Below, piece after piece: positions 1 through 64,000 of a stretch of DNA of 64,000 nucleotides. The stretch lies in the sequence record MH791411.1; one strand, 5' to 3'. The notes beneath the pieces were generated by a model. It was not told where the DNA came from. It saw only the letters and a program-made list of their open reading frames with translations, and ran no database searches. Within the stretch, counting starts at the first letter, position 1; each line of letters starts with the position of its first letter. The stretch is from Escherichia phage Ecwhy_1. Made by a program: the position numbers and the translations under genes.

Positions 1-224
1 TACTTTTTCCAGTACTCTGGATTTGGTGGCACTTCACCACGAACGATACTGACATGTGCTCCCCATTGTGGGTCTTTAATATCAATATGTAAGTCAGTTC
101 TGATGAAGTACTGGTAGTATCGAACCAACTGTAATGGAAGTTGCAGTACTAACCAGAAGTCCTTCTTCTTTTTCATAGTGCCACGATCTGGATCATACAC
201 CAGAGTTCCTTCCATTTCAATCAT
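1..224 (-). CDS. hypothetical protein, truncated by window edge
   Basis: Open minus-strand frame from ATG at 224..222 (MIEMEGTLVYDPDRG...) with no stop before position 1; absent from track because incomplete. Confidence 0.35.
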   Translation of the reverse strand, partial: MIEMEGTLVYDPDRGTMKKKKDFWLVLQLPLQLVRYYQYFIRTDLHIDIKDPQWGAHVSIVRGEVPPNPEYWKK

Positions 225-231
225 ATTTTAC

Positions 232-435
232 CTATAAATTTACATATATATTTTTATTTTCAATACGAACATAAGTTTCTAAAACATCTTTCGGAATTTT
301 ATTACTTGTTTTGTACCATGTAGTATTATCTACTAAAACAAAAGTTTCACCTTCAGTTTCACCAAATGTACTTAGTGCATAAATGAAGTAGTTTGGTGAT
401 GCACTACAATAAACATCAGCATTAATTTCAATCAT
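232..435 (-). CDS. hypothetical protein
   Basis: Track ORF, 67 aa, packed against neighbours on minus strand; no motif recognised. Confidence 0.4.
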   Translation of the reverse strand: MIEINADVYCSASPNYFIYALSTFGETEGETFVLVDNTTWYKTSNKIPKDVLETYVRIENKNIYVNL

Positions 436-581
436 ATTTTACACCACAATAAAGCTTAATACAACGAGTGTAATAAACACACCCACAATGGCGGTCATTT
501 CAGGGTTAGCATCGTATGTATAACGGATGCACTTTAGAAAATCTTTACCAAACTTTTTTAGTCCATTCATATATTTTCCTT

Positions 582-938
582 TCATTTCTTGTGTAAAGGG
601 TCGGCACTTTCATAATAGATTGTATCATTGTTTCGCTCAATAGTAAAACTCTTTTGACACAACTCTTCAGCTAAACCCTTAGCATAGTTTAATACATCTC
701 GGTTGAGATATACTTCTTCTTTTGGGAAGCGTGGGTACTGAATAATACGAGCACACATTCCACTTTCAAGACCACCCGTGTAGATGTATTCACACGGAAT
801 CAATTGTACACAAAATCCAAGCTTGAATGCAAACTTTCGTGTGTACTCTCTTGCTGTTTGGATATCACCAGCAATATGAATATTCCAGTACTGTGTTTCA
901 ACTGTACCTTTGTCGATGTATTTCATACTCATCTCCAA
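582..938 (-). CDS. hypothetical protein
   Basis: Track ORF, 118 aa; no motif recognised. Confidence 0.5.
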   Translation of the reverse strand: MEMSMKYIDKGTVETQYWNIHIAGDIQTAREYTRKFAFKLGFCVQLIPCEYIYTGGLESGMCARIIQYPRFPKEEVYLNRDVLNYAKGLAEELCQKSFTIERNNDTIYYESADPLHKK

Positions 939-955
939 TTATAGCATAAAAAATC

Positions 956-1351
956 CTACTTGCCCAAATCTTCTATAATTCTTTTTATGATATCATTGTT
1001 TTCCAGACATAAAGTACTGAAATTTCTACCTGTTTTTTCATTGAGTTCATTAATCTCAAGCATAAGATAACCATAAGTGATATCTTGGACCCTACTTCGT
1101 TTTACCCTTGAGTACAGTCTGATGGGTACAGATACACGAGTATTCAAAAAGAATTCTGATAAATCATAACGATATACCAGGTATTCATTCTTGTAACGTT
1201 TACGACTGTACGATTCTAAACACTGTGGGAAACGTCTATCAAACATACTACTTCTTAGTTGAAGTGTGATTGGATCTAACTTATGCGAGAAATACTTTTT
1301 GATTATTTTATTAAATCTTGTTACATGTCGTTTACGCCATCTCATAATCAA
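956..1351 (-). CDS. hypothetical basic protein
   Basis: Track ORF, 131 aa, Arg/Lys-rich; 4-nt overlap with downstream gene. Confidence 0.5.
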   Translation of the reverse strand: MIMRWRKRHVTRFNKIIKKYFSHKLDPITLQLRSSMFDRRFPQCLESYSRKRYKNEYLVYRYDLSEFFLNTRVSVPIRLYSRVKRSRVQDITYGYLMLEINELNEKTGRNFSTLCLENNDIIKRIIEDLGK

Positions 1352-1791
1352 ACCTTAAAAAATATAATAGGAAAGTATTTTGTTTCCGAATCTGAAATAC
1401 TGTTACAGTAATCTTTCAATTCATCATGGATAACATTCAAATGAATAGTAGGATAGTTCATAGGTTTCTGTACTGGGCCAGTGGCATATACGCAATCTGT
1501 TCTATCCCAACTTACATATTGGGTTGGGTAATTATCTTTAGTACGTTCTTCAATAATAATATTATATTCTGGTGTATTGAATATATACATATCACATTGT
1601 GAAATGTACTGAACATTAAAATCACCGTCAGTGAGATGGATCATGTTCCCATCGCAATATAAGCATGATGGTTCAGTGTATCCTAAAATTGAAGATAAAG
1701 TTCTGAAGTTTGCTCCTGGACCCAAATATACCAAATTCGTGTGTAAACAAATATCAATGAAACGTTTGAAGACTTCAGTTTCGTTATGCAT
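1348..1791 (-). CDS. hypothetical protein
   Basis: Track ORF, 147 aa; no motif recognised. Confidence 0.5.
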   Translation of the reverse strand: MHNETEVFKRFIDICLHTNLVYLGPGANFRTLSSILGYTEPSCLYCDGNMIHLTDGDFNVQYISQCDMYIFNTPEYNIIIEERTKDNYPTQYVSWDRTDCVYATGPVQKPMNYPTIHLNVIHDELKDYCNSISDSETKYFPIIFFKV

Positions 1792-1834
1792 ATAGATACC
1801 TTAAAAAGACCCCACATAGTGAGGTCAAACACTT

Positions 1835-2059
1835 TTAAACGTTATCATCATCCAAAGCTTCACGGTAAACATAATAAACATGCGTACCTAGAAGAACAAT
1901 GAGTACAATGAATACTAACCAGAATGGTACAAAATGCAGTACAAGTGCAAATGCCATTACGGTAATAACCATCACTACTGAACTAAAAATAAGACTAGTC
2001 GCTTTTTTAAATCCAGATAGTACATCATTCAAAACGCGTTTCATAAATGAATCAACCAT
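1835..2059 (-). CDS. small membrane protein
   Basis: 74 aa with long hydrophobic stretch (VVMVITVMAFALVLHFVPFWLVFIVLIVLLG). Confidence 0.45.
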   Translation of the reverse strand: MVDSFMKRVLNDVLSGFKKATSLIFSSVVMVITVMAFALVLHFVPFWLVFIVLIVLLGTHVYYVYREALDDDNV

Positions 2060-2636
2060 TTTTATTCCTCATATAATCCATATAGCAAGTTCTGCATAGA
2101 CTCTTGTATGATTCATCACCACCAATAAAGACTTTATCAGTACTTTCAACTATACGGGCATTCATAGTGGCTTCTTTGCCACACTTCTGATTCTCACACA
2201 CGTTCTTAAGTTCATGTATGTCATCAGCTATTTCGAACAGTCTTTGTGAACCTTCAAAAAGATTGGATTCAAAATCTGTTCGTATTCCATAACAGGAAAC
2301 ATCAACACCATAATTATCTGCTATATCAGCTAAATGGTCAATTTGTTCTCTGTTTAAAAATTGACATTCATCAACATAGATACTGTTAATGTCAACGTCA
2401 TTTTTGAGTGTTTCTTTAACTTTAAGAAGAACACTAATGTCATTTTTTGGAATTACTTCAGCCACAGCTTCGATGCCAATTCTTGAAGTAATCTTTCCTG
2501 TTCCATAACGATCATCAAGTGCACTGGTTAAGTAAATTACCTTCATTCCATTTTTCTTATGGTTATATGCTTTTTGTAAAAGATGAGTACTTTTACCACT
2601 AGACATACTACCATAGTAATATACTAATTTACCCAT
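2052..2636 (-). CDS. tk: thymidine kinase
   Basis: P-loop YYYGSMSSGKSTHLL near N-terminus, DECQFL motif, C-terminal zinc ribbon CENQKCG...CRTCY; length 194 aa typical of Tk. Confidence 0.9.
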   Translation of the reverse strand: MGKLVYYYGSMSSGKSTHLLQKAYNHKKNGMKVIYLTSALDDRYGTGKITSRIGIEAVAEVIPKNDISVLLKVKETLKNDVDINSIYVDECQFLNREQIDHLADIADNYGVDVSCYGIRTDFESNLFEGSQRLFEIADDIHELKNVCENQKCGKEATMNARIVESTDKVFIGGDESYKSLCRTCYMDYMRNKNG

Positions 2637-2967
2637 TTTTAATCCTTAAGTACGTGTGCTTACATTTTAATCTATTACCATAGGATGAAATTGGGATATT
2701 GAACATTTCTATTTTACCCTCTTTTAAAAGACGTAAAATATCTGGATCGTTTTTGGTTTGTACACAATGAAGACCATTGACTTGAATTTCTAAACCATTC
2801 TTCAGAAATTCATAAATCTTCTGTCTACGCTTCCCACCGAAACTTTCATTTCGGATAACATCTCTTAGGTCTTTATATTCTTGTTTTAATTTCCTGTCAA
2901 AAAGTGTTCCATCTTTCTTTCTGATTTCTTCAATACACTTATATTGAGTTTGTCCTCTAAGAGCCAT
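2629..2967 (-). CDS. hypothetical protein
   Basis: Track ORF, 112 aa, basic; no confident motif. Confidence 0.45.
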   Translation of the reverse strand: MALRGQTQYKCIEEIRKKDGTLFDRKLKQEYKDLRDVIRNESFGGKRRQKIYEFLKNGLEIQVNGLHCVQTKNDPDILRLLKEGKIEMFNIPISSYGNRLKCKHTYLRIKNG

Positions 2968-3436
2968 ATTTGACCTCGTTGGGATATTTCTTCATTAACT
3001 CATGTAAACGTTGAATTTCCTGATTTTTCTTATGTTCTTCATCATACTTCTTAGAAAGATTCTTTCTTGTATTTGTTTCTAATAATCTAAAATTAGTACA
3101 GAATCTATCATTTTTAGCAACGTTCTTACGTAACGCATCAAAAACAGTACTGAAATAGTTATCCAATGGAAAAGAAGTATCAGTGTAATTATAAAAATCC
3201 ATTACATTTGTCATGTTCACATGTTCAATTACCGCACCATTGTGCGTTACAATAAACATTATATCACCATAATTACAATTTGCATCAGTACGGTACAGAT
3301 ATAAATGATCACGTAAATAATCTTTTAATTTATGTTCAATACCACTTTGTTCAGTACTTTGAAATACCAAAACTTCACCATAGATTGTATTACCTTCATA
3401 ATCATTTGGTTCGCGGATAATTGTAAGGTTATACAT
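2957..3436 (-). CDS. hypothetical protein
   Basis: Track ORF, 159 aa. Confidence 0.5.
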   Translation of the reverse strand: MYNLTIIREPNDYEGNTIYGEVLVFQSTEQSGIEHKLKDYLRDHLYLYRTDANCNYGDIMFIVTHNGAVIEHVNMTNVMDFYNYTDTSFPLDNYFSTVFDALRKNVAKNDRFCTNFRLLETNTRKNLSKKYDEEHKKNQEIQRLHELMKKYPNEVKYGS

Positions 3437-3444
3437 ATAACTCC

Positions 3445-3735
3445 TTATACCGGAGATACGGTACTCAGCATTAGTAGAGCAGTGTTTTCATCAATTTCAT
3501 GTTGATTGTCGCACACTAGTGTTTCCAATAGGTCTGGATTGTAATAATAATGTTCATAATCTGTATCATTTGGAATATGGTGATAGGTGAATACAATGTC
3601 AAATACATCATCATCATTTTCACTTTTGAAACGCTTTAATTCTTCTACACTTTCAACAAAACCATACTCTTCAAAAGCAGTAGTACCATCAGTAAGTTTC
3701 ATCCATGCACTTGCGACAATTTTCATAAATTTCAA
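3445..3735 (-). CDS. hypothetical acidic protein
   Basis: Track ORF, 96 aa. Confidence 0.45.
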   Translation of the reverse strand: MKFMKIVASAWMKLTDGTTAFEEYGFVESVEELKRFKSENDDDVFDIVFTYHHIPNDTDYEHYYYNPDLLETLVCDNQHEIDENTALLMLSTVSPV

Positions 3736-3739
3736 ATCC

Positions 3740-4327
3740 TTATTCTTTTGTAATGTTTAGTTTAGAAACGAAATGGTTTTTTGCTTCTTCAAATGTCATT
3801 GAAGTATATACTGGGTTCCAATTATCGTCAAGATCTGTAAGTACTTTAACTTCCATTACATCTTCAGGTGTGTAGAATTGCCATGTGTTATGATCTGGTT
3901 CATAATTAGGGTCTAGTGTGAAAACTGTTCCATTCTGACCATAAACTTGTCCATCCTCTAATAGCTCACGAAATAAGTCTTCCCCAGTTGTTGGGTCTTC
4001 GTATGCATTATAAAAAGGAAAAACAACATTCTCAACATCAGTTCGGGTAGTACCATCGTCTTCATCATATTCAACCAAACGGTCCTGATGAAATACTAGG
4101 TCAATAGCACCAATGCGAGGTTTATTATGTGGAGTTTTGATTTCTTGCTGGGAATTGTAATCCATACGTTCAGTACTGATGAATACACCACTTGGTGTGA
4201 TTTCAATACCAGATACATTTTCTGGTGAATAATAAGAGTCACACATATCATCAATATGCATGTGCTCATGATACACTTCCATTTCAGGGTTCTGCATCAA
4301 CAGTGCTGCTAGGTCTTTTGCTTTCAA
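3740..4327 (-). CDS. hypothetical protein, paralog of 5067..5684
   Basis: N-terminus MKAKDLAALLMQNPEMEVYH...TPSGVFIST matches MKSHDLAKLLLSQPNLDIYH...TPSGIFTT of 5067..5684. Confidence 0.5.
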   Translation of the reverse strand: MKAKDLAALLMQNPEMEVYHEHMHIDDMCDSYYSPENVSGIEITPSGVFISTERMDYNSQQEIKTPHNKPRIGAIDLVFHQDRLVEYDEDDGTTRTDVENVVFPFYNAYEDPTTGEDLFRELLEDGQVYGQNGTVFTLDPNYEPDHNTWQFYTPEDVMEVKVLTDLDDNWNPVYTSMTFEEAKNHFVSKLNITKE

Positions 4328-4716
4328 TCTTCAATCTCCATAGAGTCATCACTTTCGTAATCATCACTAGTGTACTTAGTTTTTACCTCAATACCATTCT
4401 CATGAAGGTATGTGATAAAGCCATTACCATGAACGAATTGATTATAATATGTATTTTCTTCTACATGTGAGTCATAATCATCTTCGTAATATGTGGGCAT
4501 TGTAACATCATGACCAGCACTTTGCAAGTACTGGAACAATTCTTTCAGAACTACTTCGATATCACCTTCTTCTGTGCCATAACAATATGCAGGTTCACCG
4601 TGAGTGAATTTGAATCCTTTACAGGAAACTGTATAAATGTCACTCATGTTCATACCACAATCATCACATTCATGTATAGAACAATGCTGGTGGAATTTAA
4701 TCTTTTTGATTTGCAT
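4324..4716 (-). CDS. hypothetical Cys-containing acidic protein
   Basis: Track ORF, 130 aa; HQHCSIHECDDCG cysteine/histidine cluster. Confidence 0.45.
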   Translation of the reverse strand: MQIKKIKFHQHCSIHECDDCGMNMSDIYTVSCKGFKFTHGEPAYCYGTEEGDIEVVLKELFQYLQSAGHDVTMPTYYEDDYDSHVEENTYYNQFVHGNGFITYLHENGIEVKTKYTSDDYESDDSMEIED

Positions 4717-5050
4717 TTAGAAAATCCTGTAAAGATGTAGTAGACATTGGACTATCAGCACCATCATACCACAGTGATGTATATGGCTGAACTGAACTAA
4801 TATCAATACAGAATCCTTCACGCTCACATTTTCGAGCGAATTCTTCAGTAGTTAGTTTGTTACCAAAAGAAATCTCAAATTCATAACTAGACATATCAAT
4901 ATCAGTACTGTAAATCAATGTACCATCATATGTAATATGGAGTTTAGAATCTGCGTCAAAAAGACGATCTGAAATAGCTTCATAATCATCTTCAGGAACT
5001 GCTTCAATAAGACGGGCCATTAGTCCAGATGTTACGCGGTAATCACTCAT
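4697..5050 (-). CDS. hypothetical protein
   Basis: Track ORF, 117 aa. Confidence 0.45.
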   Translation of the reverse strand: MSDYRVTSGLMARLIEAVPEDDYEAISDRLFDADSKLHITYDGTLIYSTDIDMSSYEFEISFGNKLTTEEFARKCEREGFCIDISSVQPYTSLWYDGADSPMSTTSLQDFLNANQKD

Positions 5051-5066
5051 TTTTTAATCCTTTTTT

Positions 5067-5684
5067 TTATTTTTCAAGTTTATCAATAATAGAAGGTGAT
5101 ACTTTTACATTGAATTCAGAATCAGGAAAATCTTTAGAAAATGAATCAATTTGTTCTTGTGAAAGTTCTTCTTTTTGTGGAAATAACATTTTAACTAAAT
5201 TTTTACCACATTCAATTGCTTCATCATACGACATAGTTTCCCATGTTCCATGCCAAGTACTAGGTTCATATTCTGTCAGTACAGAAATGAAATCAATATC
5301 ATCGGGTGTATACCAAACAGCATTTTGATTCCCTGATGGTGCTGATTGATTTTTACCTAATAAAACAATTGGCTTTTCATAAGGAATGTTAAATATCAAC
5401 CCAGATTCTAAGTTAAGAACAGTTTGAATAGATGAACCCTCCAATTTTGGAGTAATAGTACCATCCTTAAAGAAAATTTGTACATGACCCAAGAGTGGGG
5501 TTTCATATGGTGTAAGTACATTTTCAGAAACTGATGTGGGTTTTGCCGTTGTGAAAATACCAGATGGGGTGACCATTAATTTATTATCAAAATTCTGATA
5601 ATGCAATTCACTATCCACATCATAATGATAAATGTCTAGATTTGGTTGAGATAGTAGTAATTTTGCTAAATCATGAGATTTCAT
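5067..5684 (-). CDS. hypothetical protein, paralog of 3740..4327
   Basis: Start moved to internal ATG at 5684 (MKSHDLAKLL) by paralog alignment and GGAG-type RBS upstream; track start 5714 lies inside a terminator hairpin. Confidence 0.5.
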   Translation of the reverse strand: MKSHDLAKLLLSQPNLDIYHYDVDSELHYQNFDNKLMVTPSGIFTTAKPTSVSENVLTPYETPLLGHVQIFFKDGTITPKLEGSSIQTVLNLESGLIFNIPYEKPIVLLGKNQSAPSGNQNAVWYTPDDIDFISVLTEYEPSTWHGTWETMSYDEAIECGKNLVKMLFPQKEELSQEQIDSFSKDFPDSEFNVKVSPSIIDKLEK

Positions 5685-5693
5685 TTTATTTCT

Positions 5694-5725
5694 CCAAAAG
5701 AAAAGGAGAGTCACAATGACTCTCC
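5694..5725 (-). terminator. putative intrinsic terminator
   Basis: 9-bp stem GGAGAGTCA/TGACTCTCC with CAA loop, followed on the minus strand by a T-rich run; sits after gene 5733..6173. Confidence 0.4.
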
Positions 5726-5732
5726 ATATATT

Positions 5733-6173
5733 TTATTGTAAAACTTTGAGTTTGTAAAGCATTCCTTCACAAAAACTCATAATGTCTTCTAGCGTGTTAG
5801 TACTACCATAGTCTTCAGCCTCTTCTAGCATAGCATGAATGGCTTTACATTGACTAACATATTCTTCAAGAATTGGTACACAATCCTCGATAGGGGTAAA
5901 ACGATAACTGTTACCAGTACCTACCTGCAATGCCCCGCGAGTGTTCATAATACCCTCTACAAATGCATCAACGTACTCAGGTAACTCTTTGTATAGTTCA
6001 TCCAATTGTAGGTGCTTCGTGTAGAAATGGCTCTGTAAATGCCAGTTGTGAGCAGCAGCACTTAAAAATAAACTATTCTCAATAAATGTAAGTAGTACTT
6101 CATCATAAGAACTATCTTCTTCAGTATCTCCGATAAAGTCCATTACATGTCGTAAATCATTAATATTTTCCAT
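5733..6173 (-). CDS. hypothetical acidic protein
   Basis: Track ORF, 146 aa. Confidence 0.5.
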   Translation of the reverse strand: MENINDLRHVMDFIGDTEEDSSYDEVLLTFIENSLFLSAAAHNWHLQSHFYTKHLQLDELYKELPEYVDAFVEGIMNTRGALQVGTGNSYRFTPIEDCVPILEEYVSQCKAIHAMLEEAEDYGSTNTLEDIMSFCEGMLYKLKVLQ

Positions 6174-6203
6174 AAATCTCTCCTTAGAGTTATTCTATGG
6201 TAT

Positions 6204-6632
6204 TTAGTTAATAATAAAGGTAACTTCAGGATTCATTTCTGAAACTGCATTTCTCTTACTTCTATTCCATAGTACTCTATTGTTATATAATGAAGAATCA
6301 CAAATTATAAGTAAGCAATTCCTTAATCTACTTACAGTACTTTGATTACTTAAATCAGTTTCTGTAACAAAAAATACATTATCAGGAACTTCTACAGGAA
6401 TTGATTTATCAAAGAAGAAAACTACAATAGGTCTGTTTGTATGAACTAAATTAATAAAGTCTAAAATACTGTTATAAAATTCAGTTCCTTTGTTTAAACT
6501 TAATGGATCTTTGATTCTCTTCAAATAGGTCTGAACCAAATTATGATCGCTTTTGATTTGATACTCAAAATATTCTTTGAATAACATTTGTGTTAATTCA
6601 GATGTATTGGATATTTTCGTTGTGTTACTCAT
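6204..6632 (-). CDS. hypothetical protein
   Basis: Track ORF, 142 aa. Confidence 0.5.
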   Translation of the reverse strand: MSNTTKISNTSELTQMLFKEYFEYQIKSDHNLVQTYLKRIKDPLSLNKGTEFYNSILDFINLVHTNRPIVVFFFDKSIPVEVPDNVFFVTETDLSNQSTVSRLRNCLLIICDSSLYNNRVLWNRSKRNAVSEMNPEVTFIIN

Positions 6633-6718
6633 TCACTTCGTTCTCTCGTAACTCAAGAAGTCACTACGTTTACTTCGTAAACTAGTTCCTTCTGAAAATG
6701 ATAATGTACTTTAAAAGC

Positions 6719-7260
6719 TTGACGGGATTTGTTGAGGACTATTTCATCCCCCCGCAGGGGAATGAAGGTAATAAAAAAGAGACAATTAAGTCTCTCTTGA
6801 CGATGATGGCATCGGATATTATCGAATTGCGAATTTCTCAAATTTTGGACGGATCTTTCCTGTACCAAAATTTAGAGAGCGAAAGCGGGTTGCTCGGTTT
6901 CTCTCTATCGCAGTCATATGCAACGGTCGCTGGTCTTTTCATCAACAGCACTCAGTACTAAACTCTATTCGATCAAAGTAGTACCTGTTCTCAAATTTTG
7001 GACGCAACTTTCTTGTAAAATCGCGTCCACAATCCTTGAACTCCCTTAGCAAATTCGTAAGGTGCGAACCTTATACATCTATCTAGGAACTCTCTGTGTG
7101 CTTATTGGAGTTCTTTATACAGCCGTGTCGCCGTGATTCGTGGTCTTATCTCGTGTTTGTTTGATTGCCAGTACTCTAACAGGTTTCTTTTGCTGTTCGC
7201 TACAACGGTAAAGCTCATCTATCCTTTACATTTTCAAGAGAAGTAGGTTCTCATTATCCA
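6719..7260 (+). ncRNA. candidate structured non-coding element, copy A (paralogous to 57533..58016)
   Basis: Largest intergenic gap; long near-identical blocks shared with copy B; GNRA-capped hairpins in plus-strand sense (GC-GAAA-GC, TAAGGT-GCGA-ACCTTA); no conserved ORF; strand assignment tentative. Confidence 0.4.
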
Positions 7261-7322
7261 TTTTTCAATGTCCGTTGTCATTTTACAATATACATTATAT
7301 CACTAGGATGTATTATGTCCCG

Positions 7323-7736
7323 TTACATGTATACCTTTTTCAAATCCTTGGAACAACGGTCAAAAATTGTGTTGATGAATTCGACATCCTCTTTGATATT
7401 GGAGTCTATAGCATCATTCTCGTTTCTTGTTGTGTTCCTGTATTTGTGTTCAGGGTGATTGTATACCACCTTGACTACATTATTTAGGTCTACAAAAAAT
7501 GACGATTTTTGCGTATAGGAAGCCTGAAGCTTGATGAGTTTACCATCGTTTTGTAGATTAGTCTTGTGAATTAGTTCTTCAATACCATCTAAATGGCTAT
7601 AGCTATCCTGTTCTTTGACGAATGTAACAGTTACCAGTACTGACTTCTCATCTCCAAAGTCAGAGATATTTTTAACAGCACTGATGATTTCTAAGTTTGA
7701 AAAATCTAATTCTTTTAGCATTACAAATATTTCCAC
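7323..7736 (-). CDS. hypothetical protein
   Basis: Track ORF, 137 aa. Confidence 0.5.
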   Translation of the reverse strand: MEIFVMLKELDFSNLEIISAVKNISDFGDEKSVLVTVTFVKEQDSYSHLDGIEELIHKTNLQNDGKLIKLQASYTQKSSFFVDLNNVVKVVYNHPEHKYRNTTRNENDAIDSNIKEDVEFINTIFDRCSKDLKKVYM

Positions 7737-8077
7737 AAAGTTCGATAAGTGATAATTTCTTCTCTGGTAACAGAAACTTCATAGCACTTAACACCATCAG
7801 TTTCATTTCTGAATGGTTCTGCTGGTCTATCTTCTGTTAAACCTCGTTCATACGTACAATGATAATATTTGTTCGTGTTCATGTCAAGAAAAACTAGATC
7901 AAATTCTTCTGTCCATCGTCTATGCCCTTTACTTTCATTACTAATGATTTTGTACTTAACATCGGGATTGAATGATTCAGTACTGTCATCCCATGTACCA
8001 TAGTCAGTATATTCATCATCTTCATCTAACTCTGCCAGATGCCACATTAACTGCGGTAAAAAGATTTTAGATTTCAT
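7721..8077 (-). CDS. hypothetical protein
   Basis: Track ORF, 118 aa; same upstream hairpin/TTTTGGAGAAA arrangement as gene 5067..5684. Confidence 0.5.
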   Translation of the reverse strand: MKSKIFLPQLMWHLAELDEDDEYTDYGTWDDSTESFNPDVKYKIISNESKGHRRWTEEFDLVFLDMNTNKYYHCTYERGLTEDRPAEPFRNETDGVKCYEVSVTREEIITYRTLWKYL

Positions 8078-8088
8078 TTATTTTCTCC

Positions 8089-8121
8089 AAAAAAATAGGG
8101 ACTCGATTTCTCAAGTCCCTA
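8089..8121 (-). terminator. putative intrinsic terminator
   Basis: 8-bp stem TAGGGACT/AGTCCCTA followed on minus strand by T7 run; immediately downstream of HNH gene. Confidence 0.4.
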
Positions 8122-8131
8122 TCATAACATA

Positions 8132-8743
8132 TTAATTGTGATTATTCAATTTCTTTTGTTCTTTTTTTAGAGCTTTCATATGTCGTCCAAAATCACGAAC
8201 ATGCCATATATGGTCGGTTTCCCATAGTTCTGTACGTAAACGGCGTTCTTCCAATTCTTCTGGCGTAGGAATTTTAGATTTCTTCTTATCTTTATTGAAA
8301 AAATCATTCATATGTTCTTCCAGTAGATTTCTACCCTTAACTTTTTCCAGGAATTCATCTACTGATTCAGTTTTATTAGAACGAAGACTGTTACAACGTG
8401 AACACATGGTGTTGTAATTTGACTCTAAATCAGGTCCACCCTTAGATGCTAGTTGGTTATGATCTACTGTCATCAGTACTTCATATAGACCACAAACTGC
8501 ATAGACATTTAAGTGAGGTTTACCATATACCGGATCAGTGCTATGTGAACGCTCAATGCGAACTTCAGTGGCTTCAATACCACACGCAACGCATTTACGA
8601 TTCTTAACGAATGTAAGTACTTTTTGTGGGAAGTATCGGAAAGTAACACCGTTATATGTATAGCGTTTCATCTGTGTACTTCTTTGATTTAACTCATCAA
8701 GAAGTGATAGTTTGGCAACATAGTAGACCTGATATTTTGACAT
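8132..8743 (-). CDS. HNH endonuclease, possible homing endonuclease
   Basis: CVACG zinc-knuckle followed by TVDHNQLASKGGPDLESNYNTMCSRCNSLRSNK, matching the HNH pattern DH..GG....N...C..CN..K. Confidence 0.6.
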   Translation of the reverse strand: MSKYQVYYVAKLSLLDELNQRSTQMKRYTYNGVTFRYFPQKVLTFVKNRKCVACGIEATEVRIERSHSTDPVYGKPHLNVYAVCGLYEVLMTVDHNQLASKGGPDLESNYNTMCSRCNSLRSNKTESVDEFLEKVKGRNLLEEHMNDFFNKDKKKSKIPTPEELEERRLRTELWETDHIWHVRDFGRHMKALKKEQKKLNNHN

Positions 8744-8745
8744 TT

Positions 8746-9060
8746 TTAATCCTCGGATTTAATTTTAACCTTAACATCTTGATTTTGTAAATCACGAATA
8801 GTTTTAATTAATGCATCATGTTTTAGTGCACAGTCATTGTACATTGCATCCCATTTTACGAGTACTGCAAGAATTTCAGCACCATCATATCCTCTGAACC
8901 CGTTTTTATCGACCATGATTTTACTTGGTAGTGGTGTATTTTCGTCACAACGTTCAAGTAAGATTTCTTGTTCTACAATTGGCTTAGGTTGATACTTAAT
9001 TTCTTCAGCACAACCACTAATTAATAGAAAAGAAATTGCAAATACTAAAGCGTATTTCAT
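8746..9060 (-). CDS. lipoprotein, possible o-spanin
   Basis: Signal peptide with lipobox LISGC; 4-nt overlap with the upstream membrane/coiled-coil gene as in two-component spanins. Confidence 0.4.
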   Translation of the reverse strand: MKYALVFAISFLLISGCAEEIKYQPKPIVEQEILLERCDENTPLPSKIMVDKNGFRGYDGAEILAVLVKWDAMYNDCALKHDALIKTIRDLQNQDVKVKIKSED

Positions 9061-9431
9061 TTGAATTTATTCCTCGCTGCAAGGGAATTCTGTTTAAGTT
9101 CATTCAGAAGTTTAACGCCATCTTCATCTAGACATACGTTTTTGTAAACTTCTCTTTCTACTATAATAGGCACTTGTGTCTCAATAACTTTAGCATTATC
9201 TTGCATTATCTTTTTGGTTTCTATATAGTTTTTTGCATTTTCTTGCTGCATCTTAGCGAGTGCAGAATCAACTTTCTTTTCTATTTTTTGGTCAATACTT
9301 TCTTTATAACCAGTATAATAAGTATTTGCTGACCATCCACCGTAAACACAACCTGCCATTACTCCTACTACCAAAATTGGTTTCCAATATGGTATTAAAA
9401 CTTTTGAAACAATAATTTCTAGTACACTCAT
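9057..9431 (-). CDS. membrane-anchored coiled-coil protein, possible i-spanin
   Basis: N-terminal TM helix ILVVGVMAGCVYGGW then charged helical region; precedes lipoprotein gene. Confidence 0.4.
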   Translation of the reverse strand: MSVLEIIVSKVLIPYWKPILVVGVMAGCVYGGWSANTYYTGYKESIDQKIEKKVDSALAKMQQENAKNYIETKKIMQDNAKVIETQVPIIVEREVYKNVCLDEDGVKLLNELKQNSLAARNKFK

Positions 9432-9484
9432 AATAACATCTCCTATAGTTGGTAATATTATTTAGAGTGTACTATATTATATGT

Positions 9485-9940
9485 TTACAACATTTTTTGA
9501 ATATGATCTACGAGTTTATACAGTTTAGTGTTTTCATTCTCGTATTCCAAATCAACTTCAACTTTGAATTCTTCTTCAAGTTCCATGATCATTTCAATCC
9601 AGTCAAGCCAATCGAATTTAAATTTTTCCACGACTTCACATTTAGTAAGATGGAAGTTCATTGATACATCTTTTTCGGATGCATTTTTGTCGCGACTTGT
9701 AATGAATTTGACAATTGCTTTTTCAACGTCAGTTAATTCACGAGTGCGATATTCTGGTTCAAGATACCATTCGCCATTATTGATAGCTTCCAACGAAAGT
9801 CTAAGTTCATGCATTAGTTTATAACGATCAGTACTTTTATGGATGCGGTTAACTTCGCGATTCAGTACACGTAGTGCGTCTTTGATTTGTTCGTTTAGCA
9901 TAACAATCCTCTTATTTTTTACTGTACCATTGCATTTCAC
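9485..9940 (-). CDS. hypothetical protein with ACP-like C-terminal segment
   Basis: C-terminus DWLDWIEMIMELEEEFKVEVD resembles acyl-carrier helix II (DSLD.VELVMALEEEF) but the phosphopantetheine Ser is Trp. Confidence 0.45.
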   Translation of the reverse strand: MKCNGTVKNKRIVMLNEQIKDALRVLNREVNRIHKSTDRYKLMHELRLSLEAINNGEWYLEPEYRTRELTDVEKAIVKFITSRDKNASEKDVSMNFHLTKCEVVEKFKFDWLDWIEMIMELEEEFKVEVDLEYENENTKLYKLVDHIQKML

Positions 9941-11150
9941 GGATATCTAATAGTACCTTCGTAGCCAACTTTATGTTTGGTCGCTTCGGTAGATGGGTCT
10001 TATGATACGCCACATTTCGGATGTAGTCAACCTTTTCGTTGAAATAATCCATAACTTCTTGATACAACCACTTCCCGTTACGAATGTCCATCAACATAGC
10101 AGCATCCGGTCGGTGAACTTGGATGATACCAGTTTCAAGTGCTTCCTGTGCTGTATTCAGCAGCCTGACTGTATGCATTGCGTGTTTACAATCATAACCG
10201 TGGTGTGATTCAAGAATAGCACGTTTGGCATTACGATTCTGCTTCCATTTGTGATAACTCTTACGGTTCTCACTATTTTCTTTGTATTCTTTTTCATTGA
10301 ATTTTACAATGAGTTCAGGACGAACTTTCAATTCTTCTGTAGTACGTTCTTTGTTGAAGTAACGTAGTGAACCATCAGCATTCACTGTACTTTCATTCGG
10401 GTTGATAATTACCCCAAAGATGTTTTCACCGTAATGGATTAGTTCATATCCAGAATTGTAATTCAATAAATTGAAATCACGATCTAATACTTTATCAGTA
10501 CTATAATTATGTACTAAACGTACAAAATGATATTGTTTCAATGCTTGTGTTGAAACTAATTGTAATGAAGTATCACGCATGTATTTTTCAAAATCAATTT
10601 TTGTAGCATTGAATGGGTGAAGATTGGATTTATTCAAACGGTCAACCAAATACTGCGGAAATGTATCATACATCCATGAAAGTACTTCGTCAACTGGATG
10701 TTCTTCTAAAATTTCATTTAGTTTACGTTCAGCAATTCGTTCCTTATCGAGCCAGCCGTGGTGATTAGACATACGCTTAACCTGATTGTATGCATATCCA
10801 CTGTATGAGTGTGCAATCTTTGAACTCAATAATTGCTGATTGAATGAGCGTAGATAGTCATAGATTTCAGTACTTTCTACGATGTGTTCCGGTTTAACCC
10901 ATAGTGATTCAAGAATGTTTGGGTTAGCTTCAGTATACAGACTTAAGTACTGATTGATTTCATAAAATTTAGTATCTTCTTCAGAAGTATCTGAAACTTC
11001 CTTAACATTAAAAAAAGGAGTTAGGATATATTCTTTGTTTGCAAGGAAGATACCACGATAATCTGTATCACTTTCTGGTGTGCTTGTGCCATACGCCTGT
11101 GAACCAGCTAAGTGTTTCACAATAGTTTGTTCTAGAAAATTGTTTTTCAT
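9912..11150 (-). CDS. nucleotidyltransferase-fold protein (Pol-beta superfamily)
   Basis: N-terminal GSQAYGTSTPESDTDYRGIF fits GS-x(9-13)-D-x-D minimal nucleotidyltransferase signature; 412 aa; specific family not determinable by eye. Confidence 0.5.
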   Translation of the reverse strand: MKNNFLEQTIVKHLAGSQAYGTSTPESDTDYRGIFLANKEYILTPFFNVKEVSDTSEEDTKFYEINQYLSLYTEANPNILESLWVKPEHIVESTEIYDYLRSFNQQLLSSKIAHSYSGYAYNQVKRMSNHHGWLDKERIAERKLNEILEEHPVDEVLSWMYDTFPQYLVDRLNKSNLHPFNATKIDFEKYMRDTSLQLVSTQALKQYHFVRLVHNYSTDKVLDRDFNLLNYNSGYELIHYGENIFGVIINPNESTVNADGSLRYFNKERTTEELKVRPELIVKFNEKEYKENSENRKSYHKWKQNRNAKRAILESHHGYDCKHAMHTVRLLNTAQEALETGIIQVHRPDAAMLMDIRNGKWLYQEVMDYFNEKVDYIRNVAYHKTHLPKRPNIKLATKVLLDIREMQWYSKK

Positions 11151-11548
11151 AAGTAAATCGTTAACTCCTTTAGAAAACCATTATAGTATCGTTTAAAATC
11201 ATGATCCAGTACTTGATAGTCATTGTAACTAAATCCAAGATTGATGATGGTATCTTCTTGGAAGAATTTCTCTTCATTCATTACTTCGATGGGTTCGTAT
11301 TCTTTCCCACCTTTACATACTTTAGTAAAGAACATACCATCATTGTTAATTTCAACGTACATGAAATTATTTTCTGGATCTCGTGGACACACAATGTTTA
11401 GTGAACTTGTCCCATTGTTATTATATTCGTATGAAATAATATCAAAAGAATCGATGCCATAACATTTGGACTTTTCTTTGTCACCAAAGACTTTTCTATC
11501 TGTACTCATATTGCGTATAGTACTGTAGATATCATCGATTGTAGTCAT
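11147..11548 (-). CDS. hypothetical protein
   Basis: Track ORF, 133 aa. Confidence 0.45.
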   Translation of the reverse strand: MTTIDDIYSTIRNMSTDRKVFGDKEKSKCYGIDSFDIISYEYNNNGTSSLNIVCPRDPENNFMYVEINNDGMFFTKVCKGGKEYEPIEVMNEEKFFQEDTIINLGFSYNDYQVLDHDFKRYYNGFLKELTIYL

Positions 11549-11550
11549 AA

Positions 11551-12060
11551 TTAACCACCGTACTTTGACTTATATGTTTCTAAAGATAAAGAAATGCGAT
11601 TTTGCTTTTTAATTCTTTCATCAATATCCTTTGAATTCTTAACACTTCTGTATACATCAGCTAATAAATTATAATCTTCTTTATTTGAGCTATGTAATGC
11701 CCAACCTATATCTGTTTTGATTCGAACATATGCTTTATTTGATGTGAAATAAAAATTGAATCCGTTAGACCCATCAAAAATATCATAAGTATTTACCCAA
11801 TCTCCATAAGGAAAACTCATTGGTACTGACTCATAATCAATGGTGATATCCGATAAATTTTTAGAACAGTACTTTACAAAGTGGTAAACAATCGGATCAC
11901 ATTTTGATAATTCGTATTTGTATTCAATGATAGTTTTTCTATTAGTATCATTGATGGCATATTCTTTTATCAATGGACTTTTTTTGATGATAAGAGTCCA
12001 TAGAAACGATTCTAATCCAGTTTCATCAACTTTTTCTTTCTTTTTGAAAAATGAAATCAT
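11551..12060 (-). CDS. hypothetical protein, tandem paralog family member 3
   Basis: Shares ...TNRKTIIEYKYELSK... block with 12057..12578 and 12585..13151. Confidence 0.5.
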   Translation of the reverse strand: MISFFKKKEKVDETGLESFLWTLIIKKSPLIKEYAINDTNRKTIIEYKYELSKCDPIVYHFVKYCSKNLSDITIDYESVPMSFPYGDWVNTYDIFDGSNGFNFYFTSNKAYVRIKTDIGWALHSSNKEDYNLLADVYRSVKNSKDIDERIKKQNRISLSLETYKSKYGG

Positions 12061-12578
12061 TTATATAAACCCTTAATTTTCTGTCTATTATGTATATCAT
12101 TTTGCTGAATTTTCAAATTAGTAAGATTGTGTCTTACACCTTCAACGCCACGCATTATTTGTAACATAATTAGTGATTCGTCATATGTTAGAACATTGCT
12201 ATTATTATCGATATATACTTTCACTCCACTTTCAAGATAATCATTTTCTTTGGAGTTAAAGTTTCTAATAGCAAACTTAACGCCATTTGTTGCATCACTG
12301 AATACATATCGTTCCGCACCGTAGAATGTTTTTCCACGAAATAAACCGCCTTCTTCAAACTTCCAACGACTGGATTCATAATCATTAACGTAATCAATGA
12401 TTAATGGTAGCAAAGGGTGTTTGCTCAATTTATATTTTGCTTCTAACAGAACACGACGATCTTGATCTGTATTGATGATATCTTTAAGTGTGAAACTTTT
12501 TGATATAATTTTAAAGATAATTTCATGCCAAATTAAAGTACTGTTTTGTTTTCCAACTGGGCCAAAAAACATATTCAT
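12057..12578 (-). CDS. hypothetical protein, tandem paralog family member 2
   Basis: TDQDRRVLLEAKYKLSK ... SSRWKFEEGGLFRGKTFYG aligned to neighbours. Confidence 0.5.
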   Translation of the reverse strand: MNMFFGPVGKQNSTLIWHEIIFKIISKSFTLKDIINTDQDRRVLLEAKYKLSKHPLLPLIIDYVNDYESSRWKFEEGGLFRGKTFYGAERYVFSDATNGVKFAIRNFNSKENDYLESGVKVYIDNNSNVLTYDESLIMLQIMRGVEGVRHNLTNLKIQQNDIHNRQKIKGLYK

Positions 12579-12584
12579 TCCTCA

Positions 12585-13151
12585 TTAGTATAAATCAGTA
12601 ATGTCTTTGTATGCATTAATCTGTTTTTGTTGTAATGAAAGTTCATTGAGTTTAGTTACCATTTTATCTACACCAACACGTATATAGAAAATAATAAATG
12701 AATCTAACTTGCCTAGAGTAATTCTTGAACTGTAAGTTGAAAGTTTTCTTGCATAAACATAAATTTCTTCTTCACTTGGTAAACGTTTCTCAATCAGCAA
12801 GTTTTCCACACCATTCGGCTCATAATCAATCTCGAACTCTACGCCTATCACAGTATCTTGAATGATATCAGTATATGAACCACCGAAAAAAAACTCTCTT
12901 GGTTTGGTTCTCCAACGAGGACTAAATGGGTCAGATGCGTATTCTTTTACAAATTTGTAAAAGGACATTTTACTGAGCATATACTTCATCTCAATTAGTG
13001 CTTTGCGGTCATCATCAGTTTTAAACTCTGCTTTGAGCGATGGACTTTTACACAGTAACTTAACTAAATTGTTGTACATCTTTAATGTACGTTGGTCTTT
13101 CATTTCTTGGATTTTGTGACGCTTTGGTGGTGGTAGTAAAGATTTGACCAT
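12585..13151 (-). CDS. hypothetical protein, tandem paralog family member 1
   Basis: TDDDRKALIEMKYMLSK ... SPRWRTKPREFFFGGSYTD aligned to neighbours. Confidence 0.5.
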   Translation of the reverse strand: MVKSLLPPPKRHKIQEMKDQRTLKMYNNLVKLLCKSPSLKAEFKTDDDRKALIEMKYMLSKMSFYKFVKEYASDPFSPRWRTKPREFFFGGSYTDIIQDTVIGVEFEIDYEPNGVENLLIEKRLPSEEEIYVYARKLSTYSSRITLGKLDSFIIFYIRVGVDKMVTKLNELSLQQKQINAYKDITDLY

Positions 13152-13183
13152 AATTTCCTCCTGTATTTTCTAGCATTATACAC

Positions 13184-13214
13184 ATAAAAGAAAAGCCCGT
13201 CAATAGACGAGCTT
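13184..13214 (-). terminator. putative intrinsic terminator
   Basis: Imperfect 9-bp stem AAGCCCGTC/GACGAGCTT followed on minus strand by T-rich run, just after the tail-fibre gene stop. Confidence 0.35.
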
Positions 13215-13221
13215 AAAATTT

Positions 13222-15951
13222 TTAATGCCAACGTGTACCAGAGCTTGAAGGAACACCAGTACTTGCGGGGATAGCAGAACCACGCTTGGTCGTACTAGGT
13301 CTGTATGTCAAGAATCGGGTTACCTTTTCAGTATCAATTGACGTAATACTCGTACTTCCAGTAACAATATCACCAACATATACGTTTGTCAATGTCTCAT
13401 CAAGAAGAGTTGTACTGATAACGTATGCCGCTTTTCTTGTGTTACGGTTCATTTGAATGTAAAGATAAAAAGTACTGTTAGCTGGGTTAGTTTTAATAGT
13501 ACTTAATTCTATGGTTTGAATCGCCAATCTATCAAACATACCACCAAGGAATACCGGAACTTCACGGGTGAAGTACACAGTGAAACCTTCAGCAACATCT
13601 TGTGAAACTACTACGATTTTATCTTGTACAGTTCCTGAACCATCAATCAACCCATCCATCTGTGCTGATGTTGTCCCAAAGAGACTAAACACTGCTTTAG
13701 TTTGATAATCTGAATCTTGAAGATGATAGTATCCAAATCCAACACCTGGTATAACTCCGTGCTGGAATGCATTGCCATTATCTATGTAGCTGGATGACAT
13801 AAATCGGTTAGATGTAATCAAACCATTCACTGTTTTAGCAATCATCAATTTGAATTGAGCATTACCAGGTTGTGAAAACTGATGAACTGCATCAACACCA
13901 ATATAACCAAAACCAGAATACTTAGCAACAGTTAGACCAGTACAGCGTTTCATATAGGCTTCGGTTACAATACCTGTTACAGAATTAAGTGTTTCGTATC
14001 TAGAACTCACCATAGACGCAGAACTAATATTGGTTCCTGAAACCGTGACATCAACTTCAGAATATATTGCATAACCTTGGTTATTTCCTAAGTTATATGC
14101 AGAAACCACCGCAATAGATTTTGAGAAAGAACTATCTGGTACATAATATAAAGCAATTTTACCAGAAAATGCTCCTACTATTCCAATATTAGCAAGTATT
14201 TCTTGTTTTAATGTTTCCAGAACATTATCACCAATTGTATAAGAACCATCAAATTCTAAAGTATCTGGGTTAAACAAACCACCACTTGTTTTGTATACAC
14301 CTTCAATGAATGATGTCCCATAACATTTAACTGAACCGTCAGTATCAATTAGTGAAATCATACCTGTATATTTGAAATCATCACCAAGACGAGTTCGGTT
14401 AGCTTGTGGTGCAAAACCATTAAGTGTTGTATTGTTTTGTACTGAATTGAACTGGAAGGTTGGATCAGTACCAATTTCAGAAAATACTGTATTGTTATAA
14501 CCATATGACTCATCTTCATATGTTCCAGAACATGCTAACAGTACTTTACGTTTATCAATAAAACGTGTTCCTAAAAGGTTTTCACCTACTGCACTACCAT
14601 ATGTTGGGGCAACGTTTACAAATTTAGAATTGTTCGCTTTGCGAGTACTGGCAACCCAACTATCATATGGTGTTCCTGTTACGTTATAAACCTGAATACC
14701 ATAGGTTTCAGAAGAACTCCAACGAGCACGTGTGCTGAATACTAAACCGTCATAGGTTTGGCATATAGAACCAACGTTACCTAATTGTGGAACACCTAAC
14801 TGTGTACCCATGAAGTTATTCATCTCAATGGCAAATGGGTTTGTTAGTGTGAATCCATCAACATCATTATATTCCGCTGCTATTGGTGCTCTACTACTTC
14901 CATCAATTGATAATGATTTAGAGTTGATAGTATAAACAAAACTAAAACCACTAGCATAAACAGTACTAATATATAGATTTGATACTAAACGGTTAGTTGG
15001 GAATAATGTAATTCTAATCTTTGATAAATCTGGACTTACGTTTGCTTGTATATTATAATCTGTATAATCTGAATATTCAACTCGTGTAACTGGTGAAGTG
15101 CATTCAAATAATGAATCACTACTAGTTCCAACTGAATATAATCTTTCATAAATTTTCAAATTATTAGCACTTGTGTAGTTAACACTTCTTAAGGTTTGAC
15201 CAGAAAAACCAGTAACCTTAGCAAAAGTACTCATAGTACCATCTTTAATACTACTTGTATTAACAGTATATAATGTTAAAGCCAAACCATAGTTTGCTAT
15301 AGTAGTGTCTTTGCACCACACAAATACTTTATCATTAACGATATGTGCATACAATGGTTTATCTGTACCAAATGATGTAGCAGCGATAGAAGCGTGAATA
15401 TGTGCAACTTCGTTAAATGTACCATTTGTTAAAGTGAAAATATAATTACTTGCACTAGATAGGCTAACTAGTAATTCATAACCATTCGTTCCGATGAACT
15501 GTTTAACATTTTCAGTACTTGGAAGAATTCTAGGATGATATTTTGATGTAGTACTGATAACACTACTTTGTGTTAGTGCATCAATATTACGCAAATCACG
15601 AATGAATGCATAGTAATATCCTTCAGTACTACCATTTGTACCAGCACGTAATACCACACCAGTACCATCATCTTCGACTATTGTTGGTTGCATACGGTAT
15701 ACATCTGAAAGCGACGTTGCCCCTTCGTATGAACCATTAACGTTTAATGGTAGATAATCCATTTCCCCTATACGGGAGATTGGTAACATATCAAGTATTT
15801 TTTGAACTTCTGATCTTTTATAAATTGGATAGTCAACAATACCTGTATTTGCGTCTGGTGCTGTACCATTAAAAGTACGCATAGCGTACTTTCCACCAAT
15901 TGCCAAATTTCCAAGTATAGCAGCACTACCAATGATGCGTTTGGATGACAT
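13222..15951 (-). CDS. tail fibre / receptor-binding protein
   Basis: 909 aa, Ser/Thr/Gly/Asn/Tyr-rich fibre-like composition; shares N-terminal LPIS..G..YLP block and C-terminal ~130-aa block ending YRPSTTKRGSAIPASTGVPSSSGT with two adjacent genes. Confidence 0.55.
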   Translation of the reverse strand: MSSKRIIGSAAILGNLAIGGKYAMRTFNGTAPDANTGIVDYPIYKRSEVQKILDMLPISRIGEMDYLPLNVNGSYEGATSLSDVYRMQPTIVEDDGTGVVLRAGTNGSTEGYYYAFIRDLRNIDALTQSSVISTTSKYHPRILPSTENVKQFIGTNGYELLVSLSSASNYIFTLTNGTFNEVAHIHASIAATSFGTDKPLYAHIVNDKVFVWCKDTTIANYGLALTLYTVNTSSIKDGTMSTFAKVTGFSGQTLRSVNYTSANNLKIYERLYSVGTSSDSLFECTSPVTRVEYSDYTDYNIQANVSPDLSKIRITLFPTNRLVSNLYISTVYASGFSFVYTINSKSLSIDGSSRAPIAAEYNDVDGFTLTNPFAIEMNNFMGTQLGVPQLGNVGSICQTYDGLVFSTRARWSSSETYGIQVYNVTGTPYDSWVASTRKANNSKFVNVAPTYGSAVGENLLGTRFIDKRKVLLACSGTYEDESYGYNNTVFSEIGTDPTFQFNSVQNNTTLNGFAPQANRTRLGDDFKYTGMISLIDTDGSVKCYGTSFIEGVYKTSGGLFNPDTLEFDGSYTIGDNVLETLKQEILANIGIVGAFSGKIALYYVPDSSFSKSIAVVSAYNLGNNQGYAIYSEVDVTVSGTNISSASMVSSRYETLNSVTGIVTEAYMKRCTGLTVAKYSGFGYIGVDAVHQFSQPGNAQFKLMIAKTVNGLITSNRFMSSSYIDNGNAFQHGVIPGVGFGYYHLQDSDYQTKAVFSLFGTTSAQMDGLIDGSGTVQDKIVVVSQDVAEGFTVYFTREVPVFLGGMFDRLAIQTIELSTIKTNPANSTFYLYIQMNRNTRKAAYVISTTLLDETLTNVYVGDIVTGSTSITSIDTEKVTRFLTYRPSTTKRGSAIPASTGVPSSSGTRWH

Positions 15952-15967
15952 ATTCTTTTTCCTTTAA

Positions 15968-16555
15968 TTACCAGCCTAATGTACCAGTTTGTGTTGGATT
16001 TCCAGTACTGACTGGGAAAGATGAACCTTTTTGTGTTGTACTTGGTCTGTATGTATTGAATCGTGATACGCGTTCAATGTTGATAGCAGTAATACCAGAA
16101 GTTCCAACGGTAATAGTCCCGATGAACATTATAATCTGTGATTCTTGTAATTGTGAAGTTGAGATTCTATAAATTGGCTCTCCCAGTACTAAAGTAGCGT
16201 ATACATATTGTGTTTGTGTGCCTGATGCCACTGTTGGTGCTGTCACTGCAACAACAGGGTAATTATAAAGATAGCCACCGATGAATGCAGGTATCTCTCG
16301 GTTAAAACGTAATGAATAACCGCTTGATGTAATTGACAAACTAGATACATCATAAAGTTCACCATATTGTGATAATGGTAAACCGTTAACAATAGAATCA
16401 ACTTCATCTTTTGTTAAGAGGGGGAATGTACATTCCCCATTTGCGTCTGTTCGATACGATACGTCATTAATATCACTAATAGATAGTCCAGTGTTTTTAT
16501 TCTGGACTACGATTTGTGACATAGCTTCGATATCGGATCTTATAATATATGCCAT
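15968..16555 (-). CDS. short tail-fibre-like protein
   Basis: 195 aa; carries only the shared N-terminal (LPLSQYGELYDV) and C-terminal (RFNTYRPSTTQKGSSFPVSTGNPTQTGT) blocks of the flanking fibre genes. Confidence 0.5.
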   Translation of the reverse strand: MAYIIRSDIEAMSQIVVQNKNTGLSISDINDVSYRTDANGECTFPLLTKDEVDSIVNGLPLSQYGELYDVSSLSITSSGYSLRFNREIPAFIGGYLYNYPVVAVTAPTVASGTQTQYVYATLVLGEPIYRISTSQLQESQIIMFIGTITVGTSGITAINIERVSRFNTYRPSTTQKGSSFPVSTGNPTQTGTLGW

Positions 16556-16567
16556 AAGATTAATCCT

Positions 16568-19264
16568 TTACCAATTGATTGTTCCTGTTTGTGACGGTAG
16601 ACCATAACTAACTGGGAATGAAGAACCAGCAGCTTCAAGAGACGCACCGAAAATATCCAATCTTGAACGTTTTTGTATGTTAACATTTGATATTTGTAGT
16701 GAGTTTGTTTGTATAGTACCTATCCAGAAAATATTATATGCTGTAGAACCAGTTTCTGAAATAACATCAGTTGTTATTACATATTTTGCATTACCTTGTT
16801 CCATTTTAACATATACATGAAATAATGTGTTTGCTGGATTAGCCTTAACTGTAGTTAAGTTTATACTAGTAATCGGTAATGTAAATGCTTTACCAGAAAG
16901 AATTACTGGAGTTTCTTCTGTGAAGTACACAATAAAACCTTGAGCAACGTCTTGTGAAACTACGTTAATCGGTGCACCTTGAGCAGTCCAGTTATTATAA
17001 TCAGCAATTGTAGTACCACATTTTTGGAAAGTCATTTTGTTTACATAGTCTATTGCTTGGAAATAACCAAAACCAATACCAGGTAAAGCTGCTGGTTGAA
17101 TACCTTGCTCATAACTTGCATGTGAACCACTGATAATAAAACTATCAAATTGTGCAGTTGCTTTTGTTACATATGCTCTGAATTGGTGTGTGTTTGTATT
17201 ACCAATAGTTGGGTGAGATAATGGGTCAGAACCACCTATGAAGTAGAAAGAACCACCATCATATATTGTTAAACCAACAGAAGACGAAGCAAAACTACCA
17301 TTACCATTTGGTGTAAAGTTACTTCCGTAAACGTTTTCTAGTACTAAACGCTTGAAGGTAATTGTAGTGATATTACCTGAACGTGTATTCACATTCACTT
17401 CAGCAATTCTAATATAGTTCTGATATGTATTTGTAACTGTACTTAGCATTACGAATGCAGGTATATCAGTTTGTTGTGGAACAAACAATGTCATATCTTT
17501 ATAAGCAGCGGAAGATAAGTTCCAGTCGCTTAGTACTTTGGCGTATTCAGCATTTCTGAAATTATCAAGTACAGATTGAGTAACACTAATGATACCAGTT
17601 CCGTTCATATTTTTATCATATGATAGTGATTGGGAATATCTCTGACCTACCATGAATATCCCACCATTTGTAGTAACATTATTACCACTAATGGAACTAA
17701 TAAAAACTCTGTTGTTCGTGTTATCTGTCACATTAGCACGTTCTGTTGTTGGCTCATAACCTTGTATGGTTCCACGTGATAAAGAATTAAACGTAAAGTT
17801 AGGAGTACTTTTATGAACTGCATAAGATGGACGGAATGCACCAGAACCAGTTGAACGAGAATACTGTTTAGTACTGTTCCCTGGAAGCAATTCTACGCCG
17901 TTAATAAAAGAACCAACTGCTGAACCAAATGAAGGACGAACTATGCCATTTCTGAAATCAGTTGAAATGTTCGCACGTACATTAATCATGCTATATATTG
18001 ATTGTGCAGTAAATTTAGCTTTCTGCATAAGCAATGGTTCTGCTAAGTTTGGACATGCAGTACAGAATACTTCACCTGTATTCAGATAATAATATGAACT
18101 GTAAATGTTTCTTGCACCGCTATGGTCATATAAAGGATCTTTGTTGAGAACGTTACCAGTAGCAACCAATGCCGAACCTGTGTTTGTAACAACAAATGGT
18201 GCAGCAAATGTACCAATATCGTTCCCATTATCCAAGTTACATTGTTTAGTACTCATGTTAAAATTGAAACTATAACTATGCTGTGGTCGGGTATTGTAGT
18301 TTGCCATAGTGAACCATGCGTCACCATTCATTCTGAATCGGAAGTTCTGCGTTCCTGGCTCCTGAGCAACATATAAATCGATAGATGTCATATAAATCCC
18401 CATACCAGCCAAATTTTGTGGTACATAGACATATGGCTTATCAGCAATATTAGTTGAGTTAACATGGTCAGTAATGATTATATTATTCTGAGCAGTATAT
18501 GTAGTATTGTAAAAAGTTTTTGTTGTCCATCCCGTGATTCGGGTAGCAGTATAAGTACCGTTTGCAATATTCAATACAACACGAACAACAACAATCTGTA
18601 GTTTGTTATTTTCATTAAGGACGTTGAATACATAAACTGAACCGTCTTCTGCCATCATAGCATACTCAATCCCACCTTCAGGTGAAATATCAGCTTGGTT
18701 CACAAAAAGACCACTATGTTGTGTATCATCCAATGTACCATTCGTTACTGATATAAACAACCCATTAGTATTGGTAGATGTGTCATTGTAACGACCTAAT
18801 AGTATTTTTGAATCAGTATTGTATAAACCAATAGCAACACGGTTTGCCCCAAAATAGCCAGGCTTATACTGACGGCTTGTATTAACAGTACGGCTCATAT
18901 CGGTAACGGATAATGCGTTCGCTAGGTAAGAATAAAATAAACCTTCAACACTACCGTTTGTACCACTACGTAATAGTACTAATGTGCCATCGTTTTCTAA
19001 AAGTATTTTGTTTCTACGTTGGGATTGGTTTTCTGATGCACCATTAAAATCACCAGATACCCCAGCAGGTAGATAGTTATGTGTACCATAATGCGAGATT
19101 GGAAGTAAACTAATTACATCAAGTAATTCTTCTTTGGAATATGTATCAATTTCCATATTACCATTAGCATCAAATACTTGATCATTGATGCCCTGTACTG
19201 TTCTTTTCCCTTTAACTGTCACATTATGAGTGACGTCTAAGCCACCATATATTTTCTTTGACAT
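16568..19264 (-). CDS. tail fibre / receptor-binding protein
   Basis: 898 aa; fibre-like composition; N-terminal LPISHYGTHNYLP and C-terminal VYFTEETPVILSG...SSFPVSYGLPSQTGT blocks shared with 13222..15951. Confidence 0.55.
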   Translation of the reverse strand: MSKKIYGGLDVTHNVTVKGKRTVQGINDQVFDANGNMEIDTYSKEELLDVISLLPISHYGTHNYLPAGVSGDFNGASENQSQRRNKILLENDGTLVLLRSGTNGSVEGLFYSYLANALSVTDMSRTVNTSRQYKPGYFGANRVAIGLYNTDSKILLGRYNDTSTNTNGLFISVTNGTLDDTQHSGLFVNQADISPEGGIEYAMMAEDGSVYVFNVLNENNKLQIVVVRVVLNIANGTYTATRITGWTTKTFYNTTYTAQNNIIITDHVNSTNIADKPYVYVPQNLAGMGIYMTSIDLYVAQEPGTQNFRFRMNGDAWFTMANYNTRPQHSYSFNFNMSTKQCNLDNGNDIGTFAAPFVVTNTGSALVATGNVLNKDPLYDHSGARNIYSSYYYLNTGEVFCTACPNLAEPLLMQKAKFTAQSIYSMINVRANISTDFRNGIVRPSFGSAVGSFINGVELLPGNSTKQYSRSTGSGAFRPSYAVHKSTPNFTFNSLSRGTIQGYEPTTERANVTDNTNNRVFISSISGNNVTTNGGIFMVGQRYSQSLSYDKNMNGTGIISVTQSVLDNFRNAEYAKVLSDWNLSSAAYKDMTLFVPQQTDIPAFVMLSTVTNTYQNYIRIAEVNVNTRSGNITTITFKRLVLENVYGSNFTPNGNGSFASSSVGLTIYDGGSFYFIGGSDPLSHPTIGNTNTHQFRAYVTKATAQFDSFIISGSHASYEQGIQPAALPGIGFGYFQAIDYVNKMTFQKCGTTIADYNNWTAQGAPINVVSQDVAQGFIVYFTEETPVILSGKAFTLPITSINLTTVKANPANTLFHVYVKMEQGNAKYVITTDVISETGSTAYNIFWIGTIQTNSLQISNVNIQKRSRLDIFGASLEAAGSSFPVSYGLPSQTGTINW

Positions 19265-19311
19265 ACATATCCTTGTAATTTAGATATTAGTTACTGTATT
19301 TATGAATGTAA

Positions 19312-19334
19312 TAAAAAAGCACCCATTGGGTGCT
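19312..19334 (-). terminator. putative intrinsic terminator
   Basis: 7-bp GC-rich stem AGCACCC/GGGTGCT, ATT loop, T6 run on minus strand; directly downstream of nrdG stop. Confidence 0.5.
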
Positions 19335-19339
19335 TGTGT

Positions 19340-19810
19340 TTAAAAGTCTTTATTTTTATATAAAATTCGTTGGTTATTTGAACCACGAAATGGTAATGTT
19401 AAATTCTTTTCTTCTGAAACAAATTTACCATCAACTAATACATCTAAGTACTGAAGAATGTCTTTAGCATGATTATTCATAATCTCTTCTAAAGTATATC
19501 CACTCCAGCACCAAATAGTTTTATTGGGATAAGTCTCTTTTACAATCTTACATAGTTCTAAAATTGTTTCTATGTTCTTTTTCATTAGAGGATCTCCACC
19601 AAGGAGGGATAATCCACTAACGTAAGGCTTACTGAGTTCAGCTAAAATTATATCAATTGTATCAGTACTGAACTCTTGTCCACTTCTATAATCCCATGCT
19701 TCTTCATTGAAGCATCCGTCACACCCATGACTGCACCCACTAACAAAAAGGGAGCATCTTACTCCCTCCCCATTAATAAGGTCGTCTTTAATTATCGTCT
19801 GGTAATTCAT
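19340..19810 (-). CDS. nrdG: anaerobic ribonucleotide reductase activating protein (radical SAM)
   Basis: Cys cluster SGCSHGCDGCFNEEAW, 156 aa, immediately downstream of nrdD. Confidence 0.85.
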   Translation of the reverse strand: MNYQTIIKDDLINGEGVRCSLFVSGCSHGCDGCFNEEAWDYRSGQEFSTDTIDIILAELSKPYVSGLSLLGGDPLMKKNIETILELCKIVKETYPNKTIWCWSGYTLEEIMNNHAKDILQYLDVLVDGKFVSEEKNLTLPFRGSNNQRILYKNKDF

Positions 19811-20114
19811 CTAATATTGCACTCACTATCTCAACGAGAACATCACCATGACATGATTTCGGTTTACAGAAACAGCCAAGACGTTTCCCTGCTAACTCAA
19901 GTAAATCATCAATCTGAACTTCACCGTTAGAAATACGCTCAATAATGTATTCTCTGAACTTTTCGATTGATTCTTCCCTTGTAGCAACAATGAACTCGGC
20001 TTTGGTCTGTTTATCACTGATATGGGTAAATGGGTTGCCCCATTTAGACCCACGACCGATATACACATCATACGGTTCTTTATATTTGTTAACCACAATT
20101 GGCTTTAAATCCAT
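19788..20114 (-). CDS. conserved phage protein with GNPF motif (DUF4326-like)
   Basis: YIGRGSKWGNPF plus C-terminal GCFCKPKSCHGDVL cysteine/histidine cluster; family assignment from memory of the motif, unverified. Confidence 0.5.
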   Translation of the reverse strand: MDLKPIVVNKYKEPYDVYIGRGSKWGNPFTHISDKQTKAEFIVATREESIEKFREYIIERISNGEVQIDDLLELAGKRLGCFCKPKSCHGDVLVEIVSAILDELPDDN

Positions 20115-20122
20115 AATGTACC

Positions 20123-21955
20123 TTATTTGTGTTGTATACGCTCACAACATTCTTGTTGTTTGCCTTTGTTGAATCCACGAGACGATGGGTTCCCCAAATA
20201 TCCAGAAACACGACGAATCACTGAGATTGTCTTCTCATTGCGATTATCACATACTGGACAATGAAAACCGTGTTTATCTACACTGAACTCACCTTTATAC
20301 CCACACTCGTAACACTGGTCAATTGGCTGGTTGATGCCAAAATATGGAATCTTTGTGTAAGCGTAATTGACTAAAGTCTCAAGTGCTTGAATATTGTTAC
20401 TTAGGTTGGGTGATTCCACATAACTGATGTTTCCTCCATTACTGAGGTAAGCAAAGCCCTCTTCGTAGCTCCACTTATCAAATGCAGAACTTTCTACCCA
20501 TACTGGTTGATGGAAGGAATTTGTGATGTAATCACGTTTTAGTACTGAAGGGTATTTAGATTCGATGCAACGTGCAAATTTGTAGCAAAGTGACTCTGCT
20601 GGGGTTCCATATAGACTAAAAGCTATATTACTCTCTTTTTTGAACTCATCGCATTTTACTTTCATATAATTCAGTACTGACATACAGAACTCCTTACTGA
20701 TAGAACCAGTCAGAATTTCTGAACATTCAACTAAACCAACGTAACCAATACTAATACTAGCATATCCGTTATAAAATAGCTTGTCAATCGTTTCTTCTGC
20801 CCCTAAACGTGAAAGTGCACCTTCCATGAACAAAATCGGATTCTGCTTCGCTTTTGTGCCTTTTAAACGCTCTACGCGGTTCATCTGAGCACGATATGCA
20901 ATATTCATATGCTCGTCTATTTTATCAAAAAACTCTCCATCTGAGGCACTTTCAAGAGCAATTAGAGGTAAATTGATAGAAACCACGCCTAAGTTGAAAC
21001 GACCGTTATATTGCTCATTTCCATTGGAATCTTCCCATTTTCCTAAAAATGAACGACAACCCATAGGAGTTACTGCTGTACTGCTACTTCCTGTAACTTT
21101 GTGATTTAACGGCACAGAAACGAAGTCTGGGTAGATTCTCTTCGATGCACAACGCATTGCCAACTGTTTCATGTCATAGTTGCAATCATCGCTATTCATG
21201 TTGATTCCGTCCTGTAAAAAGAAAATTACTTTAGGAAACACAGGAGTGATCTTATCTTTACCTAAACCATTCTCATGTACTTTTAAGTACTGTTCAGTGA
21301 TTAATTTACCAAATTTTGAAGTATTCAGTCCTAAACTAAGAGAAATGAATGCTGCTTGACCATTTGTACTAATCATTGAATTTGTCTGGTAAAGTAAGGT
21401 TTGACACCCATCATAGACTTCTTTTCGTAATTCTTCCTCAATGTATTCAGTACTGAGATTATATGCCTTTTGCTTCGCTAATAGCTTATCCCACGACTTT
21501 TGGACGTAAGGTTCAAGACCAACGTCGATATGAGCCAACGATTGACCACCGTACTGGGAACTAGCAACAGCTTGTACAATTTGTGTCAGTACTGTACATG
21601 CTACACTAAAACTCTTTGGTTCTTCAATTTTGGCACAACCAATGGTAAATCCATTTTTTAGCATATCTGGGTAGTTAACTAAGCAACAGTTAGTTAATGG
21701 GCTGATATAGTAGTCTAAATCATGAATATGACCATAACCATCATTATGCCACTGCATTAGCTCCTTTGGAATAACATCTTGTGAATAATGCTTAGATAGG
21801 ATACCAGCAAGTAAATCCCTGTGTGTATTGACGCATTTCGCATCTTTGTTTGCATTTTCATTTGTAAGATCAGTATTGCTCTGATTTAGGAAATTTGTTA
21901 CGTCAGTATATAATTTATCTAATTGCATTTTACTTTCCTTGTATTTTGAAATCAT
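20123..21955 (-). CDS. nrdD: anaerobic ribonucleoside-triphosphate reductase
   Basis: 610 aa; C-terminal zinc ribbon CYECG...CPVCDNR followed by glycyl-radical motif RVSGYLG. Confidence 0.9.
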   Translation of the reverse strand: MISKYKESKMQLDKLYTDVTNFLNQSNTDLTNENANKDAKCVNTHRDLLAGILSKHYSQDVIPKELMQWHNDGYGHIHDLDYYISPLTNCCLVNYPDMLKNGFTIGCAKIEEPKSFSVACTVLTQIVQAVASSQYGGQSLAHIDVGLEPYVQKSWDKLLAKQKAYNLSTEYIEEELRKEVYDGCQTLLYQTNSMISTNGQAAFISLSLGLNTSKFGKLITEQYLKVHENGLGKDKITPVFPKVIFFLQDGINMNSDDCNYDMKQLAMRCASKRIYPDFVSVPLNHKVTGSSSTAVTPMGCRSFLGKWEDSNGNEQYNGRFNLGVVSINLPLIALESASDGEFFDKIDEHMNIAYRAQMNRVERLKGTKAKQNPILFMEGALSRLGAEETIDKLFYNGYASISIGYVGLVECSEILTGSISKEFCMSVLNYMKVKCDEFKKESNIAFSLYGTPAESLCYKFARCIESKYPSVLKRDYITNSFHQPVWVESSAFDKWSYEEGFAYLSNGGNISYVESPNLSNNIQALETLVNYAYTKIPYFGINQPIDQCYECGYKGEFSVDKHGFHCPVCDNRNEKTISVIRRVSGYLGNPSSRGFNKGKQQECCERIQHK

Positions 21956-22064
21956 CTGGGGGTGAAGTTATTTAACATCACCAGACACCATTATAGCGTC
22001 AGAACAGGGTATTTCTCTTGACCTATATCAAGGAAAGGTCACATTGCTTTATATTTGTACAAAT

Positions 22065-22087
22065 AGAAAAAGCACCACTAGGGTGCT
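22065..22087 (-). terminator. putative intrinsic terminator
   Basis: Stem AGCACC/GGTGCT with 5-nt loop and T5 run on minus strand; same AGCACC stem as the terminator at 19312. Confidence 0.45.
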
Positions 22088-22190
22088 TTAAAGTACTGCT
22101 AATATAAAAACTGCCCAAATTAGCAGTACTACATTGGTTGGAGCGGCAAAAAACATATATGCAGCAATTGCACTGCATCCGATTACAAGT

Positions 22191-22376
22191 TTAGCTAGTC
22201 TCATCTGGACTCCATGTAATAGTCACAGTAAATGTGCCTTCTTGGAAACCAAACTCATCTTGTGGGATTTGTCCAGCTAATGGGTTAAATCTTGAATCGA
22301 ATGCTTCATGTACGTCTCGCTGAATATCATAGAGACTTTCACCATCGTATTCTTTTTTAAAGATTTCATTCTGCAT
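22191..22376 (-). CDS. hypothetical protein
   Basis: Track ORF, 61 aa. Confidence 0.4.
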   Translation of the reverse strand: MQNEIFKKEYDGESLYDIQRDVHEAFDSRFNPLAGQIPQDEFGFQEGTFTVTITWSPDETS

Positions 22377-22776
22377 TTATACGTAACGACCCTCGTATTC
22401 TGTCTGGATATCCATCAAATAGATCAATGAATTGGTTTAACGCATAAGTACTGATGAATGGATTATTCTTTGCAAGTTCTATGCGTTTTTCAAAATCCAT
22501 TAATATAATCTCTGGTCTACTGAAATTTCCTTTACGTCTATATGTTAGTAAACGCTCGGTATGACCACTGAACTGAAATTCAAAATATGTTGATGCTGCA
22601 TAATCACTTCCATCAGGAACCGGAATTGAAAAATCAACATTGAACTTATTACCAAATGCGAAAAAATATCCACCATCTTCGTGTGGTATAGTTTTATCAT
22701 TTAGATGGAAATCTATTTCATCACCTAATATATCAAATATCTTGATACTTAGAGACATAAAATCATCGGCTAACAT
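22366..22776 (-). CDS. hypothetical protein
   Basis: Track ORF, 136 aa. Confidence 0.5.
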   Translation of the reverse strand: MLADDFMSLSIKIFDILGDEIDFHLNDKTIPHEDGGYFFAFGNKFNVDFSIPVPDGSDYAASTYFEFQFSGHTERLLTYRRKGNFSRPEIILMDFEKRIELAKNNPFISTYALNQFIDLFDGYPDRIRGSLRINAE

Positions 22777-22787
22777 TTCTTTTTACC

Positions 22788-23006
22788 TTATTTTATAACT
22801 CTACAATAGAAATGAATAATATACGGAAATATAGGATTATCTACGTATGTTGCAAAATTAGCTATGGTAATTTTTTTATAGTACGAGTTATGTATGGATA
22901 TAATGGTTTGTGGGTCGATTGCTTCTCTATTTGATAGTTCAACAAAACGACCACACTTCATATAAGCCTTACCATAATAATCGTAAGTTATCTCATATTG
23001 TTCCAT
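22788..23006 (-). CDS. hypothetical protein
   Basis: Track ORF, 72 aa. Confidence 0.4.
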   Translation of the reverse strand: MEQYEITYDYYGKAYMKCGRFVELSNREAIDPQTIISIHNSYYKKITIANFATYVDNPIFPYIIHFYCRVIK

Positions 23007-23408
23007 TTATTCTGGATCTTTGTTTTTATCCACTGTATTGTTTTTGTTTAGATCAATACCGAGTGCCACTGCTGCTGCCAGGTTTTCAATACCATCACCA
23101 TTCAAACGAAAACCTTGCTTGAGTAGGTTTTGTGTGTAGTATTTGTTGTAGAAAAATGCCCATACAAACATGGCGATGAAACCTAATGTACCAAAACTAA
23201 TAACGTTCAGGATTACAAAGATGACAAACGCACCGATGAATGTTAGAAAATCAGAACGGAATAGTGCAGGGATTGGACCAAAAAAGAATGTAGTCCATGA
23301 AAAACCATAGAAACCGTCTTTCTTGATTCCAGTACTTTCATTTTTTAAAGAAATAGTTTTAGCCATTGTTGACTCCTTACATGTTATGATTTGGTATACA
23401 GTACACAA
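23007..23408 (-). CDS. membrane protein
   Basis: Two hydrophobic segments (FLTFIGAFVIFVILNVISFGTLGFIAMFVWAFF); true start probably an internal ATG (MAKTISLK). Confidence 0.45.
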   Translation of the reverse strand: MCTVYQIITCKESTMAKTISLKNESTGIKKDGFYGFSWTTFFFGPIPALFRSDFLTFIGAFVIFVILNVISFGTLGFIAMFVWAFFYNKYYTQNLLKQGFRLNGDGIENLAAAVALGIDLNKNNTVDKNKDPE

Positions 23409-23646
23409 ATACTAAATTGGAAAAGTGTTCAGTACTGGAATATTTTGCTAAATCTGTTATATGGAAGTAGACATCTTTGAAATTATCATTCTCAAATGTC
23501 GTTATTTGTAAACAGTGTGTGGGTCTGAAAATATAATAATAAAATATATCATCTTCAGCCACAACTGTATGGTTTTTGTAGCGTTCAATTTTTTTCATGT
23601 GTGAATAATTTCTTTTACCCCATATTCCATAATTGCCAACGTACAA
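23377..23646 (-). CDS. hypothetical protein
   Basis: Track ORF, 89 aa; start uncertain because it overlaps the upstream gene. Confidence 0.4.
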   Translation of the reverse strand: MYVGNYGIWGKRNYSHMKKIERYKNHTVVAEDDIFYYYIFRPTHCLQITTFENDNFKDVYFHITDLAKYSSTEHFSNLVFVYCIPNHNM

Positions 23647-23963
23647 ATCTCACAAGGCTTGGCAGGGACTGGAATACCATCTTTACTTACCCGTGCAATC
23701 AACAAAGTATGAACTTCAGCACGAGAAGCCAGCAAACATGAGATTTCAGCATGAAGAAATTCACCTTGTGGACGACCAGCACGGATTGCAAAACCTTTCT
23801 GTACTGGGTGAGTATGTGTGTAAGAATTAGTACGTGTTGCCAATACACGACCTTTCTTATCAAGTGCACGAGCAATCACACGATAACGTTTGTAGCTCCC
23901 CACTTGCTCGATTGGTGGCATCCGTCGCAATTCTTCAATTAGTTTCTCAAGTTTACGATTCAT
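23595..23963 (-). CDS. cytidine/deoxycytidylate-deaminase-fold zinc deaminase
   Basis: FLHAEISCLL and AKPCEICTLAI match the H-A-E ... P-C-x-x-C zinc signature; only 122 aa, distinct from the dCMP deaminase at 34292. Confidence 0.55.
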   Translation of the reverse strand: MNRKLEKLIEELRRMPPIEQVGSYKRYRVIARALDKKGRVLATRTNSYTHTHPVQKGFAIRAGRPQGEFLHAEISCLLASRAEVHTLLIARVSKDGIPVPAKPCEICTLAIMEYGVKEIIHT

Positions 23964-24586
23964 AAGTCTAAGTCTATACCCTTTTCAAATGATTTCTCTA
24001 GAACCCAAAGTTTACATTCTTCACTCTCCAAATGCATCTTTGCCTCTTTCTGTTGTTCTATTGTACAAGACTTTATAAATTCACGCAAGGCTTCTATTGT
24101 ACTTTTTATATTTTTTATGTCTTCCAGAATTGTTTCTTTGGCTTCAGCATCAATTACAGATGAACTCCACCCGTGACGTTCTTCCCAAATTGTTTTTGTT
24201 GAATTGTAAATTGATGATGTAGAAATGACTGCATGGACCTTATTAAACGTATCGTCTGCTTCTTGTTGGGTGTAATCACCATAAGTGTTTAGCACATTTT
24301 TGTATAGTTCATCAATTGCCTCATCATAAGTATCACCACCGCAATCTAACTCATAATCATGTGCTTGTACCCATTCATCATCTTGCTCAACGTACATAGG
24401 TGAGATGAATTCTACCCAAAATTGTGTCTTTGTATTCAGAGCTTTAAATGATTCAATGCGGTTTGTGATTGGACACACATCATGTGGTTCGATATCAATC
24501 CTTGGGGGAACCATATCTCCGTTGATGAATTTAGGATGGCCCATAATCCACCAGTACTTTTCAGATGTAGTCATTGTAATCTCCAA
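23960..24586 (-). CDS. hypothetical acidic protein
   Basis: Track ORF, 208 aa. Confidence 0.5.
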   Translation of the reverse strand: MEITMTTSEKYWWIMGHPKFINGDMVPPRIDIEPHDVCPITNRIESFKALNTKTQFWVEFISPMYVEQDDEWVQAHDYELDCGGDTYDEAIDELYKNVLNTYGDYTQQEADDTFNKVHAVISTSSIYNSTKTIWEERHGWSSSVIDAEAKETILEDIKNIKSTIEALREFIKSCTIEQQKEAKMHLESEECKLWVLEKSFEKGIDLDL

Positions 24587-24619
24587 ATAAAAAGTACTGC
24601 CACTATAACAGTACTGATA

Positions 24620-24979
24620 TTAAATGTAACGTTTCTTTTTATAATCATACCCTACTTCTTTGTAAAAGTCAAACAAAGAAGCATGGGTAAACGTAGGTAA
24701 CAGATCATATGGGTGCTGATAGTTCGCAATACCAACAACTGCCAGCATTGATTCAGCCGTTCTGGAATTTTCACTATCCCATTCATCTAAACGCCACAGT
24801 GAACAAAGAACTTCACGTTCGTGTTGCTTACCAAGAAAGAATTCAGCTTCACGGTCACGAAATGCACCTACGCTGATAGTACTTTTGTACCAGTCTTTCT
24901 CACCATAAGCTGGCATACGGATAATGTGTTTTTCTTGAGCTTCACCAAAGCGATGAAGAAATGCCACATAATCACTCAT
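24620..24979 (-). CDS. hypothetical protein
   Basis: Track ORF, 119 aa. Confidence 0.5.
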   Translation of the reverse strand: MSDYVAFLHRFGEAQEKHIIRMPAYGEKDWYKSTISVGAFRDREAEFFLGKQHEREVLCSLWRLDEWDSENSRTAESMLAVVGIANYQHPYDLLPTFTHASLFDFYKEVGYDYKKKRYI

Positions 24980-25146
24980 AACTTATAACCCATTACTGGT
25001 TTTGAATAATCAGGTTCATAAAACTTTTCAGTACTGAACCCTCTGAAATTACCACGACCTGGCTTCGGACAAGCCATCCCTTCTACACCGTGCTTACCCT
25101 GAACCTTTCCGCAGTTTTTGCATTTGTATCCAATAACTTCTTTCAT
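24976..25146 (-). CDS. small zinc-ribbon-like protein
   Basis: 56-codon ORF not in track (below length cut-off): MKEVIGYKCKNCGKVQGKHGVEGMACPKPG; stop overlaps next start as ATGA. Confidence 0.35.
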   Translation of the reverse strand: MKEVIGYKCKNCGKVQGKHGVEGMACPKPGRGNFRGFSTEKFYEPDYSKPVMGYKL

Positions 25147-25391
25147 TGTGCATCCTTTGGAATAGTGTTAAGGCGTGTACGGTTTACAATCTTCCTGCAC
25201 ATGAGATTAAGATCTTGCCCATGACGCATCTCATGGCAAGCATACAATGTACCATCATAGTTAAGTTTAGTCAAATTCTGGCGAATGAACTCTGCATCAG
25301 CCTCCTGAACTTTAGGTGCACAGCCACAGAGAGTAATGGACACAAATATTGTTAATGTAATGAATATATTTTTCATGATATTTTTTCTCAT
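25143..25391 (-). CDS. putative lipoprotein
   Basis: Signal peptide ending ITLCGC (lipobox-like), 82 aa. Confidence 0.45.
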   Translation of the reverse strand: MRKNIMKNIFITLTIFVSITLCGCAPKVQEADAEFIRQNLTKLNYDGTLYACHEMRHGQDLNLMCRKIVNRTRLNTIPKDAQ

Positions 25392-26359
25392 TTTGGGCTA
25401 TAACCACTTTTAATTTTAGAAATTACTTTCTTCTCGAAGAACTTACGTGCTTCTTCAATAGTTTTGAATTCTTCACCATCTGTAGTACTGGTTTTACCAA
25501 TAGCACCATACTCAATAATTACTTCACACACTGGAGCATTCAATTCAATATTATAGAATTTGTTCGAAGAACCGTGAACATATTCCAAATGTACATTATC
25601 AGGAATGTTCTGCACATAATCATAGTTCTTGAAGATAATATCAATCATATTTTCTTCACCGCGATCAGGAAATAGTTCAGTATTATTCAGTACTAAACGC
25701 TGTGCAGCACGGAACATATCAAAATATTGTTCACCTTTTTTCAGTTCTTTTGTATCAGAACAGAAATGACCATAGTATTCTACATAATCATTCCAAGGAT
25801 AAATTCCTTCATCAGCAGTTTCAAAAGCGTAAGTTTCATCTTGTGGAACTTTAAAACCACGAGTTTTTGGATGAGAAATTAAGCACAGTGAAATATTATG
25901 ACCGATATCTGAATCATCAGTAATACTACCACCAACCATATGAACAACATTTTTAATACGTTCAAAATCTACATCTTCAATTTCATGATACATTAAATGT
26001 TCTTCAATATTACTTACTAGTAATGAATTACCATTTCCTGCATCGAATTCAAAAATGAAAAGTTCTACACAATCTTCTTCTTTCATTTCAATAGTATCAC
26101 TGAGTTTAATATACTCATTTTTTACTTGTTCAATATTTTCATGAGAACCAAAACTATAACGAGAACTGATATAACTACTACCATCCAACCATCCCATATC
26201 CCAAGGTTCTTCTGACATGTATTCGGTGCTATAGAAATCAGTCAAATCATCTCTCTGAGTACAAACCGTAAGAGAACGAACATTATTAAGACCTTGAACT
26301 TCAAGATTCAGTACTGTAGTGTTGCCGATTTTTTGTTCAGAAATAATTTTAGTTTTCAT
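25388..26359 (-). CDS. WGR-domain protein
   Basis: C-terminal ~60 aa KFYNIELNAPVCEVIIEYGAIGKT...KIKSGY fits the WGR fold pattern (W-G-R replaced by Y-G-A); N-terminal 260 aa unassigned. Confidence 0.45.
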   Translation of the reverse strand: MKTKIISEQKIGNTTVLNLEVQGLNNVRSLTVCTQRDDLTDFYSTEYMSEEPWDMGWLDGSSYISSRYSFGSHENIEQVKNEYIKLSDTIEMKEEDCVELFIFEFDAGNGNSLLVSNIEEHLMYHEIEDVDFERIKNVVHMVGGSITDDSDIGHNISLCLISHPKTRGFKVPQDETYAFETADEGIYPWNDYVEYYGHFCSDTKELKKGEQYFDMFRAAQRLVLNNTELFPDRGEENMIDIIFKNYDYVQNIPDNVHLEYVHGSSNKFYNIELNAPVCEVIIEYGAIGKTSTTDGEEFKTIEEARKFFEKKVISKIKSGYSPK

Positions 26360-26490
26360 TTAAAATACCTATTGAAATGATTTACGCCATTTGACTAGTT
26401 TAACATTCATGTAAGTAAGGAACTCACGTTCCATCTCTTCTGGACTCATATTATCGCATTGCAAAGCGAACATGTCAAGTGCACATCATC

Positions 26491-27138
26491 CTACTTTTTT
26501 GATTTATGTAATGCAATTTGTACTCGCGTAATGAACTCACGCTCTACTTCATCTGAATTAACACCATCATATTGTGTTTTGAATAGTTCCATAGCTTTGA
26601 TAGCCATCTGAACTGAAAGATCAGCAATACTTTCAGTACTGGTACTTTCAAATACATTTTTGAGGCTTAGTTCACCATCATCAATACATTCTTTTGGTTT
26701 GTTGATTTCTGGTACTTGGATGTATCGCAATGCTTTGTATTCTGCTTTGGTCAGATTCCCAGTCCATCTTGGTTCATTGAACAAGTCATGCATTGTAATG
26801 CCAGCTTCACCCATTAGGTGTACTAACTCTTCATTTCGGCGAATATGCTTTTCTTCATCTTTGAAATTTTTGTAAGTGTAAGCACAACGCATGATAGCCA
26901 AACGTACTTCACCACTTTTAGTAATTGTATACGTATGAATTGCATTATCGTAGTCACTTTCCCATTGTTGACCCGCATATTCGTACCAAAGGTCATTTGT
27001 CTCCCAACGGAGCATTTTACCTTCTAGTAGCTCGTCAATCATTTTAGCCATGTTACCATGATATTCACAACTGGTAATATTAAATCCACCATTGTACTTT
27101 GCAAGGTACAGAATCTTTTCTTGTGATACATTTTTCAT
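26491..27138 (-). CDS. hypothetical protein
   Basis: Track ORF, 215 aa; its 3' end is duplicated as a degenerate fragment at 26360..26490. Confidence 0.5.
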   Translation of the reverse strand: MKNVSQEKILYLAKYNGGFNITSCEYHGNMAKMIDELLEGKMLRWETNDLWYEYAGQQWESDYDNAIHTYTITKSGEVRLAIMRCAYTYKNFKDEEKHIRRNEELVHLMGEAGITMHDLFNEPRWTGNLTKAEYKALRYIQVPEINKPKECIDDGELSLKNVFESTSTESIADLSVQMAIKAMELFKTQYDGVNSDEVEREFITRVQIALHKSKK

Positions 27139-27476
27139 TACATGTAATCCTTGATGTATTTTAGCAGTTTAGATTTCTCTTCGGTACTTAATGATTTCTT
27201 GTTCATCAAGTGTTTCATTTCTTGACGTTCAATTTCTTCACATCTTTTAGATTCAGCTTCAATTCGTGTATGGTATTCTTCGTCAGTTTCTTCTCTGGTC
27301 CAAATTACATTGTATCCATCGAAACCACCGTAACCACCGTCTGGTGAAAGACTAATGTATCCCTTGTACTCTGAACGGTACTTATTAAGAGTGTCAATAA
27401 AGGTATCAATGCCACACTGTTCAATTTCAATATAACCAATCACGACAGCAACTTCAATTTTGTTCATAAAGTTCAC
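27138..27476 (-). CDS. hypothetical protein
   Basis: Track ORF, 112 aa. Confidence 0.5.
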   Translation of the reverse strand: MNFMNKIEVAVVIGYIEIEQCGIDTFIDTLNKYRSEYKGYISLSPDGGYGGFDGYNVIWTREETDEEYHTRIEAESKRCEEIERQEMKHLMNKKSLSTEEKSKLLKYIKDYM

Positions 27477-27494
27477 CTATAAAAATAGGGAGCA

Positions 27495-28052
27495 TTAGCT
27501 CCCTTTGTATTGATGTTTACGTTTAGTACTGTATTTCCAGCCAGTACTGTGTCTTGTTCTGATATCATCCCAATACGATGGTAGTGAACGCATCTTACGT
27601 CTTCCACGTATATCCGGTTCCCCCTCATCCTTCAGTACTGCACAAGCCATACGACGCTCTTGTTGGGTCTTAGGACGTTTGTATCTGGAGTGGTTATGTT
27701 TGTACATATACGAACGCTTGTGTCGCCATTCAGTGTCACGAGCATTTCGTTTATGATCCCAGTACTCATTATAGAGTATCATGTATTCACCCATAAGTAA
27801 ATCAGGAGATACAAGTAATCCTTTTTCAGTACAAAGATAATAACCTACGAACTTTTCTGGATACATTTCGTAATAGAAACGGTTCTTCCAAAATGTTTCA
27901 CGATTCTTTTTGTTGAATTCAGCTAAATCGAATTTCATCTTACTGTGGAAACGGTCTATACCGTCATGTTCCGCAATGTACTCTAACAGATTATCAATAA
28001 TCTCAACTTTACCTGAATCATGGTACAACGTAAATGTTTGGTCAAAAAACAT
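27495..28052 (-). CDS. hypothetical protein with basic C-terminus
   Basis: Track ORF, 185 aa. Confidence 0.5.
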   Translation of the reverse strand: MFFDQTFTLYHDSGKVEIIDNLLEYIAEHDGIDRFHSKMKFDLAEFNKKNRETFWKNRFYYEMYPEKFVGYYLCTEKGLLVSPDLLMGEYMILYNEYWDHKRNARDTEWRHKRSYMYKHNHSRYKRPKTQQERRMACAVLKDEGEPDIRGRRKMRSLPSYWDDIRTRHSTGWKYSTKRKHQYKGS

Positions 28053-28146
28053 ATATTTCTCCTTTAAGTTAAACTAACCTAATGGAATGTCATTCTTCCT
28101 TTACTACATGTTCTCATGGTTTAATCCTTTTGTCAATATCTAGAAA

Positions 28147-28174
28147 GAAAAAATCCCTGCCAAAAGACAGGGAT
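28147..28174 (-). terminator. putative intrinsic terminator
   Basis: Stem TCCCTG/CAGGGA with 8-nt loop and T6 run on minus strand. Confidence 0.5.
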
Positions 28175-28268
28175 GAAAAACTGAAATAACACATGGAGTT
28201 CTTTTTAAATTAATAAAAAGTATTATTATTCTTATGAAAGTATTTATCATGAACTCCAGTTTATTGCT

Positions 28269-28466
28269 TCAAATGCCCCAATAACCTTTTTGTGCTACTA
28301 TCTCACGGTATTGAGCACGAGTTAGAACACCTTGTTTACGTAGAGCTTGAAGACCTGATAGGGTTTCTGCTTTACGTAGTTCGTAATTGCGTTGTTCTTT
28401 AGATTGAATAACTTTAACTTTCTTAACTTTTGCTACTGGTTCTTTTTTCTTAGGTTGCTTTGCCAT
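28269..28466 (-). CDS. small basic protein
   Basis: 65 aa, Lys-rich N-terminus; AAGGAG RBS and TATAAT-like box upstream on minus strand. Confidence 0.45.
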   Translation of the reverse strand: MAKQPKKKEPVAKVKKVKVIQSKEQRNYELRKAETLSGLQALRKQGVLTRAQYREIVAQKGYWGI

Positions 28467-28532
28467 GAGTATTTCTCCTTTGTTGTTAACAATATTATTA
28501 TATCATGTATGGGACGAATGTCCCATACATTA

Positions 28533-29972
28533 TTACATATTTTCTTCAGCAAATTCTGCCAGTGGTGAACGAACGACACCTTCTAGTTCGATTACACGAC
28601 AACCGTCCCAGTTCTTGAACTTCTCGGTAACATAAGTTAGACCGCTGTTAACTGGACTAATGAATTTAGAGTCAATCTGGCTCAAGTTGCCCATAATAAC
28701 CACTTTACAGTTCATTCCTGCACGAGTCAGGATTGTTTTAGCCTGAGCAGGAGTAATGTTCTGGAATTCATCCACTACTAGGATAGTGTTTGTGAAAGAA
28801 CGCCCACGAACGAAGTTTAGTGCTTTGAACTGGATAACATTACGTTTCATGATTTCTTCGATACTGCCTTGTGGGTTAGCATCATCTTTGTGTAGGAATT
28901 CCAACGCATCAATGGCAGCTCCACAGAATGGAATCACCTTCTCTGCCTCAGAACCTGGCAAGAAACCAATGTCTTCGAATTGGGAATCTTGTGTTTTGGA
29001 GAAGATGATACGGTCGTATTTTTTCTTCTCTAGTACTAGCTCCAGTGCAGTAGCAATGGTGATCAATGTTTTACCAGTACCTGCGGAACCCAACAGTACT
29101 GTTAGATGAACATCAGGATCTAGGATACTGTTGATTGCTAGTGCTTGTTGAATATTCTTAGCCTTAATATCCCACACTTTAGCACGTAGAGCAACAGATT
29201 GTCCAATATCTTGGAATACAAGAATATCTTCTGGTGTTAAAGTACCATCATCTTCTTCAATTGCAGATTGGCCTTCGTACACAAATAGAACATCAGCATT
29301 ATCATATAGGTAATCACCGATGCAAATATTTTGTGGCATGATATGTTCAATCAAGCTTTTTGGAATGTAGTGATACAAACGGCGACCAACTTGTTCAGAT
29401 TGGATAGACACATCAGTTAGATTGCTATACACATCCCAAAAATCTAGGTCGAGGTGATGTTGACCAATGTGAATCAAATCACTATCACCAATCACGATAT
29501 CATGACGATAATCTTGAACTTCCACCCCGTAGCTTAGAGCCTTGATACGCATATTGATATCACGGGTAACCAGTACTGAATCAGTTGCTAATGCTACTAA
29601 AATGATTTTATCATCTGGTACTGTGCTTTTTAGAAGAGTTTGAACTTTCTCTTCGTTACCAGAAGTACGAATTAGTGCTTCAGCTTCTTCGCTTGTAATA
29701 ACAAACAATTTGCTTTCAGGACTCATATTAGTATGAACATCAGCAATATTAACACCAGTACTACTAATTTCTTCATGTGATGCATCAGAAAGGATAGCTT
29801 CAATGTTACGGATTGCAACACGAGCATCACGGGAAACATCCACATTACGACTTTTGATTGAATCCAATTCTTCAAGTACTGTGAACGGTAGAATGATAGC
29901 TGCTCCATCAAAAGCAATGGTAGCATTTGGATCAGATAGTAGTACGTTTGTGTCAATTGTATATTTTTTCAT
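28533..29972 (-). CDS. phoH: PhoH-like ATPase with N-terminal PIN domain
   Basis: N-terminal PIN-like MKKYTIDTNVLL...EELD; Walker A LLGSAGTGKTLITIA; 479 aa. Confidence 0.85.
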   Translation of the reverse strand: MKKYTIDTNVLLSDPNATIAFDGAAIILPFTVLEELDSIKSRNVDVSRDARVAIRNIEAILSDASHEEISSTGVNIADVHTNMSPESKLFVITSEEAEALIRTSGNEEKVQTLLKSTVPDDKIILVALATDSVLVTRDINMRIKALSYGVEVQDYRHDIVIGDSDLIHIGQHHLDLDFWDVYSNLTDVSIQSEQVGRRLYHYIPKSLIEHIMPQNICIGDYLYDNADVLFVYEGQSAIEEDDGTLTPEDILVFQDIGQSVALRAKVWDIKAKNIQQALAINSILDPDVHLTVLLGSAGTGKTLITIATALELVLEKKKYDRIIFSKTQDSQFEDIGFLPGSEAEKVIPFCGAAIDALEFLHKDDANPQGSIEEIMKRNVIQFKALNFVRGRSFTNTILVVDEFQNITPAQAKTILTRAGMNCKVVIMGNLSQIDSKFISPVNSGLTYVTEKFKNWDGCRVIELEGVVRSPLAEFAEENM

Positions 29973-30033
29973 AAAACATCCTTGAGTTATGAGTACATCC
30001 TTGTACTCGACTAATGGTTAGTGACTCGGAATA

Positions 30034-30336
30034 TTACATGCTCGGTTCGTATTCAACATAACATCTTGAACCACGAGCCTTTTCCTCCCAGCATTCCTGG
30101 TAAACTAGTTGACCAATTGATACTGGATCTCTTGATAACCCATTACGAACTTCACCAGTACTGGTTTTATAAGTAAATGAGCATTTATTTTCATTACATT
30201 GACCTAATCCTGTTACAGTCGCTGTATTGTAATGAATATTATAACGTTTAGTGTTCTCATGATATGAACTGAACCACAGAACACCTATACCTAATAGCGT
30301 TGTGCAAATAAGACTCTTGATATGTGTTGAAATCAT
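30034..30336 (-). CDS. secreted or membrane-anchored small protein
   Basis: N-terminal hydrophobic segment LICTTLLGIGVLWF, four Cys, 100 aa. Confidence 0.45.
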   Translation of the reverse strand: MISTHIKSLICTTLLGIGVLWFSSYHENTKRYNIHYNTATVTGLGQCNENKCSFTYKTSTGEVRNGLSRDPVSIGQLVYQECWEEKARGSRCYVEYEPSM

Positions 30337-30653
30337 AGTGCATTAAATCCATTAGTTAAGTAAGTTTCAATATTAACTTTCCCTACTGGATTACTACTAT
30401 GTACATAGTATTTAAATGGTTCTTTAATATTATGCTCAAACATATAATCAATTAGAAATTTGGCAAAAGTGTATCCAGTTTTCTCATCTGTACTCAAGTC
30501 ACCCAAGTCATGGTCAAATGAGACAAATGCTGGAATTCCATTTTTGATTACGTATTCACATGCACTTTCGTAGTCACGACACAATACCATCTCTTGGTCA
30601 GGATAATATTTTTGATAATCACGAATATCATCCAAGAACATTGAGTACGACAT
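30333..30653 (-). CDS. hypothetical protein
   Basis: Track ORF, 106 aa; 4-nt overlaps on both sides place it in the Sir2-Nudix operon. Confidence 0.5.
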   Translation of the reverse strand: MSYSMFLDDIRDYQKYYPDQEMVLCRDYESACEYVIKNGIPAFVSFDHDLGDLSTDEKTGYTFAKFLIDYMFEHNIKEPFKYYVHSSNPVGKVNIETYLTNGFNAL

Positions 30654-30662
30654 TTTAAACTC

Positions 30663-31214
30663 CTATAGATAGCTGATTAGTAAGTTTTCTTTTTGTACAA
30701 GATACTCTAATTCTTGTTTCGCAGTTCCGATGAAGTTCTGTGTCATAAGATTATTATATCCTGCTTCTCGATTTTGTCCCTTCGAATAACGAGAGATGTG
30801 ACATAAATTTACACCAGCCACCTCTGCACTAGCATGTTTGCCATATGCATAATTATCACGAAGTTTTTTAAGTTCAGCATAAGTCATTTCATAACTATAG
30901 CTATGTGAGTGACCCTCTGGAAACAATTCAAGTGATTTTAATGGAGACAGGCGACTTTTGTCAATGATATAGTTCATTTCTTCTTGTACTTCACGTTGTA
31001 ACGCATCTTCTAATGACTTATCAGTACTTTCAACTGTTCCACCACATGCACCCAACAATCCATCCCAACGCACTTGTAGGAGTACTAAGTTAACCACTGG
31101 AATATCATTTAGTTCATAACCAGAGTATGGGGTACATTCTTTTGCATAAAAGAAACAGAATACAAAATTTGCACGTTTCCCCAGTTGTCCCAGTGGTACT
31201 TCAGCTTTACTCAT
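30663..31214 (-). CDS. Nudix hydrolase
   Basis: GGTVESTDKSLEDALQREVQEEMNYI approximates the Nudix box (MutT GGKIEMGETPEQAVVRELQEEVGI) with one inserted residue. Confidence 0.6.
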   Translation of the reverse strand: MSKAEVPLGQLGKRANFVFCFFYAKECTPYSGYELNDIPVVNLVLLQVRWDGLLGACGGTVESTDKSLEDALQREVQEEMNYIIDKSRLSPLKSLELFPEGHSHSYSYEMTYAELKKLRDNYAYGKHASAEVAGVNLCHISRYSKGQNREAGYNNLMTQNFIGTAKQELEYLVQKENLLISYL

Positions 31215-31963
31215 CGCATTCGTTCCTTAATTATAGTTTCAACCTGTGGAATTGCTTTCGTCGCAGGTTTGATGACCTTCTCATTAAAAAGAAAATCATT
31301 ATCATTTTTTCGGATGTTAACATTTACACTATAGCATGGAAGTGCACCAGCTAGTCTGGACCATACCAGTACTGTATCACTACTTCCAATAACTACAACT
31401 GTATCATTTTCTGTGAGACTTTTCAACACTTCATTTCGTTCTTCATAAATGGGGAGACGTACCCCATCAACGTAGCGATGATACTCACCAATCATCACTA
31501 CATTTGGTTTTGCAAAAACATCAGCTTTAGGGATATATGGTTCATAACCACAATTAATGACATTGTAATCATCAGTATTAATAGAAAAGTTCTCAATTAC
31601 TTCACATAAATTGCCGTGTAGTTTGAGTTCGGTTCCACCAATTCTAGTATATAGATCATCCATATTAGAAGTCATGTGTAAAAAACAATCACCATACAAA
31701 TCTTCTAATGATTTAATAAAGTAATGCATTTCATTAGGATGACATTCACCTAATTTTACACGCAATGTATTATAAAATGAATGAACTATATGATACTTAG
31801 AACTAAGTCGTGCAATGTTACAAACATCATTAATTTTGAAATTGTCCCACAACCCATCATCAAAGCGGAATGGTTCCATCCCGCTCTCAACTGAAAGACC
31901 TGCCCCTGAAATTATAAGTAATCTTTTGTTCCCAGCATTTTGTATAAATTTATCTGATATCAC
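31211..31963 (-). CDS. Sir2-family NAD-dependent deacylase / ADP-ribosyltransferase-like protein
   Basis: ISGAGLSVESGMEPFR (GAGIS.ESGIP.FR motif), TSNMDDL, LHGNL catalytic-His motif, PNVVMIGE, VVVIGSSDTV; Zn-binding Cys tetrad degenerate (two Cys only). Confidence 0.65.
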   Translation of the reverse strand: MISDKFIQNAGNKRLLIISGAGLSVESGMEPFRFDDGLWDNFKINDVCNIARLSSKYHIVHSFYNTLRVKLGECHPNEMHYFIKSLEDLYGDCFLHMTSNMDDLYTRIGGTELKLHGNLCEVIENFSINTDDYNVINCGYEPYIPKADVFAKPNVVMIGEYHRYVDGVRLPIYEERNEVLKSLTENDTVVVIGSSDTVLVWSRLAGALPCYSVNVNIRKNDNDFLFNEKVIKPATKAIPQVETIIKERMR

Positions 31964-31972
31964 ATTTACTCC

Positions 31973-32164
31973 TTATATAAAAAGTATCAAGTTTAATACT
32001 AAAAATACAATGATAGCAATATGATAGACATACATCCACTTATTGTGTCCATGTTTATTACCATTCCTGAATTCTCGGTATAAACATTTAGTATGATTGT
32101 ATAACACCACACAAATAAACACAACTATGAAACAAAAAATCCACTCGTAAACTATGTATGCCAT
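31973..32164 (-). CDS. small membrane protein
   Basis: 63 aa, two hydrophobic helices. Confidence 0.4.
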   Translation of the reverse strand: MAYIVYEWIFCFIVVFICVVLYNHTKCLYREFRNGNKHGHNKWMYVYHIAIIVFLVLNLILFI

Positions 32165-32195
32165 CAGATATACTCTCTCTTTATAATTATTATTC

Positions 32196-32789
32196 TCAGT
32201 ATTTCAAAATATCAAACTCTGGACTAACACTTGTTACATTATCACTGACAATTTTGAAAATAGACTCAACACGTTCATGTAACTGAACATTGGTTTCTTC
32301 TTGAACTTCAATATACGCTGACATGGATGCAATTGCATGATAAGTCCCACTTCCGACAGCAGTAATTTGTGTTTTAGGTTGCAGTACTGAAAAGTCTTCT
32401 TGAACTTCATAAATCGTATGATTATGAAGAATAATGAACTGACCACCACCAACGTCTTGTGATGCATCACGAGCACCCCATTCATCTTTAAACATTTGAC
32501 GAATGATAGGAATAACTTTCAGTACTAGATACTGTGAAAAGGTTTCCCCTGCAACTTGTTCTGGTAGAGTTAGGTTGTAATTCAACAACTGTCCCATGCG
32601 GAACGAGGTAGTATACCCCAACGCCATTACTTCTTTAGTGCGAGAAAGACCATCCTCATTGAGTTTAATGAACTCTTTCTCAAATACTTTAGGCTCAGTT
32701 TGAACTGCTTTAGTGAAACCATTGCTTCCTAATTTATCACCAGCGATGAAGGAAGATGTGCCATTTGTGTGAGCGATAATACAAGTCAT
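32196..32789 (-). CDS. HslV / proteasome beta-subunit-like Ntn hydrolase
   Basis: Start set to ATG at 32789 preceded by AAGGAG RBS with 7-nt spacer; product begins MTCIIAHTNGTSSFIAGDKLGSNG (HslV [25 protein letters not shown]) and has ITAVGSGTYHAIASMSAY (HslV IAIGSGGPYAQAAARAL). Confidence 0.55.
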   Translation of the reverse strand: MTCIIAHTNGTSSFIAGDKLGSNGFTKAVQTEPKVFEKEFIKLNEDGLSRTKEVMALGYTTSFRMGQLLNYNLTLPEQVAGETFSQYLVLKVIPIIRQMFKDEWGARDASQDVGGGQFIILHNHTIYEVQEDFSVLQPKTQITAVGSGTYHAIASMSAYIEVQEETNVQLHERVESIFKIVSDNVTSVSPEFDILKY

Positions 32790-33046
32790 GAAATAACTCC
32801 TTGTGCAAAAAGGGCCGTATACAACCAGTATATCAACAACCCTAGTGTAAGTAAACATGCTCCATAAGAAATTGATAGAACATAGTAAATTCCTGCTTCT
32901 AACTTGGATGAAAATTTGTGTGTACTGGAATCCATAAAACCACGTTTGTAGTCTTTATAGATGAAACATGTTAAAACTAATGTAATGCAATATACAATAG
33001 TTGTTGCATAAAAAACAAGAGATGTTAAGTTTTGTAAATTTGTCAT
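32786..33046 (-). CDS. small membrane protein
   Basis: 86 aa, two hydrophobic helices. Confidence 0.45.
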   Translation of the reverse strand: MTNLQNLTSLVFYATTIVYCITLVLTCFIYKDYKRGFMDSSTHKFSSKLEAGIYYVLSISYGACLLTLGLLIYWLYTALFAQGVIS

Positions 33047-33138
33047 AGTTTATACACTCCTAGTGTATGTGAACTTATAACAAAGGATGTACCACTTTAT
33101 CATCCTCTTATTATAATATTATTATTTTGTATCTAATA

Positions 33139-33747
33139 CTAATGAATGATACTACCTAATTCGAGCAACTGATCTGGTGTAAGTCTTACAACTTCATTAC
33201 CACGAACCTTACTAACCTCCACTAACAATTCTGGAGGAATACCATTCGCTGCATATAACGCAAATAGAACACCAACCTTAGTTGATAGCTGTTCAGCAAA
33301 AATAGTCATTTGGCGAACTGATATGTATGTGTCATCACTATTTCGTGCTTTACTTTCGATTGACACATTATGTAGACCTAGAATTGAGTCCTTCATCATG
33401 TATCTGTTTTCTATATTAGCACTAAAGAATGCGATAGTGCAAGAAGAATTACAATATCTTTCAACAATAATTGTTAAATTGTTATCATTGACAAAATTTC
33501 CTAGTGCCACTCCCGCATCAAAATCACCACCTGGTGACGTAATGATGATCGTGTCAAATGGGTGTGTTTCTCTAAAAACCATCAAACGGTTTACAGTATT
33601 TTCAGTTAAAGTTGAAATGAACTGAACTGTCTGTTTAGATTCATCATATCTAATGATACTTTTTCTTTCAACACCTGCACTTGCAGGAAAGTTAATTAAG
33701 AAAATAATAATAATAGATTGGATGATTTCTTTACATAATCGTACCAC
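33139..33747 (-). CDS. secreted ClpP/S49-family serine peptidase-like protein
   Basis: GTG start with AAGAGGG RBS; N-terminal signal-like segment; TSPGGDFDAGVALGNFV resembles the ClpP/SppA xSPGG motif. Confidence 0.5.
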   Translation of the reverse strand: MVRLCKEIIQSIIIIFLINFPASAGVERKSIIRYDESKQTVQFISTLTENTVNRLMVFRETHPFDTIIITSPGGDFDAGVALGNFVNDNNLTIIVERYCNSSCTIAFFSANIENRYMMKDSILGLHNVSIESKARNSDDTYISVRQMTIFAEQLSTKVGVLFALYAANGIPPELLVEVSKVRGNEVVRLTPDQLLELGSIIH

Positions 33748-33787
33748 TGGTTAACCCTCTTAGTTGATTGTTGATTACATAAATAAT

Positions 33788-33814
33788 ATTATAGGAAGAT
33801 TTAACTTAAGTCAA
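33788..33814 (-). promoter_or_regulatory. possible sigma70-type promoter
   Basis: On minus strand TTGACT, 15-nt spacer, TATAAT, about 40 nt upstream of the GTG start at 33747; spacer is short. Confidence 0.25.
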
Positions 33815-34000
33815 ATTGTTTTTTATATCACTTCACAAATTCCCTCGCAGAATCACCCCGCCTTTTTACCTTCTTTGGAATGATTATATCACACTAATGT
33901 ATAATGTCTATGCTTTTGTCAACAAATAACGTGGTAGTACTGAACTCGTTGTTGGTTCTAAGAGTTTTCCTGAAATTCAAACAAGTTGTGTACTAACAAA

Positions 34001-34030
34001 AGAAAAAGGAGCCTTATGGCTCCTTTTTTT
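34001..34030. terminator. putative bidirectional intrinsic terminator
   Basis: Stem GGAGCC/GGCTCC with TTAT loop flanked by an A-run on one side and T7 on the other. Confidence 0.5.
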
Positions 34031-34295
34031 ATTCTACCGTATTAAGTTTCTGACAAATCATGTCAGCTTCAACACGGTCTTTATAATAAATGGTAAAACC
34101 AAATTTACCAGTTACTTTATACTCTTTACAAGTTAAACAATTTACAATGTAGTACTTGTTGTTTTGTGCTGAAAATCGTACTTCATGATTACGCATCACT
34201 GGTGGAGTAGTATTATCATTTAATACCATCATCACTAAAAGTACAAGAATCACAACTGCAAATGGAATACCTAAAATCAAGAAAGTCAAAGTCAC
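34029..34295 (-). CDS. small membrane protein
   Basis: 88 aa; N-terminal TM helix LILGIPFAVVILVLLVMMVL. Confidence 0.45.
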   Translation of the reverse strand: MTLTFLILGIPFAVVILVLLVMMVLNDNTTPPVMRNHEVRFSAQNNKYYIVNCLTCKEYKVTGKFGFTIYYKDRVEADMICQKLNTVE

Positions 34296-34768
34296 AACCC
34301 CTTATCATAAATGCAATTTACAATAATCCCAGCATCTTCCAGTACTTTAATAGCTTCTGGTGGAGTGCGAGGATAACTTTTGTGATAAATCACACGAGCA
34401 ATACCACTTCCCGCGATCAACTTAGAACAAGTATAGCATGGTTGTAGCGTTGTGTAAAGTGTTGCTCCCTGACGTTCAGTAGGTGAACTGTATAACAATG
34501 CATTCATTTCAGCATGGATTTCATGGATATTACTCCATTCATGGTGTTCATGCTTTGCGTCATCGCTAACCCAGTCTTGGAAACGTCCACCATTAACTAA
34601 GTGCTCATTAGCGTCACAGCAGTTAGGTTGTTTAGATGGAGTGCCATTATAACCAGTACTCAATACTCGGTTATTTTTAACAATAACACAACCAACTTTC
34701 TGTGAAATGCATTTACTCTCTTCAGCCACGACTTCGGCTATCTTCAACCACGTCAAGTGTTTCATCAT
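34292..34768 (-). CDS. cd: dCMP deaminase
   Basis: HAEMNALLYS and TLQPCYTCSKLIAGSGI zinc-binding motifs; 158 aa. Confidence 0.8.
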   Translation of the reverse strand: MMKHLTWLKIAEVVAEESKCISQKVGCVIVKNNRVLSTGYNGTPSKQPNCCDANEHLVNGGRFQDWVSDDAKHEHHEWSNIHEIHAEMNALLYSSPTERQGATLYTTLQPCYTCSKLIAGSGIARVIYHKSYPRTPPEAIKVLEDAGIIVNCIYDKGL

Positions 34769-35249
34769 ATACTCCTAGGGATTGTAATTTGGCTTTACAG
34801 TTCGAATGTATTTTAAGAATACGAAGGTAGTTTAGCACATCTGATTCTTCAATGTCAAATGGTTTCGCTGCATAAACGTCCCATGCTCCCATTAATTCTG
34901 TACAGAACTTGATATCACCCGAACCCAGCAACTTGTCACGGAATTGTTTAAACTCGATTTCTTCATCGGATAATGAAAAACCCAAATCCATAAAGCACAT
35001 ACCACCAGCACTGAAGCATGACCCAGATGATGTACCAATTAAAATATCATCCATCCCATATAAGCCGTAAAAAATATTGGAGTACCAAGTACTAAGTTTA
35101 CTTCGGTGATGATATTTAAGAACATTCTTCTTGATATTTACATCTAATGAATTAGCTGTTGATATCACTTTTTTGGTTAAAATAATAGTTTTGTTCAAAT
35201 TACTCAACCATACTTTAGTATCAGTTGGGCTAAGAGCAGTGTATTTCAT
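34722..35249 (-). CDS. hypothetical protein
   Basis: Track ORF, 175 aa. Confidence 0.5.
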   Translation of the reverse strand: MKYTALSPTDTKVWLSNLNKTIILTKKVISTANSLDVNIKKNVLKYHHRSKLSTWYSNIFYGLYGMDDILIGTSSGSCFSAGGMCFMDLGFSLSDEEIEFKQFRDKLLGSGDIKFCTELMGAWDVYAAKPFDIEESDVLNYLRILKIHSNCKAKLQSLGVYDETLDVVEDSRSRG

Positions 35250-35250
35250 G

Positions 35251-35775
35251 TTAATCCTCTAAATTCCATTCATCAACCATAGTTGAGCATAATTCCATGT
35301 GTCGGAAATATTTCTCATTAAGTGAATATGGACTCTTATAAAATTGTCGTACATCAGTGAATATATCATAGTTTCTATATATAAATGACATATTTTTATT
35401 CATGAATTCTATAATCTTCCATAACTTTTCTGTATCGTTTTGTATAGTTTCTGCACTCAATCCCGTCAATTTCATTAGACGCTTGATTTTGAAGCCTGAC
35501 TCTATTGACGTATTATTATGCTTAGTTAAGTAACTATAGCCGATAGAACTCTGTATTAGTTCGATACTATCAGTACTAGTTATTGTTCCTAGAAATGATT
35601 TTAAATTTCTATTCAACCAATACCATTTTTTGTTCTTGTTATAGCAAGAATACCACTTTTTAACTATAGCTATTGCCTCTGAATTTAAACTTTCGGCAAA
35701 TTCATCAATTAAAAACATGTGATTGAAAAATAAATCACTTTGATCTTCAGATAATTTATATTGCTGCATATCCAC
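35251..35775 (-). CDS. hypothetical protein
   Basis: Track ORF, 174 aa. Confidence 0.5.
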   Translation of the reverse strand: MDMQQYKLSEDQSDLFFNHMFLIDEFAESLNSEAIAIVKKWYSCYNKNKKWYWLNRNLKSFLGTITSTDSIELIQSSIGYSYLTKHNNTSIESGFKIKRLMKLTGLSAETIQNDTEKLWKIIEFMNKNMSFIYRNYDIFTDVRQFYKSPYSLNEKYFRHMELCSTMVDEWNLED

Positions 35776-35888
35776 CTACCCTATTAACAATTACACCTTG
35801 GGTATTTACCTCGTATGGATCAATTTTTGATCAATAATTTTTGATATGCAGCAAATAAAATGGGAATCATGAAAGATTCCCTAAGTAA

Positions 35889-36389
35889 TTATTTCTGGAA
35901 TGGAGTGTACTGGTACTGCTCACAATCAGATACAGTTAGTACACCTTCATCATAACCGTACTGGAGAATAAGATCAAATGCTTTATCAACCATAGCTACA
36001 ACGTCTTTGTAACGAACGATGGTATGTGCCTGTTTCTCAACTGCTTTCATAATACCCATCAACATCCAGCGACCTTCATCAGTGTGAAGTTTAGCAAAAC
36101 GAGGACGTTTAGTTGCTGCCATAATGTCAGTCCATTCTGCTTTAAACACTGATGGACGTTTAGGAATATCATACAGAGTTGTTGGGAATGTTACGTTGTT
36201 TTTCTTCATAGCTTCAGCTTGTGCAGCACGATAACCTTGACGGAATAGTGGGTGCTGTGATTTTAGCTGTTCATTGTTAAAAACTACTTTGTTTTTAAAC
36301 GCGGCAGAACCTTCTTTGTATTGTGCATTAGACATATTATTCTTTCCCCTCGTCAGTACTGATGAATTTTTTATCTGAGAATGTGCCAT
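35889..36389 (-). CDS. hypothetical protein
   Basis: Track ORF, 166 aa; start may be internal ATG (MSNAQYKEG) near 36335. Confidence 0.5.
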   Translation of the reverse strand: MAHSQIKNSSVLTRGKNNMSNAQYKEGSAAFKNKVVFNNEQLKSQHPLFRQGYRAAQAEAMKKNNVTFPTTLYDIPKRPSVFKAEWTDIMAATKRPRFAKLHTDEGRWMLMGIMKAVEKQAHTIVRYKDVVAMVDKAFDLILQYGYDEGVLTVSDCEQYQYTPFQK

Positions 36390-36666
36390 GTTCTTGACGC
36401 ATAGCTTCTGCGTGTTGAACTGCGTTAATTGGATTAATGTTCTTTTTAATAAGAACTTCTTGCATTAGTTCGAGAACAATAGAAAAACCATTGAGTACTC
36501 GTTCTGCCTCGTCAACACCTTTCAATTCAATAGCCACTGCACTAATCTGATCTAATGCGGTATTAATAAACTCTGAATCATCTAACACATCATTGACTTC
36601 AGTATTATTACGTACAAGAACTTTCATATAATCTCCAGAAATAAGATGCCCCAAATGAGGCATCAA
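36337..36666 (-). CDS. hypothetical protein
   Basis: Track ORF, 109 aa. Confidence 0.45.
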   Translation of the reverse strand: MMPHLGHLISGDYMKVLVRNNTEVNDVLDDSEFINTALDQISAVAIELKGVDEAERVLNGFSIVLELMQEVLIKKNINPINAVQHAEAMRQEHGTFSDKKFISTDEGKE

Positions 36667-36678
36667 ATGAAATTCAAA

Positions 36679-37374
36679 TTAGACCCACTCTTCCACGCCA
36701 CCGCGACGTTTGACGAGATACTTACCTTCTTCGTTGCGTGGACCAAGGATGATACCATCAATGAAACCATGTTCACCGTATTCGAGTGCTTCTTCAGCGT
36801 TCAACCACAGGTCACGATCCGCATCTTTCAGTAGTTGTTCGTGTGATACACCAACTGCTTCAGCAATTTCTTTAGTCAGTAGTGTGTTCAATGCATCAGA
36901 GTGTTTCAAGGAAATCTTCTGATCAGTAATCAGACCCTGAGTACCGGAACTTACTTGGTGACACATGAAGTAAGAACGCTTCCCGCCTAGACGGAAACCT
37001 TTAGTACCAACTACTGATTGTGTATAGCAACCCATTGATGCTGCATAACCCATTACTACTGTACGGATAGGAGATACACAAGACTTAGCAATGTCAGCGA
37101 TACCTAAACCTGCGTGTACTGAACCACCAGGAGAACTAATGTAGAAGGTAATTGGTTCAGAACCCTGAGAATCCAACCACACCAATTGTTGCTTGATGAT
37201 ATGTGCCATTTGGTCATTGAAGTCAGTATCAAGGAAAATGATACGGTCTTGCATCATACGAGATGCTAGATCATAAGTACGTTCTGCACCATTAACTTTT
37301 TCAACTACATAAGGAATAGAAATGTCGCGAACTTCACCACCAGCATAACCACCAAAATTGAATTGTTCAACCAT
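36679..37374 (-). CDS. clpP: ATP-dependent Clp protease proteolytic subunit
   Basis: YISSPGGSVHAGLGI, catalytic-Ser context GYAASMG, His in MCHQVS, Asp in DADRDLWLNAEEALEYG; 231 aa. Confidence 0.85.
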   Translation of the reverse strand: MVEQFNFGGYAGGEVRDISIPYVVEKVNGAERTYDLASRMMQDRIIFLDTDFNDQMAHIIKQQLVWLDSQGSEPITFYISSPGGSVHAGLGIADIAKSCVSPIRTVVMGYAASMGCYTQSVVGTKGFRLGGKRSYFMCHQVSSGTQGLITDQKISLKHSDALNTLLTKEIAEAVGVSHEQLLKDADRDLWLNAEEALEYGEHGFIDGIILGPRNEEGKYLVKRRGGVEEWV

Positions 37375-37433
37375 TGTTATTTTCCTCTATTGTTTCATTG
37401 ATGTGAGTATTATATCACAGTGTTCGTATTTGT

Positions 37434-37817
37434 CTACAAGTTTCTTAAAAAATCGAGTAAACCGCAAATTGTATGTTTATTAAACATATCGTGGTCAATC
37501 TTTAACAACTTAACCATAGCATTATCATACACCGTAGAGTCGGTAATGTCAAACAAAGAATTTGTGTAATAACGTTCATTTTCTACATAAATGTATAATT
37601 CATTTGATTTGTCAAGATCTTCATAGAAGTTAGCATCAAAGTACTCTGCATTTCCATCAATCCAAACCTCAACTGAATCATCATCTAAGCAGTAGTTTCT
37701 TGCTTCTTTTGAATATATTTCCAGCTTTCTGGCTGCACTGGAGTAATGTTTATAACCATTAATTACGTACTTTATTTCATCATTGTACTCAATTACATAC
37801 ACAACGATATTTTCCAT
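37434..37817 (-). CDS. hypothetical acidic protein
   Basis: Track ORF, 127 aa. Confidence 0.5.
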   Translation of the reverse strand: MENIVVYVIEYNDEIKYVINGYKHYSSAARKLEIYSKEARNYCLDDDSVEVWIDGNAEYFDANFYEDLDKSNELYIYVENERYYTNSLFDITDSTVYDNAMVKLLKIDHDMFNKHTICGLLDFLRNL

Positions 37818-38212
37818 CAGTACACCCCTATTGACGCAAGAGCATGAAGAAATTCATATCGTATACCAACTGGGATGTCATCAAAATCAATCTCAATCAT
37901 TCTTAGTGAATTTGAAAATTGTTCGTATTTAAAGAACGTATTAATTGATAAAGTACTGAATGGTAACACATCACCACGACTATCATCATGTACAAGAACA
38001 TACACCTTTCCCACAAATGAATCCAAATCGTCTGCTTGTCTTACATCACTGGTGAAGTTATACCTATCTTTCATCACAGTGCCAGTACCATCAGGATTGT
38101 AGTATTGGGTTTTATCACAAGAGTATAGTATACGCATACCCCATCGTCGATACAAATGACAGCTACCCAATATAACAAGCATTTTGTCTTTTATATGCAA
38201 TGTATATATCAT
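37817..38212 (-). CDS. hypothetical protein
   Basis: Track ORF, 131 aa. Confidence 0.5.
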   Translation of the reverse strand: MIYTLHIKDKMLVILGSCHLYRRWGMRILYSCDKTQYYNPDGTGTVMKDRYNFTSDVRQADDLDSFVGKVYVLVHDDSRGDVLPFSTLSINTFFKYEQFSNSLRMIEIDFDDIPVGIRYEFLHALASIGVY

Positions 38213-38221
38213 AGTAATTCC

Positions 38222-39013
38222 TTAGATTTCAAATACAAATTTAGGATCGTAATCGAAGTTCTCACATGCACCACTGTAAGATTCATAACCTCTTGGATTA
38301 CAAATGATACGAGTTTTCCCAATGTTGTAGTCAAAGCTACTATGAACGTGACCATGAATCCAAACATCAGCACCCAAATCTTCGATGTACTGGTCCATAT
38401 CAGAACAATAACATCCATTCAGTGAGTCATTCTTGTATCTCGGAGATACACTCTGATAACTTGGTGCATGATGTGTTACCACCACAACCTTGAAATCATT
38501 ATCATTCATTAGACGAACTGTGTTAACTGAATTTTTGATAAATTGTTTATCCTGATGATGCATGAACTCAACATCATCAGGTTTGAGCTTACGTTTCCAC
38601 GGTTCTGATGTTGTTCCATGACGAATGTGTTTATAATCATTCATCTTTTGTTGAGCATCAAACTTAACCAGTGCGTTGCCTTTATCAAAGTCAGTCCACA
38701 GTGTACTACCAACCAGCAGTACACCATCCAGCCATACAAATTTGTTTTGCAAAAAGATGAAATTTGGAATCTCATCTTGCATATCGGACAGTACTTTATT
38801 AGTCTTGTGAATGTTTGAACCGTAGTACTCATGATTACCAGGAACCAGTACTACATTCTTGAACTGCTTGCACAGGGATTCGATGCCAGTACGATAACGA
38901 CTACGTTTAACTTCATCAAAATCCCCAGCAATAATCAGTACTGTATCACTGTAATCACCACTATGGAGGTAATCAGTGCCACCGTGTACGTCTGACGTTA
39001 CAACAAATTTCAT
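38222..39013 (-). CDS. calcineurin-like metallophosphoesterase
   Basis: Motifs SDVHGG, IAGDFDE, VPGNHEYY, VTHHAP. Confidence 0.7.
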   Translation of the reverse strand: MKFVVTSDVHGGTDYLHSGDYSDTVLIIAGDFDEVKRSRYRTGIESLCKQFKNVVLVPGNHEYYGSNIHKTNKVLSDMQDEIPNFIFLQNKFVWLDGVLLVGSTLWTDFDKGNALVKFDAQQKMNDYKHIRHGTTSEPWKRKLKPDDVEFMHHQDKQFIKNSVNTVRLMNDNDFKVVVVTHHAPSYQSVSPRYKNDSLNGCYCSDMDQYIEDLGADVWIHGHVHSSFDYNIGKTRIICNPRGYESYSGACENFDYDPKFVFEI

Positions 39014-39032
39014 AATTACCTCCTATAAATGA

Positions 39033-40451
39033 TTAACCGAGTGATTCAAGAATACTATTAGAGAACACCTCAACAGCACTATCACGAATTTCTAAGATAC
39101 GAGTATAGTCGTCACAGGTGTTTTTGTCAAATCTAAATTCAATAAACACTGGTAAAAATAGTGATGGCTCGCCAGTTCGCTTATCGAACACAATATCATT
39201 GCACTCTACTGTCACTACTTGACCAATGAGTTCTTGCATTCTTTCCCAAATGGTTTTAAACGTCCATTCTGCGTCTTTCTCTTTAATTCCAGTGCCTACA
39301 TTAACTTTCAATGTACCACAAGCACTTTCCAGTTGTAAAGAACCAAGGCTACCTTTACGCTTACCTTCACCTTCATTGAAACCAACAATACGCAAGTCCA
39401 ATTGCATTTTAAGTTTCATTTTCAACTGCTTAGGAGAAGTGTGAGATTTCCAGATACCATCTTCACATTTCAGTACTGAACCCTCTTCACCTTCGTTCAT
39501 TAGTTCACTATTGTACTCAAATGCTTCTTTGATGTTTAGAACTTTACGGAATCCAACCATACGAACAAAATCACTACCGAGTTCGTTAATTGCATCTACT
39601 AAGATCTCGCGGCGTTCTTTGCGTTTTACATTCCATACACCTTCACAAAATGCATCATATGGAACAACATCCCAGAGAACGAATACAGTACGCATTGCTT
39701 CATTCTGACTGATGCTATCTTTACCAGCTTTCTGAATGATACCGTTACCAGTAGTGCGTGGGAGAATGGTTTCTCCATCATTGTCCAGTACTACACCTTC
39801 ACCCATAAAGACTACACCACTACTAAAACGTTCATCTTTACTTTGGATAATGTGAGCAAGACCTGCCATCTCACCATCACGACAACCTAGGAAGTCGTAT
39901 AGTTTACCATTACGGGATGTAGAAGTTAATGAACCATTAATGACAACGTGGTTCAAGTACTGACCATCCATTTTAACTTCTGATATAGCATAACCATAAT
40001 CTTTGAAGTTAATGTTCTTTGCAGTCTTTTTGTCAATCAAAGAACAACGCATGTATGGTTCGTCTTTGATGAAACCTTTCCCGAACACATCATTACAGTT
40101 CTTTTCTTGGATACCACAATCAAGGTTCTTCGTGAGCATTTTACGAAGAACTTCTTGGTCATCTTCTGATACAGAACCCAGTACTGAAGCAATGAAGTCA
40201 CGTCCAGCATTTCCGGTCACACCACGTTTGTAAATGCATTCTAGCTTATCAATTGCTTCGTCTAATGTCATATGTTGGTATAGATCATCAGCTTGTGGTA
40301 GCTTTTTATATCCACTTACAATTGAAGGGTCTAGTGTATATTTCAGTACTTTTTGTAATGTTTGATTATCTTTGTTTTGTTCAAGGATAGCTTTTTTACC
40401 CAGAGTACTGCTAGTATTTTTAATGCTTTCAAGAATTGCTAAAATGCTCAT
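39033..40451 (-). CDS. ATP-dependent DNA ligase (T4 gp30-like)
   Basis: N-terminus MSILAILESIKNTSSTLGKKAILEQNKDNQTLQKV parallels T4 ligase MILKILNEIASIGSTKQKQAILEKNKDNELLKRV; adenylation motif EVKMDGQ; 472 aa. Confidence 0.85.
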   Translation of the reverse strand: MSILAILESIKNTSSTLGKKAILEQNKDNQTLQKVLKYTLDPSIVSGYKKLPQADDLYQHMTLDEAIDKLECIYKRGVTGNAGRDFIASVLGSVSEDDQEVLRKMLTKNLDCGIQEKNCNDVFGKGFIKDEPYMRCSLIDKKTAKNINFKDYGYAISEVKMDGQYLNHVVINGSLTSTSRNGKLYDFLGCRDGEMAGLAHIIQSKDERFSSGVVFMGEGVVLDNDGETILPRTTGNGIIQKAGKDSISQNEAMRTVFVLWDVVPYDAFCEGVWNVKRKERREILVDAINELGSDFVRMVGFRKVLNIKEAFEYNSELMNEGEEGSVLKCEDGIWKSHTSPKQLKMKLKMQLDLRIVGFNEGEGKRKGSLGSLQLESACGTLKVNVGTGIKEKDAEWTFKTIWERMQELIGQVVTVECNDIVFDKRTGEPSLFLPVFIEFRFDKNTCDDYTRILEIRDSAVEVFSNSILESLG

Positions 40452-40462
40452 TGTATATTCCC

Positions 40463-41665
40463 TTATAGATAATACTTTCCAATGTAAAGTTTATTACTTA
40501 GTGATAGCTGGACGTGACAAGGTTTTTCTTGGTAGTAACGAGTTGATGCTGTTTTATTTTCAGTTGGTGGGAAGAAAGGAGAACGGTATCCATTCCATGT
40601 ACCAAATGATACATGTTCGTTTAAATCCACATCCATTGTCATAATACCATTAGCATCAATTTCAACTGGATACGCACTGTATCGTTCAAATACATCAGTG
40701 TATTGAAGAATATAATCACCATTGCGACCATAATAACTTCTGGTTGTATTGTTCTTTACACCAAAGAAAACACGATATGCCTGTTCATCAACTTTACACA
40801 TGAACGGTACGTTCTCATTGAATCGTCCATTACTCATTATATCATCAGGATTGATTTCTTCGTACTTTACTTTCAAATCTTGTGCTTTAAACGACTTATC
40901 ACTTATCAGTACTGGAATATTGCTTTCACATAATGGGTTACTGCGATTTCGTTGGATATTTTGCCAAAATGCATTAGCTTTAACAATTTCATCTTGAACT
41001 GTAGTTTTTACATTCAGTGCAGCACTTGGTTCTAACGCATAAGTTTCAAGACGAGCATTAAGAGCATATGTCCCACGAGTAGTATTATATACTAAGTGAT
41101 ACTTGGAACTCTTATCAGAAAATGAAAACTCTTTAGTTTTCTTGATACAAATAGCATTTACTTTACCACAATAATAGTAATCTTCCTTATTGTGTCTAAA
41201 ACCATCACCCACTTTCAATTTAGAAACAACTTCTTTTTGATGTTCTTTCTTATTCTCCTTCTCAACCAATTTAGCAAAGGTTTTAGTTTTACCGTTAATT
41301 AGTTCTAAACTATTATTAAAGAACATAGGTTCAACAAATACACCCTTAACAATATCATTGTTGATGATAAGGTCGTTCATGTTTTTAGCACTCACCAAGA
41401 ACTCGAAACCTTCAGGGTGACGTATGGTGAAGTATGTTTCGCGAGCATGAACAGTGAGCTTATGTACCACAGAAAACCCAATTGTAGGCACATTATCAAT
41501 CCATAGTGAAGGTAGATTGTTTTTCTTAGCCCAGTACTCGGCCTTTTCTTTTTTAGTCTCAAACGCTTTTGTGTGTGATTTTGTGGCATCTATAATGTAA
41601 CCAGTAACTTGGTTATGATTTACATATGAACGAGCCACAAATAACTTCTCTGGAAAATCCATCAA
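40463..41665 (-). CDS. hypothetical protein
   Basis: Track ORF, 400 aa; no motif recognised. Confidence 0.55.
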   Translation of the reverse strand: MMDFPEKLFVARSYVNHNQVTGYIIDATKSHTKAFETKKEKAEYWAKKNNLPSLWIDNVPTIGFSVVHKLTVHARETYFTIRHPEGFEFLVSAKNMNDLIINNDIVKGVFVEPMFFNNSLELINGKTKTFAKLVEKENKKEHQKEVVSKLKVGDGFRHNKEDYYYCGKVNAICIKKTKEFSFSDKSSKYHLVYNTTRGTYALNARLETYALEPSAALNVKTTVQDEIVKANAFWQNIQRNRSNPLCESNIPVLISDKSFKAQDLKVKYEEINPDDIMSNGRFNENVPFMCKVDEQAYRVFFGVKNNTTRSYYGRNGDYILQYTDVFERYSAYPVEIDANGIMTMDVDLNEHVSFGTWNGYRSPFFPPTENKTASTRYYQEKPCHVQLSLSNKLYIGKYYL

Positions 41666-42081
41666 ACAGTCCTCATTGTGCTAATTGCTTTTAATGTGTT
41701 AAACAATGCACCATATTTTACTTGCATTAGTTGATCCCCAGCAGGAAGATTCATACGCATAACAGACATGTCTTCAACCATTTCAGATGTACATAGTACT
41801 GCTACACATGTAGTTGCATCATTTAATCCGGCTTCATTGAATTTAGCGAATGGCACTTTTCCCTGCTTACAAAGGTCATCATAATAAGAATTTAACTTAT
41901 CATGACCACCAGCATTTAGTACTACAATAGTTTCGTGGTCATAATACCATTCATCAATAATAGTACTGAAAGCAGTACCTTCATATTCTTTAATTAGTTT
42001 TATGCCAGCATGAAATGCTTGAATGCCAGCTTGGACACCTTGACAGTACATGTTTGTTAAGCAATATAATTTCATTTCCAT
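41662..42081 (-). CDS. hypothetical protein, weak PTH2-like resemblance
   Basis: QGVQAGIQAFHAG loosely resembles the GK.AAQ..HA motif of peptidyl-tRNA hydrolase 2; weak. Confidence 0.4.
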   Translation of the reverse strand: MEMKLYCLTNMYCQGVQAGIQAFHAGIKLIKEYEGTAFSTIIDEWYYDHETIVVLNAGGHDKLNSYYDDLCKQGKVPFAKFNEAGLNDATTCVAVLCTSEMVEDMSVMRMNLPAGDQLMQVKYGALFNTLKAISTMRTV

Positions 42082-42299
42082 ACCTCTTGTTTTTCTACAA
42101 ACCCTTTACCATCACAATGTGGACAAGCATAATAACTGCGATAGTCTTCAGATGGAACTTGTTGTGTACCATTACATGTAGGGCACACTTTACGTGCTCC
42201 AGAAATAATACGTTCATGGTGTTCAGCTTGTTTTGCTGAATCAAAAATACGACCATCTTCAGTTTGGTATTTTTCTACCATAACTTGAATTACTTTCAT
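42072..42299 (-). CDS. small zinc-finger protein
   Basis: CPTCNGTQ and CPHCDGKG, DnaJ-type CxxCxGxG repeats; 75 aa. Confidence 0.5.
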   Translation of the reverse strand: MKVIQVMVEKYQTEDGRIFDSAKQAEHHERIISGARKVCPTCNGTQQVPSEDYRSYYACPHCDGKGFVEKQEVWK

Positions 42300-42309
42300 T
42301 TCTATTTCC

Positions 42310-42615
42310 TTATAAAAATGTTAAATCTTCAGTACTTAATTGTAATAATTTACCATCATATTCAATTTCAACATATACATTTTGGTCATAAACAGCAACT
42401 ACACGACTAATAACTCCACTCTTCACCACATTCTTTTTGTAGTTGAATTCAACTGAGCAACCAATAAGTTTCTTTGATAGAATCTCACGTATTTGATTAG
42501 CATGGTCTTTTAGGATAGAATTAATAGATTTTTTCACAACATATCTATCATTTAAGTATTTTTTAACTACATCATGCATATTATTACCTTTTGAAGCGGT
42601 TAAATGAGTACTCAT
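42310..42615 (-). CDS. hypothetical protein
   Basis: Track ORF; probable start at internal ATG (MHDVVKKY) near 42579. Confidence 0.45.
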   Translation of the reverse strand: MSTHLTASKGNNMHDVVKKYLNDRYVVKKSINSILKDHANQIREILSKKLIGCSVEFNYKKNVVKSGVISRVVAVYDQNVYVEIEYDGKLLQLSTEDLTFL

Positions 42616-43342
42616 CTTTTTCTTTACGTAAGTATCTCATCCCACCACTTTGGGGAGTTGCAAGAGTCAAATCACCAGTTAAGAACTGACTATCAATCCA
42701 GATACGATTACCATAAATGAGTGGGTCGGATACTGCGGTATGACCACTAAAGACGCAATGGATACCATCAAGTCTAGGGACGTAATATGTGTTATTTTTC
42801 TTGCAGTAGTCGAATGTATCACGGTCCCACAAGCACTTCTCAATTATATCAGCACTAAGTGATTTTGTCCCACTAACGAAACGTTCCCATGTGGTATATT
42901 CCAAAGGAACACCAGCATGAACCAGTCCAATCTTCAATCCTCGGTGATTGATTTGGATAATCATAGGGAGATCCTTTAAGTACTGACGGAAGAACTGTAT
43001 ACCTGTCTCACCAACTTCATCAATGAACTTATCTCCACCATTTTGTACCCAACAGTGATGCCAGTCACGGTGAGTTTCAGAATCAACGCACATGATCTCG
43101 TGGTTACCAGCAATCATAAAACGGTTTTCACCGAAAAGGAATTCAAACAGTAGTTTGGAATTCTGGTCACCACGGTCAATAACATCACCTACACAAAAAA
43201 CATAGTCATTATTGGTGATACCAAATTCTTTCTTGGTAGCATCCCACAGTTTTCCATTGCCGTGTAAATCACCAACGATATATAAATCTTTATCATCCGG
43301 TACTGTAACTTCCAAAAAATGTTTCATTATTGTTCCAACCAT
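42584..43342 (-). CDS. Ser/Thr protein phosphatase (lambda-PPase-like metallophosphatase)
   Basis: GDLHGN, GDVIDRGDQN, AGNHE motifs; 252 aa. Confidence 0.8.
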   Translation of the reverse strand: MVGTIMKHFLEVTVPDDKDLYIVGDLHGNGKLWDATKKEFGITNNDYVFCVGDVIDRGDQNSKLLFEFLFGENRFMIAGNHEIMCVDSETHRDWHHCWVQNGGDKFIDEVGETGIQFFRQYLKDLPMIIQINHRGLKIGLVHAGVPLEYTTWERFVSGTKSLSADIIEKCLWDRDTFDYCKKNNTYYVPRLDGIHCVFSGHTAVSDPLIYGNRIWIDSQFLTGDLTLATPQSGGMRYLRKEKDEYSFNRFKR

Positions 43343-43656
43343 ATAATGTTAGTGTGTTTTGTAACTTGTGTACCTGCAAAAGAACCATCTTTAAGATACG
43401 TATTAACTTTGAAACGCCATTCACCACCGCTAATATACATATCAGCGATAATGTACTTCCCATAACCCCTTGAGTTTATCAAACGTACTTCTTGTCCAAT
43501 ATACTTCGGCTTCAAATCATTAATAAAATCATCAGCCAAAGACATAAGATATCGCAAATGTGAATAGTCGGTGTTGAACATTATTTCTTTCTCTTGAAGT
43601 GGGATATGATATCTTTTGTTATTGAGATAAAAAGATACACCATAGTTACAGGCCAA
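43327..43656 (-). CDS. hypothetical protein
   Basis: Track ORF; start probably internal ATG (MFNTDYSH) near 43581. Confidence 0.45.
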   Translation of the reverse strand: MACNYGVSFYLNNKRYHIPLQEKEIMFNTDYSHLRYLMSLADDFINDLKPKYIGQEVRLINSRGYGKYIIADMYISGGEWRFKVNTYLKDGSFAGTQVTKHTNIIWLEQ

Positions 43657-43796
43657 ATTATAGCCATTAGTGCTGCTGATTGTAGACTCATTGCAGTTAT
43701 GATTTCATCTTTGAAACATTTCCAATTCAGTACTAGAAAGTTACATATAAATGAGCAAAACGCAACAAATCCATATATTGCAAAAAAGGTAGTCAT
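43581..43796 (-). CDS. small membrane protein
   Basis: 71 aa, two hydrophobic helices. Confidence 0.4.
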   Translation of the reverse strand: MTTFFAIYGFVAFCSFICNFLVLNWKCFKDEIITAMSLQSAALMAIIWPVTMVYLFISITKDIISHFKRKK

Positions 43797-43798
43797 TA

Positions 43799-44131
43799 TT
43801 ATTCCTCATCAACTTGAATAAGATATTCTAAACTTATTTCATCACCAAAGGCAGCGGCATCAATTGCATCGTGATTGATGTATTCTACTTGTGCAATTAA
43901 ACGTATACCGTATTTTAGAATTTCAATAATTCTCATTCTTGTATTGGAATTTATGTACTGGTAGTATGATTCATACTCTGGATCATCGTCCATTTCCGCA
44001 TATCGGTTGATGTACTCGTCAGTAAATTTTACTATCTTACCGACGAGTTCTGTTTCTGCACTTTTATAGAAATCATCTTTCATTTGATGCAACGCAATCA
44101 AGTACTGATTATATTGTGCAAGATGTTTCAT
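43799..44131 (-). CDS. hypothetical acidic protein
   Basis: Track ORF, 110 aa. Confidence 0.5.
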   Translation of the reverse strand: MKHLAQYNQYLIALHQMKDDFYKSAETELVGKIVKFTDEYINRYAEMDDDPEYESYYQYINSNTRMRIIEILKYGIRLIAQVEYINHDAIDAAAFGDEISLEYLIQVDEE

Positions 44132-44133
44132 TG

Positions 44134-44730
44134 TTAATCACAGCTACCGGAACTTGAACTAGAGCTTGAATCACAGCTAGAGCTATCATATGAACCAGTA
44201 TCAGCAGAAGAGATATATGGCGTTACGATTGCTGCGGTGGTGGCTGCTGTAATAATATGGGAAGTATGGTCGTGTGTACCTTGTTGTGGTTCATCTTGGA
44301 CTTTGTTTTTATTCTTCCCTTTAGTATAGCGAGCTTTCTTTGTAGTTTTGGTGTTCTTTGGTGCTTTAGTACTTTTCGGTGCTGCTTTAGGCTTTACTTC
44401 ATTAACTACAGGAACAACAGTAACATTAACTTTAGGGTCAGATTCATCAAGTGCATTGTGAACATTCACTTGCATTTGAACTTCAACTTTAAGTTCTTCT
44501 TGTTCTTCAGGAATAACTTTTTCAGGTTCTGGTGTAACCTGATCACGTTTATCATTAATCATGAAGTTGATATTACGTTCACCTAGCACTAATAAAGTAA
44601 CGATGGTGAGTACTGGGGTTAGTACTAGACTAAGTAGTACATAGCCGATAACACTACGATTGTAATTGTATGCAAGCATACCTGCAATAACTACACCAAG
44701 TACACTAATAACTGCTGCGATTGTTAACAT
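44134..44730 (-). CDS. membrane-anchored protein with Lys/Pro-rich linker and Ser/Cys-rich tail
   Basis: N-terminal TM helix, KAAPKSTKAPKNTKTTKK region, C-terminal SSSCDSSSSSSSGSCD. Confidence 0.5.
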   Translation of the reverse strand: MLTIAAVISVLGVVIAGMLAYNYNRSVIGYVLLSLVLTPVLTIVTLLVLGERNINFMINDKRDQVTPEPEKVIPEEQEELKVEVQMQVNVHNALDESDPKVNVTVVPVVNEVKPKAAPKSTKAPKNTKTTKKARYTKGKNKNKVQDEPQQGTHDHTSHIITAATTAAIVTPYISSADTGSYDSSSCDSSSSSSSGSCD

Positions 44731-45034
44731 ATTCTACTCCTTTGTATATAAATTTACCAATATCTTCGATGTATAAACAGATTCCACCTCGATCATTTAA
44801 CACAAGCCAATCACCAAAACCACAACTGATGTTGCATATATTAAATTCTTCAATACCATCCGGTGAATACGCAATGAATGGACATATTTCATCTGATATA
44901 CCATTTACATAGTTATTACATATTAAATCAAATATATGTGAACTATAAGAATTATCAGTACTGAAAATGTGCATTAATGAACTAGATAGAATTACTATTG
45001 TTTTTTCCCACATTTTTAAAAAATCGTTATTCAC
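44705..45034 (-). CDS. hypothetical protein
   Basis: Track ORF, 109 aa. Confidence 0.45.
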   Translation of the reverse strand: MNNDFLKMWEKTIVILSSSLMHIFSTDNSYSSHIFDLICNNYVNGISDEICPFIAYSPDGIEEFNICNISCGFGDWLVLNDRGGICLYIEDIGKFIYKGVEYVNNRSSY

Positions 45035-45091
45035 AACAACTACTCCATGTCAGTGTTGTAATGAAATTATATCACCGAATCAAGATATGTC

Positions 45092-45397
45092 TCATGAGAT
45101 TCGCATTTCATCCAGATATAAACTACATGCTTCGAAATTGTTGTCAGCACTTAAACCTAAATCAACCATCAGACCACAATGCGTTCCACAGAATTTCTTT
45201 ATGTATAGTTTCTTATTGTTTGTACCTAAGTCGTATACATATTCATTTTCGAAAATAGTTTTTAAATCATTACAAATACTTTTTACTATCTTCATTACAT
45301 CATTATGATACTCATATGGTATTCCATCTAGTTCATCAATGATAATAGCAAAACCATTGTCATAGTACTTTAGTTTATTGAATGTTTGTATATCCAT
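45092..45397 (-). CDS. hypothetical protein
   Basis: Track ORF, 101 aa. Confidence 0.45.
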   Translation of the reverse strand: MDIQTFNKLKYYDNGFAIIIDELDGIPYEYHNDVMKIVKSICNDLKTIFENEYVYDLGTNNKKLYIKKFCGTHCGLMVDLGLSADNNFEACSLYLDEMRIS

Positions 45398-45694
45398 TTA
45401 ATATATAATCTCACTTACTTCTATGGTGTAGACACCATCATCAGTCATTAATCTAACTGCAACTTTAATATTACTAGACATTCGTGTAACTATCAATCCA
45501 ATAATTATACCATTCTTTAAAGTACCATTATGGTATCTAACTTTTACTTCAGTTTTATTATCAATTAAGTATCTTCTAATTATGTGTATTTCCGTTCTAA
45601 ACAGTTCTAAATAAACTTCACTATACTCCTTATCAGAACCATCAGCACAGCTATACAATAAATGTACCTGTTCTAACAAAAGTTTTAAATTCAT
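45398..45694 (-). CDS. hypothetical protein
   Basis: Track ORF, 98 aa. Confidence 0.45.
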   Translation of the reverse strand: MNLKLLLEQVHLLYSCADGSDKEYSEVYLELFRTEIHIIRRYLIDNKTEVKVRYHNGTLKNGIIIGLIVTRMSSNIKVAVRLMTDDGVYTIEVSEIIY

Positions 45695-46050
45695 AAGAAC
45701 CTCACAGATTTAATATTACTTGTTACATGTTTAAACACAGTGTTATCGAACTTGTAAACAATTGTATTAAGTGATTTATGAAAATTAACCTCGCACACTA
45801 ATGCCTTGGAACCATTGATTGTACAGACCGTGGATGGTAAGTTGTTTGCTAATATCTCTTTTTCATCTAAACATAGTGAACTAATACAATCATAATAGAG
45901 AGGTTCAAGAACTTTTTCAGTACTAAGAAAATCGAAAGCAAGATCATCTATTTGTTTTATGTAATTGAATAAATTTTGATAGTACTCATTCATGGTCGAT
46001 CCTCTTGAATTTAGCATTATTCGAATAAGTATATGAATGTCCAAAATCAT
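45691..46050 (-). CDS. hypothetical protein
   Basis: Track ORF; start probably internal ATG (MNEYYQNLF) near 45993. Confidence 0.45.
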   Translation of the reverse strand: MILDIHILIRIMLNSRGSTMNEYYQNLFNYIKQIDDLAFDFLSTEKVLEPLYYDCISSLCLDEKEILANNLPSTVCTINGSKALVCEVNFHKSLNTIVYKFDNTVFKHVTSNIKSVRFL

Positions 46051-46240
46051 TTACACCATGCACATTCAATACACCGTCAATGAAATAGATTCGGTCGATT
46101 GTTAGTTCACGTTTATAATCCGAATCATCATACCAGCACAGAACACGAATACCTTTATACTTTGTAGTTAGCTCTTTTTCTAATGTAACTAAGTACTCGA
46201 TATAACTTTTGAATAGCTCTAAGTCCTGCTCAAACATCAT
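45986..46240 (-). CDS. hypothetical protein
   Basis: Track ORF, 84 aa. Confidence 0.45.
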   Translation of the reverse strand: MMFEQDLELFKSYIEYLVTLEKELTTKYKGIRVLCWYDDSDYKRELTIDRIYFIDGVLNVHGVNDFGHSYTYSNNAKFKRIDHE

Positions 46241-46497
46241 TGTTCCTCGTATAATTCCATGTCATCAACTCCAACTTGGCGAATTGCAGTACTTCTTTTA
46301 AATGTACCTTTTTCATATAAACATACAGTTAAACGTATTTCACACTTCAATGCACTGTAATAAATCATATCAATAACACCATATGTTTCATACATTTCTA
46401 AGTATACATTTCGTCCTAAGTACTTTTCTTCTAAATCAGTAATTAGACTATTGATAAGATTACCTATCTGTGATATATCTGTGTGAAATTTATCCAT
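46237..46497 (-). CDS. hypothetical protein
   Basis: Track ORF, 86 aa. Confidence 0.45.
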   Translation of the reverse strand: MDKFHTDISQIGNLINSLITDLEEKYLGRNVYLEMYETYGVIDMIYYSALKCEIRLTVCLYEKGTFKRSTAIRQVGVDDMELYEEQ

Positions 46498-46742
46498 TAC
46501 AATAATCCTCTCACATAAAACATTGATGAAAATAGATAATCTTCAGTACTAGAATTTAGTAGTTTATCAAAACTATATTTTTTATGCTTATTTTTATACA
46601 AAGACATTCTATAGAATCTTTCTATATTTTCTAAGTATTCATTTCGTAATAACATCTGTGTTGTTACATTCACTATAATGTACCTTAAAAGAAAAAGGGA
46701 CCAATATATGATCCCTTTTGTATTAGAAATTACCTTCAGCAA
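46497..46742 (-). CDS. hypothetical protein
   Basis: Track ORF, 81 aa. Confidence 0.4.
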   Translation of the reverse strand: MLKVISNTKGIIYWSLFLLRYIIVNVTTQMLLRNEYLENIERFYRMSLYKNKHKKYSFDKLLNSSTEDYLFSSMFYVRGLL

Positions 46743-47655
46743 CTTGCATTACTTTCAACCCAAGTAGCTTACGCCACATGAATACAACTTGTGATCTATC
46801 ATCATAAACCTTTTTAACATCGTAATGATCAACCACATTTTTCATGTACAGGTCGAATTTTACAACATCATCAGGACGTTTGTCATCGATGCCTCGCATA
46901 AACAACGCATCATAAGGAACACCCCAATTCTTAAGCCACTGTTCGGTATCAGCACGACACCCTTCAGTACGCCCACTCATGACGATAATCTTGCGTTTAT
47001 GAAAAACTGCTTCAGCGATAACAGATAAAATAACTTCTTCGTCTGGTGTATCCTGGAGTACAGTACTTTCATCGAACGGGTTACGTCCCCATTTATGAGC
47101 AAGAGTACCGTCGATATCAACGATAATAGCAGCTTCTCGTGAATTACCATAGTAACCAATGTGTAATGCCTTACTATAATAGTACGTATCTGCCATAGTG
47201 TCAATGATATTATCTTGTACTGAACGCTCACGCTGGAGGTTATATTTCTTACAAAGTTTTACGAACTCTTTAATCTTAAAGAATTCATGAACATCTGCAC
47301 CACGGTCTTCATTAGGTACAAAATCATCATAGAAGTTCTTTTCTTTGTAATCATAACCATTATCTATAGCCCATACTTTCCATAGATTACGGAAATGTTG
47401 TTTAAGGTTCGTATCGGATATGATGATGTTCCAACCATTCTCTGCTGCTGAATTTGCTGCACTGAACTGTAAATTAGTTACGTACTGCTCATTAGCATCG
47501 TTGAATTTGTAAGCATCATGTGACCCAGCCATAGATTCACGAATATCATCACGGTTGATGTTGATAGTCTTGGATTTGGCTTTTTTAATCTCTTGCACTG
47601 CCCATGTAGTTTTACCACACCCAGGCAATCCAACTGTTAGTGTGATAGTTGGCAT
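46723..47655 (-). CDS. pnk: polynucleotide 5'-kinase / 3'-phosphatase (T4 PseT-like)
   Basis: N-terminal P-loop TVGLPGCGKTTWA; HAD-type phosphatase motif AAIIVDIDGTLAH in C-terminal half; 310 aa. Confidence 0.85.
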   Translation of the reverse strand: MPTITLTVGLPGCGKTTWAVQEIKKAKSKTININRDDIRESMAGSHDAYKFNDANEQYVTNLQFSAANSAAENGWNIIISDTNLKQHFRNLWKVWAIDNGYDYKEKNFYDDFVPNEDRGADVHEFFKIKEFVKLCKKYNLQRERSVQDNIIDTMADTYYYSKALHIGYYGNSREAAIIVDIDGTLAHKWGRNPFDESTVLQDTPDEEVILSVIAEAVFHKRKIIVMSGRTEGCRADTEQWLKNWGVPYDALFMRGIDDKRPDDVVKFDLYMKNVVDHYDVKKVYDDRSQVVFMWRKLLGLKVMQVAEGNF

Positions 47656-47658
47656 CCA

Positions 47659-47988
47659 TTAATCCTCTAAAAATTTAACATGCTCTATATTATGATAGGT
47701 GAGCCATTCCTGTGGTGTTCCCTTGCGTATTAAAACACCAATATACGCAATACCATTAATTAGACCATTACTATCAGTATTCACATCAACTTTCACAATC
47801 TCGGAATCGTACCAGTGTTTGAATGTGTAATCCCAACATCTGACTTTCTTTCCAATAAGATTGCTCTTGTATTTGTCAATCATTTCATCGACGATAGTTT
47901 GTACTGAATTTTTAATTTCAGCTTCTACTGACTTTATATATAGTAAATTACTTTGTGCATTGTTTATCATTGTATTTCCCAATCCCAA
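47659..47988 (-). CDS. hypothetical protein
   Basis: Track ORF, 109 aa. Confidence 0.45.
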   Translation of the reverse strand: MGLGNTMINNAQSNLLYIKSVEAEIKNSVQTIVDEMIDKYKSNLIGKKVRCWDYTFKHWYDSEIVKVDVNTDSNGLINGIAYIGVLIRKGTPQEWLTYHNIEHVKFLED

Positions 47989-48184
47989 ATCGCTTGGAGA
48001 TTTTCACAAGTACAGATTCATCACAACGAATACTAGCAGTATCATTGGATGAACTGTACTTTAATGGGGTCCACTGTAATTGAGATTCTTCTAGGAACTT
48101 GATACATCTGAAATAATCTTTCAAGGAAAGAAATTTAACTACTGACATATCCTGAACAATACTATGCTGAACTTCAACTTTCAT
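47948..48184 (-). CDS. hypothetical protein
   Basis: Track ORF, 78 aa. Confidence 0.4.
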   Translation of the reverse strand: MKVEVQHSIVQDMSVVKFLSLKDYFRCIKFLEESQLQWTPLKYSSSNDTASIRCDESVLVKISKRFGIGKYNDKQCTK

Positions 48185-48193
48185 ATGAACTCC

Positions 48194-48451
48194 TTATAGT
48201 GGGTCGAATTTATTTTCACGTTTTGATGTATAGCGAGTTACATCATGTATTCTCGGCTTAACACCTTTTGGTTTCCTTTTCTTCTTGTATTCAGTACTAC
48301 TACACCCGAAAGTATTCTCGATTCGTTTCTTACTAATCTTCACACCTTTCTTAGAGCGTTTGTGCTGTAATTCATCGATTTCTTCTTGTATTTTCCTGAA
48401 TTCTGTCGGAGAAAGGGAACCGTCATTTTTATACTTAGGTTTAGCCATCAC
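48194..48451 (-). CDS. small basic protein
   Basis: 85 aa, Lys/Arg-rich. Confidence 0.45.
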   Translation of the reverse strand: MMAKPKYKNDGSLSPTEFRKIQEEIDELQHKRSKKGVKISKKRIENTFGCSSTEYKKKRKPKGVKPRIHDVTRYTSKRENKFDPL

Positions 48452-48477
48452 TTCTCCTTGTGCTAGGCTAGATAGTA

Positions 48478-49620
48478 CTAAAAATCCTTTAGTACAATTT
48501 TCATGTACTTAATAAGAGTCTCTTTGTAATCGACTTTCTTATTGTTGTACATTGCAAAGGCCAAGCCCTGACGATTCAGTTCATTAGTTAAACACTCCTG
48601 AACCTTCTTAGCGAATTCCTTTCGCTCCAAGTGCTTGTGTTCCTTGACGAAGCTTTCAACTTCATCTTGTAAAGCATTATAGCACGAAAAGACTAGTTGT
48701 TCCATTCTTAATATCTTTTGGGTAGCATATTCGTCAGTACTGAACAACTGTTTTAAATCATCACTCGAACCATTTAATACAGCTTCATATAAATGGGAAT
48801 CGAATATAATACTGTCTTTCGTTAAATGCAAAGAACAATACCAGTCGGTTTTGATTTTGCACATTGTACCATTATTTAGGATGCACACAAAACCTTCAAT
48901 GTCAAGCATTTTCTTAACTTCTTCAACACTTTCTTTGAATGTAGCACGAACAGGGAAAGTGTAATGAATATCTTTACCTGTCATGTTAGTACTGTACTGT
49001 GCAAGGCATGGAAACTTGTTACGTAATGCAGAACCACATAATAGTTCACCACTCTTGCGATGGCGAACGTTTAGTACAAATATTTGTTCAACCTGGTATG
49101 GTAATACAATACGGTACTCTGGACTTGTATACTCCAGATTAACAGTATAGCCCAAACGGTCTGCTTCGTCAATGTATTGATACAAATTTTGGTTCTCATT
49201 GAGAAGACGAGTACTGTTAATCGCATGGTCTGAATACAATGCAGTATGTGATTTACAACGAATTACACCATCATTATCACGGTAAGTACTGATTACTGAA
49301 CCATCCAACTTAGGCATCACTACTGCAATGTCATCGAATGTGGTATCAGCAGGGAACATTGTAGCAGGATTTTCGTAAGCATTGAAGAACTTTTTCATAG
49401 TACGAGCAGCACAACGAATCATATCACCGTCTTCATCAATTTCCCACATAGAACCACGGGTTTCTAATGCATTGGGTTGCATGAAATCGGTATATGATGC
49501 TAGACGATAACTGAATACACGATATGTTCCACCAGCAGGACTTTTATGATCCACATAAAAGAAAGCCTCACGAGTATTACATAAGTGCATTAAATCTTCA
49601 TATATTTGTAAAAGGGTCAT
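48478..49620 (-). CDS. rnlA: RNA ligase 1 (T4 gp63-like)
   Basis: FFYVDHKSPAGGTYRVFSYRLASYTDFMQPNALETRGSMWE parallels T4 Rnl1 [41 protein letters not shown]; motif I lysine in PKLDGSVISTY; 380 aa. Confidence 0.85.
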   Translation of the reverse strand: MTLLQIYEDLMHLCNTREAFFYVDHKSPAGGTYRVFSYRLASYTDFMQPNALETRGSMWEIDEDGDMIRCAARTMKKFFNAYENPATMFPADTTFDDIAVVMPKLDGSVISTYRDNDGVIRCKSHTALYSDHAINSTRLLNENQNLYQYIDEADRLGYTVNLEYTSPEYRIVLPYQVEQIFVLNVRHRKSGELLCGSALRNKFPCLAQYSTNMTGKDIHYTFPVRATFKESVEEVKKMLDIEGFVCILNNGTMCKIKTDWYCSLHLTKDSIIFDSHLYEAVLNGSSDDLKQLFSTDEYATQKILRMEQLVFSCYNALQDEVESFVKEHKHLERKEFAKKVQECLTNELNRQGLAFAMYNNKKVDYKETLIKYMKIVLKDF

Positions 49621-49925
49621 TTTATTACCTCTATATCTACATCTGTGCCATAGTAGGAAACGTAACCATTATCTGAATTACATTGAATTGATAACTCTGA
49701 TTCATAGTATGTTACTTTGATCACTGTTAGAACTTTTTCATCAATTTTTCCCGTTAAATAATCCATTTCACGAACACGAACTTTGGTTCCTTTTGGGAGT
49801 TCTTGTGCAATTTTATTAACAAGTTCAAAAGCAGCTTCTTCAAGTGTGTGCAACAATTGCAATCTATCTTGGATATTCATATTATTTCCACCAAGTTGTA
49901 TCACGACCACCAGACAAAGATTCAT
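49617..49925 (-). CDS. hypothetical protein
   Basis: Track ORF; start probably internal ATG (MNIQDRL) near 49880. Confidence 0.45.
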   Translation of the reverse strand: MNLCLVVVIQLGGNNMNIQDRLQLLHTLEEAAFELVNKIAQELPKGTKVRVREMDYLTGKIDEKVLTVIKVTYYESELSIQCNSDNGYVSYYGTDVDIEVIK

Positions 49926-50571
49926 TGTACTGATGCCTGAAATTAGTATTTGGATTATTTGTCATTGTACTAATAAAATCAAATTTAACATTCTCTTGAA
50001 TGTAATTAATAACATTATCTTTAAATTTAATAGTACTGAAATCTAAATCCAAATGTTCATACAATACCGGATGACAAAACTCATGTGTACGCAACGATGG
50101 CATGGTATCCTTAATGTATTGCACAGTGTTAATCATTGCATTGTATTCAGGCATAGCACGCATCATCATTAGCTGAAAGTGTTCTTCCTCTGACATTGAC
50201 TCATCCAAATCAATAACGACTTCATCATTTTTAGAGTCATATACTTTAATGGAACTCTTGGTTGGATCAAGCATAGCCCACTCTGGATACAGGCATGTTT
50301 TCCAAAAAGGATTATTGCACTGAAACATACTAATTAGATTTTGATTTTTATCAAAAATAGCAAACCCAAGATCCGAACTTGGCTGTACTTCACATACACA
50401 AATATCATAAGGGGAGTCTTCAGTACTGAATGAACCAACTACATTTGATATATGTGAATATGGAGTTTCTCTTGATTTTAATTCAAAGGCTCTCTCCATA
50501 CGATTAACCTGTGGTTGTAATGTAATTACACCCCTCAGTACATATAAAATTCTATCTAAATCTTTAATCAA
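49882..50571 (-). CDS. hypothetical protein with HExxH motif
   Basis: 229 aa; RTHEFCHPVLYEH contains an HExxH zinc-peptidase-type motif; weak. Confidence 0.45.
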   Translation of the reverse strand: MIKDLDRILYVLRGVITLQPQVNRMERAFELKSRETPYSHISNVVGSFSTEDSPYDICVCEVQPSSDLGFAIFDKNQNLISMFQCNNPFWKTCLYPEWAMLDPTKSSIKVYDSKNDEVVIDLDESMSEEEHFQLMMMRAMPEYNAMINTVQYIKDTMPSLRTHEFCHPVLYEHLDLDFSTIKFKDNVINYIQENVKFDFISTMTNNPNTNFRHQYNESLSGGRDTTWWK

Positions 50572-50575
50572 AATT

Positions 50576-50875
50576 CTATCCTCTTAGTTTAATAGTACTG
50601 GCTGGATAATCTACCATAGTACTATCTGGTAATCCTATACAGTAATAAGGAAAATATCCCATCATATTAATACCAATTAACATTCCTGTTTTATATGAAG
50701 TATTAATTTCATAGTGGTCGTCTATATCAACCGCCAGTCCATATAAGGATATGTTACAATCCTTGATGTATCGTTCAAAGATTTTATACATTGATGGGTA
50801 TACAGTTCCATTGGATTCTCTCACTACATCAGCCAACAACTTTATAGTACTGTTAATTAAATCTATACTAATCAT
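50576..50875 (-). CDS. hypothetical protein
   Basis: Track ORF, 99 aa. Confidence 0.45.
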   Translation of the reverse strand: MISIDLINSTIKLLADVVRESNGTVYPSMYKIFERYIKDCNISLYGLAVDIDDHYEINTSYKTGMLIGINMMGYFPYYCIGLPDSTMVDYPASTIKLRG

Positions 50876-50919
50876 CTTTGTACCTGCGAAAAAAGACCAG
50901 CAAACGCTGGCCTAAAAAT

Positions 50920-51201
50920 TTAAATTATTTCATATAGACAATATACACCATCAACGCCATCACAAGGAAAATCAACATAGAAATTCACACTAACAGTATC
51001 ATAATCAATCTCAGTGATGCGTCCGGTTTTACCTACACTCTTCACGAATAGGTCAGAGCCAAGATATACAAACTCAAACTCATCTGCATACTCTTTTATA
51101 ATATCAGCAAAATCACAACCATATCTGGGATCAGTATTAATAATCTCAAGATATAATGTAATGTATTGTTCGTATGACCATGTGTGTAGGTAAAAATCCA
51201 T
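50920..51201 (-). CDS. hypothetical protein
   Basis: Track ORF, 93 aa. Confidence 0.45.
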   Translation of the reverse strand: MDFYLHTWSYEQYITLYLEIINTDPRYGCDFADIIKEYADEFEFVYLGSDLFVKSVGKTGRITEIDYDTVSVNFYVDFPCDGVDGVYCLYEII

Positions 51202-51210
51202 AACAGTTCC

Positions 51211-51948
51211 TTAGAAATATACCATACCCATCAATTCTGAATCTTCAGGGCGAGTATAGCCTTGTTTCTTAACTTTAAAGTAGAAGGATTCATTGTCTTC
51301 TAAATTATAACGTTTCTTCAAGCAACGGGTATATGTCTGGCAATTAGGATGAACCCATTCATATATATGAACACCATCTTCATTATAACCATTTATACTA
51401 CAACGGTTGCCTTCATGTTTCTTGTAGTTCTTGCTTTTCTCGGTAAATTCTTTTACAGCAGTAGTACTTGGTGATTTATATTCAAAAGGAACTTCAGTCA
51501 TACGGAAATAATAATATTGATCGTCTTCATCATATCCCAAGAGCACTGTGTTAGTTTCACGTACATTGTAATGATTCTTACTTTTCAATTCATTTTCATA
51601 TATATCTTGAAGTACTTCTGCAAATACTGTAGTACTGTCAGCATTTGGGTTGGATACACCTGATACTCTTCGTTCAATAATAAAATCAGTATATTTGCGG
51701 TCTTCTGCAATGTCTTCATTCATATAAAGACTAACGAACTTATCCTTGTACGTCTTTACACTGTATTGTTTACTTTGAACTTCGCTATATACATCTGCTA
51801 ACATATTCTCCTGACCGCACTGCACACCACTTACAGAATAAGCACATGCATGTTCAGCCATCACTGATGTTAACATTTGAAAATTTGCCATGTTTAATTC
51901 ATTCGCCATCTCTGTAGCGAAACGGATACGGTCAAGCACTTTACACAC
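51211..51948 (-). CDS. hypothetical protein
   Basis: Track ORF, 245 aa. Confidence 0.5.
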   Translation of the reverse strand: MCKVLDRIRFATEMANELNMANFQMLTSVMAEHACAYSVSGVQCGQENMLADVYSEVQSKQYSVKTYKDKFVSLYMNEDIAEDRKYTDFIIERRVSGVSNPNADSTTVFAEVLQDIYENELKSKNHYNVRETNTVLLGYDEDDQYYYFRMTEVPFEYKSPSTTAVKEFTEKSKNYKKHEGNRCSINGYNEDGVHIYEWVHPNCQTYTRCLKKRYNLEDNESFYFKVKKQGYTRPEDSELMGMVYF

Positions 51949-51997
51949 TCCTTGTGTTAGTTATTGTTCCTCATCCAATATTATATCACTACTTGAG

Positions 51998-52300
51998 CTA
52001 TTGTCCCGCTTTGTAACAATAAAGATTCTCAAATTTAAAGTTCTCTATATCACATTCCTCACGAACTCGGTTCTTGTTCCAGAACAGAATACGAATCCTT
52101 TCATAATCACGATAAACACTAATAATACTTTTGTGTTTAGATTTGTAGTACTGCTGTATAACCTGAAGAGTTATATCCCTCAACTTGGACTTAATTGGGT
52201 AAGACAAATCATTACTAGTTGTTATGGCATAAACCATCTTCATTGTTTCAGCAACAAGTACTTCATTCGATTTATTTGCCATTAAAATCCTTACAAACAC
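51998..52300 (-). CDS. hypothetical protein
   Basis: Track ORF, 100 aa. Confidence 0.45.
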   Translation of the reverse strand: MFVRILMANKSNEVLVAETMKMVYAITTSNDLSYPIKSKLRDITLQVIQQYYKSKHKSIISVYRDYERIRILFWNKNRVREECDIENFKFENLYCYKAGQ

Positions 52301-52441
52301 TATGTAAAGTAAATCCTAAACCAACACCTACGAATGGGAATAGTAAATTAATGTACCAGACATTCATTGTCGAAAGGAAACAAATCCCACTTACTGTCAG
52401 TACTGCTAGTGAGAAAAGACTCCAGATAAAAAATAATGCTC

Positions 52442-52732
52442 TCATAAAAATGTTACCTCGTTAGATGGGTAGTTACGATATATTTGTGAATTATGTTCCA
52501 CACCATGAATTGTTATATGCCCGTTGTAGAAAAAAGTAATATCTACAACTTTGAGTTCTTTACGTTTTTTAGTACTGAAATATCTACCCACTAACGCAGC
52601 ATATATATAATCCCTGTACTCTTGAGTAATGAATTTATACATATTATGATTTGCACTACACTTTTCATCATAAGTATTAGTATATTCTTTCATCAGTATA
52701 GCATATGTTTTTTGTATCAATATAATATTCAT
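52442..52732 (-). CDS. hypothetical protein
   Basis: Track ORF, 96 aa. Confidence 0.45.
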   Translation of the reverse strand: MNIILIQKTYAILMKEYTNTYDEKCSANHNMYKFITQEYRDYIYAALVGRYFSTKKRKELKVVDITFFYNGHITIHGVEHNSQIYRNYPSNEVTFL

Positions 52733-52992
52733 CTATAGTTTAATATTGAAATGGGTAGACTATATATATGTACGTAAAGTTTATCAACTCTTTCCATATT
52801 CACTTTTAAAGTACTTCCAAGACGACTGATGCTATCTATGCGATAAAGCACGTCATTCAGCATCATTACGGTATCGGTGTAATCTTCACTAAGAGATTCA
52901 ATGTAGATATCTTCAAGTTTCACATCCGTGCGTGGGATATCTAAATCCCTCAATAAACGCAGTGTTTGCACGATCAGTTCAGCTTTAGTCAT
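52729..52992 (-). CDS. hypothetical protein
   Basis: Track ORF trimmed to internal ATG (MTKAELIVQ) at 52992 so it no longer overlaps the zinc-ribbon gene by 130 nt. Confidence 0.4.
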   Translation of the reverse strand: MTKAELIVQTLRLLRDLDIPRTDVKLEDIYIESLSEDYTDTVMMLNDVLYRIDSISRLGSTLKVNMERVDKLYVHIYSLPISILNYR

Positions 52993-53185
52993 GGATACGC
53001 TCACAATTAAGGCAATAAATGCACTCAATGTCAGGTCGCCATGATTTATCAAAATCTTTGTGCTGTTCTTCAGTGTATTCCGAATCATCATTGATGGGAA
53101 AGAAATCACCAGCACCAGTGGCCCAGTCTGAATCTAAACGGAAACGAGCTAATTGAGTACTGTTGCAATATGGACATTTATTCAA
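52985..53185 (-). CDS. small zinc-ribbon protein
   Basis: CPYCNS ... CIYCLNC, two CxxC pairs; 66 aa. Confidence 0.45.
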   Translation of the reverse strand: MNKCPYCNSTQLARFRLDSDWATGAGDFFPINDDSEYTEEQHKDFDKSWRPDIECIYCLNCERIHD

Positions 53186-53462
53186 AATTTATTCCTTCTA
53201 ACTGATATACGTTTAATGAAAATGACCCACTATTATTATCGCATCTGAAACACAGTGTTAAAGAACCATTAAAACTAACAACATCAGTACATATACATTT
53301 TTCACCATTGGATATGATAGATTTTCCTATATATAAATCTCTTACTATAGTACGGTAATGTTGCCATAAAAAATAATACACACTTTCATAGTACTCATCT
53401 TTTACATATGACAAGTATAAGAATTTATAAAATACTTGTATTTCCTTTAAGTTGTTTTTCAT
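53178..53462 (-). CDS. hypothetical protein, tandem five-member paralog family
   Basis: N-terminus MKNNLKEIQVFYKFLYL matches M..NLNDIQFTYKFLY of the four upstream genes. Confidence 0.5.
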   Translation of the reverse strand: MKNNLKEIQVFYKFLYLSYVKDEYYESVYYFLWQHYRTIVRDLYIGKSIISNGEKCICTDVVSFNGSLTLCFRCDNNSGSFSLNVYQLEGINFE

Positions 53463-53736
53463 TCTCCAACTCCAGTAAATTTACACCAATCCAATCAACA
53501 TCACTATCAGTACTTAATTCCAATCGTAGCTTACCGCTATGACTAACAATATCGCGGAATTTGTATATTTTATTATCACGAACTATACACAAATCATGGT
53601 AATATTCATGTAATTCATCCAAAAACTTTATCCATACCGAACGATAGATTTCACCGTAGAGATATTCTCCAGCATCAACCGTAGCGTATTGGATATACAA
53701 AAATTTGTATGTGAATTGTATATCATTAAGATTCAT
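53425..53736 (-). CDS. hypothetical protein, tandem five-member paralog family
   Basis: MNLNDIQFTYKFLYIQY. Confidence 0.5.
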   Translation of the reverse strand: MNLNDIQFTYKFLYIQYATVDAGEYLYGEIYRSVWIKFLDELHEYYHDLCIVRDNKIYKFRDIVSHSGKLRLELSTDSDVDWIGVNLLELENEKQLKGNTSIL

Positions 53737-53746
53737 ATGTCAATCC

Positions 53747-54058
53747 TTATAGGTCCGTTAACTTCAAAACTTTGATCTCCATAAATTCCCTATCAGTTTT
53801 TTCAAGAAATTCTACATGGATAATACCTTGATAAGATTTGACACCTGAATATTCGAATATATCATCTCCATCAGTGTAAGTACTGTAATTCTTTTTTATA
53901 TATTCAGCAATAGAATCTAAGTAATCATAGTAATTATGAATAAATGGTGATTCTTTTGATTCTACATGTTCACCAATCTTCCCACTAAAAAGATACATGT
54001 CATACAAACCGTATATATTTTTATATGTGAATTGAACATCATTCAAATTTAATTTCAA
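53747..54058 (-). CDS. hypothetical protein, tandem five-member paralog family
   Basis: MKLNLNDVQFTYKNIYGLY. Confidence 0.5.
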   Translation of the reverse strand: MKLNLNDVQFTYKNIYGLYDMYLFSGKIGEHVESKESPFIHNYYDYLDSIAEYIKKNYSTYTDGDDIFEYSGVKSYQGIIHVEFLEKTDREFMEIKVLKLTDL

Positions 54059-54315
54059 GGGAATATCTCCAGAGGAACACTCGTAAATCCAAAATCTGTG
54101 AAGAACTGTACCTCAACTTTACCATCGAGCTTAATGATTATATCTGAAAATTCTGCATGATCGTTATTAATAATTACAGTACTGAATTTTTCTTTAATCC
54201 TCTCACGCACAGTATTAATCATTTCATTACATGTATCTTCTAAAAATATACTATTATTTTTATTTGCTAGGTCACGAATGCACTTGAATGTTAATTGGAA
54301 ATCTTTATAATTCAT
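54055..54315 (-). CDS. hypothetical protein, tandem five-member paralog family
   Basis: MNYKDFQLTFKCI; weakest member. Confidence 0.45.
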   Translation of the reverse strand: MNYKDFQLTFKCIRDLANKNNSIFLEDTCNEMINTVRERIKEKFSTVIINNDHAEFSDIIIKLDGKVEVQFFTDFGFTSVPLEIFP

Positions 54316-54581
54316 ATATTCACCAAATCCACAGAGAATAGGTCGTTATCAAATTTATATGAAAGTACTAATCTACCACCGAAACTATCTACTCTAAGTA
54401 TCTTTCGTTTTTTTCCATTAATGACAATTTCAGTATTAACAAAATACTCACGTAATTCTTCTAGATAATTTGACCATATTTTATGGGTAAACGCATTTTT
54501 ATTAATTGTGTTAGTACTTCGGTGATTGTGGTGTAATTTAAATAATTCCATATAAGTGAATTGTATATGTTTGTAATTCAT
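54312..54581 (-). CDS. hypothetical protein, tandem five-member paralog family
   Basis: MNYKHIQFTYMELFKL. Confidence 0.5.
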   Translation of the reverse strand: MNYKHIQFTYMELFKLHHNHRSTNTINKNAFTHKIWSNYLEELREYFVNTEIVINGKKRKILRVDSFGGRLVLSYKFDNDLFSVDLVNI

Positions 54582-54627
54582 ATTTCCCCTTACAAAAATA
54601 GCCCGAACTTATGTCGGGCTATATGTA

Positions 54628-55242
54628 TTATTCATCGTCATCATCGTCGTCGAGATCTAGGTAAATGTCACTATCACCATCATCGAAGTACTCAACCACT
54701 ACACCAGGAATGTTCAGTGCTGTGAACATCGCATCATATTTTTCATCAGATGGGATAAGAACAAACTCATCAATGCTTTGAATTTCAGGCATACGATCTT
54801 CAGGAATACCCATTTGCAATAAGGATTGGATGATTTTTTCTTTGTATTCTTGGAACTTCTCTTCTGATTCAAAATCCATAATAAGTTGTGCTACATAACC
54901 ATCTTCGTTACCAAATGCGATTGACATTTGTGCATCAGTACCGACATATGACCATGTACGCTTGCCAGTATTTTTCTCAATGAAGTTCTGAATTTCAAGA
55001 ACGATTTCATGACGAGAACTATTGGCAATGTTGTTAAGGTTAGCAACACCAGCAATAATTTCTGAACTGTCATTGGATTCTTCGAATGTGCCATAGTCAC
55101 CTAATACATATTGAACACCATCACAATGTAATGCATATGCATAATCCAAATCAGCAAGTGAATCACACTTACCACGGATTGGGCGTAGGGAAAGCCCTAG
55201 GCGAAGATAACGAAAATATGTATTAGTATTTGTATTTGTCAA
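54628..55242 (-). CDS. hypothetical protein with poly-Asp C-terminus
   Basis: Track ORF begins at a TTG; start moved to in-frame TTG at 55242, 7 nt after AAGGAG; C-terminus DLDDDDDDE. Confidence 0.45.
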   Translation of the reverse strand: MTNTNTNTYFRYLRLGLSLRPIRGKCDSLADLDYAYALHCDGVQYVLGDYGTFEESNDSSEIIAGVANLNNIANSSRHEIVLEIQNFIEKNTGKRTWSYVGTDAQMSIAFGNEDGYVAQLIMDFESEEKFQEYKEKIIQSLLQMGIPEDRMPEIQSIDEFVLIPSDEKYDAMFTALNIPGVVVEYFDDGDSDIYLDLDDDDDDE

Positions 55243-55531
55243 CGTAATGCTCCTTAACAATATAAAAGTAGTTGCTGTTGTTGTCAAAAAAGATGACTAA
55301 TCCTTTGTAGACATTTACACCAATCTTGATTTGGCATATTTTATTCGATTTACAAGCCTCAGTCAATAACATTTTGTGCTCTTTACTGAAAGTGTGGAAG
55401 AGTGGTTTTACATGCCACATCTCCACACCATCTAGTACTGGAAAATGTTCACTGAATTTGATCATTGATTCTTGCAAAAAATAACCTGTTAGATTTGAAT
55501 CATCAGACATGTAAGTTCGCCAGGAAGTCAA
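55223..55531 (-). CDS. hypothetical protein
   Basis: Track ORF, 102 aa. Confidence 0.45.
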   Translation of the reverse strand: MTSWRTYMSDDSNLTGYFLQESMIKFSEHFPVLDGVEMWHVKPLFHTFSKEHKMLLTEACKSNKICQIKIGVNVYKGLVIFFDNNSNYFYIVKEHYVDKYKY

Positions 55532-55796
55532 TTACTTCGTCATGTGTTAACTTATCACTACGCTCTAGAACATTGATGATGAATGGTGTTTGACTATATA
55601 ATTCAGCCAGAAACGCAACTTCATCAGATGTATAAGAATATCCCATAGGAACAACTTGTGCAGTCCAGTTTCCTAAAGTTTTGTTTGCAATGATTGCAAC
55701 CACCGTATTACCTTTGAATTCAACATGGATTGAACGGAAACCCGAATCCTCATTCTGATCCCAAAGTACTGGGTTAGTTTTAAACAGTACTGACAT
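55503..55796 (-). CDS. hypothetical protein
   Basis: Track ORF, 97 aa. Confidence 0.45.
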   Translation of the reverse strand: MSVLFKTNPVLWDQNEDSGFRSIHVEFKGNTVVAIIANKTLGNWTAQVVPMGYSYTSDEVAFLAELYSQTPFIINVLERSDKLTHDEVIDFLANLHV

Positions 55797-55798
55797 AG

Positions 55799-56332
55799 TT
55801 ATTTCCTCATGTATTTTATTACATCTTCAAATAGTTTAGTTTTCAGTGCATCATCATTACCAGGTAGAAAAGTACTGAAGCTATTAAAATCTTCATTCTT
55901 GGCAAACTCACGCATCTGTGTGGAACTGTAGCGACTTATATTTCGGTCAATTCCAGCTTGAACTGCCTTGATTGAACAAAAATTATATAACTTCCCATTG
56001 TACGTGTCAAGTGTTTTTTGGAATGGTTCAAGTCTATCTGAACCACATATGAAAAGAACATCTAAGTACTTTCCATCCAGTTCTCTCATTATATCAAACA
56101 GATTATCTTCTGTATAGATATTTTCTTGTACAGATGGGTAAAATCCTTCTGTATAGTACATTTTCAGTTCAGGAGGTAATGGGTTTTTGATGGCATCAGT
56201 ACTGGTACTAAGGAATATTTTCAAATCAGCATTGTACTGTTCTTGTAGTGCTTGAGCTTTTTCAAACACTAAACCATGACCTCGATGTACAGGGTTAATT
56301 CTTCCGAATGTCACTACGCATGTTTCTTTCAT
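55799..56332 (-). CDS. nicotinamide/nicotinate mononucleotide adenylyltransferase-like nucleotidyltransferase
   Basis: FGRINPVHRGH (cytidylyltransferase-type H-x-G-H motif) and ISRYSSTQMRE (S-x-T-x-x-R region); 177 aa. Confidence 0.6.
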   Translation of the reverse strand: MKETCVVTFGRINPVHRGHGLVFEKAQALQEQYNADLKIFLSTSTDAIKNPLPPELKMYYTEGFYPSVQENIYTEDNLFDIMRELDGKYLDVLFICGSDRLEPFQKTLDTYNGKLYNFCSIKAVQAGIDRNISRYSSTQMREFAKNEDFNSFSTFLPGNDDALKTKLFEDVIKYMRK

Positions 56333-56853
56333 ATGTTCTTCATCACCTGACCAATAGATTTAAGATGGTTGATTTTAGCTGGAGTCAAATACTTATCCAG
56401 TACTATTAAACAACTAGGGAATGGAGCACTGTCAGTCTTTTTATCTGGTTCTTCAGGGATACCGAACTTTAAGCGACCTTTTATAAAACAAATACAATCA
56501 CAAACTTTCGCAGCATAATCCTGAAAGGCTATAGTATCAGTTCTTGATGGTACGAGAATCAGTACTGTAGCACCTTTGTTATATGCATCAACTGCCTTAG
56601 ATAACCACGTTTTCAAATCACTGTACGGTGGGTTGAGCCACACGATATTGTTTCCCCAGTCCTGTTCAAGTGAATTGTCTTCTGGTGTAAAGAAATTATC
56701 ACACAATGCTGTTTCTTTAACACATGCTGCATCTAGTGTAAATCCCCAGAGTTCATCCAAATCTTCAAAGAAATCCTTTGGAGTAGTCCAGTTATCTTTC
56801 CCAGTACTGAAATGTACTGATTGTTTTTTCTTCGAAGCATCCTTCTTCGACAT
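56329..56853 (-). CDS. dam: phage Dam-family DNA N6-adenine methyltransferase
   Basis: WTTPKDFFEDLDELWGFTLDAAC ... DWGNNIVWLNPPYS ... LVPSRTDT ... IKGRLKFG, catalytic NPPY motif. Confidence 0.8.
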   Translation of the reverse strand: MSKKDASKKKQSVHFSTGKDNWTTPKDFFEDLDELWGFTLDAACVKETALCDNFFTPEDNSLEQDWGNNIVWLNPPYSDLKTWLSKAVDAYNKGATVLILVPSRTDTIAFQDYAAKVCDCICFIKGRLKFGIPEEPDKKTDSAPFPSCLIVLDKYLTPAKINHLKSIGQVMKNI

Positions 56854-56869
56854 ACATAATTTCCTTTGA

Positions 56870-57415
56870 TTATAGACAGTTAAGTACTATGTCATCAAAA
56901 GTACTACTGTCAATGTTGTATTCATATAAAAATTTAAAATGTGATCCATAACGCATCATCAGATTAAACTCTTCTTCAGTATTAAATTTGTAATCATGAA
57001 GAGTTTCAAGGGTACATGTTAAACCTAAAAACTCAATAATTTCTGATGTTACATCATTTCCTGAATTGAAGTATTTAACCCAAACACATTTTCCTTGTGG
57101 GTTGAATTTTCTATATTCTCCTTCTAGTTCTCCATTGACGATATGTGCTTTCGCACTGATTAGATTATTACTATAACGCTCTTCGTAGTAGTTCCCATAA
57201 CGAGCTTTAAGAATTGTAGGCTTCTTGGTTGGGAATAACTTAATGGAAGTTAATTCAAAACCGCACTGCAACTCTTTGATGTACGAAATACATCCCTTTT
57301 CTTTAATCACAACAAAACCAGTAAAATTCTCTTGGTCTTGGTTCTGATTGTCTGAATCAACAAATTCTAGTGTTTTATAAGTGACGCTTTTAGATTTTTT
57401 AATAAATGACATCAT
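56870..57415 (-). CDS. hypothetical protein
   Basis: Track ORF, 181 aa; GELEGEYRKFNPQGKCVWVKYFNSGN is faintly MORN-repeat-like. Confidence 0.5.
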   Translation of the reverse strand: MMSFIKKSKSVTYKTLEFVDSDNQNQDQENFTGFVVIKEKGCISYIKELQCGFELTSIKLFPTKKPTILKARYGNYYEERYSNNLISAKAHIVNGELEGEYRKFNPQGKCVWVKYFNSGNDVTSEIIEFLGLTCTLETLHDYKFNTEEEFNLMMRYGSHFKFLYEYNIDSSTFDDIVLNCL

Positions 57416-57532
57416 TATTCCTATGGAAACATCAATGACTGTACATGGCGTTGACTACATCAACACCAGTCGAATTATACACGCTTCGCATGTCTAATTC
57501 GACGAAAGTACTATGATTTGTTTTAATTAATA

Positions 57533-58016
57533 TTGACGGGGTTTGCTTGAGCATATTTCATCCCCCCCGCAGGGGAAAGAACAAAAAAAGTTTGACGCTG
57601 GTGGCCTTCACATAGTTCATATCACGAATTCTCTTACGAGGCGAAAGCGGGTTGCTCTGTTTCTCTCTATCGCGGTTCTTGTAGCAACGGTCGTCGGTCT
57701 TAAACATCCCGACACATAATACAAATACCATATGACCAGTACTTGTATTTGATTTCACGAATTTTGGACGCAACTATATTGTATAAATTACGACCGCAAA
57801 TTTCTCATGAAATCTCCCTTAGATAATTGGTAAGGTGCGATCCTTATATGTCTATCGAGGAACTCTCTTTATCCTATTGGAGTTCTTTATACAGCCGCAT
57901 TGCCGTGAGTGGTTCAAACTATGCCATCATCTAACGGGTTTCATTTGCTGTTCGTACTGAAAGGACTACTCATCTACCCTCTACTTTTCGAGTGGATTAG
58001 GCTTTAATCATTTCCA
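57533..58016 (+). ncRNA. candidate structured non-coding element, copy B (paralogous to 6719..7260)
   Basis: Second-largest intergenic gap; shares the same conserved blocks as copy A; strand assignment tentative. Confidence 0.4.
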
Positions 58017-58034
58017 TATGGAACCTTTCAGGAT

Positions 58035-58067
58035 TAAAAAAAGGCGACAACATATTCTGCTGTCACC
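58035..58067 (-). terminator. putative intrinsic terminator
   Basis: On minus strand stem GGTGACA/TGTCGCC (one G-U) followed by T7; ends the upstream gene just before element copy B. Confidence 0.45.
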
Positions 58068-58097
58068 TTACATTATATCATAAACTTATGGTATGTC

Positions 58098-58946
58098 TCA
58101 GTTGTATTCTGTTTTTTCAGTGAAATTAGTTAAGATATCTGCACTTAAGCTTCTCATAACCTCAATCTTACTTGGCATGAACCTGTGCTTGTTTTTTACA
58201 TACAACTCATCATCTTCAATGAAAGATGTGAACATGAATACCATATCTTCACGTGGAATTGAGAGAATATTACAGTTTTCATTTTCAGCAACAGGGGAAT
58301 CATTGTAGTACTTAGAGAATGCAGTACTTTGACGACCGATTATGATAGAATTTCGGATTAGAAAATTACTACAGTACTGAAAATCTTTGTAGTACTTGTC
58401 AAGGATATATGGCATTATCGCTTCTTTCACTTCTTCATATCCATTGGTACTATCAATTTCAGTACAATAATCTTCTCGGTCTTTTTTCCCTCGATGATTA
58501 TCAAACTCGTACTCAAAGAATAAATTTTTATTTAATGAATCATTTGAACCAACTGATCCACTATAGTATGATTTTCTATCATTCATTCGATCATCCGGGC
58601 ATGATGCATACATAGAAATGTCATGTGTTGACGTACCGATATAAATTTTCTTAGTAATGTGATTGTACGCGATGTAATCATAATCTTGTACTCCAGTTAG
58701 CATTAACTGGAACATCAATTCATCAGGAACATCAATTAACGGGTACTCAAACTTCGAATATCTACTACGACAGAAATTCTTTTCAAATGCTCGATATGCG
58801 ATGAAATCTTTTAGGTTTGTAATAGATTCATGCTCATGTGTACTACTGGTGCGTACATTGACATTAGTAGACGAGCAATACCCTTCAGATTCTTCTGCGT
58901 AGTCATAATAACCCTTACTGTAGTCAACGATTAGATAAAGTTTCAT
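58098..58946 (-). CDS. hypothetical protein
   Basis: Track ORF, 282 aa. Confidence 0.5.
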   Translation of the reverse strand: MKLYLIVDYSKGYYDYAEESEGYCSSTNVNVRTSSTHEHESITNLKDFIAYRAFEKNFCRSRYSKFEYPLIDVPDELMFQLMLTGVQDYDYIAYNHITKKIYIGTSTHDISMYASCPDDRMNDRKSYYSGSVGSNDSLNKNLFFEYEFDNHRGKKDREDYCTEIDSTNGYEEVKEAIMPYILDKYYKDFQYCSNFLIRNSIIIGRQSTAFSKYYNDSPVAENENCNILSIPREDMVFMFTSFIEDDELYVKNKHRFMPSKIEVMRSLSADILTNFTEKTEYN

Positions 58947-58997
58947 ATATCTCCAGACAAAAAAAAGACGAGATATTATATCCCGTCCTTTGGTTTA

Positions 58998-59303
58998 TTA
59001 GTGGCTTGCCCAGCAGTAAACAGGACGTAGATTTTCCATTGGGTTTACTTCAGGCTTCAGTACTGTAACACGAACTTCATACGGAGTACCATCTGCATGA
59101 TGGAACGTTTCGTAATGAATACTCTCAATGAAGGTTTCATATTCTTCTTGAGAACGTGAACGAACTGATGGGGAATATTTCTTTTTGGTATCTGATTTTA
59201 GTGTAACACTTACTAGTTCTGATTCTTCACCATTTTCAAGTTTATTGAAATCGAACTCTGGTACACCTTCAAACATATCAAATTTCATTCCGTTGTCTTC
59301 CAT
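58998..59303 (-). CDS. hypothetical protein
   Basis: Track ORF, 101 aa. Confidence 0.5.
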   Translation of the reverse strand: MEDNGMKFDMFEGVPEFDFNKLENGEESELVSVTLKSDTKKKYSPSVRSRSQEEYETFIESIHYETFHHADGTPYEVRVTVLKPEVNPMENLRPVYCWASH

Positions 59304-59354
59304 TTTAAATTCCTTTTTATATAATGTTAGTTAGATAGTTTTTAATAAATCAGA

Positions 59355-59741
59355 TTAGATTACGTCATACGGTAGAGTACCGTGACGGAATTTATCAAGT
59401 TGTGCTAGAACTTCTTTACGTTCGATAATCTCTGGCACATCTTCTTGCAGTTGGTCACATACTTCAACGATGAAATCCCAATCGCTCTCACAACTCACAC
59501 GTACTGCTTCAATTGTTTTCCAATCAGCACTAATTTCACCTTCAGGATTTACATACGAAGGCCATACCTTTCCATAGTCTTGTACTGATTTGTCGTTAAG
59601 AACACGAATAGCATTGAAAATCTGTCCAGTACTGAAGTGTTTAGTATTCTTCATGTCTTCTAAGCAACATAGCTTAGGTTCACCCTGGACTTCAATCAGA
59701 AGTACACCACCAATAGCTTTTAGAACAGAACTTGTATTCAT
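59355..59741 (-). CDS. hypothetical protein
   Basis: Track ORF, 128 aa. Confidence 0.5.
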   Translation of the reverse strand: MNTSSVLKAIGGVLLIEVQGEPKLCCLEDMKNTKHFSTGQIFNAIRVLNDKSVQDYGKVWPSYVNPEGEISADWKTIEAVRVSCESDWDFIVEVCDQLQEDVPEIIERKEVLAQLDKFRHGTLPYDVI

Positions 59742-59812
59742 CTATATCTCCATTTATCAAAAAAAGATGTGAACATTATATCACAAGGAATTGTCATGTC
59801 CACAATATTTTA

Positions 59813-60106
59813 TCAAATAGTCAAACTTTCGTGCCAGTTATTGAAATCGTTAATAGCCAGCATAAACATATTCTCATCATTAAATTCTAGAATATGTTCA
59901 TTGTATAAGTAGCTAATGTACTTATTACTACAGTGTTTGCTATTCATAATTAGCATTTCAACTGCACGTTCATACGAACATGGGCTGAGATACAATTTTG
60001 TTCCATCAGGATGCTCAATCTCCACTGCACCAGGTGGAATAAAACGTTCACCAGTATAAGGGATATACGGCTCTGTTTTGAAAATAAGTTTGAATTTAGT
60101 ATCCAT
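59813..60106 (-). CDS. hypothetical protein
   Basis: Track ORF, 97 aa. Confidence 0.5.
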   Translation of the reverse strand: MDTKFKLIFKTEPYIPYTGERFIPPGAVEIEHPDGTKLYLSPCSYERAVEMLIMNSKHCSNKYISYLYNEHILEFNDENMFMLAINDFNNWHESLTI

Positions 60107-60122
60107 ACCAAATCCTCCATAA

Positions 60123-60971
60123 TTACATTGTTTCTTTTATGTTGCGTAACATAGTATTAACTATGTTCATCTTCCCACCTAACTTGAAGTAATATTCCAA
60201 TTTATTAATAATATTACTTTTTAATATCTCAAATATTTGATATTCATTTGTTTCGAAACCAAGTTCGAATTGGAAAGTATATAAATTGTTGAATAGATGT
60301 ACCAACGATGCATCAGGTGATTCCATTGTAAATGTGTAGTTGGTACGATAACCAGTACTAATCACCACTTCCGATGATTCACCTTTCATGAATATGTCAA
60401 TATTATACATCATTGGGCGACCAGTTGCAATATCTTTCATTCGGAAGAATGCAGTACTACGATACACAACACCATCTTCGGTAACCTTTTCTTGTATAGT
60501 GATATTTGAAACTTCACTCTCTTTGAATTTGGATTCGAATGAATGAATACGATTTGATTTTTCATCATCCGTATACATAGTGCATGTATATTTTCCAAAA
60601 TCATCTCTAGATGTATATGATTTATCGCTGGCGGTTTTATAAAACGAAACCCCATTGATGTGTTCTTCTTTGTACATCATTGTGTCATTGGATTTGTAGT
60701 ATGAACAATTAGGTGTTGAAAGAGATTCAAAATTGTTCACATCATGACAGTAAGAAATAGAAGAATCGCTATACAGTACTACATCACGAATTGCAACTTC
60801 TTTTGAAGTACCTTTTTTGACAGAAATTTGAAAGTCATTGCATGGGAAGATTCTATATCCATCGTATGTATCTGATGTACTGATACCAAATGGTGTTGGG
60901 GAATTCAGAAATTCGTTGATATGTTCAAGTACTGAATACTTTTTGAAATTACGAAAATCTGTTGTATCCAT
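60123..60971 (-). CDS. hypothetical protein
   Basis: Track ORF, 282 aa. Confidence 0.5.
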   Translation of the reverse strand: MDTTDFRNFKKYSVLEHINEFLNSPTPFGISTSDTYDGYRIFPCNDFQISVKKGTSKEVAIRDVVLYSDSSISYCHDVNNFESLSTPNCSYYKSNDTMMYKEEHINGVSFYKTASDKSYTSRDDFGKYTCTMYTDDEKSNRIHSFESKFKESEVSNITIQEKVTEDGVVYRSTAFFRMKDIATGRPMMYNIDIFMKGESSEVVISTGYRTNYTFTMESPDASLVHLFNNLYTFQFELGFETNEYQIFEILKSNIINKLEYYFKLGGKMNIVNTMLRNIKETM

Positions 60972-61004
60972 AGTAATACAATCTCCTAAATTTCGGACAA
61001 AAAA

Positions 61005-61136
61005 TTAGTCGAGAATAAATCTCGACTTGTGTTTTACTTTACCATTCTTCATTGCTTTTTTACGGTCCACATGTGTTTGAGGTTTATTAAACTCATTCAT
61101 ATGCTTTTGTACAAAGTTGTTTACATTTTTAGCCAT
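61005..61136 (-). CDS. small basic protein
   Basis: 43-aa ORF not in track (MAKNVNNFVQKHMNEF...); 3' end forms hairpin GTCGAG/CTCGAC followed by T-run on minus strand. Confidence 0.3.
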   Translation of the reverse strand: MAKNVNNFVQKHMNEFNKPQTHVDRKKAMKNGKVKHKSRFILD

Positions 61137-61138
61137 AC

Positions 61139-61612
61139 TTACTCCAAATCGGGATCTTTAACTGTTAGGCTTTCAATATCACTTGCGTAAAGAACTACAT
61201 TAGTTTGTGTCTCTGATACTTTAAAATCATGATAACTATCTTTCACTTTAAAATTATCCAAAATAAACCCTTTACTACAACACATCATGATTTTATCATC
61301 TTTGATGGTGTATGTATTCTTTTTCTTACGTACTTCAGATTGTGGGGTAATATTATCATTGTTACGAATAACACAATCAATGTACTCGTCATTTGTACTC
61401 ATAGGCATACCCATGATAAACGAATTACTAGTACTGATTGTTAGTATGAAAACATTAGTATTTGGATTGTGAAAGAAGTCGTGCATAGTTTTACTGCATA
61501 AAAACAAGCACTGAATTATGTCCTTTACATTGAACATTATATCATGAACTTTGAATGCGTCCAACTCTAAAATGTCATCTATCTTTCCATTCTCAACAGT
61601 TTTAATCTCCAT
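61139..61612 (-). CDS. hypothetical protein
   Basis: Track ORF, 157 aa. Confidence 0.5.
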   Translation of the reverse strand: MEIKTVENGKIDDILELDAFKVHDIMFNVKDIIQCLFLCSKTMHDFFHNPNTNVFILTISTSNSFIMGMPMSTNDEYIDCVIRNNDNITPQSEVRKKKNTYTIKDDKIMMCCSKGFILDNFKVKDSYHDFKVSETQTNVVLYASDIESLTVKDPDLE

Positions 61613-61654
61613 GATCTATCCTTGATCTTCAAAGGCACTCCATGTGCACATATA

Positions 61655-62155
61655 TTAGGTCACAGCTTTGTATTTCTCCATTGCTTCGGTGATATTCAAT
61701 ACTGCTTGCGGTACGTCACTTTTGTTGTATGCAATGGTTAGTTTTTCCATGTTATTGAGAAGACTTAGAAACAATGGAAGTACTTCTGCATTGTCACTGA
61801 AGTTACAATCATTGACAGTACTCAATTGAAATAACTCACCAGCATCAACATTGAGTGTGTTGTATTCTTTAACAATGTTTTCTTCAGTATTGAAGATGTA
61901 GAATACAGTCCCCATGTGGTGTAAGTATACACCAGTATCATTCTGAATATGACATGGGGTGATTACAATTGCTGTGTTATCAATATTATTTACTATTGTC
62001 AAACGCAGACTATGTAACCCAAAGATTACAGTACAATCCTTTGTACTGTGTTGGATCTGGTCACTAGTAAAGGAAGACCCACTATGATTTTTAGATCCAT
62101 TTAGTATTTCTTTGATAATTTTAAATGAATACTTCATCGAATTAGTTAAAAGCAT
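61655..62155 (-). CDS. hypothetical protein
   Basis: Track ORF, 166 aa. Confidence 0.5.
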   Translation of the reverse strand: MLLTNSMKYSFKIIKEILNGSKNHSGSSFTSDQIQHSTKDCTVIFGLHSLRLTIVNNIDNTAIVITPCHIQNDTGVYLHHMGTVFYIFNTEENIVKEYNTLNVDAGELFQLSTVNDCNFSDNAEVLPLFLSLLNNMEKLTIAYNKSDVPQAVLNITEAMEKYKAVT

Positions 62156-62555
62156 GAACTTTACCTTTAAGTAAATTAATTAATGATCGCATAGATTCAG
62201 TACTGACAGTACCAAAATCAACACCTAAGCACTCGTATTGAAAGAACTCAATAGAATCAATTGAGTCCAAAGGAATCTCAACAACCTGATTCCCTATACC
62301 AGACATAGTAACATTGCTTTTATTAATCGTCAAGAAGTTTTTTGAATAAGTATTAAATTTTAGTGAAATCGCATCGGGGTGCTTTGTAACAATGCAGTAC
62401 TGGGAGCCATACACATATAGTACTTTACTTTCACTAAGATCCGTTTTAAAAAAATGAATCCCATTGAAGTATTTCTCATTGGCTCCCATCGCCGCGATTA
62501 GTTCATCTGTTGTTGTTAACCTTGTTTCGTTCTTCGTTAAACTGTTGAAAAGCAT
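62142..62555 (-). CDS. hypothetical protein
   Basis: Track ORF, 137 aa. Confidence 0.5.
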   Translation of the reverse strand: MLFNSLTKNETRLTTTDELIAAMGANEKYFNGIHFFKTDLSESKVLYVYGSQYCIVTKHPDAISLKFNTYSKNFLTINKSNVTMSGIGNQVVEIPLDSIDSIEFFQYECLGVDFGTVSTESMRSLINLLKGKVHAFN

Positions 62556-62976
62556 AGAATACTACCTTAACCATTTGTAGTGTTTCAGACATTACTTCTG
62601 ATGAAAATTCAACATCATTGAATTTCAGCATAGTGTTCTGTGTAAAGAAAGTTGCTTCTAAGTCTTCCAGATTGAAGGGTTCATCAAACAAATTAGTACT
62701 GAACATGTCAGTCTTCTTCTTGTATGTGAACAAGAATTTGGAATTATAACGAAGAACTATTTCATCTTTATTAACCAAAATACGTGCAATGTTTTGACGT
62801 GTCAATGTGGTAATGTTTAAATTGAACACGTTCTTGCGTGTTTCAGTGATATCAACAAAATACCCATCTCCCTGATGGATATTACATCGTACATCCAACC
62901 CTTTCTGTACTGTATTGAACAGTGCATCTTGAATAAAATAATTTGCTGTATCGATGTTTCCTAAAATGTCTAACAT
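62503..62976 (-). CDS. hypothetical protein
   Basis: Track ORF, 157 aa. Confidence 0.5.
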   Translation of the reverse strand: MLDILGNIDTANYFIQDALFNTVQKGLDVRCNIHQGDGYFVDITETRKNVFNLNITTLTRQNIARILVNKDEIVLRYNSKFLFTYKKKTDMFSTNLFDEPFNLEDLEATFFTQNTMLKFNDVEFSSEVMSETLQMVKVVFYAFQQFNEERNKVNNNR

Positions 62977-63488
62977 AACTTCTCCTTGATTGCTGTCATA
63001 TTTAGAAGAAATTCTTCAAGCAATTCCTCTGTAACATACTCAACATACCAGAATATCACAATATCTTTTGAAAGTCGAGTATTCTTAAAAATATCTACTA
63101 ACTCTTTGTAGTACTCAAGATCATATACATCTTTTATAATTAGTGAGTACTGAAATAGTGATTCTTCAGTTAACTTAAATTCTGGATATAGTAAGTCATT
63201 AAATTCTAATGATTCTGATTGTACTTTTATTTTAGTGAAGTCATTTGTTAATCCACCATTACATCCATATAATGCAGCGTAATTCACGAACTTGGCTTTT
63301 GGATTAAAATCAAGAACAGTTTCACCATTATATGACAATCGGTGGAACGCCGTGAACTTTGTAATTTGCCACGGTTGCTTAATATCTAAGTCATTTATGT
63401 CTTTATTATTGTACATAAGAACAGTGAATATTTCAGCAATCTTCAATAATAATTTAGTACGTGCTAGTACTGTCATAGGTTCAATCAT
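62970..63488 (-). CDS. hypothetical protein
   Basis: Track ORF, 172 aa. Confidence 0.5.
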   Translation of the reverse strand: MIEPMTVLARTKLLLKIAEIFTVLMYNNKDINDLDIKQPWQITKFTAFHRLSYNGETVLDFNPKAKFVNYAALYGCNGGLTNDFTKIKVQSESLEFNDLLYPEFKLTEESLFQYSLIIKDVYDLEYYKELVDIFKNTRLSKDIVIFWYVEYVTEELLEEFLLNMTAIKEKLC

Positions 63489-63901
63489 TATACACCTTCA
63501 TATTCATCAAGGAAATCTTCGATGATCATTTCTGCGTCATCCATGTGCATAGCATCAACTTCGACAATGCGAACCTTAGACGTATCCCAAATCATATAGC
63601 TAGAAACTGTATCTGGTTCGTAATCGTTTTTGTACTGAACTGCATCATAGCCGTTAATTTCGCAGTACTCAATCACTCCACGCCATTCGTCATCACTGCC
63701 CATATCCGTCCACAGAAGCACGTTATCAACATCAACTTCTAAGGTATGTAAGTATACTGTATCAGCGTCAACAACGTTCAGTGGGCTTCTAAGCTTGCGT
63801 AATGCAGCTTCTAAAGCACTGTGTTTACCTCCCATATGAAGACCACCATACGGGATATAAAAGTTATCAATTTTTACAGTACTCGCATGATACAGTTTCA
63901 T
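63488..63901 (-). CDS. hypothetical acidic protein
   Basis: Track ORF, 137 aa. Confidence 0.5.
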   Translation of the reverse strand: MKLYHASTVKIDNFYIPYGGLHMGGKHSALEAALRKLRSPLNVVDADTVYLHTLEVDVDNVLLWTDMGSDDEWRGVIEYCEINGYDAVQYKNDYEPDTVSSYMIWDTSKVRIVEVDAMHMDDAEMIIEDFLDEYEGV

Positions 63902-64000
63902 AATTCATTCCTATTTCAGTACTTTGACCAGGGCTTTAACCGCTGTTTCAAGTTGTGCAAAGTCGTTGATTGTAAGATAATGAATACCCAATGTACTCAT

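What the first reader, a model, noticed from the sequence alone, without database searches (positions are those of the whole stretch)
13222..19264. Three tail-fibre paralogs sharing N- and C-terminal modules, including a 195-aa version lacking the central domain
The ~900-aa proteins at 13222..15951 and 16568..19264 and the 195-aa protein between them share an N-terminal block (LP[IL]S..G..Y[LD]) and a ~130-aa C-terminal block ending [RS]R...YRPSTT.KGS..P.S.G.P..TGT..W, while the long central regions differ. The short gene is essentially N-module fused to C-module. This looks like modular receptor-binding proteins built on a common anchor and a common C-terminal domain; the mini-fibre could be a decoy, an assembly factor or a recombination intermediate for host-range switching.
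Basis: seen in the sequence. Interest (0 to 1): 0.5.

Follow-up and report, generated by a model that had tools for sequence, protein, structure and literature searches.

The report
Three-gene jumbo-phage adhesin cassette, one headless
A giant E. coli phage carries three neighbouring sister genes for virus-particle proteins that share the same attachment ends; one has lost its large sugar-binding-like middle and survives as a conserved 195-residue "anchor only" protein, a modest new twist on how phages build host-recognition gear.

Summary
The window is an Asteriusvirus jumbo phage, 100% identical to Escherichia phage fEgEco12. The three minus-strand ORFs share a ~75-aa N-module (profile E 4e-11) and a ~120-aa C-module (profile E 1.5e-35).

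The reading needs correcting in four ways.
- **Long proteins:** they are homologous over their full length (26% identity, E 2e-53), not mosaics.
- **Not fibres:** the predicted structure has a six-bladed beta-propeller head. The C-module is a beta-sandwich whose best structural matches are the "shoulder" domains of phage receptor-binding proteins and T6SS TssK.
- **The short protein:** it is not a recombination intermediate. It is the positional ortholog of a middle paralog that is ~915 aa in Mimasvirus. It keeps a length of 190-202 aa down to 41% identity, with dN/dS 0.2.
- **Headless forms are common:** Xanthomonas phage XaC1 has two.

Orthologs of all three positions were detected in virions by mass spectrometry (phAPEC6, CBB). 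In relatives the cassette lies beside tailspike or baseplate genes.

Best reading: a conserved three-gene cassette of baseplate-type adhesins, with the short protein as an anchor-only subunit. Whether the three form a heterotrimer is unresolved. This is a new variant of a known kind, of moderate interest.

The parts
16568..19264 (-). Gene B, position 1 of the cassette: 898-aa long paralog
   Evidence: ORF. It matches phrog_3573 over its full length, E 7e-263. It is orthologous to CBB_147, GAP32_143 and A4_495 by tail motif and trees. The phAPEC6 ortholog gp323c was detected in virions by MS.
19040..19264 (-). N-module of B (aa 1-75)
   Evidence: N-module HMM E 5e-34. It aligns to S1-65 and to the short homolog in L012.
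16958..19039 (-). Head of B (aa 76-769), homologous to the head of A
   Evidence: Full-length alignment to A, 26% identity, E 2e-53.
16571..16957 (-). C-module of B (aa 770-898): shoulder-like beta-sandwich plus the position-1-specific tail ...LDIFGASLEAAGSSFPVSYGLPSQTGTINW
   Evidence: C-module HMM E 2.6e-53. The last 30 residues are 25/30 identical to CBB_147, against 46% identity overall. dN/dS of the tail is 0.01.
15968..16555 (-). Gene S, position 2 of the cassette: 195-aa headless paralog
   Evidence: ORF. phrog_26864 E 9.5e-84. Conserved family with lengths of 190-202 aa. dN/dS 0.20. Own Shine-Dalgarno site AGGA, 12 nt after the B stop.
16331..16555 (-). N-module of S (aa 1-75)
   Evidence: hhalign to the A family N-terminus, E 4.3e-11. 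It groups with the long middle paralogs CBB_148 and GAP32_144, including a shared insertion.
15971..16330 (-). C-module of S (aa 76-195): confidently predicted beta-sandwich (aa 70-165) plus a conserved tail predicted disordered (aa 168-195)
13222..15951 (-). Gene A, position 3 of the cassette: 909-aa long paralog
   Evidence: ORF. phrog_3573 E 1.6e-230. AF2 mean pLDDT 86.5, pTM 0.81. The ortholog CBB_149 was detected in virions by MS. Own Shine-Dalgarno site AAGGA, 16 nt after the S stop.
15727..15951 (-). N-module of A (aa 1-75)
   Evidence: N-module HMM E 1.8e-29. Low-to-moderate pLDDT despite high conservation.
13606..15726 (-). Head of A (aa 76-782): all-beta, containing a six-bladed beta-propeller. 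This is the part missing from S.
13225..13605 (-). C-module of A (aa 783-909) with the position-3-specific tail ...FLTYRPSTTKRGSAIPASTGVPSSSGTRWH
   Evidence: hhalign to the S family, E 1.5e-35. C-module HMM E 1.8e-52. The last 30 residues are 25/30 identical to CBB_149, against 35% identity overall.
19317..19335 (-). Terminator-like hairpin between the nrdG stop and the B start
   Evidence: 8-bp stem with 5 G-C pairs followed by a T-run. This is a pattern match only.
13193..13214 (-). Terminator-like hairpin directly after the A stop, closing the B-S-A unit
   Evidence: 9-bp stem followed by a T-run. This is a pattern match only.

Best explanation
B, S and A form an old, conserved three-gene cassette for virion proteins of Rak2-like jumbo phages. 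They are most likely peripheral baseplate or tail adhesins.

Every member has three anchoring elements:
- a ~75-aa N-module;
- a ~95-aa beta-sandwich with the 'shoulder' fold, by which siphophage receptor-binding proteins and T6SS TssK trimerise and dock onto a baseplate adaptor;
- a ~30-aa C-terminal tail that is the most conserved segment, is specific to each paralog, and is predicted disordered in a monomer. I infer it is an interaction peptide.

B and A carry a ~700-aa head between the N-module and the sandwich. The head contains a lectin/sialidase-like six-bladed propeller and is probably the ligand-binding part.

S is the ortholog of the middle paralog. That paralog is ~915 aa in Mimasvirus and 895 aa in Eneladusvirus. 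S has lost the head in frame, keeps only the anchoring elements, and is under purifying selection. I infer that S is built into the same assembly as an anchor-only subunit, needed to complete or space the complex rather than to bind the host.

Shown: homology, orthology, folds, conservation, and virion association of orthologs. Inferred: baseplate location, trimerisation, ligand binding by the head, and the structural role of S.
For: - **Identity of the phage:** 100% to fEgEco12, genus Asteriusvirus.
- **Module homology:**
- **Orthology of the three positions:** tail motifs and N-module trees place win_S with the long CBB_148 (916 aa) and GAP32_144 (912 aa), including a shared N-module insertion. 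XaC1 has positions 1 and 2 both short (190 and 194 aa) and position 3 long.
- **Conserved order after nrdG:** seen in Asteriusvirus, Mimasvirus, Eneladusvirus and metagenomic relatives.
- **Three tandem C-module genes in distant jumbo phages:** Proteus phage 10 (415, 1154, 1003 aa), Deimos-Minion gp18-20 (420, 1163, 1151 aa) and Xoo-sp14 (241, 978, 971 aa).
- **S is a stable gene:** 28 clusters with lengths of 190-202 aa and dN/dS 0.20.
- **Headless forms are common:** 56 of the best 150 representative clusters are 160-260 aa.
- **Folds:** one search gives a coherent list of RBP shoulders, TssK, IglD and phage or CIS baseplate proteins. One search gives the propeller. One search shows the same full-length fold in 'virion structural' or 'minor tail' proteins of many jumbo phages.
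- **Virion MS:** phAPEC6 gp323c; CBB_148 and CBB_149.
- **Genomic neighbourhood:**
  - Tailspike genes (Phage_tail_beta with Peptidase_S74 or Beta_helix) flank the cassette on both sides in L012.
  - A baseplate puncture protein lies next to it in Proteus phage 10.
  - A tail-fibre gene lies next to it in Xoo-sp14.
- **Where conservation sits:** invariant residues are densest in the C-module, the tail and the N-module.
- **One compact unit:** 12- and 16-nt gaps, each gene with its own Shine-Dalgarno site, bracketed by terminator-like hairpins.
Against: - No member has been localised in any virion.
- MS support is thin: 4 peptides and 5.6% coverage for gp323c. It comes from relatives, not from this phage.
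- S itself has never been looked for. It and the A ortholog are unannotated in the phAPEC6 record.
- The topology is the reverse of the known shoulder proteins. Here the sandwich is C-terminal to the head.
- Only monomer models were possible.
- The N-module and the tail have low pLDDT, so their interaction role is inferred from conservation alone.
- Family copy number varies from 1 to 3 in other jumbo phages, so three members are not universally required.
- The cassette sits among nucleotide-metabolism genes (nrdD, nrdG), not in the main structural module.
Confidence: 0.6

Rival explanations
1. B, S and A are three independent homotrimers. Each docks at its own baseplate site through its own paralog-specific tail. 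S is a headless plug or adaptor that fills the site of the lost middle adhesin. This shares the core of the best explanation but denies any B-S-A hetero-complex.
For: - The paralog-specific tails are conserved.
- Some jumbo phages appear to carry only one or two family members.
Against: An independent receptor-binding trimer that lost its head would be expected to be lost entirely. Instead, headless members persist under purifying selection next to their sisters in several lineages, two of them in XaC1. The order and the number three recur in very distant phages.
Confidence: 0.3
2. S is not a virion component. It is an assembly factor or chaperone that transiently caps the N- and C-modules of B and A during folding or trimerisation.
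For: - Tail-fibre chaperones are often small and encoded beside their clients (general knowledge).
- S has never been detected in a virion.
Against: - S is orthologous to CBB_148, a full-length paralog detected in virions.
- S was unannotated in phAPEC6, so its absence from that MS is uninformative.
- S keeps the complete anchoring elements, including the paralog-specific tail. This fits incorporation better than chaperoning.
Confidence: 0.1
3. The proteins belong to another virion structure. They could be the unexplained 'hairy' whiskers on the sheath and capsid, or the 12 elongated collar and distal-tail decorations seen in phAPEC6. In that case they could be assembled head-to-tail through the conserved tail and N-module.
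For: - The genes for the whiskers and decorations are unknown.
- The conserved but disordered tail together with the conserved N-module resembles the head-to-tail logic proposed for Goslar DUF7941 proteins.
Against: - The proteins are globular, not fibrous.
- The family is also present in GAP32, for which whiskers have not been reported.
- The low peptide count argues against a high-copy polymer.
- Pfam shows no DUF7941.
- The neighbouring genes in relatives are baseplate or tailspike genes.
Confidence: 0.1
4. S is a recent recombination intermediate, a decoy or a decaying pseudogene.
For: Its architecture is exactly the N-module joined to the C-module.
Against: - Its length is conserved at 190-202 aa across homologs down to 41% identity.
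- dN/dS is 0.20.
- The same long-short-long layout occurs in relatives whose B, S and A homologs are only 39-45% identical to the window proteins.
- No mosaic junctions are seen within the genus.
Confidence: 0.02

Closest known systems
Shoulder domain of lactococcal phage p2 receptor-binding protein (PDB 2wzp), the related phage 1358 RBP and SPP1 gp22, and the N-terminal shoulder of T6SS TssK
   Different: - There is no sequence or Pfam membership.
- The order is inverted. Here the head precedes the sandwich, which sits at the C-terminus and is followed by a conserved 30-aa tail.
- Trimerisation and docking were not tested.
- The host virus is a jumbo myophage, not a siphophage or a T6SS.
phiKZ gp131 paralog family (gp131 with gp132-gp135) at the baseplate periphery
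   Same: This is a tandem paralog family in a jumbo phage in which members share the anchoring segment and only some carry a beta-propeller head. The phiKZ atlas models a hetero-oligomeric fibre base built from several paralogs.
   Different: - In phiKZ the shared part is N-terminal only and the propeller is seven-bladed and C-terminal.
- Here both termini are shared and the propeller is internal.
- Sequence homology to gp131 was not tested.
Goslar DUF7941 proteins gp22 and gp23
   Same: This is a pair of virion paralogs in which one lacks the other's globular domain. A conserved disordered segment is proposed to dock onto the next protomer. It is a possible analogue for the conserved disordered tail here.
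   Different: There is no Pfam DUF7941 hit. Those proteins are very abundant and filament-forming, whereas gp323c gave only 4 peptides.
Six-bladed beta-propeller lectins and sialidases (AAL, AofleA, bacterial sialidases, phage phi92 endosialidase)
   Different: This is generic fold similarity at 5-11% identity. There are no Asp-box or FRIP motifs, and no activity or ligand is known.
CBB_147, CBB_148 and CBB_149 of Pectobacterium phage CBB, and GAP32_143-145
   Same: They are direct orthologs of B, S and A, with the same position after nrdG. The CBB paper's supplement already lists them as paralogs, and two were MS-detected as structural proteins.
   Different: There all three are ~900 aa. The headless middle member, its orthology to the long middle paralog, and the fold assignments do not appear in the papers I read.

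Membership tests
phrog_3573 / phrog_26864 (uncharacterised jumbo-phage virion protein family) | Significant, near full-length match to the family profile | tested here: met
   B matches phrog_3573 at E 7e-263 and A at E 1.6e-230. S matches phrog_26864 at E 9.5e-84, and its C-module matches phrog_3573 at E 4e-34.
RBP / TssK shoulder-domain proteins | Beta-sandwich shoulder fold, judged by structure comparison | tested here: met
RBP / TssK shoulder-domain proteins | Sequence-profile membership (Pfam TssK or lactococcal RBP families) | tested here: not met
   No Pfam family at E <= 1 for S or A, and only a sub-threshold DUF5484 match for B. No relevant PDB sequence match.
RBP / TssK shoulder-domain proteins | Shoulder at the N-terminus, followed by neck and C-terminal head | tested here: not met
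   In A and B the sandwich is at aa 783-880 and 770-870, after the head.
RBP / TssK shoulder-domain proteins | Trimer that docks on loops of a baseplate adaptor (BppU, TssG or an arm scaffold) | not testable with these tools
   Only monomer prediction was available, and no partner has been identified.
Classical phage tail fibre | Elongated fibrous architecture (coiled coil, beta-helix or collagen-like repeats) or a match to a tail-fibre family | tested here: not met
   The AF2 model is compact and all-beta, with pTM 0.81. No collagen or repeat motifs. No tail-fibre Pfam or PHROG match.
Classical phage tail fibre | Virion-associated | tested here: inconclusive
   Orthologs were detected by MS in phAPEC6 (gp323c) and in CBB (148, 149). 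There are no data for this phage or for S.
Sialidase / glycoside-hydrolase beta-propeller | Six-bladed propeller fold | tested here: met
Sialidase / glycoside-hydrolase beta-propeller | Asp-box and FRIP catalytic-family motifs | tested here: not met
   The regex scan found none in A, B, S or CBB_147-149.
DUF7941 head-to-tail filament proteins (Goslar gp22/gp23) | DUF7941 domain | tested here: not met
   No Pfam hit at E <= 1. I did not verify that this model is in the Pfam copy used.
phiKZ gp131 paralog family | Sequence homology to the gp131 N-terminal anchor | not tested
   The resemblance is in logic only, taken.

The most novel reading that the evidence does not exclude
B, S and A assemble 1:1:1 into a pseudo-threefold heterotrimer through their paralogous shoulder-like C-modules. 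Each paralog-specific tail makes a distinct contact. Evolution then tunes the number of heads per complex: three in Mimasvirus, two in Asteriusvirus and one in XaC1. It does so by deleting the head from individual chains while keeping all three anchors. That would be a heteromeric version of a domain known only as a homotrimer, and a new way to modulate adhesin valency.
Probability: 0.3. Interest if true: 0.65.

Novelty: new variant of a known kind. Interest (0 to 1): 0.4.

Why it matters
Rak2-like jumbo phages (PBECO4, 121Q, phAPEC6, CBB, GAP32) have elaborate host-recognition structures that are largely unassigned, and most of their genes have no known function.

This analysis gives a testable structural identity to a conserved family that databases list only as 'hypothetical' or 'structural': shoulder-type anchor plus propeller head.

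It also shows that the 195-aa gene is a conserved headless ortholog, not debris. It shows that head loss has recurred within a fixed three-gene cassette.

If the three chains prove to form one complex, it would be a rare heteromeric receptor-binding assembly with evolvable valency. That would be useful for engineering host range in therapeutic coliphages.

If they do not, the result is still a better annotation of about 6 kb in dozens of jumbo-phage genomes.

Tried and rejected
- **Pfam:** no families for any of the three.
- **PDB by sequence:** nothing relevant. The only low E-value hit is the designed repeat protein Scone-R, with no stretch passing on its own, so I treat it as spurious.
- **More paralogs in the window:** tblastn of whole proteins and of separate modules found none outside 13222..19264.
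- **Domain swapping within Asteriusvirus:** sliding identity against phAPEC6 and A4 is uniform, with no junctions.
- **Sialidase, collagen or transmembrane motifs:** none. The 'putative membrane protein' labels in GAP32 and the Erwinia phages are therefore not supported for these proteins.
- **Goslar, phiKZ and SPN3US papers:** I found no mapped homolog in the passages retrieved by term search. They supply only analogies.
- **Sigma-70 promoter scan:** counts were at chance level, so I did not use it.
- **Model coordinates:** I could not check whether the N-module packs against the C-module in the model of A.
Full report
**What the window is.** The 6-kb region is 100% identical to Escherichia phage fEgEco12 (375 kb). 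It is 98-99.5% identical to seven other coliphages and about 76% identical to PBECO4, 121Q and phAPEC6. The close relative CMSTMSU is classified in genus Asteriusvirus. These are 'Rak2-like' jumbo myophages. In all well-annotated records the three genes are 'hypothetical protein'.

**Checking the observation.**
- The three ORFs are exactly where stated, all on the minus strand: B 16568..19264 (898 aa), S 15968..16555 (195 aa), A 13222..15951 (909 aa).
- The C-terminal block is shared. S vs A gives E 2e-22 and S vs B gives E 4e-17.
- A profile of 28 S homologs against a profile of 46 long homologs aligns S77-195 with A787-908 at E 1.5e-35.
- The N-terminal block is weak pairwise (E about 1e-4). 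It is clear profile-to-profile: S1-75 aligns with A2-71 at E 4.3e-11.
- So S really is the N-module joined to the C-module, missing about 715 residues.
- The statement that the centres 'differ' is inaccurate. A and B align end to end at 26% identity, E 2e-53.
- No further copy exists in the window.

**An old cassette with three orthologous positions.**
- In Pectobacterium phage CBB, Cronobacter phage GAP32 (both Mimasvirus) and Yersinia phage fHe-Yen9-04 (Eneladusvirus), the same site downstream of nrdD and nrdG holds three ~900-aa paralogs.
- Terminal motifs and N-module trees define three orthologous positions.
  - Position 1: B, CBB_147, GAP32_143. The tail reads ...FGASLEAAGSSFPVSYGLPS..G.INW.
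  - Position 2: S together with the long CBB_148 (916 aa) and GAP32_144 (912 aa). They share the N-terminus MAY.I..D, an N-module insertion, and the tail YRPS.TQ.GS.FPVS.GNP.Q.G.IGW.
  - Position 3: A, CBB_149, GAP32_145. The tail reads YR.STTKRGSAIP.STGVPSGTGTRW.
- S is therefore the middle paralog that lost its head.
- In Xanthomonas phage XaC1, positions 1 and 2 are both short (190 and 194 aa) and only position 3 is long.
- Escherichia phage A4 and two metagenomic relatives, whose S homologs are only 40-47% identical to S, keep the long-short-long layout.
- An HMM of the C-module finds exactly three tandem carriers in much more distant jumbo phages:
  - Proteus phage 10: 415, 1154 and 1003 aa.
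  - Erwinia phage Deimos-Minion gp18-20: 420, 1163 and 1151 aa.
  - Xoo-sp14: 241, 978 and 971 aa.

**S is a maintained gene.**
- Its homologs keep a length of 190-202 aa down to 41% identity, with 22 invariant columns.
- dN/dS against phAPEC6 is 0.20, compared with 0.09 for B and 0.13 for A.
- Against 1.84 billion representative proteins, the S-family profile finds 496 clusters.
- Of the best 150 clusters, 56 are 160-260 aa and 66 are 880-1030 aa. The query favours short forms.
- Headless members are therefore a regular class, not an accident. This rules out 'recombination intermediate' and pseudogene.
- Within the genus, divergence is uniform along all three proteins, with no swap junctions.

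**Folds.**
- AF2 of S is confident for aa 70-165, a beta-sandwich with pLDDT 87-96. It has moderate confidence for a helix at aa 49-58.
- The most conserved 28 residues at the C-terminus are predicted disordered.
  - cyanophage A-1(L) tail fibre, 8.0;
  - phage 1358 RBP, 7.7;
  - SPP1 gp22, 7.3;
  - HFTV1 fibre gp42, 6.9;
  - three TssK structures, 5.4-6.6;
  - a phage 812 baseplate protein, IglD, an Anabaena CIS baseplate protein, and Mtd.
- This is the 'shoulder' fold through which such proteins trimerise and sit on baseplate adaptors. The docking-loop mechanism is described for phage 812.
- AF2 of A is good: pLDDT 86.5, pTM 0.81, all-beta.
- There are no Asp-box or FRIP motifs.
- No full-length analogue exists in the PDB.
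- In BFVD the whole fold recurs in 'virion structural' or 'minor tail' proteins of many jumbo phages: CBB at TM 0.87, plus Serratia BF, PhiEaH1, Joad, SEGD1, Kwan, PS1 and pTD1.
- Across 20 long members, including the distant ones, E93, R102, H184 and R519 are invariant. Invariant residues are densest in the C-module, the tail and the N-module.

**Virion association and neighbourhood.**
- phAPEC6 gp323c, the B ortholog, is in the published virion proteome with 4 peptides and 5.6% coverage.
- CBB_148 and CBB_149 are marked as MS-detected structural proteins. CBB_147-149 are listed as paralogs in that paper's supplement.
- The phAPEC6 record lacks annotations for its intact 909-aa and 195-aa ORFs, so that study could not have seen them.
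- In one metagenomic relative the cassette is flanked on both sides by tailspike genes, with Phage_tail_beta plus Peptidase_S74 or Beta_helix domains.
- In Proteus phage 10 it abuts a 'baseplate membrane puncture protein'.
- In Xoo-sp14 it follows a gene matching many tail-fibre PHROGs.
- In the window, B, S and A are separated by 12 and 16 nt. Each has its own Shine-Dalgarno site, and the unit is bracketed by terminator-like hairpins.

**Interpretation.**
- The best-supported reading is a conserved cassette of baseplate-type adhesins that share one anchoring apparatus: the N-module, the shoulder-like sandwich and a paralog-specific tail.
- The propeller head is the likely ligand-binding part, and S is an anchor-only subunit.
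- The tails are the slowest-evolving segments. They are 25/30 identical between Asteriusvirus and Mimasvirus for positions 1 and 3, against 35-46% identity overall. dN/dS in the tail of B is 0.01.
- The tails are also predicted disordered. I take this as a sign of a binding peptide.
- The persistence of headless members beside their sisters suggests that all three anchors are needed.
- That need could arise in a B:S:A hetero-complex, which is my 'novel case' at about 0.3. It could also arise because each site must be filled for assembly.
- I could not discriminate between these, because no multimer prediction and no model coordinates were available.
- Rivals are listed with their tests: assembly factor, whisker or collar component, and intermediate or decoy. 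The last is effectively refuted.

**Comparison with known systems.**
- The anchor works like an RBP/TssK shoulder. It fails membership on sequence and on domain order, since the sandwich is C-terminal.
- A paralog family with shared anchors in which only some members carry a propeller head parallels phiKZ gp131-135.
- A truncated paralog combined with a docking peptide parallels Goslar gp22/gp23.
- The paralogy of the CBB trio was already noted in the literature.
- The headless ortholog, the three-position orthology and the fold assignments were not in the papers I read.

**Verdict.** This is a real feature and a new variant of a known kind, of moderate interest (0.4).

Noticed in passing
window 11551..13151 (- strand): Three small tandem paralogs lie directly downstream of A: 188, 173 and 169 aa. 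They match phrog_18641 and phrog_7868 (unknown function) and have no Pfam hit. Pairwise E-values are 8e-16 and 1e-5. The same three follow the cassette in phage A4 and in metagenomic relatives (190/201/167 and 191/209/167 aa). CBB and GAP32 have one copy each. They could be partners or chaperones of the three large proteins, but this was not tested.
   Followed up: partly
L002 (phAPEC6 MK817115.1) 3001-5730 and 5747-6334, minus strand: The phAPEC6 GenBank record leaves intact orthologs of A (909 aa) and S (195 aa) unannotated. Only a 114-nt 'gp322c' is called there. The published virion proteome could therefore report only gp323c.
   Followed up: yes
L001 (CMSTMSU MH494197.1) 12001-18019: In the 'UNVERIFIED' CMSTMSU record the three genes, and also nrdD and phoH, are split into many small CDSs, two of them labelled 'minor tail protein'. 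This looks like frameshift sequencing errors rather than biology.
   Followed up: partly
window 13606..15726 (head of A); residues E93, R102, H184, R519: Four polar residues in the head are invariant in 20 long family members, including distant phiKZ-like relatives. Typical receptor-binding heads are variable. This hints at a conserved ligand, a catalytic site or a structural site.
   Followed up: partly
L012 (Logan SRR18476386 contig) 1853-4195 and 10423-12540: A metagenomic relative has two tailspike genes inserted immediately before and after the B-S-A cassette: 780 aa with Phage_tail_beta and Peptidase_S74, and 705 aa with Phage_tail_beta and Beta_helix. Their N-termini are near-identical to each other (MAIFS.L.GTM.KIFKLGK.GA.LE...). 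The locus may act as a landing site for receptor-binding genes, or the cassette may be a docking hub.
   Followed up: partly
window 19340..21955 (- strand): The cassette lies directly downstream of the anaerobic ribonucleotide reductase genes nrdD (610 aa) and nrdG (156 aa), with a 108-aa ORF between them. This is an odd neighbourhood for virion genes, yet it is conserved across at least three genera.
   Followed up: partly
L007 (SPN3US NC_027402.1) 4366-9549: A 1727-aa SPN3US protein carries the C-module internally (aa 1308-1403) rather than at its end. It also matches the N-proximal part of B (aa 50-183). This probably corresponds to phrog_7449, so the modules occur in other architectures in phiKZ-like phages.
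   Followed up: partly
L008 (Deimos-Minion) 7469-10924; L006 (Xoo-sp14) 288-3494: Deimos-Minion gp20 has 150 extra residues after the otherwise terminal ...W of the tail. The Xoo-sp14 tail-fibre gene upstream of the triplet matches the N-terminal extension (positions 4-110) of the phrog_3573 profile. This suggests that some family members are fused to fibre-like segments.
   Followed up: no
window 9912..11150 (- strand): A 412-aa nucleotidyltransferase (phrog_388) follows the small paralogs. A 414-aa gene at the same relative position in relative L014 hits RlaP, PF10127. It is unrelated to the finding.
   Followed up: no

Follow-up and report, generated by a model that had tools for sequence, protein, structure and literature searches.

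What is a 108-aa protein gene doing between the genes for the anaerobic ribonucleotide reductase (RNR) and its activase, and does this position mean that the protein serves the reductase? The question is raised by one locus in the 64-kb stretch of phage DNA that was analysed as a whole (referred to below as the window). A preliminary description had placed the protein in a DUF4326-like family without an established function and proposed for it a role connected to nucleotide metabolism or to the radical-SAM activase. The gene itself is not new: the GenBank record of fEgEco12 annotates it as DUF4326, the record of RaK2 labels its orthologue 'nrdA.1', and at least three papers contain computational analyses of the family. 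The literature that we found on nrdA.1, PF14216, PDC-M45, mSLOG and DuOB holds computational predictions only and no functional data, which agrees with what had been said about the family.

Gene and operon layout

The locus comprises the following features.

22069..22089, minus strand: terminator-like hairpin with T-run upstream of nrdD, a second copy of the 19317..19335 hairpin (sequence)
20123..21955, minus strand: nrdD, anaerobic (class III) ribonucleoside-triphosphate reductase (Pfam NRDD, 557 bits; Gly_radical, 80 bits)
20115..20124, minus strand: nrdD–DUF4326 junction with a Shine–Dalgarno-like AAGG that overlaps the TAA stop codon of nrdD, ATG 6 nt downstream (read from the sequence)
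19788..20114, minus strand: DUF4326/T4 NrdA.1-family gene (fEgEco12 g240), 108 aa, ATG start (ORF; Pfam PF14216; PHROG 464)
19788..19810, minus strand: 23 nt shared out of frame by the 3' end of the DUF4326 gene and the beginning of nrdG (coordinates and sequence)
19340..19810, minus strand: nrdG, radical-SAM activase of NrdD (Pfam Fer4_12, 180 bits; Radical_SAM, 36 bits)
19317..19335, minus strand: terminator-like hairpin with T-run directly after the nrdG stop codon (sequence)

According to the coordinates on the minus strand, the end of nrdD is followed after a gap of 8 nt by the start of the DUF4326 gene, and the start codon of nrdG lies 20 nt ahead of the stop codon of this gene, in a different reading frame. 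The ORF and its limits had been described exactly, and the overlap with nrdG agrees with the approximate length given before. The AAGG at the nrdD stop codon is a putative ribosome-binding site of the DUF4326 gene. The hairpin AAGCACC-N5-GGTGCTT is present in only two copies in the window; these flank the nrdD–DUF4326–nrdG unit, and both are conserved in PBECO4 and at locus L001. With the upstream copy, the transcription unit that comes before nrdD appears to end. No terminator-like site was found within the unit, and the region contained no Rfam families, tRNAs or notable repeats besides the two bracketing hairpins. The earlier suggestion that the gene is expressed together with nrdD and nrdG gains plausibility from the tight packing of the genes, the AAGG at the nrdD stop codon, the lack of an internal terminator and the matching hairpins on both sides, and the three genes may well be co-transcribed. 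A DUF4326–NrdG fusion generated by frameshifting was dropped as a candidate, since no slippery sequence was seen on inspection of the 23-nt overlap.

Family membership and conservation

The 108-aa protein matched the Pfam family DUF4326 (PF14216) with E = 2.9e-24 over residues 8–95 (86 bits against a cutoff of 25) and PHROG 464 with E = 1.4e-42, and the proposed family membership was thereby confirmed by profile search. No Pfam family other than DUF4326 was detected in the protein, and no NCBIfam or PADLOC model matched it. Homologues of this small, strongly conserved protein were found in 2168 of the 50,697 phage records, or about 4% of the phages sequenced; one of these is T4, whose homologue, an ORF that goes by the name nrdA.1 in related phages, is 42–46% identical to the 108-aa protein.

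The position between nrdD and nrdG is kept in at least 34 records of related jumbo phages. PBECO4 exhibits an equivalent nrdD–DUF4326–nrdG layout with an overlap of 29 nt, and the layout in RaK2 is also equivalent, with an extra gene (vs.6) located between nrdD and the DUF4326 gene. Comparison with the PBECO4 orthologue gave a dN/dS of 0.081 (at dS 0.44), and the value for nrdG was 0.079. The DUF4326 gene is under purifying selection; it is a real, well conserved gene, and its conservation is far above chance expectation.

With its inserted hairpin of some 10 residues (TH..D..TKAEF.V, in the segment 29–43), the protein belongs to a 'long' subfamily. The alignment showed that this insert is missing from the versions of T4, KVP40, rV5-like phages, Ackermannviridae, N4-like phages and PaMx11. 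No paralogue of the gene was found elsewhere in the window by tblastn. The product of g163 ('ribonucleotide reductase A') was considered as a second DUF4326 copy and rejected: it had no Pfam match, the hhalign probability was 0.9% and its PHROG is a cytidyltransferase family. Similarly, the members of the 'DUF4326' cluster with 407–415 aa in loci L044 and L068 proved to be fragments of T7-like RNA polymerase, which entered the cluster owing to single-linkage clustering through an ORF of L059.

Gene neighbourhoods across phages

In T4 and Acj9, there is an overlap between the DUF4326 homologue and the start of nrdA; the homologue of EC-F1 comes immediately after nrdB. T4 NrdA.1 resembles the 108-aa protein in its motifs, its size of about 100 aa and the overlap of its reading frame with that of an RNR gene, whereas its neighbours nrdA and nrdB encode the aerobic class Ia enzyme and not the anaerobic class III enzyme encoded by nrdD and nrdG. 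The gene thus adjoins two RNR classes in two phage groups, which is a lead worth following, and since the T4 protein lacks the insert of the 'long' subfamily, the two juxtapositions are probably independent. According to a rough post hoc estimate, about 0.25 chance adjacencies would be expected among approximately a dozen lineages, compared with the two observed. One of the more speculative readings is that the DUF4326 protein would help phage deoxynucleotide synthesis irrespective of the reductase class.

Direct adjacency to an RNR gene was seen in the T4-like phages and the Asteriusvirus/RaK2 group only and was absent in about 12 other lineages. Within 3.5–6 kb of the gene, most families have no RNR; none was found near it in Ackermannviridae, N4-like, PaMx11-like, Otagovirus, T5-like, Casjensviridae and Felix-O1-like phages or in a 35-kb Actinomyces phage. 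Among the 80 closest metagenomic viral loci, 78 had no RNR within 4 kb, and nrdD/nrdG were present near the gene in the remaining two, both of the RaK2/Asteriusvirus type. The placement between nrdD and nrdG is therefore specific to this phage group and is not typical of the family: co-occurrence with nrdDG holds within the group and breaks down outside it. Together with the class Ia partner in T4-like phages, this speaks against a role tied specifically to the radical-SAM activase or to the class III reductase. RaK2 tolerates vs.6 between nrdD and the gene, Aeromonas phage PX29 keeps the gene in its position on the td side with no nrdA annotated there, and the gene precedes nrdA in T4 and follows nrdB in EC-F1, an arrangement that resembles a cassette boundary more than a fixed operon partner.

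Across the lineages, the gene is accompanied by genes for RNR, thymidylate synthase, dCMP deaminase, a 5'-deoxynucleotidase-like HD protein, PNKP, RNA ligases, exonucleases and DNA polymerase; at some loci it abuts the dCMP deaminase gene or sits near that of thymidylate synthase. Where RNR is missing, the neighbouring genes serve replication, repair or nucleotide metabolism or encode SLOG, which directly adjoins the gene at L010/L012 and L044. A protein of Vibrio phage Vp_R1 named DUF2493, which we take to be SLOG-type, carries the DUF4326 fold. The earlier functional proposal is only partly supported: its broader part, a role in nucleotide metabolism, is favoured by the nrdA/nrdB, dCMP deaminase and thymidylate synthase neighbours, although a link to RNR itself is not seen in most families.

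Conserved motifs and predicted structure

Two motifs stand out in the protein.

20028..20063, minus strand: N-terminal motif Y18-I-G-R21-G-S-K-W-G-N27-P-F29, predicted ligand-binding residues (conservation)
19842..19874, minus strand: C-terminal motif C81-F-C83-K-P85-K-S-C88-H89-G90-D91, predicted active-site or metal-binding loop (conservation and model)

The N-terminal motif, YIGRGSKWGNPF (residues 18–29), contains the GNPF sequence, and both this and the C-terminal cysteine cluster are present as noted in the preliminary description. In an alignment of 15 distant phage lineages with about 40% identity, the residues kept without exception include I19, R21, N27, C81, C83, P85, C88, H89 and G90, and V17, Y18, G20 and G26 are nearly invariant. 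The pattern L-x-C-x-C-x-P-x2-C-H-G at residues 79–90 is invariant in alignment A1 and in the divergent set A2. The conservation of the N-terminal motif suggests a role in ligand binding.

The AF2 model of the protein (pLDDT 92.6) consists, in the region of the cysteines, of a strand (78–81), a loop (82–88) and a helix (89–103), so that the Cys loop lies at a strand–helix junction, as judged at the level of secondary structure only. Foldseek comparison with BFVD yielded 36 matches at E ≤ 1e-3, most of which bear the name DUF4326; the best of them had E = 5.7e-14, TM 0.85 and rmsd 0.9. In the PDB, the best Foldseek match had E = 2.4, with no rhodanese, PTP or RapZ among the 30 entries listed, a search in which the sensitivity of Foldseek may be limiting for a domain of 108 aa; single-protein and profile searches of the PDB sequences provided no meaningful match either. 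There is no solved structure for the DUF4326 family, and the confident model is without a PDB match.

Possible relationship to DUF488 and rhodanese-like phosphatases

The phosphate-binding loop of rhodaneses and protein-tyrosine phosphatases (PTPs) is located between a strand and a helix. Burroughs and Aravind reportedly proposed in 2023 a RapZ-C–DUF488–DUF4326 clade within this rhodanese/PTP superfamily. The 108-aa protein is similar in that its modelled Cys loop would lie between a β-strand and the N-terminus of an α-helix and in that the spacing C83-X5-H89 equals that of C-X5-R in the enzymes of the superfamily. The signature itself is not matched, as the sequence C83-K-P-K-S-C-H89-G has His-Gly in place of the arginine; the protein also has two further invariant cysteines, and the domain is much smaller than a typical rhodanese or PTP. 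In published predictions from the Aravind laboratory, DUF4326 was assigned to the rhodanese-phosphatase superfamily and proposed to process terminal phosphates on ribose (PMC9503650, PMC7824862). This assignment gains no independent confirmation from the fold search, since nothing in the PDB scored below E = 2.4.

The likeness to DUF488 (PF04343; PF22751) comprises a strand, two cysteines, P-x2-C-H and a helix. The DUF488 sequence G-C-LL-C-SE-xx-P-H-x-C-H-R-R corresponds to G-C-F-C-K-P-xx-C-H-G-D here, with His-Arg in the former and His-Gly in the latter, whereas the N-terminal half is unlike DUF488 and its GRGSxWGNP is specific to DUF4326. Neither PF04343 nor PF22751 matched the 108-aa protein even at E ≤ 10. 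Sub-threshold matches to PF22751 ('Active DUF488-N3 subclade') were obtained for 26 of 43 homologues at the Cys loop and helix, with a best E of 2.9e-4; those inspected scored 12–17 bits against a cutoff of 27. The hhalign comparison of shallow DUF4326 and DUF488 profiles, the latter built from the partners in the bacterial cassette described below, aligned 19 columns over P-x2-C-H and the helix and was not significant (E = 0.02–0.03, probability about 2%).

Proposed function

We tentatively favour the view, with a probability of roughly 45%, that the DUF4326 protein is a cysteine-loop enzyme whose targets are phosphates linked to the ribose of nucleotides or of nucleic-acid ends, and that it belongs to an early nucleotide-supply module. 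It would be a small stand-alone auxiliary protein carried in the DNA-replication and nucleotide-metabolism blocks of phages. R21 and N27, together with the strand–loop–helix element C81-x-C83-x-P-x2-C88-H89-G90, would form a predicted pocket for a phosphate attached to (deoxy)ribose, and this phosphate would be removed or transferred by cysteine-based chemistry like that of the rhodanese/PTP-fold phosphatases, with nucleotides, ADP-ribose-type derivatives or nucleic-acid ends as candidate substrates. The gene would be transcribed, and probably also translationally linked, with nrdD and nrdG as a three-gene unit, its adjacency to nrd genes being explained by membership of the nucleotide-supply module and not by a special tie to the radical-SAM activase. 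A catalytic function is suggested by the invariance of polar and Cys/His residues across lineages that are only about 40% identical and by the rhodanese/PTP topology of the Cys loop in the AF2 model; the weak DUF488 matches, the Aravind-laboratory assignment and the ribose-phosphate and nucleic-acid gene contexts point to phosphate processing as the type of reaction.

The same cysteine cluster could equally be a structural site, as Cys3-His within 9 residues (C81, C83, C88 and H89, all invariant) would suit zinc or an iron-sulfur centre. The protein would then be a small, non-catalytic metal-binding protein interacting with nucleic acid or with another protein. The missing arginine of the canonical C-X5-R, the lack of a match between the model and any solved enzyme fold and the C-x2-C...C-H of the DUF488 cassette partner, which resembles a zinc knuckle, are in favour of this. 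A purely structural metal site leaves the (near) invariance of R21, N27 and G-R-G-S-x-W-G-N-P unexplained, however, and with C88 and H89 adjacent at the start of a helix, the geometry would be awkward for a single metal ion. [quoted passage not shown] We consider a purely metal-binding function unlikely.

Bacterial cassette and conflict systems

A scan of cellular genomes for DUF4326 with alignment A1 revealed an mSLOG–DUF4326 fusion within a DuOB–DUF488 cassette in 25 bacterial genomes (Gammaproteobacteria, with Vibrio proteolyticus and Cellvibrio among the carriers). Its DUF4326 domain is 39–45% identical to the 108-aa protein over residues 18–102 and retains all motif residues. This tight association of DUF4326 with mSLOG, DUF488 and a dual-OB protein provides a second lead to function. 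In the cassette, a minimal SLOG forms one protein with the domain, and the dual-OB protein and DUF488 are its partners; the phage version is a stand-alone domain whose gene has nrdD and nrdG as neighbours and no DuOB or DUF488 partner nearby.

The cassette is located in variable flanks, and two of its genes match the PADLOC candidate system PDC-M45 (M45A, E = 2e-42; M45C, E = 5e-68). Predictions place DUF4326 in NAD/ADP-ribose conflict networks (PMC9503650, PMC7824862), homologues in giant viruses of the anti-Avs protein ORF83 bear a C-terminal DUF4326, and genes for Sir2-like, Nudt16-like NUDIX and WGR-domain proteins are found elsewhere in the window. All this is consistent with a counter-defence function, in which the phage domain would reverse the reaction of the host DuOB–DUF488–mSLOG–DUF4326 system or prevent it in advance, or would degrade an immune signal derived from nucleotides or ADP-ribose, the position at nrd being incidental. 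On the other hand, PDC-M45 is a candidate system for which no experimental literature was found, and the 108-aa protein itself matches no PADLOC model. The phage gene, with its low dN/dS, resides in conserved replication and nucleotide-metabolism blocks, family-wide for instance in T4-like phages, unlike typical anti-defence genes with their fast turnover. We regard counter-defence as quite unlikely; as a biological role, it is compatible with the enzymatic mechanism proposed above. In its most specific form, which is very improbable, phage DUF4326 would be the viral counterpart of the cassette domain, reversing or pre-empting a ribose-phosphate modification that the candidate defence system would place on nucleotides or on DNA or RNA ends, and a conserved T4 gene would then be an 'eraser' in an uncharacterised conflict chemistry.

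The question of a dedicated accessory factor of phage RNRs, acting, for example, as thiol-redox partner or metal chaperone or by conditioning substrates or effectors enzymatically, can be answered with strong doubt: the overlapping frames at two reductase classes and the three invariant cysteines speak for it, but RNR is mostly absent from the neighbourhood, Pfam and NCBIfam revealed no homology to NrdG, NrdH, NrdI, NrdR or thioredoxin folds, and the known fusions are to SLOG-type, Macro and NADAR domains (PMC9503650), never to RNR domains. The proteins of 92–189 aa labelled 'ribonucleotide reductase NrdA-like' are DUF4326 homologues; these labels trace to the gene name nrdA.1, which was propagated and carries no functional meaning.

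Gene layout, family assignment and conservation

The DUF4326 gene between nrdD and nrdG is a real gene with a correct family assignment, and both were already known and annotated. A jumbo phage of PBECO4/Asteriusvirus type, Escherichia phage fEgEco12 (PP777464.1, 375 kb), matches the window at 100% identity, and its record labels the gene (g240) 'DUF4326 domain-containing protein'. The position, size, placement and overlap of about 23 nt claimed in the preliminary description agree exactly with the coordinates and sequence:

22089-22069 (-), terminator-like hairpin with T-run, upstream of nrdD
20123..21955 (-), nrdD, 610 aa, upstream of the ORF (Pfam NRDD 557 bits, Gly_radical 80 bits)
19788..20114 (-), DUF4326 ORF, 108 aa, ATG start
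19340..19810 (-), nrdG, 156 aa, downstream of the ORF (Fer4_12 180 bits, Radical_SAM)
19335-19317 (-), terminator-like hairpin with T-run, immediately 3' of nrdG

The DUF4326 ATG lies 8 nt from the nrdD stop codon, which is overlapped by a Shine-Dalgarno-like AAGG. The 23-nt overlap with nrdG is in different frames, the nrdG ATG being 20 nt ahead of the ORF TAA. The protein (MDLKPIVVNKYKEPYDVYIGRGSKWGNPFTHISDKQTKAEFIVATREESIEKFREYIIERISNGEVQIDDLLELAGKRLGCFCKPKSCHGDVLVEIVSAILDELPDDN) matched PF14216 (E = 2.9e-24, 86 bits against a cutoff of 25), which confirms the proposed membership, and PHROG 464 ('unknown function', E = 1.4e-42); no NCBIfam model was found for it.

Between the two bracketing hairpins the minus strand has no further hairpin followed by a T-run (the other terminator-like call, 21540-21523 within nrdD, has the tail TTGGTCTTGA), and no Rfam family or tRNA was found in the region, which makes co-transcription of nrdD, the DUF4326 gene and nrdG plausible. 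The bracketing hairpins are ~80% alike. Allowing up to 2 mismatches, AAGCACC-N5-GGTGCTT occurs at only two sites in the 64-kb window, 19317-19335 and 22070-22088, both at the unit borders (0.06 expected by chance). Both copies are retained in PBECO4 and in an IMG/VR relative (L001), and the upstream copy only in RaK2. They may represent ordinary terminators of a single type or mark the borders of a module.

Conservation in related phages was borne out: the nrdD-ORF-nrdG order was found in at least 34 related records (Escherichia, Salmonella and Yersinia phages) and in PBECO4, where the overlap is 29 nt. Klebsiella phage RaK2 has the same arrangement plus a vs.6-like gene separating nrdD from the ORF, and the GenBank note on its orthologue already reads 'nrdA.1; similar to ... 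NrdA.1'. This insertion, a homologue of T4 vs.6 (L094:2610-2972, on the nrdD side of the nrdA.1-like gene), indicates that the nrdD-nrdG space tolerates insertions in the RaK2/Asteriusvirus-type group. The dN/dS ratio against PBECO4 was 0.081 for the DUF4326 gene (dS = 0.44), 0.079 for nrdG and 0.027 for nrdD; the DUF4326 gene is therefore functional and under strong purifying selection.

Homologues were detected by tblastn in 2168 of 50,697 phage records. In T4 the homologue (phrog 464) sits between td and nrdA, with a 10-nt overlap into the nrdA start; the Acinetobacter phage Acj9 gene at the same position as T4's is annotated nrdA.1, and the KVP40 copy is described as 'related to T4 nrdA.1', which identifies the family as that of NrdA.1. 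About 4% of sequenced phages, T4 included, carry a member of this family. Labels such as 'ribonucleotide reductase NrdA-like' are attached to phrog_24867 and to proteins of tuntematon, PaMx11, PGN829.1 and vEam_S_24, all of them DUF4326 homologues of 92-189 aa. We conclude that these labels spread from the gene name nrdA.1, without homology to NrdA. The record of Enterobacter phage EC-F1 seems to place the gene start wrongly: the tblastn match covers 3501-3746 of L181:3501-3776, and the annotated ORF 3597-3776 ('hypothetical protein') is the C-terminal part only.

Conserved residues, predicted structure and proposed function

Residues D16, Y18, G20, R21, S23, N27, L74, K77, C81, C83, P85, C88, H89, G90 and D91 are invariant in 43 close homologues. 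Fifteen distant members (~40-60% identity; from T4, KVP40, rV5-like, Ackermannviridae, N4-like, PaMx11 and Otagovirus phages and environmental contigs) share the invariant core I19, R21, N27, L74, G76, L79, C81, C83, P85, C88, H89 and G90. The insert TH..D..TKAEF.V within residues 29-43 marks a 'long' subfamily, to which the window protein belongs; T4-type proteins lack it. The AlphaFold2 model is confident (pLDDT 92.6, pTM 0.85) and contains a strand (6-9), short strands, helices 46-62 and 68-72, a strand (78-81), the C83-C88 loop and a helix (89-103). Foldseek against viral models retrieved mainly DUF4326 proteins (top E = 5.7e-14, TM 0.85), and a DUF488 protein weakly (E = 0.19). The fold also occurs in longer proteins of multi-domain size: a 494-aa Marseillevirus protein, 'NADAR domain with protein tyrosine phosphatase', and a Vibrio phage Vp_R1 protein of 212 aa named DUF2493, which we take to be a SLOG-type family. 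Against the PDB, Foldseek gave no match below E = 2.4 and sequence searches were empty; at the sensitivity of these searches, this is a fold without a solved structure.

The Aravind laboratory assigns DUF4326 to the rhodanese-phosphatase superfamily, with a predicted role in processing terminal phosphates on ribose (PMC9503650); in earlier work it predicted an enzymatic domain that would link NAD-utilising signalling to DNA modification and restriction-modification systems (PMC7824862). In our searches, PF22751 ('Active DUF488-N3 subclade') gave sub-threshold matches, falling on the C-terminal Cys loop and helix, in 26 of the 43 homologues (best E = 2.9e-4) and none with the window protein itself. 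Alignment of DUF4326 with DUF488 by hhalign superimposed exactly P-x2-C-H and the helix, only at E = 0.02-0.03; the motif is G-C-LL-C-SE-xx-P-H-x-C-H-R-R in DUF488 proteins of the bacterial cassettes, whereas it is G-C-F-C-K-P-xx-C-H-G-D in the window protein. A 2023 paper dedicated to the rhodanese-phosphatase superfamily reportedly names a 'RapZ-C-DUF488-DUF4326 clade' in its abstract. This superfamily has a C-X5-R phosphate-binding loop. The strand-loop-helix placement and C83-X5-H89 spacing of the window protein match that loop, but its arginine is replaced by His-Gly, and the fold search with the window model gave no rhodanese-phosphatase structure among the 30 PDB matches listed. Superfamily membership is thus a proposal of the literature without confirmation by our own sequence and fold comparisons.

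This mixed evidence makes Cys-loop phosphatase or phosphotransferase action the leading hypothesis. The protein would be a small enzyme with a cysteine loop, acting on nucleotide-derived molecules or nucleic-acid ends to remove or transfer phosphate carried by ribose or deoxyribose; in this phage it would be expressed together with the anaerobic reductase pair, within a nucleotide-supply module. We give this reading, in which catalysis, substrate and co-transcription are all inferred, a probability of roughly 0.45. The invariant C81, C83, C88 and H89 would equally suit a non-catalytic Cys3-His metal-binding protein; we regard that as unlikely, though the most probable of the alternatives.

Genomic partners in viruses and cells

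Repeated neighbours in viral loci fall into a few syntenic lineages and comprise a clamp loader (9 loci), a GIY-YIG endonuclease (8), a cyclic-phosphate-processing receiver domain (7), an Rnl1-type RNA ligase and PNKP on the divergent strand (7 and 4), a second RNA ligase type and a metallophosphatase (5 and 6), an HD 5'-deoxynucleotidase-like protein (5) and a DNA methyltransferase (5). A YAcAr-type SLOG gene lies immediately beside DUF4326 in two arrangements, upstream (L010/L012) and downstream (L044). In some viral contigs (L059:3989-5482; P0097; L044, L068) DUF4326 directly abuts, or is apparently fused to, the N-terminal portion of a single-subunit RNA polymerase of T7 type (PF00940); the fusion may be real or may stem from a frameshift or ORF-calling artefact.

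A tight cassette was found in 25 cellular loci, mostly of Gammaproteobacteria and with variable chromosomal flanks (within L140-L172, e.g. L150:3570-5237, L141:3363-5237 and L160). It consists of DuOB (PF22557, E = 1.5e-46), DUF488 (PF04343, E = 8e-25) and a fusion protein of ~201 aa joining a minimal SLOG domain (PF22565, E = 6e-39) to DUF4326; gene order is permuted in two loci. In PADLOC, DuOB corresponds to PDC-M45A (E = 2e-42) and the cassette DUF488 protein to PDC-M45C (E = 5e-68), PDC-M45 being a candidate defence system. DUF4326 proteins, including the fusion, match none of the PADLOC models, and a literature search found no experimental paper on PDC-M45. With such a cassette in bacteria, the phage protein might serve in counter-defence; this is a rather improbable alternative, which bears on the biological role and would fit the chemistry proposed for the cysteine-loop enzyme.

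A mobile-element-like neighbourhood was found in 11 Pyrinomonadaceae loci. In ten of them DUF7831 (PF25176) immediately precedes DUF4326, several have a YAcAr-type SLOG gene, and DUF4326 is followed by a 547-aa protein without Pfam hit, SSB and RNase H. Pyrinomonadaceae/Acidobacteria MAGs (L096-L112, L135) carry several copies of the unit per genome, and a Fic-domain gene lies near DUF4326 in five loci. The recurrent partners all handle nucleotides, ribose phosphates or nucleic-acid ends, a set more in keeping with the published prediction than with a role specific to the reductase.

Relation to ribonucleotide reductase

In the 80 IMG/VR loci closest to the query (4 kb either side; a sample biased to the 'long' subfamily), tblastn placed NrdD/NrdG near DUF4326 only in L001 (Asteriusvirus-like) and L002 (RaK2). 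T4 NrdA/NrdB and rV5-type reductase were found in none of the 80, thymidylate synthase in two, and dCMP deaminase directly 3' of DUF4326 in three, which give identical BLAST hits.

Table. Neighbourhoods of the DUF4326 gene (X) in phage isolates and groups
Direct ribonucleotide reductase (RNR) adjacency:
T4: td, hypothetical, X, nrdA
Acj9: td, hypothetical, X, nrdA
Pseudotevenvirus EC-F1: nrdA, nrdB, X, homing endonuclease, RNA ligase
Asteriusvirus/RaK2 group: nrdD/nrdG
No direct RNR adjacency:
Aeromonas phage PX29: td, hypothetical, X, denA, rnlA; nrdA unannotated at this place
KVP40: no RNR adjacency; only dCMP deaminase, 3 kb off
rV5-like tuntematon: RNR genes 3.3-5 kb downstream of X, not directly adjacent
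Rhizobium phage TM40: exonuclease, X, dCMP deaminase (overlapping), 5'-deoxynucleotidase near; no RNR adjacency
No direct RNR adjacency, and no nucleotide-metabolism gene annotated near X (nine isolates or groups):
Ackermannviridae: X after two exonuclease subunits
N4-like PGN829.1: X between RNA-polymerase subunit genes
PaMx11: X after exonuclease
Otagovirus
Erwinia jumbo phage
T5-like phage Cody
Casjensviridae N133: DNA polymerase, X, endonuclease, helicase
Actinomyces phage xhp1 (35 kb): X adjoins C5 methyltransferase genes; RusA and SSB further downstream
Felix-O1-like vEam_S_24: X near rIIB and polynucleotide kinase

The DUF4326 gene is a common accessory in phage DNA-replication/nucleotide-metabolism blocks. 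Direct RNR adjacency occurs in 2 of ~14 family-level lineages, between which RNR classes and DUF4326 subfamilies differ; against ~0.25 expected, roughly and as estimated post hoc, this is above chance but no rule. In T4-like phages X precedes nrdA in some genera, follows nrdB in others and is kept without them in PX29, which resembles an nrdAB cassette boundary as much as a functional operon. Co-occurrence with nrdDG holds for the Asteriusvirus/RaK2 group but not for 78 of the 80 IMG/VR loci and most isolate lineages. The suggested role in nucleotide metabolism, a reasonable lead, gains partial comparative support from RNR, dCMP deaminase and thymidylate synthase neighbours, although many lineages have none. 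A link to the radical-SAM activase in particular finds little support, the adjacent genes in T4-like phages being nrdA/nrdB, and a dedicated reductase accessory factor is, despite the above-chance adjacency, the least probable alternative.

Other genes of the window

The g163 product (55799-56332, -; 177 aa), annotated 'ribonucleotide reductase A', was rejected as a DUF4326 relative (hhalign probability 0.9%). Its label looks like a misannotation, because the protein has only 177 aa, no Pfam hit and matches PHROG 'cytidyltransferase' families (E = 9e-54). Its neighbour upstream, g162 (56329-56853), carries the label 'type I R-M methyltransferase subunit' and encodes an N6-adenine methyltransferase of the Dam family (PF05869). 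At a distance of 5-12 kb from the DUF4326 gene are genes with an NAD/ADP-ribose flavour: a Sir2-family gene (PF02146) overlapping a Nudt16-like NUDIX hydrolase gene (PF22327) by 4 nt (g219 and g218, 30663-31963, -), and g228 (25388-26359, 323 aa) with a C-terminal WGR domain (PF05406). Directly downstream of nrdG, the ORFs 15968-16555 (195 aa) and 16568-19264 (898 aa), both on the minus strand and annotated 'hypothetical', share a similar C-terminal motif, ...SSFPVS.G.P.QTGT..W, and look like tail-fibre/adhesin-type paralogues.

Follow-up and report, generated by a model that had tools for sequence, protein, structure and literature searches.

A minimal, strongly basic zinc deaminase of Escherichia phage Ecwhy_1 belongs to a large phage family

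At 100% identity, the stretch of Escherichia phage Ecwhy_1 DNA analysed here (64,000 nucleotides, hereafter the window) matches the genome of Escherichia phage fEgEco12 (PP777464.1, 374.7 kb), which is a jumbo myovirus of the Rak2/121Q/PBECO4-like kind. On its minus strand, an open reading frame at positions 23595..23963 begins with an ATG and encodes 122 amino acids followed by a stop codon. The product is identical to g233 of fEgEco12 (XBS49315.1), which is labelled 'CMP/dCMP-type deaminase domain-containing protein' in GenBank, i.e. a deaminase annotation pre-exists. A motif scan and a family alignment place a zinc ligand (His) and the catalytic Glu at the start of helix 2, in the H71-A72-E73 codons (23745..23753, minus strand), and both cysteine zinc ligands at the start of helix 3, in the P103-C104-E-I-C107 codons (23643..23657, minus strand). 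Only 15 residues separate the second cysteine, C107, from the C-terminus.

The deaminase gene overlaps its neighbours on both sides. Directly upstream, g232 (23960..24586, minus strand) encodes an acidic protein of 208 aa (pI 4.5, net charge -22) of unknown function, which falls in PHROG 16370 and whose stop codon overlaps the deaminase start codon (ATGA). This arrangement is found in every Rak2-like locus examined, with 35-82% identity for g232 versus 57-94% for the deaminase, and g232 is therefore the less conserved of the two; among the loci examined outside Rak2-like phages, g232 was not found beside the deaminase. Downstream, g234 (23377..23598, minus strand) encodes a 73-aa protein of unknown function, with no Pfam or PHROG match; its ATG overlaps the deaminase stop codon (ATGA), and it is kept only in the closest relative examined (121Q-like L005, 79%). 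A pattern scan placed promoter-like sites and a terminator-like hairpin (24615..24593) immediately ahead of g232 (24593..24672, minus strand), and the transcription unit containing the deaminase may possibly start in this region. Past the deaminase and ahead of nrdD, the same kind of pattern matching returned three terminator-like hairpins at 22069..22178. In all Rak2-like phages examined, the deaminase gene lies 1.6 kb upstream of nrdD.

No conserved functional neighbourhood was found outside Rak2-like phages, whether in phiKZ-like SL2, DES1, Carin-5, cyanophage ACG-2014f or metagenomic contigs, where the gene is surrounded by unrelated small early genes. Among the contexts inspected outside Rak2-like phages, we saw no conserved immunity-like partner, uracil-glycosylase inhibitor or delivery domain. 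No thymidylate synthase is annotated within 20 kb of the deaminase gene, and tblastn searches with two ThyX queries returned no enzyme of that type. The phage encodes a thymidine kinase, according to its annotation, and there are no tRNA genes in the 64-kb window.

The gene is identified as a minimal zinc deaminase by its open reading frame, its annotation, its match to PF00383, an AF2 model and family-wide conservation. The PF00383 match of the 122-aa protein is barely above the cut-off (E = 7.7e-6; 26.2 bits for a cut-off of 25), and the same profile is matched by all 111 diverse family members tested (best E = 3e-16). PHROG 174, 'dCMP deaminase', matches at 1e-11. NCBIfam models returned nothing meaningful, with 10.6 bits for NF041025 (anti-phage dCTP deaminase) against a cut-off of 400, and no PADLOC defence model matched. 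The hallmarks of the PF00383 CDA-fold superfamily are all present, namely HxE in helix 2, PCxxC in helix 3 and an alpha/beta deaminase core. The motif does not occur by chance, because Pfam and PHROG both match the protein, 195 phage records hold a homologue, and the motif is invariant in a family of 4289 profile matches.

The 195 phage records were recovered with tblastn. They include Rak2-like phages of Escherichia, Klebsiella, Salmonella, Cronobacter, Erwinia and Yersinia, as well as phiKZ-like Pseudomonas phages (34% identity), Aeromonas phages, T4-like cyanophages, Xanthomonas phage DES1 and Cobetia phage Carin-5. When 1.84 billion cluster representatives were searched with a profile, 4289 matches were obtained at E <= 1e-3, with H-A-E, P-C and C invariant, and 990 clusters (50% identity) at E <= 1e-10. 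The best 150 profile matches are all 96-166 aa long and are thus stand-alone proteins. Every family context that we inspected is phage-like, and a pattern-limited scan of 185,579 prokaryotic genomes for cellular homologues yielded one short MAG contig; the family is thus likely to be phage-restricted. Our literature search found no paper on the family or on the function of phiKZ ORF260, and no biochemical data for any member.

The AF2 model of the 122-aa protein, built on 24 homologues, is confident (mean pLDDT 91.5, pTM 0.83) and shows a four-stranded deaminase core. Its elements are ordered as helix 1, strands 1 and 2, an inserted helix (residues 53-61), helix 2 (HAE), strand 3, helix 3 (PCxxC) and strand 4. 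Strand 4 (residues 118-121) is the end of the chain, so that helix 4 and strand 5 are both lacking. The original prediction of a 122-aa protein with HAE and PCxxC and a very short C-terminus is thus borne out by the open reading frame, the motif scan and the model; likewise, PF00383, the predicted fold and the stand-alone nature of the family agree with its description as a small stand-alone deaminase of the CDA fold, and the structure prediction that it proposed did return a confident deaminase fold.

Conservation across the family is concentrated around the putative active site. In the HAE motif, H is found in 181 and E in 182 of the 182 aligned members, and P103, C104 and C107 are invariant. 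[quoted passage not shown] Conservation of N46, H52, P53, Q55 and A59 reaches at least 90% among 111 diverse members, and the insert probably caps or forms the substrate pocket. The family alignment also singles out R91, at the end of strand 3 (A90-R91 codons, 23688..23693, minus strand), which is specific to the family and nearly invariant (R in 179 of 182 sequences), making it a candidate phosphate contact. Conserved basic positions comprise 24-28, K50 (H in the 122-aa protein), R91 and K102. Other conserved positions are G115, the A-K-P ahead of the first Cys and a Y/H-T at the C-terminus. At position 121, Y occurs in 110, H in 46 and F in 16 of the 182 sequences, and the 122-aa protein ends with H121-T122.

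The tail that follows PCxxC has a bimodal length in the family, with either 15-17 or about 25-29 residues. Among 149 representatives at 50% identity, 63 have the short form, 82 the long form and four an intermediate one. A short C-terminus, which recurs in 63 of these 149 representatives, is therefore no sign of a gene fragment. Short and long forms are intermingled, with a nearest neighbour of matching form for only 85 of the 149 representatives, and strand 5, which forms the beta4-beta5 hairpin, has thus been lost or gained many times. In the model of the long-form relative P0046 (pLDDT 91.7), strand 4 (119-124) is followed by a two-residue turn and strand 5 (127-132), giving an antiparallel beta4-beta5 hairpin without helix 4; strand 5 of long forms frequently carries an acidic residue. 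In the classification of Iyer et al. 2011 (PMC3239186), the 'C-terminal hairpin division' comprises CDA, blasticidin-S deaminase and several toxin deaminases, and the modelled long-form topology falls in this division. Precedents for C-terminal truncation are found only in some toxin clades (BURPS668_1122, YwqJ). We also considered whether strand 5 could be supplied by read-through or frameshifting and rejected it, as the in-frame continuation after the TGA is unlike a long-form tail and the A-run sits past the stop codon.

The same phage encodes a canonical T4-type dCMP deaminase (Cd) of 158 aa (34292..34768, minus strand), 10.3 kb from the small deaminase gene, which provides a convenient comparator. 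Its match to T4 Cd (PDB 1vq2) has E = 1.5e-33, its PF00383 score is 78.5 bits, and it has the GYNGTP, HAEMNA and TLYTT clade motifs as well as the cysteines of the second zinc site. That the small protein could be a fragment or a duplicate of this enzyme is ruled out by the BLASTP comparison of both proteins (E = 13) and by their different motifs, and it is therefore distinct from the dCMP deaminase, as had been proposed. According to Iyer et al. 2011 (PMC3239186, Table 1), the dCMP-deaminase/ComE clade is characterized by a second zinc site carried by a bihelical insert, NxxP following strand 2, HAExNA, TxxxT in strand 3 and a Tyr before helix 4. In the 122-aa protein, the insert (residues 47-70) contains one predicted helix, with no cysteine and no Cys/His zinc motif; NxxP is replaced by N46-S-Y-T (the family Pro is at +7; N-G-T-P in the canonical Cd), HAExNA by HAEISC (HAE-I-[A/S]-A in the family; HAEMNA in the canonical Cd) and TxxxT by T86-L-L-I-A-R (TLYTT in the canonical Cd), and the chain ends with H121-T122 directly past strand 4. 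Lacking helix 4 and the parallel strand 5, the protein lacks the C-terminal part of the usual hexamer and allosteric architecture, and it is about 35-70 residues shorter than clade members (T4 Cd 1vq2; S-TIM5 dCD 4p9c; S. mutans ComEB 2hvv), with a pI of 9.8 versus 6.3-6.7. What it shares with them is the superfamily, the HAE...PCxxC zinc chemistry, a phage-encoded gene tied to nucleotide-metabolism genes and, with T4 Cd, conserved equivalents of the deoxycytidine contacts.

These clade members are also the best profile matches. When the family profile was compared with the PDB, S-TIM5 (3.4e-6), T4 (6.2e-6) and S. mutans (8e-6) dCMP deaminases came first, ahead of TadA-like proteins (E of at least 1e-3) and CDA (0.7). 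Similarly, hhalign gave 96.8% for phage Cd (E = 2.3e-10), 95.0% for TadA and 92.3% for CDA. The profile search against deaminase clades that the original prediction had called for thus ranks dCMP deaminases first. Both the small deaminase and the canonical Cd are kept in roughly 35 related jumbo-phage records, as judged from tblastn identity bands.

A further difference between the two enzymes lies in their charge. The 198 family sequences have a median pI of 9.63 and a net charge of +9, versus 6.31 and -2 for 120 canonical Cd homologues (Mann-Whitney p = 4e-49). With a pI of 9.84, the 122-aa protein is the third most basic of the products of 96 minus-strand open reading frames in the window, whose median is 5.4. 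Mononucleotide enzymes are not usually so positively charged, whereas nucleic-acid binders typically are. The combination of an acidic, translationally coupled g232 with a basic deaminase is suggestive of a possible complex; this hint is given little weight, because most proteins of the phage are acidic.

We conclude that the 122-aa protein is a real zinc deaminase of a large phage family, with a stripped-down fold and a strong positive charge, and that its substrate base is most likely cytosine. The family forms a large, probably phage-restricted clade of minimal zinc deaminases. As for the molecule that carries the base, the reading we tentatively place first, at somewhat below even chances, is that the enzyme acts, without regulation, on free cytosine (deoxy)nucleotides and thereby supplies thymidylate synthesis (dUMP/dTTP) in AT-rich phages.

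As a member of a phage-specific branch of the cytidine/deoxycytidylate deaminase superfamily, the protein would act as a stand-alone, minimal zinc-dependent hydrolytic deaminase. H71, C104 and C107 would bind the zinc that activates a water molecule and E73 would shuttle the proton, converting the cytosine C4-NH2 into C4=O; this chemistry is established for the superfamily, and here the invariant residues and the predicted fold point to it. Judging from context, the substrate would be a free cytosine deoxynucleotide, e.g. dCMP, dCDP/dCTP or a 5-substituted dC nucleotide. The deoxycytidine moiety would be held by N46, V29, A72, E73 and P103, while the insert (Y48, position 50 [K in the family, H here], T51, H52 and Q55), R91 and K102 may close over the sugar and the phosphate. 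T4 dCMP deaminase is allosteric; the small enzyme would be a probably unregulated source of dUMP/dUTP in phages far more AT-rich than their hosts, working beside a T4-type dCMP deaminase in Rak2-like phages and as the only such enzyme in some other phages.

Several observations argue for this free-nucleotide reading. The catalytic and zinc-binding residues are invariant, and both short and long forms give confident models of the deaminase fold. The five residues of T4 Cd that contact the dC moiety (V24, N40, A105, E106 and P131; PMC12697855) have conserved equivalents in the family (V/I/L29, N46, A72, E73 and P103). The nearest sequences of known function are dCMP deaminases, as judged from the PDB profile comparison, hhalign and PHROG 174. 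In the complete genomes of Xanthomonas phage DES1 and Aeromonas phage 4L372XY, both of which encode ThyX and ribonucleotide reductases, the small deaminase is the sole open reading frame with a [HC][AS]E...PCxxC motif. Carin-5 hypermodifies its T by way of 5hmdU and must make dUMP for this purpose; the gene given there as dCMP deaminase by the authors of that study is the small deaminase. Genomic context also speaks for nucleotide metabolism, with nrdD nearby in Rak2-like phages and, in two uncultured viral contigs, a small deaminase that overlaps the canonical dCMP deaminase gene by 32 nt (both enzymes coexist in contigs L013/L014). The examined carriers have AT-rich DNA (31-46% GC; only L020, at 55%, departs from this), and the GC content of their hosts is much higher, about 51% in E. 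coli and up to about 66% in others. Finally, phage PF00383 enzymes have been shown in published work to differ in which phosphorylation level and which 5-substituent they accept. The arguments from AT-richness, from a sole deaminase gene in genomes with ThyX and from Carin-5 are weak, because large lytic phages often encode a thymidylate synthase and are often AT-rich.

Three points stand against a free-nucleotide substrate. First, coexistence with a canonical dCMP deaminase argues for a non-redundant role, simple redundancy being unlikely. Secondly, the dCMP-clade features are lacking, and long forms have the hairpin topology of the other division. Thirdly, the family is strikingly basic, unlike canonical Cd homologues. 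Should the protein nevertheless prove to be a minimal deaminase of dCMP, dCTP or dC, it would illustrate the extent to which the fold can shrink (four strands, no allosteric apparatus and an optional strand 5) and would explain the dUMP supply of AT-rich phages without a canonical Cd, a useful, incremental advance. phiKZ itself encodes a dCTP deaminase of the dUTPase fold.

The main alternative, which we regard as distinctly less probable, is a cytosine deaminase acting on a polynucleotide, i.e. ssDNA, dsDNA or RNA such as tRNA or mRNA. On this reading, the positive surface would grip the backbone while a flipped-out C enters the zinc site, and the enzyme could serve to damage or re-code host nucleic acid early in infection, with g232 as a possible regulator or inhibitor in Rak2-like phages. 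The strongest argument for this idea is the family-wide positive charge, in which these proteins differ from canonical dCMP deaminases and from the other proteins of the phage; it keeps alive the nucleic-acid editor envisaged in the original prediction. Retention alongside a canonical Cd implies a different job, and hairpin-division topology and C-terminal truncation are shared with bacterial nucleic-acid deaminase toxins, with weak fold matches to DddB, DddA and SsdA. Moreover, phage PF00383 enzymes with an ordinary mononucleotide fold have been shown to deaminate ssDNA (bioRxiv 10.1101/2024.12.05.627091), and the phiKZ homologue ORF260 (assigned via a GAP32 note) has its own primary TSS in early infection. 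[quoted passage not shown] The contexts inspected contain none of the conserved partners mentioned above (uracil-glycosylase inhibitor, immunity protein or delivery domain), the neighbours elsewhere being unrelated small early genes, and PADLOC gave no match.

The likeness to toxin deaminases (MafB19, DddA/SCP1.201, DddB, SsdA/DYW-like) bears on the same alternative. It extends to HxE, to hairpin topology, to C-terminal degeneration in some clades and to the small size of the catalytic domains (108 aa for DddB), in addition to the weak fold matches. These toxins are C-terminal modules of large secreted proteins with immunity genes, whereas the family consists of stand-alone phage proteins. The 122-aa protein scores 13.3 bits against MafB19-deam (PF14437), for a Pfam cut-off of 27, and has no delivery domain; it shares N46, HAE and G115 with MafB19-like enzymes, and its K102 is at -2 rather than -3 from C104. 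Although PF14437 touches 74 of 111 family members, such matches do not discriminate, because the canonical Cd of the same phage matches this profile better (1.6e-15).

A stronger version of the polynucleotide reading, and a slightly more doubtful one still, is that the whole family forms a class of its own, hitherto unrecognised, in which minimal stand-alone enzymes (about 100-125 aa, four strands) deaminate cytosine in polynucleotides; large lytic phages would edit or damage host DNA or RNA with them, or their own, and g232 would act as a restraint in Rak2-like phages. Were this true, they would be among the smallest natural nucleic-acid deaminases. More generally, should the charge stem from nucleic-acid binding, the family would offer a great many very compact deaminases, as yet untapped and of use for making base editors smaller and for modification-sensitive sequencing (cf. 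phage mSCD enzymes), and would represent a new phage weapon against, or regulator of, host nucleic acids.

Characterized phage enzymes illustrate how misleading the label of such proteins can be. mSCD-B5 and its relatives, which are 5mC-selective phage PF00383 proteins, are active on 5mC/5hmC nucleotides, dNTPs included, and on ssDNA (bioRxiv 10.1101/2024.12.05.627091), and enzymes of dU-DNA phages annotated as dCMP deaminases are in fact dCTP deaminases (PMC12697855). Like the small deaminase, they are stand-alone phage enzymes that carry a dCMP deaminase label, and their real substrates differ from it; annotation thus does not fix the substrate. They are nevertheless larger (about 150 aa or more) and have the prototypical dCMP-deaminase fold (closest PDB entries 7fh4, 4p9c and 1vq2), with the helix 4 and strand 5 that the 122-aa fold lacks. 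In addition, mSCDs lie within about 3 kb of a dCMP-methylating homologue of thymidylate synthase, with 5m/5hm-dCMP as its predicted product, whereas no thymidylate synthase is annotated within 20 kb of the 122-aa deaminase gene.

A deaminase of nucleosides (cytidine or deoxycytidine), which would form a small homo-oligomer resembling CDA and feed dU to the phage thymidine kinase, is improbable. Its appeal comes from structure: the best Foldseek matches in the PDB are tetrameric cytidine deaminases (M. tuberculosis 4wif, E = 2e-4), whose size is that of the 122-aa protein, and the long-form hairpin aligns with beta4-turn-beta5 of B. subtilis CDA (1jtk), turn glycine included. The thymidine kinase gene of the phage would fit such a pathway. 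The sequence features of CDAs and of blasticidin-S deaminase (BSD; 3oj6) are a different matter. The CDD/CDA clade of Iyer et al. 2011 has PCxxCR, and the 122-aa protein has PCEICT without the Arg (position 108 is Q, S or E in the family); it also lacks strand 5 with its terminal Glu, and it has HAE, an allowed minority form, instead of CAE. The strand 2-helix 2 region is different as well, the family is very basic rather than acidic, and the match to the CDA profile reaches only E = 0.7. Finally, the many conserved basic residues listed above (24-28, position 50, R91 and K102) suggest a phosphorylated ligand.

Even less probable is a counter-defence enzyme that deaminates, and thereby inactivates, a small immune signal or toxic nucleotide, e.g. 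a cyclic pyrimidine or a base-modified nucleotide. The circumstantial case for it is that the family is phage-restricted, small, stand-alone, located among early or accessory genes and kept beside a housekeeping-type Cd; in addition, signalling by base-modified nucleotides has been reported in bacterial immunity. The lack of any PADLOC match and the absence of the family from the anti-defence literature searched argue against it, as does a distribution that goes with large phages encoding a nucleotide metabolism of their own, not with any one defence system.

Least likely of all is the TadA-like tRNA adenosine (A34 to I) deaminase suggested by some automatic annotations: TadA/Tad2 enzymes have EPCxMC, a basic residue after strand 4 and two C-terminal helices with E and F (Iyer et al. 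2011), whereas the 122-aa protein has KPCEIC and no helices bearing the conserved tRNA-contacting Phe, and tRNA genes are absent from the window. Whether the substrate is a free nucleotide or a nucleic acid, roughly a thousand clusters of this family are at present inconsistently labelled dCMP deaminase, cytidine deaminase, TadA or hypothetical protein. In DES1, a tRNA gene does lie near the small deaminase gene; it is Arg(TCT), without A34, and this proximity is a single case.

Strong basicity is a property of the small-deaminase family as a whole: it was found in all 198 family sequences examined, with a median pI of 9.63. In a comparison set of 120 canonical dCMP deaminase homologues, the median is 6.31. 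The two types of deaminase are also found in tandem in two uncultured viral contigs, L013 and L014 (IMG/VR 3300010946_000065 and 3300027923_000487, respectively). The pair lies at 5998..6778 in L013, is arranged likewise in L014, and its genes overlap by 32 nt. The small member is of the long form (117 aa), and the canonical member is a 152-aa protein carrying GYNGTP, HAELNC and TIYTT.

In the phage Ecwhy_1 window, the small-deaminase gene g233 (23595..23963 (-); product basic, net charge +9) belongs to a chain of three genes joined by ATGA stop/start overlaps. The upstream gene, g232 (23960..24586 (-)), encodes an acidic protein (pI 4.5, net charge -22) assigned to PHROG 16370, of unknown function, and the downstream gene, g234 (23377..23598 (-)), encodes 73 aa. 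In Rak2-like phages, the jumbo-phage group of the identical phage fEgEco12, g232 is invariably the immediate upstream neighbour of the small deaminase, with g232 identities of 35-82%. Its product could be a partner or a regulator of the deaminase. Three genes upstream of this unit lies a gene (25388..26359 (-)) whose 323-aa product has a WGR domain at its C-terminus (Pfam E = 1.3e-10); such domains are more familiar from PARP-like and DNA-damage-sensing proteins.

The small deaminase is located about 1.2-1.6 kb upstream of nrdD, a position kept from fEgEco12 to Cronobacter phage GAP32. The nrdD gene forms an anaerobic ribonucleotide reductase pair with nrdG (19340..21955 (-)), and a DUF4326 gene (19788..20114) separates the two. 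Three terminator-like hairpins are clustered within 110 bp (22069..22178 (-)) between the small-deaminase gene run and nrdD; over the whole region, pattern matching yielded 6 terminator-like sites, versus 2.0 +/- 1.6 in shuffled sequences.

Elsewhere in the window, a PRA-PH/MazG-like pyrophosphatase gene (36337..36627 (-)) and the gene for the canonical dCMP deaminase are 1.6 kb apart; in the study of the 5mC-selective phage deaminases (mSCDs; bioRxiv 10.1101/2024.12.05.627091), PRA-PH is among the commonest domains co-localised with phage dCMP deaminases. At 30663..31963 (-) and 28533..29972 (-), according to the GenBank annotation, a NUDIX hydrolase gene adjoins a Sir2-like gene, with a PhoH-like gene nearby. 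The NUDIX and Sir2-like genes form an NAD/ADP-ribose-related pair, which might bear on NAD-depleting host defences.

Two other carrier phages encode tRNAs. The sole tRNA gene of Xanthomonas phage DES1 (64.7 kb), a tRNA-Arg(TCT) at 23734..23809 (-), is located about 400 bp upstream of the small-deaminase gene (23050..23352 (-)), on the same strand. In Aeromonas phage 4L372XY, whose annotation includes a C5-cytosine DNA methyltransferase (24421..25293), ARAGORN predicted an unusually long (90 nt) tRNA-Ile with a TAT anticodon at 20243..20332 (-).
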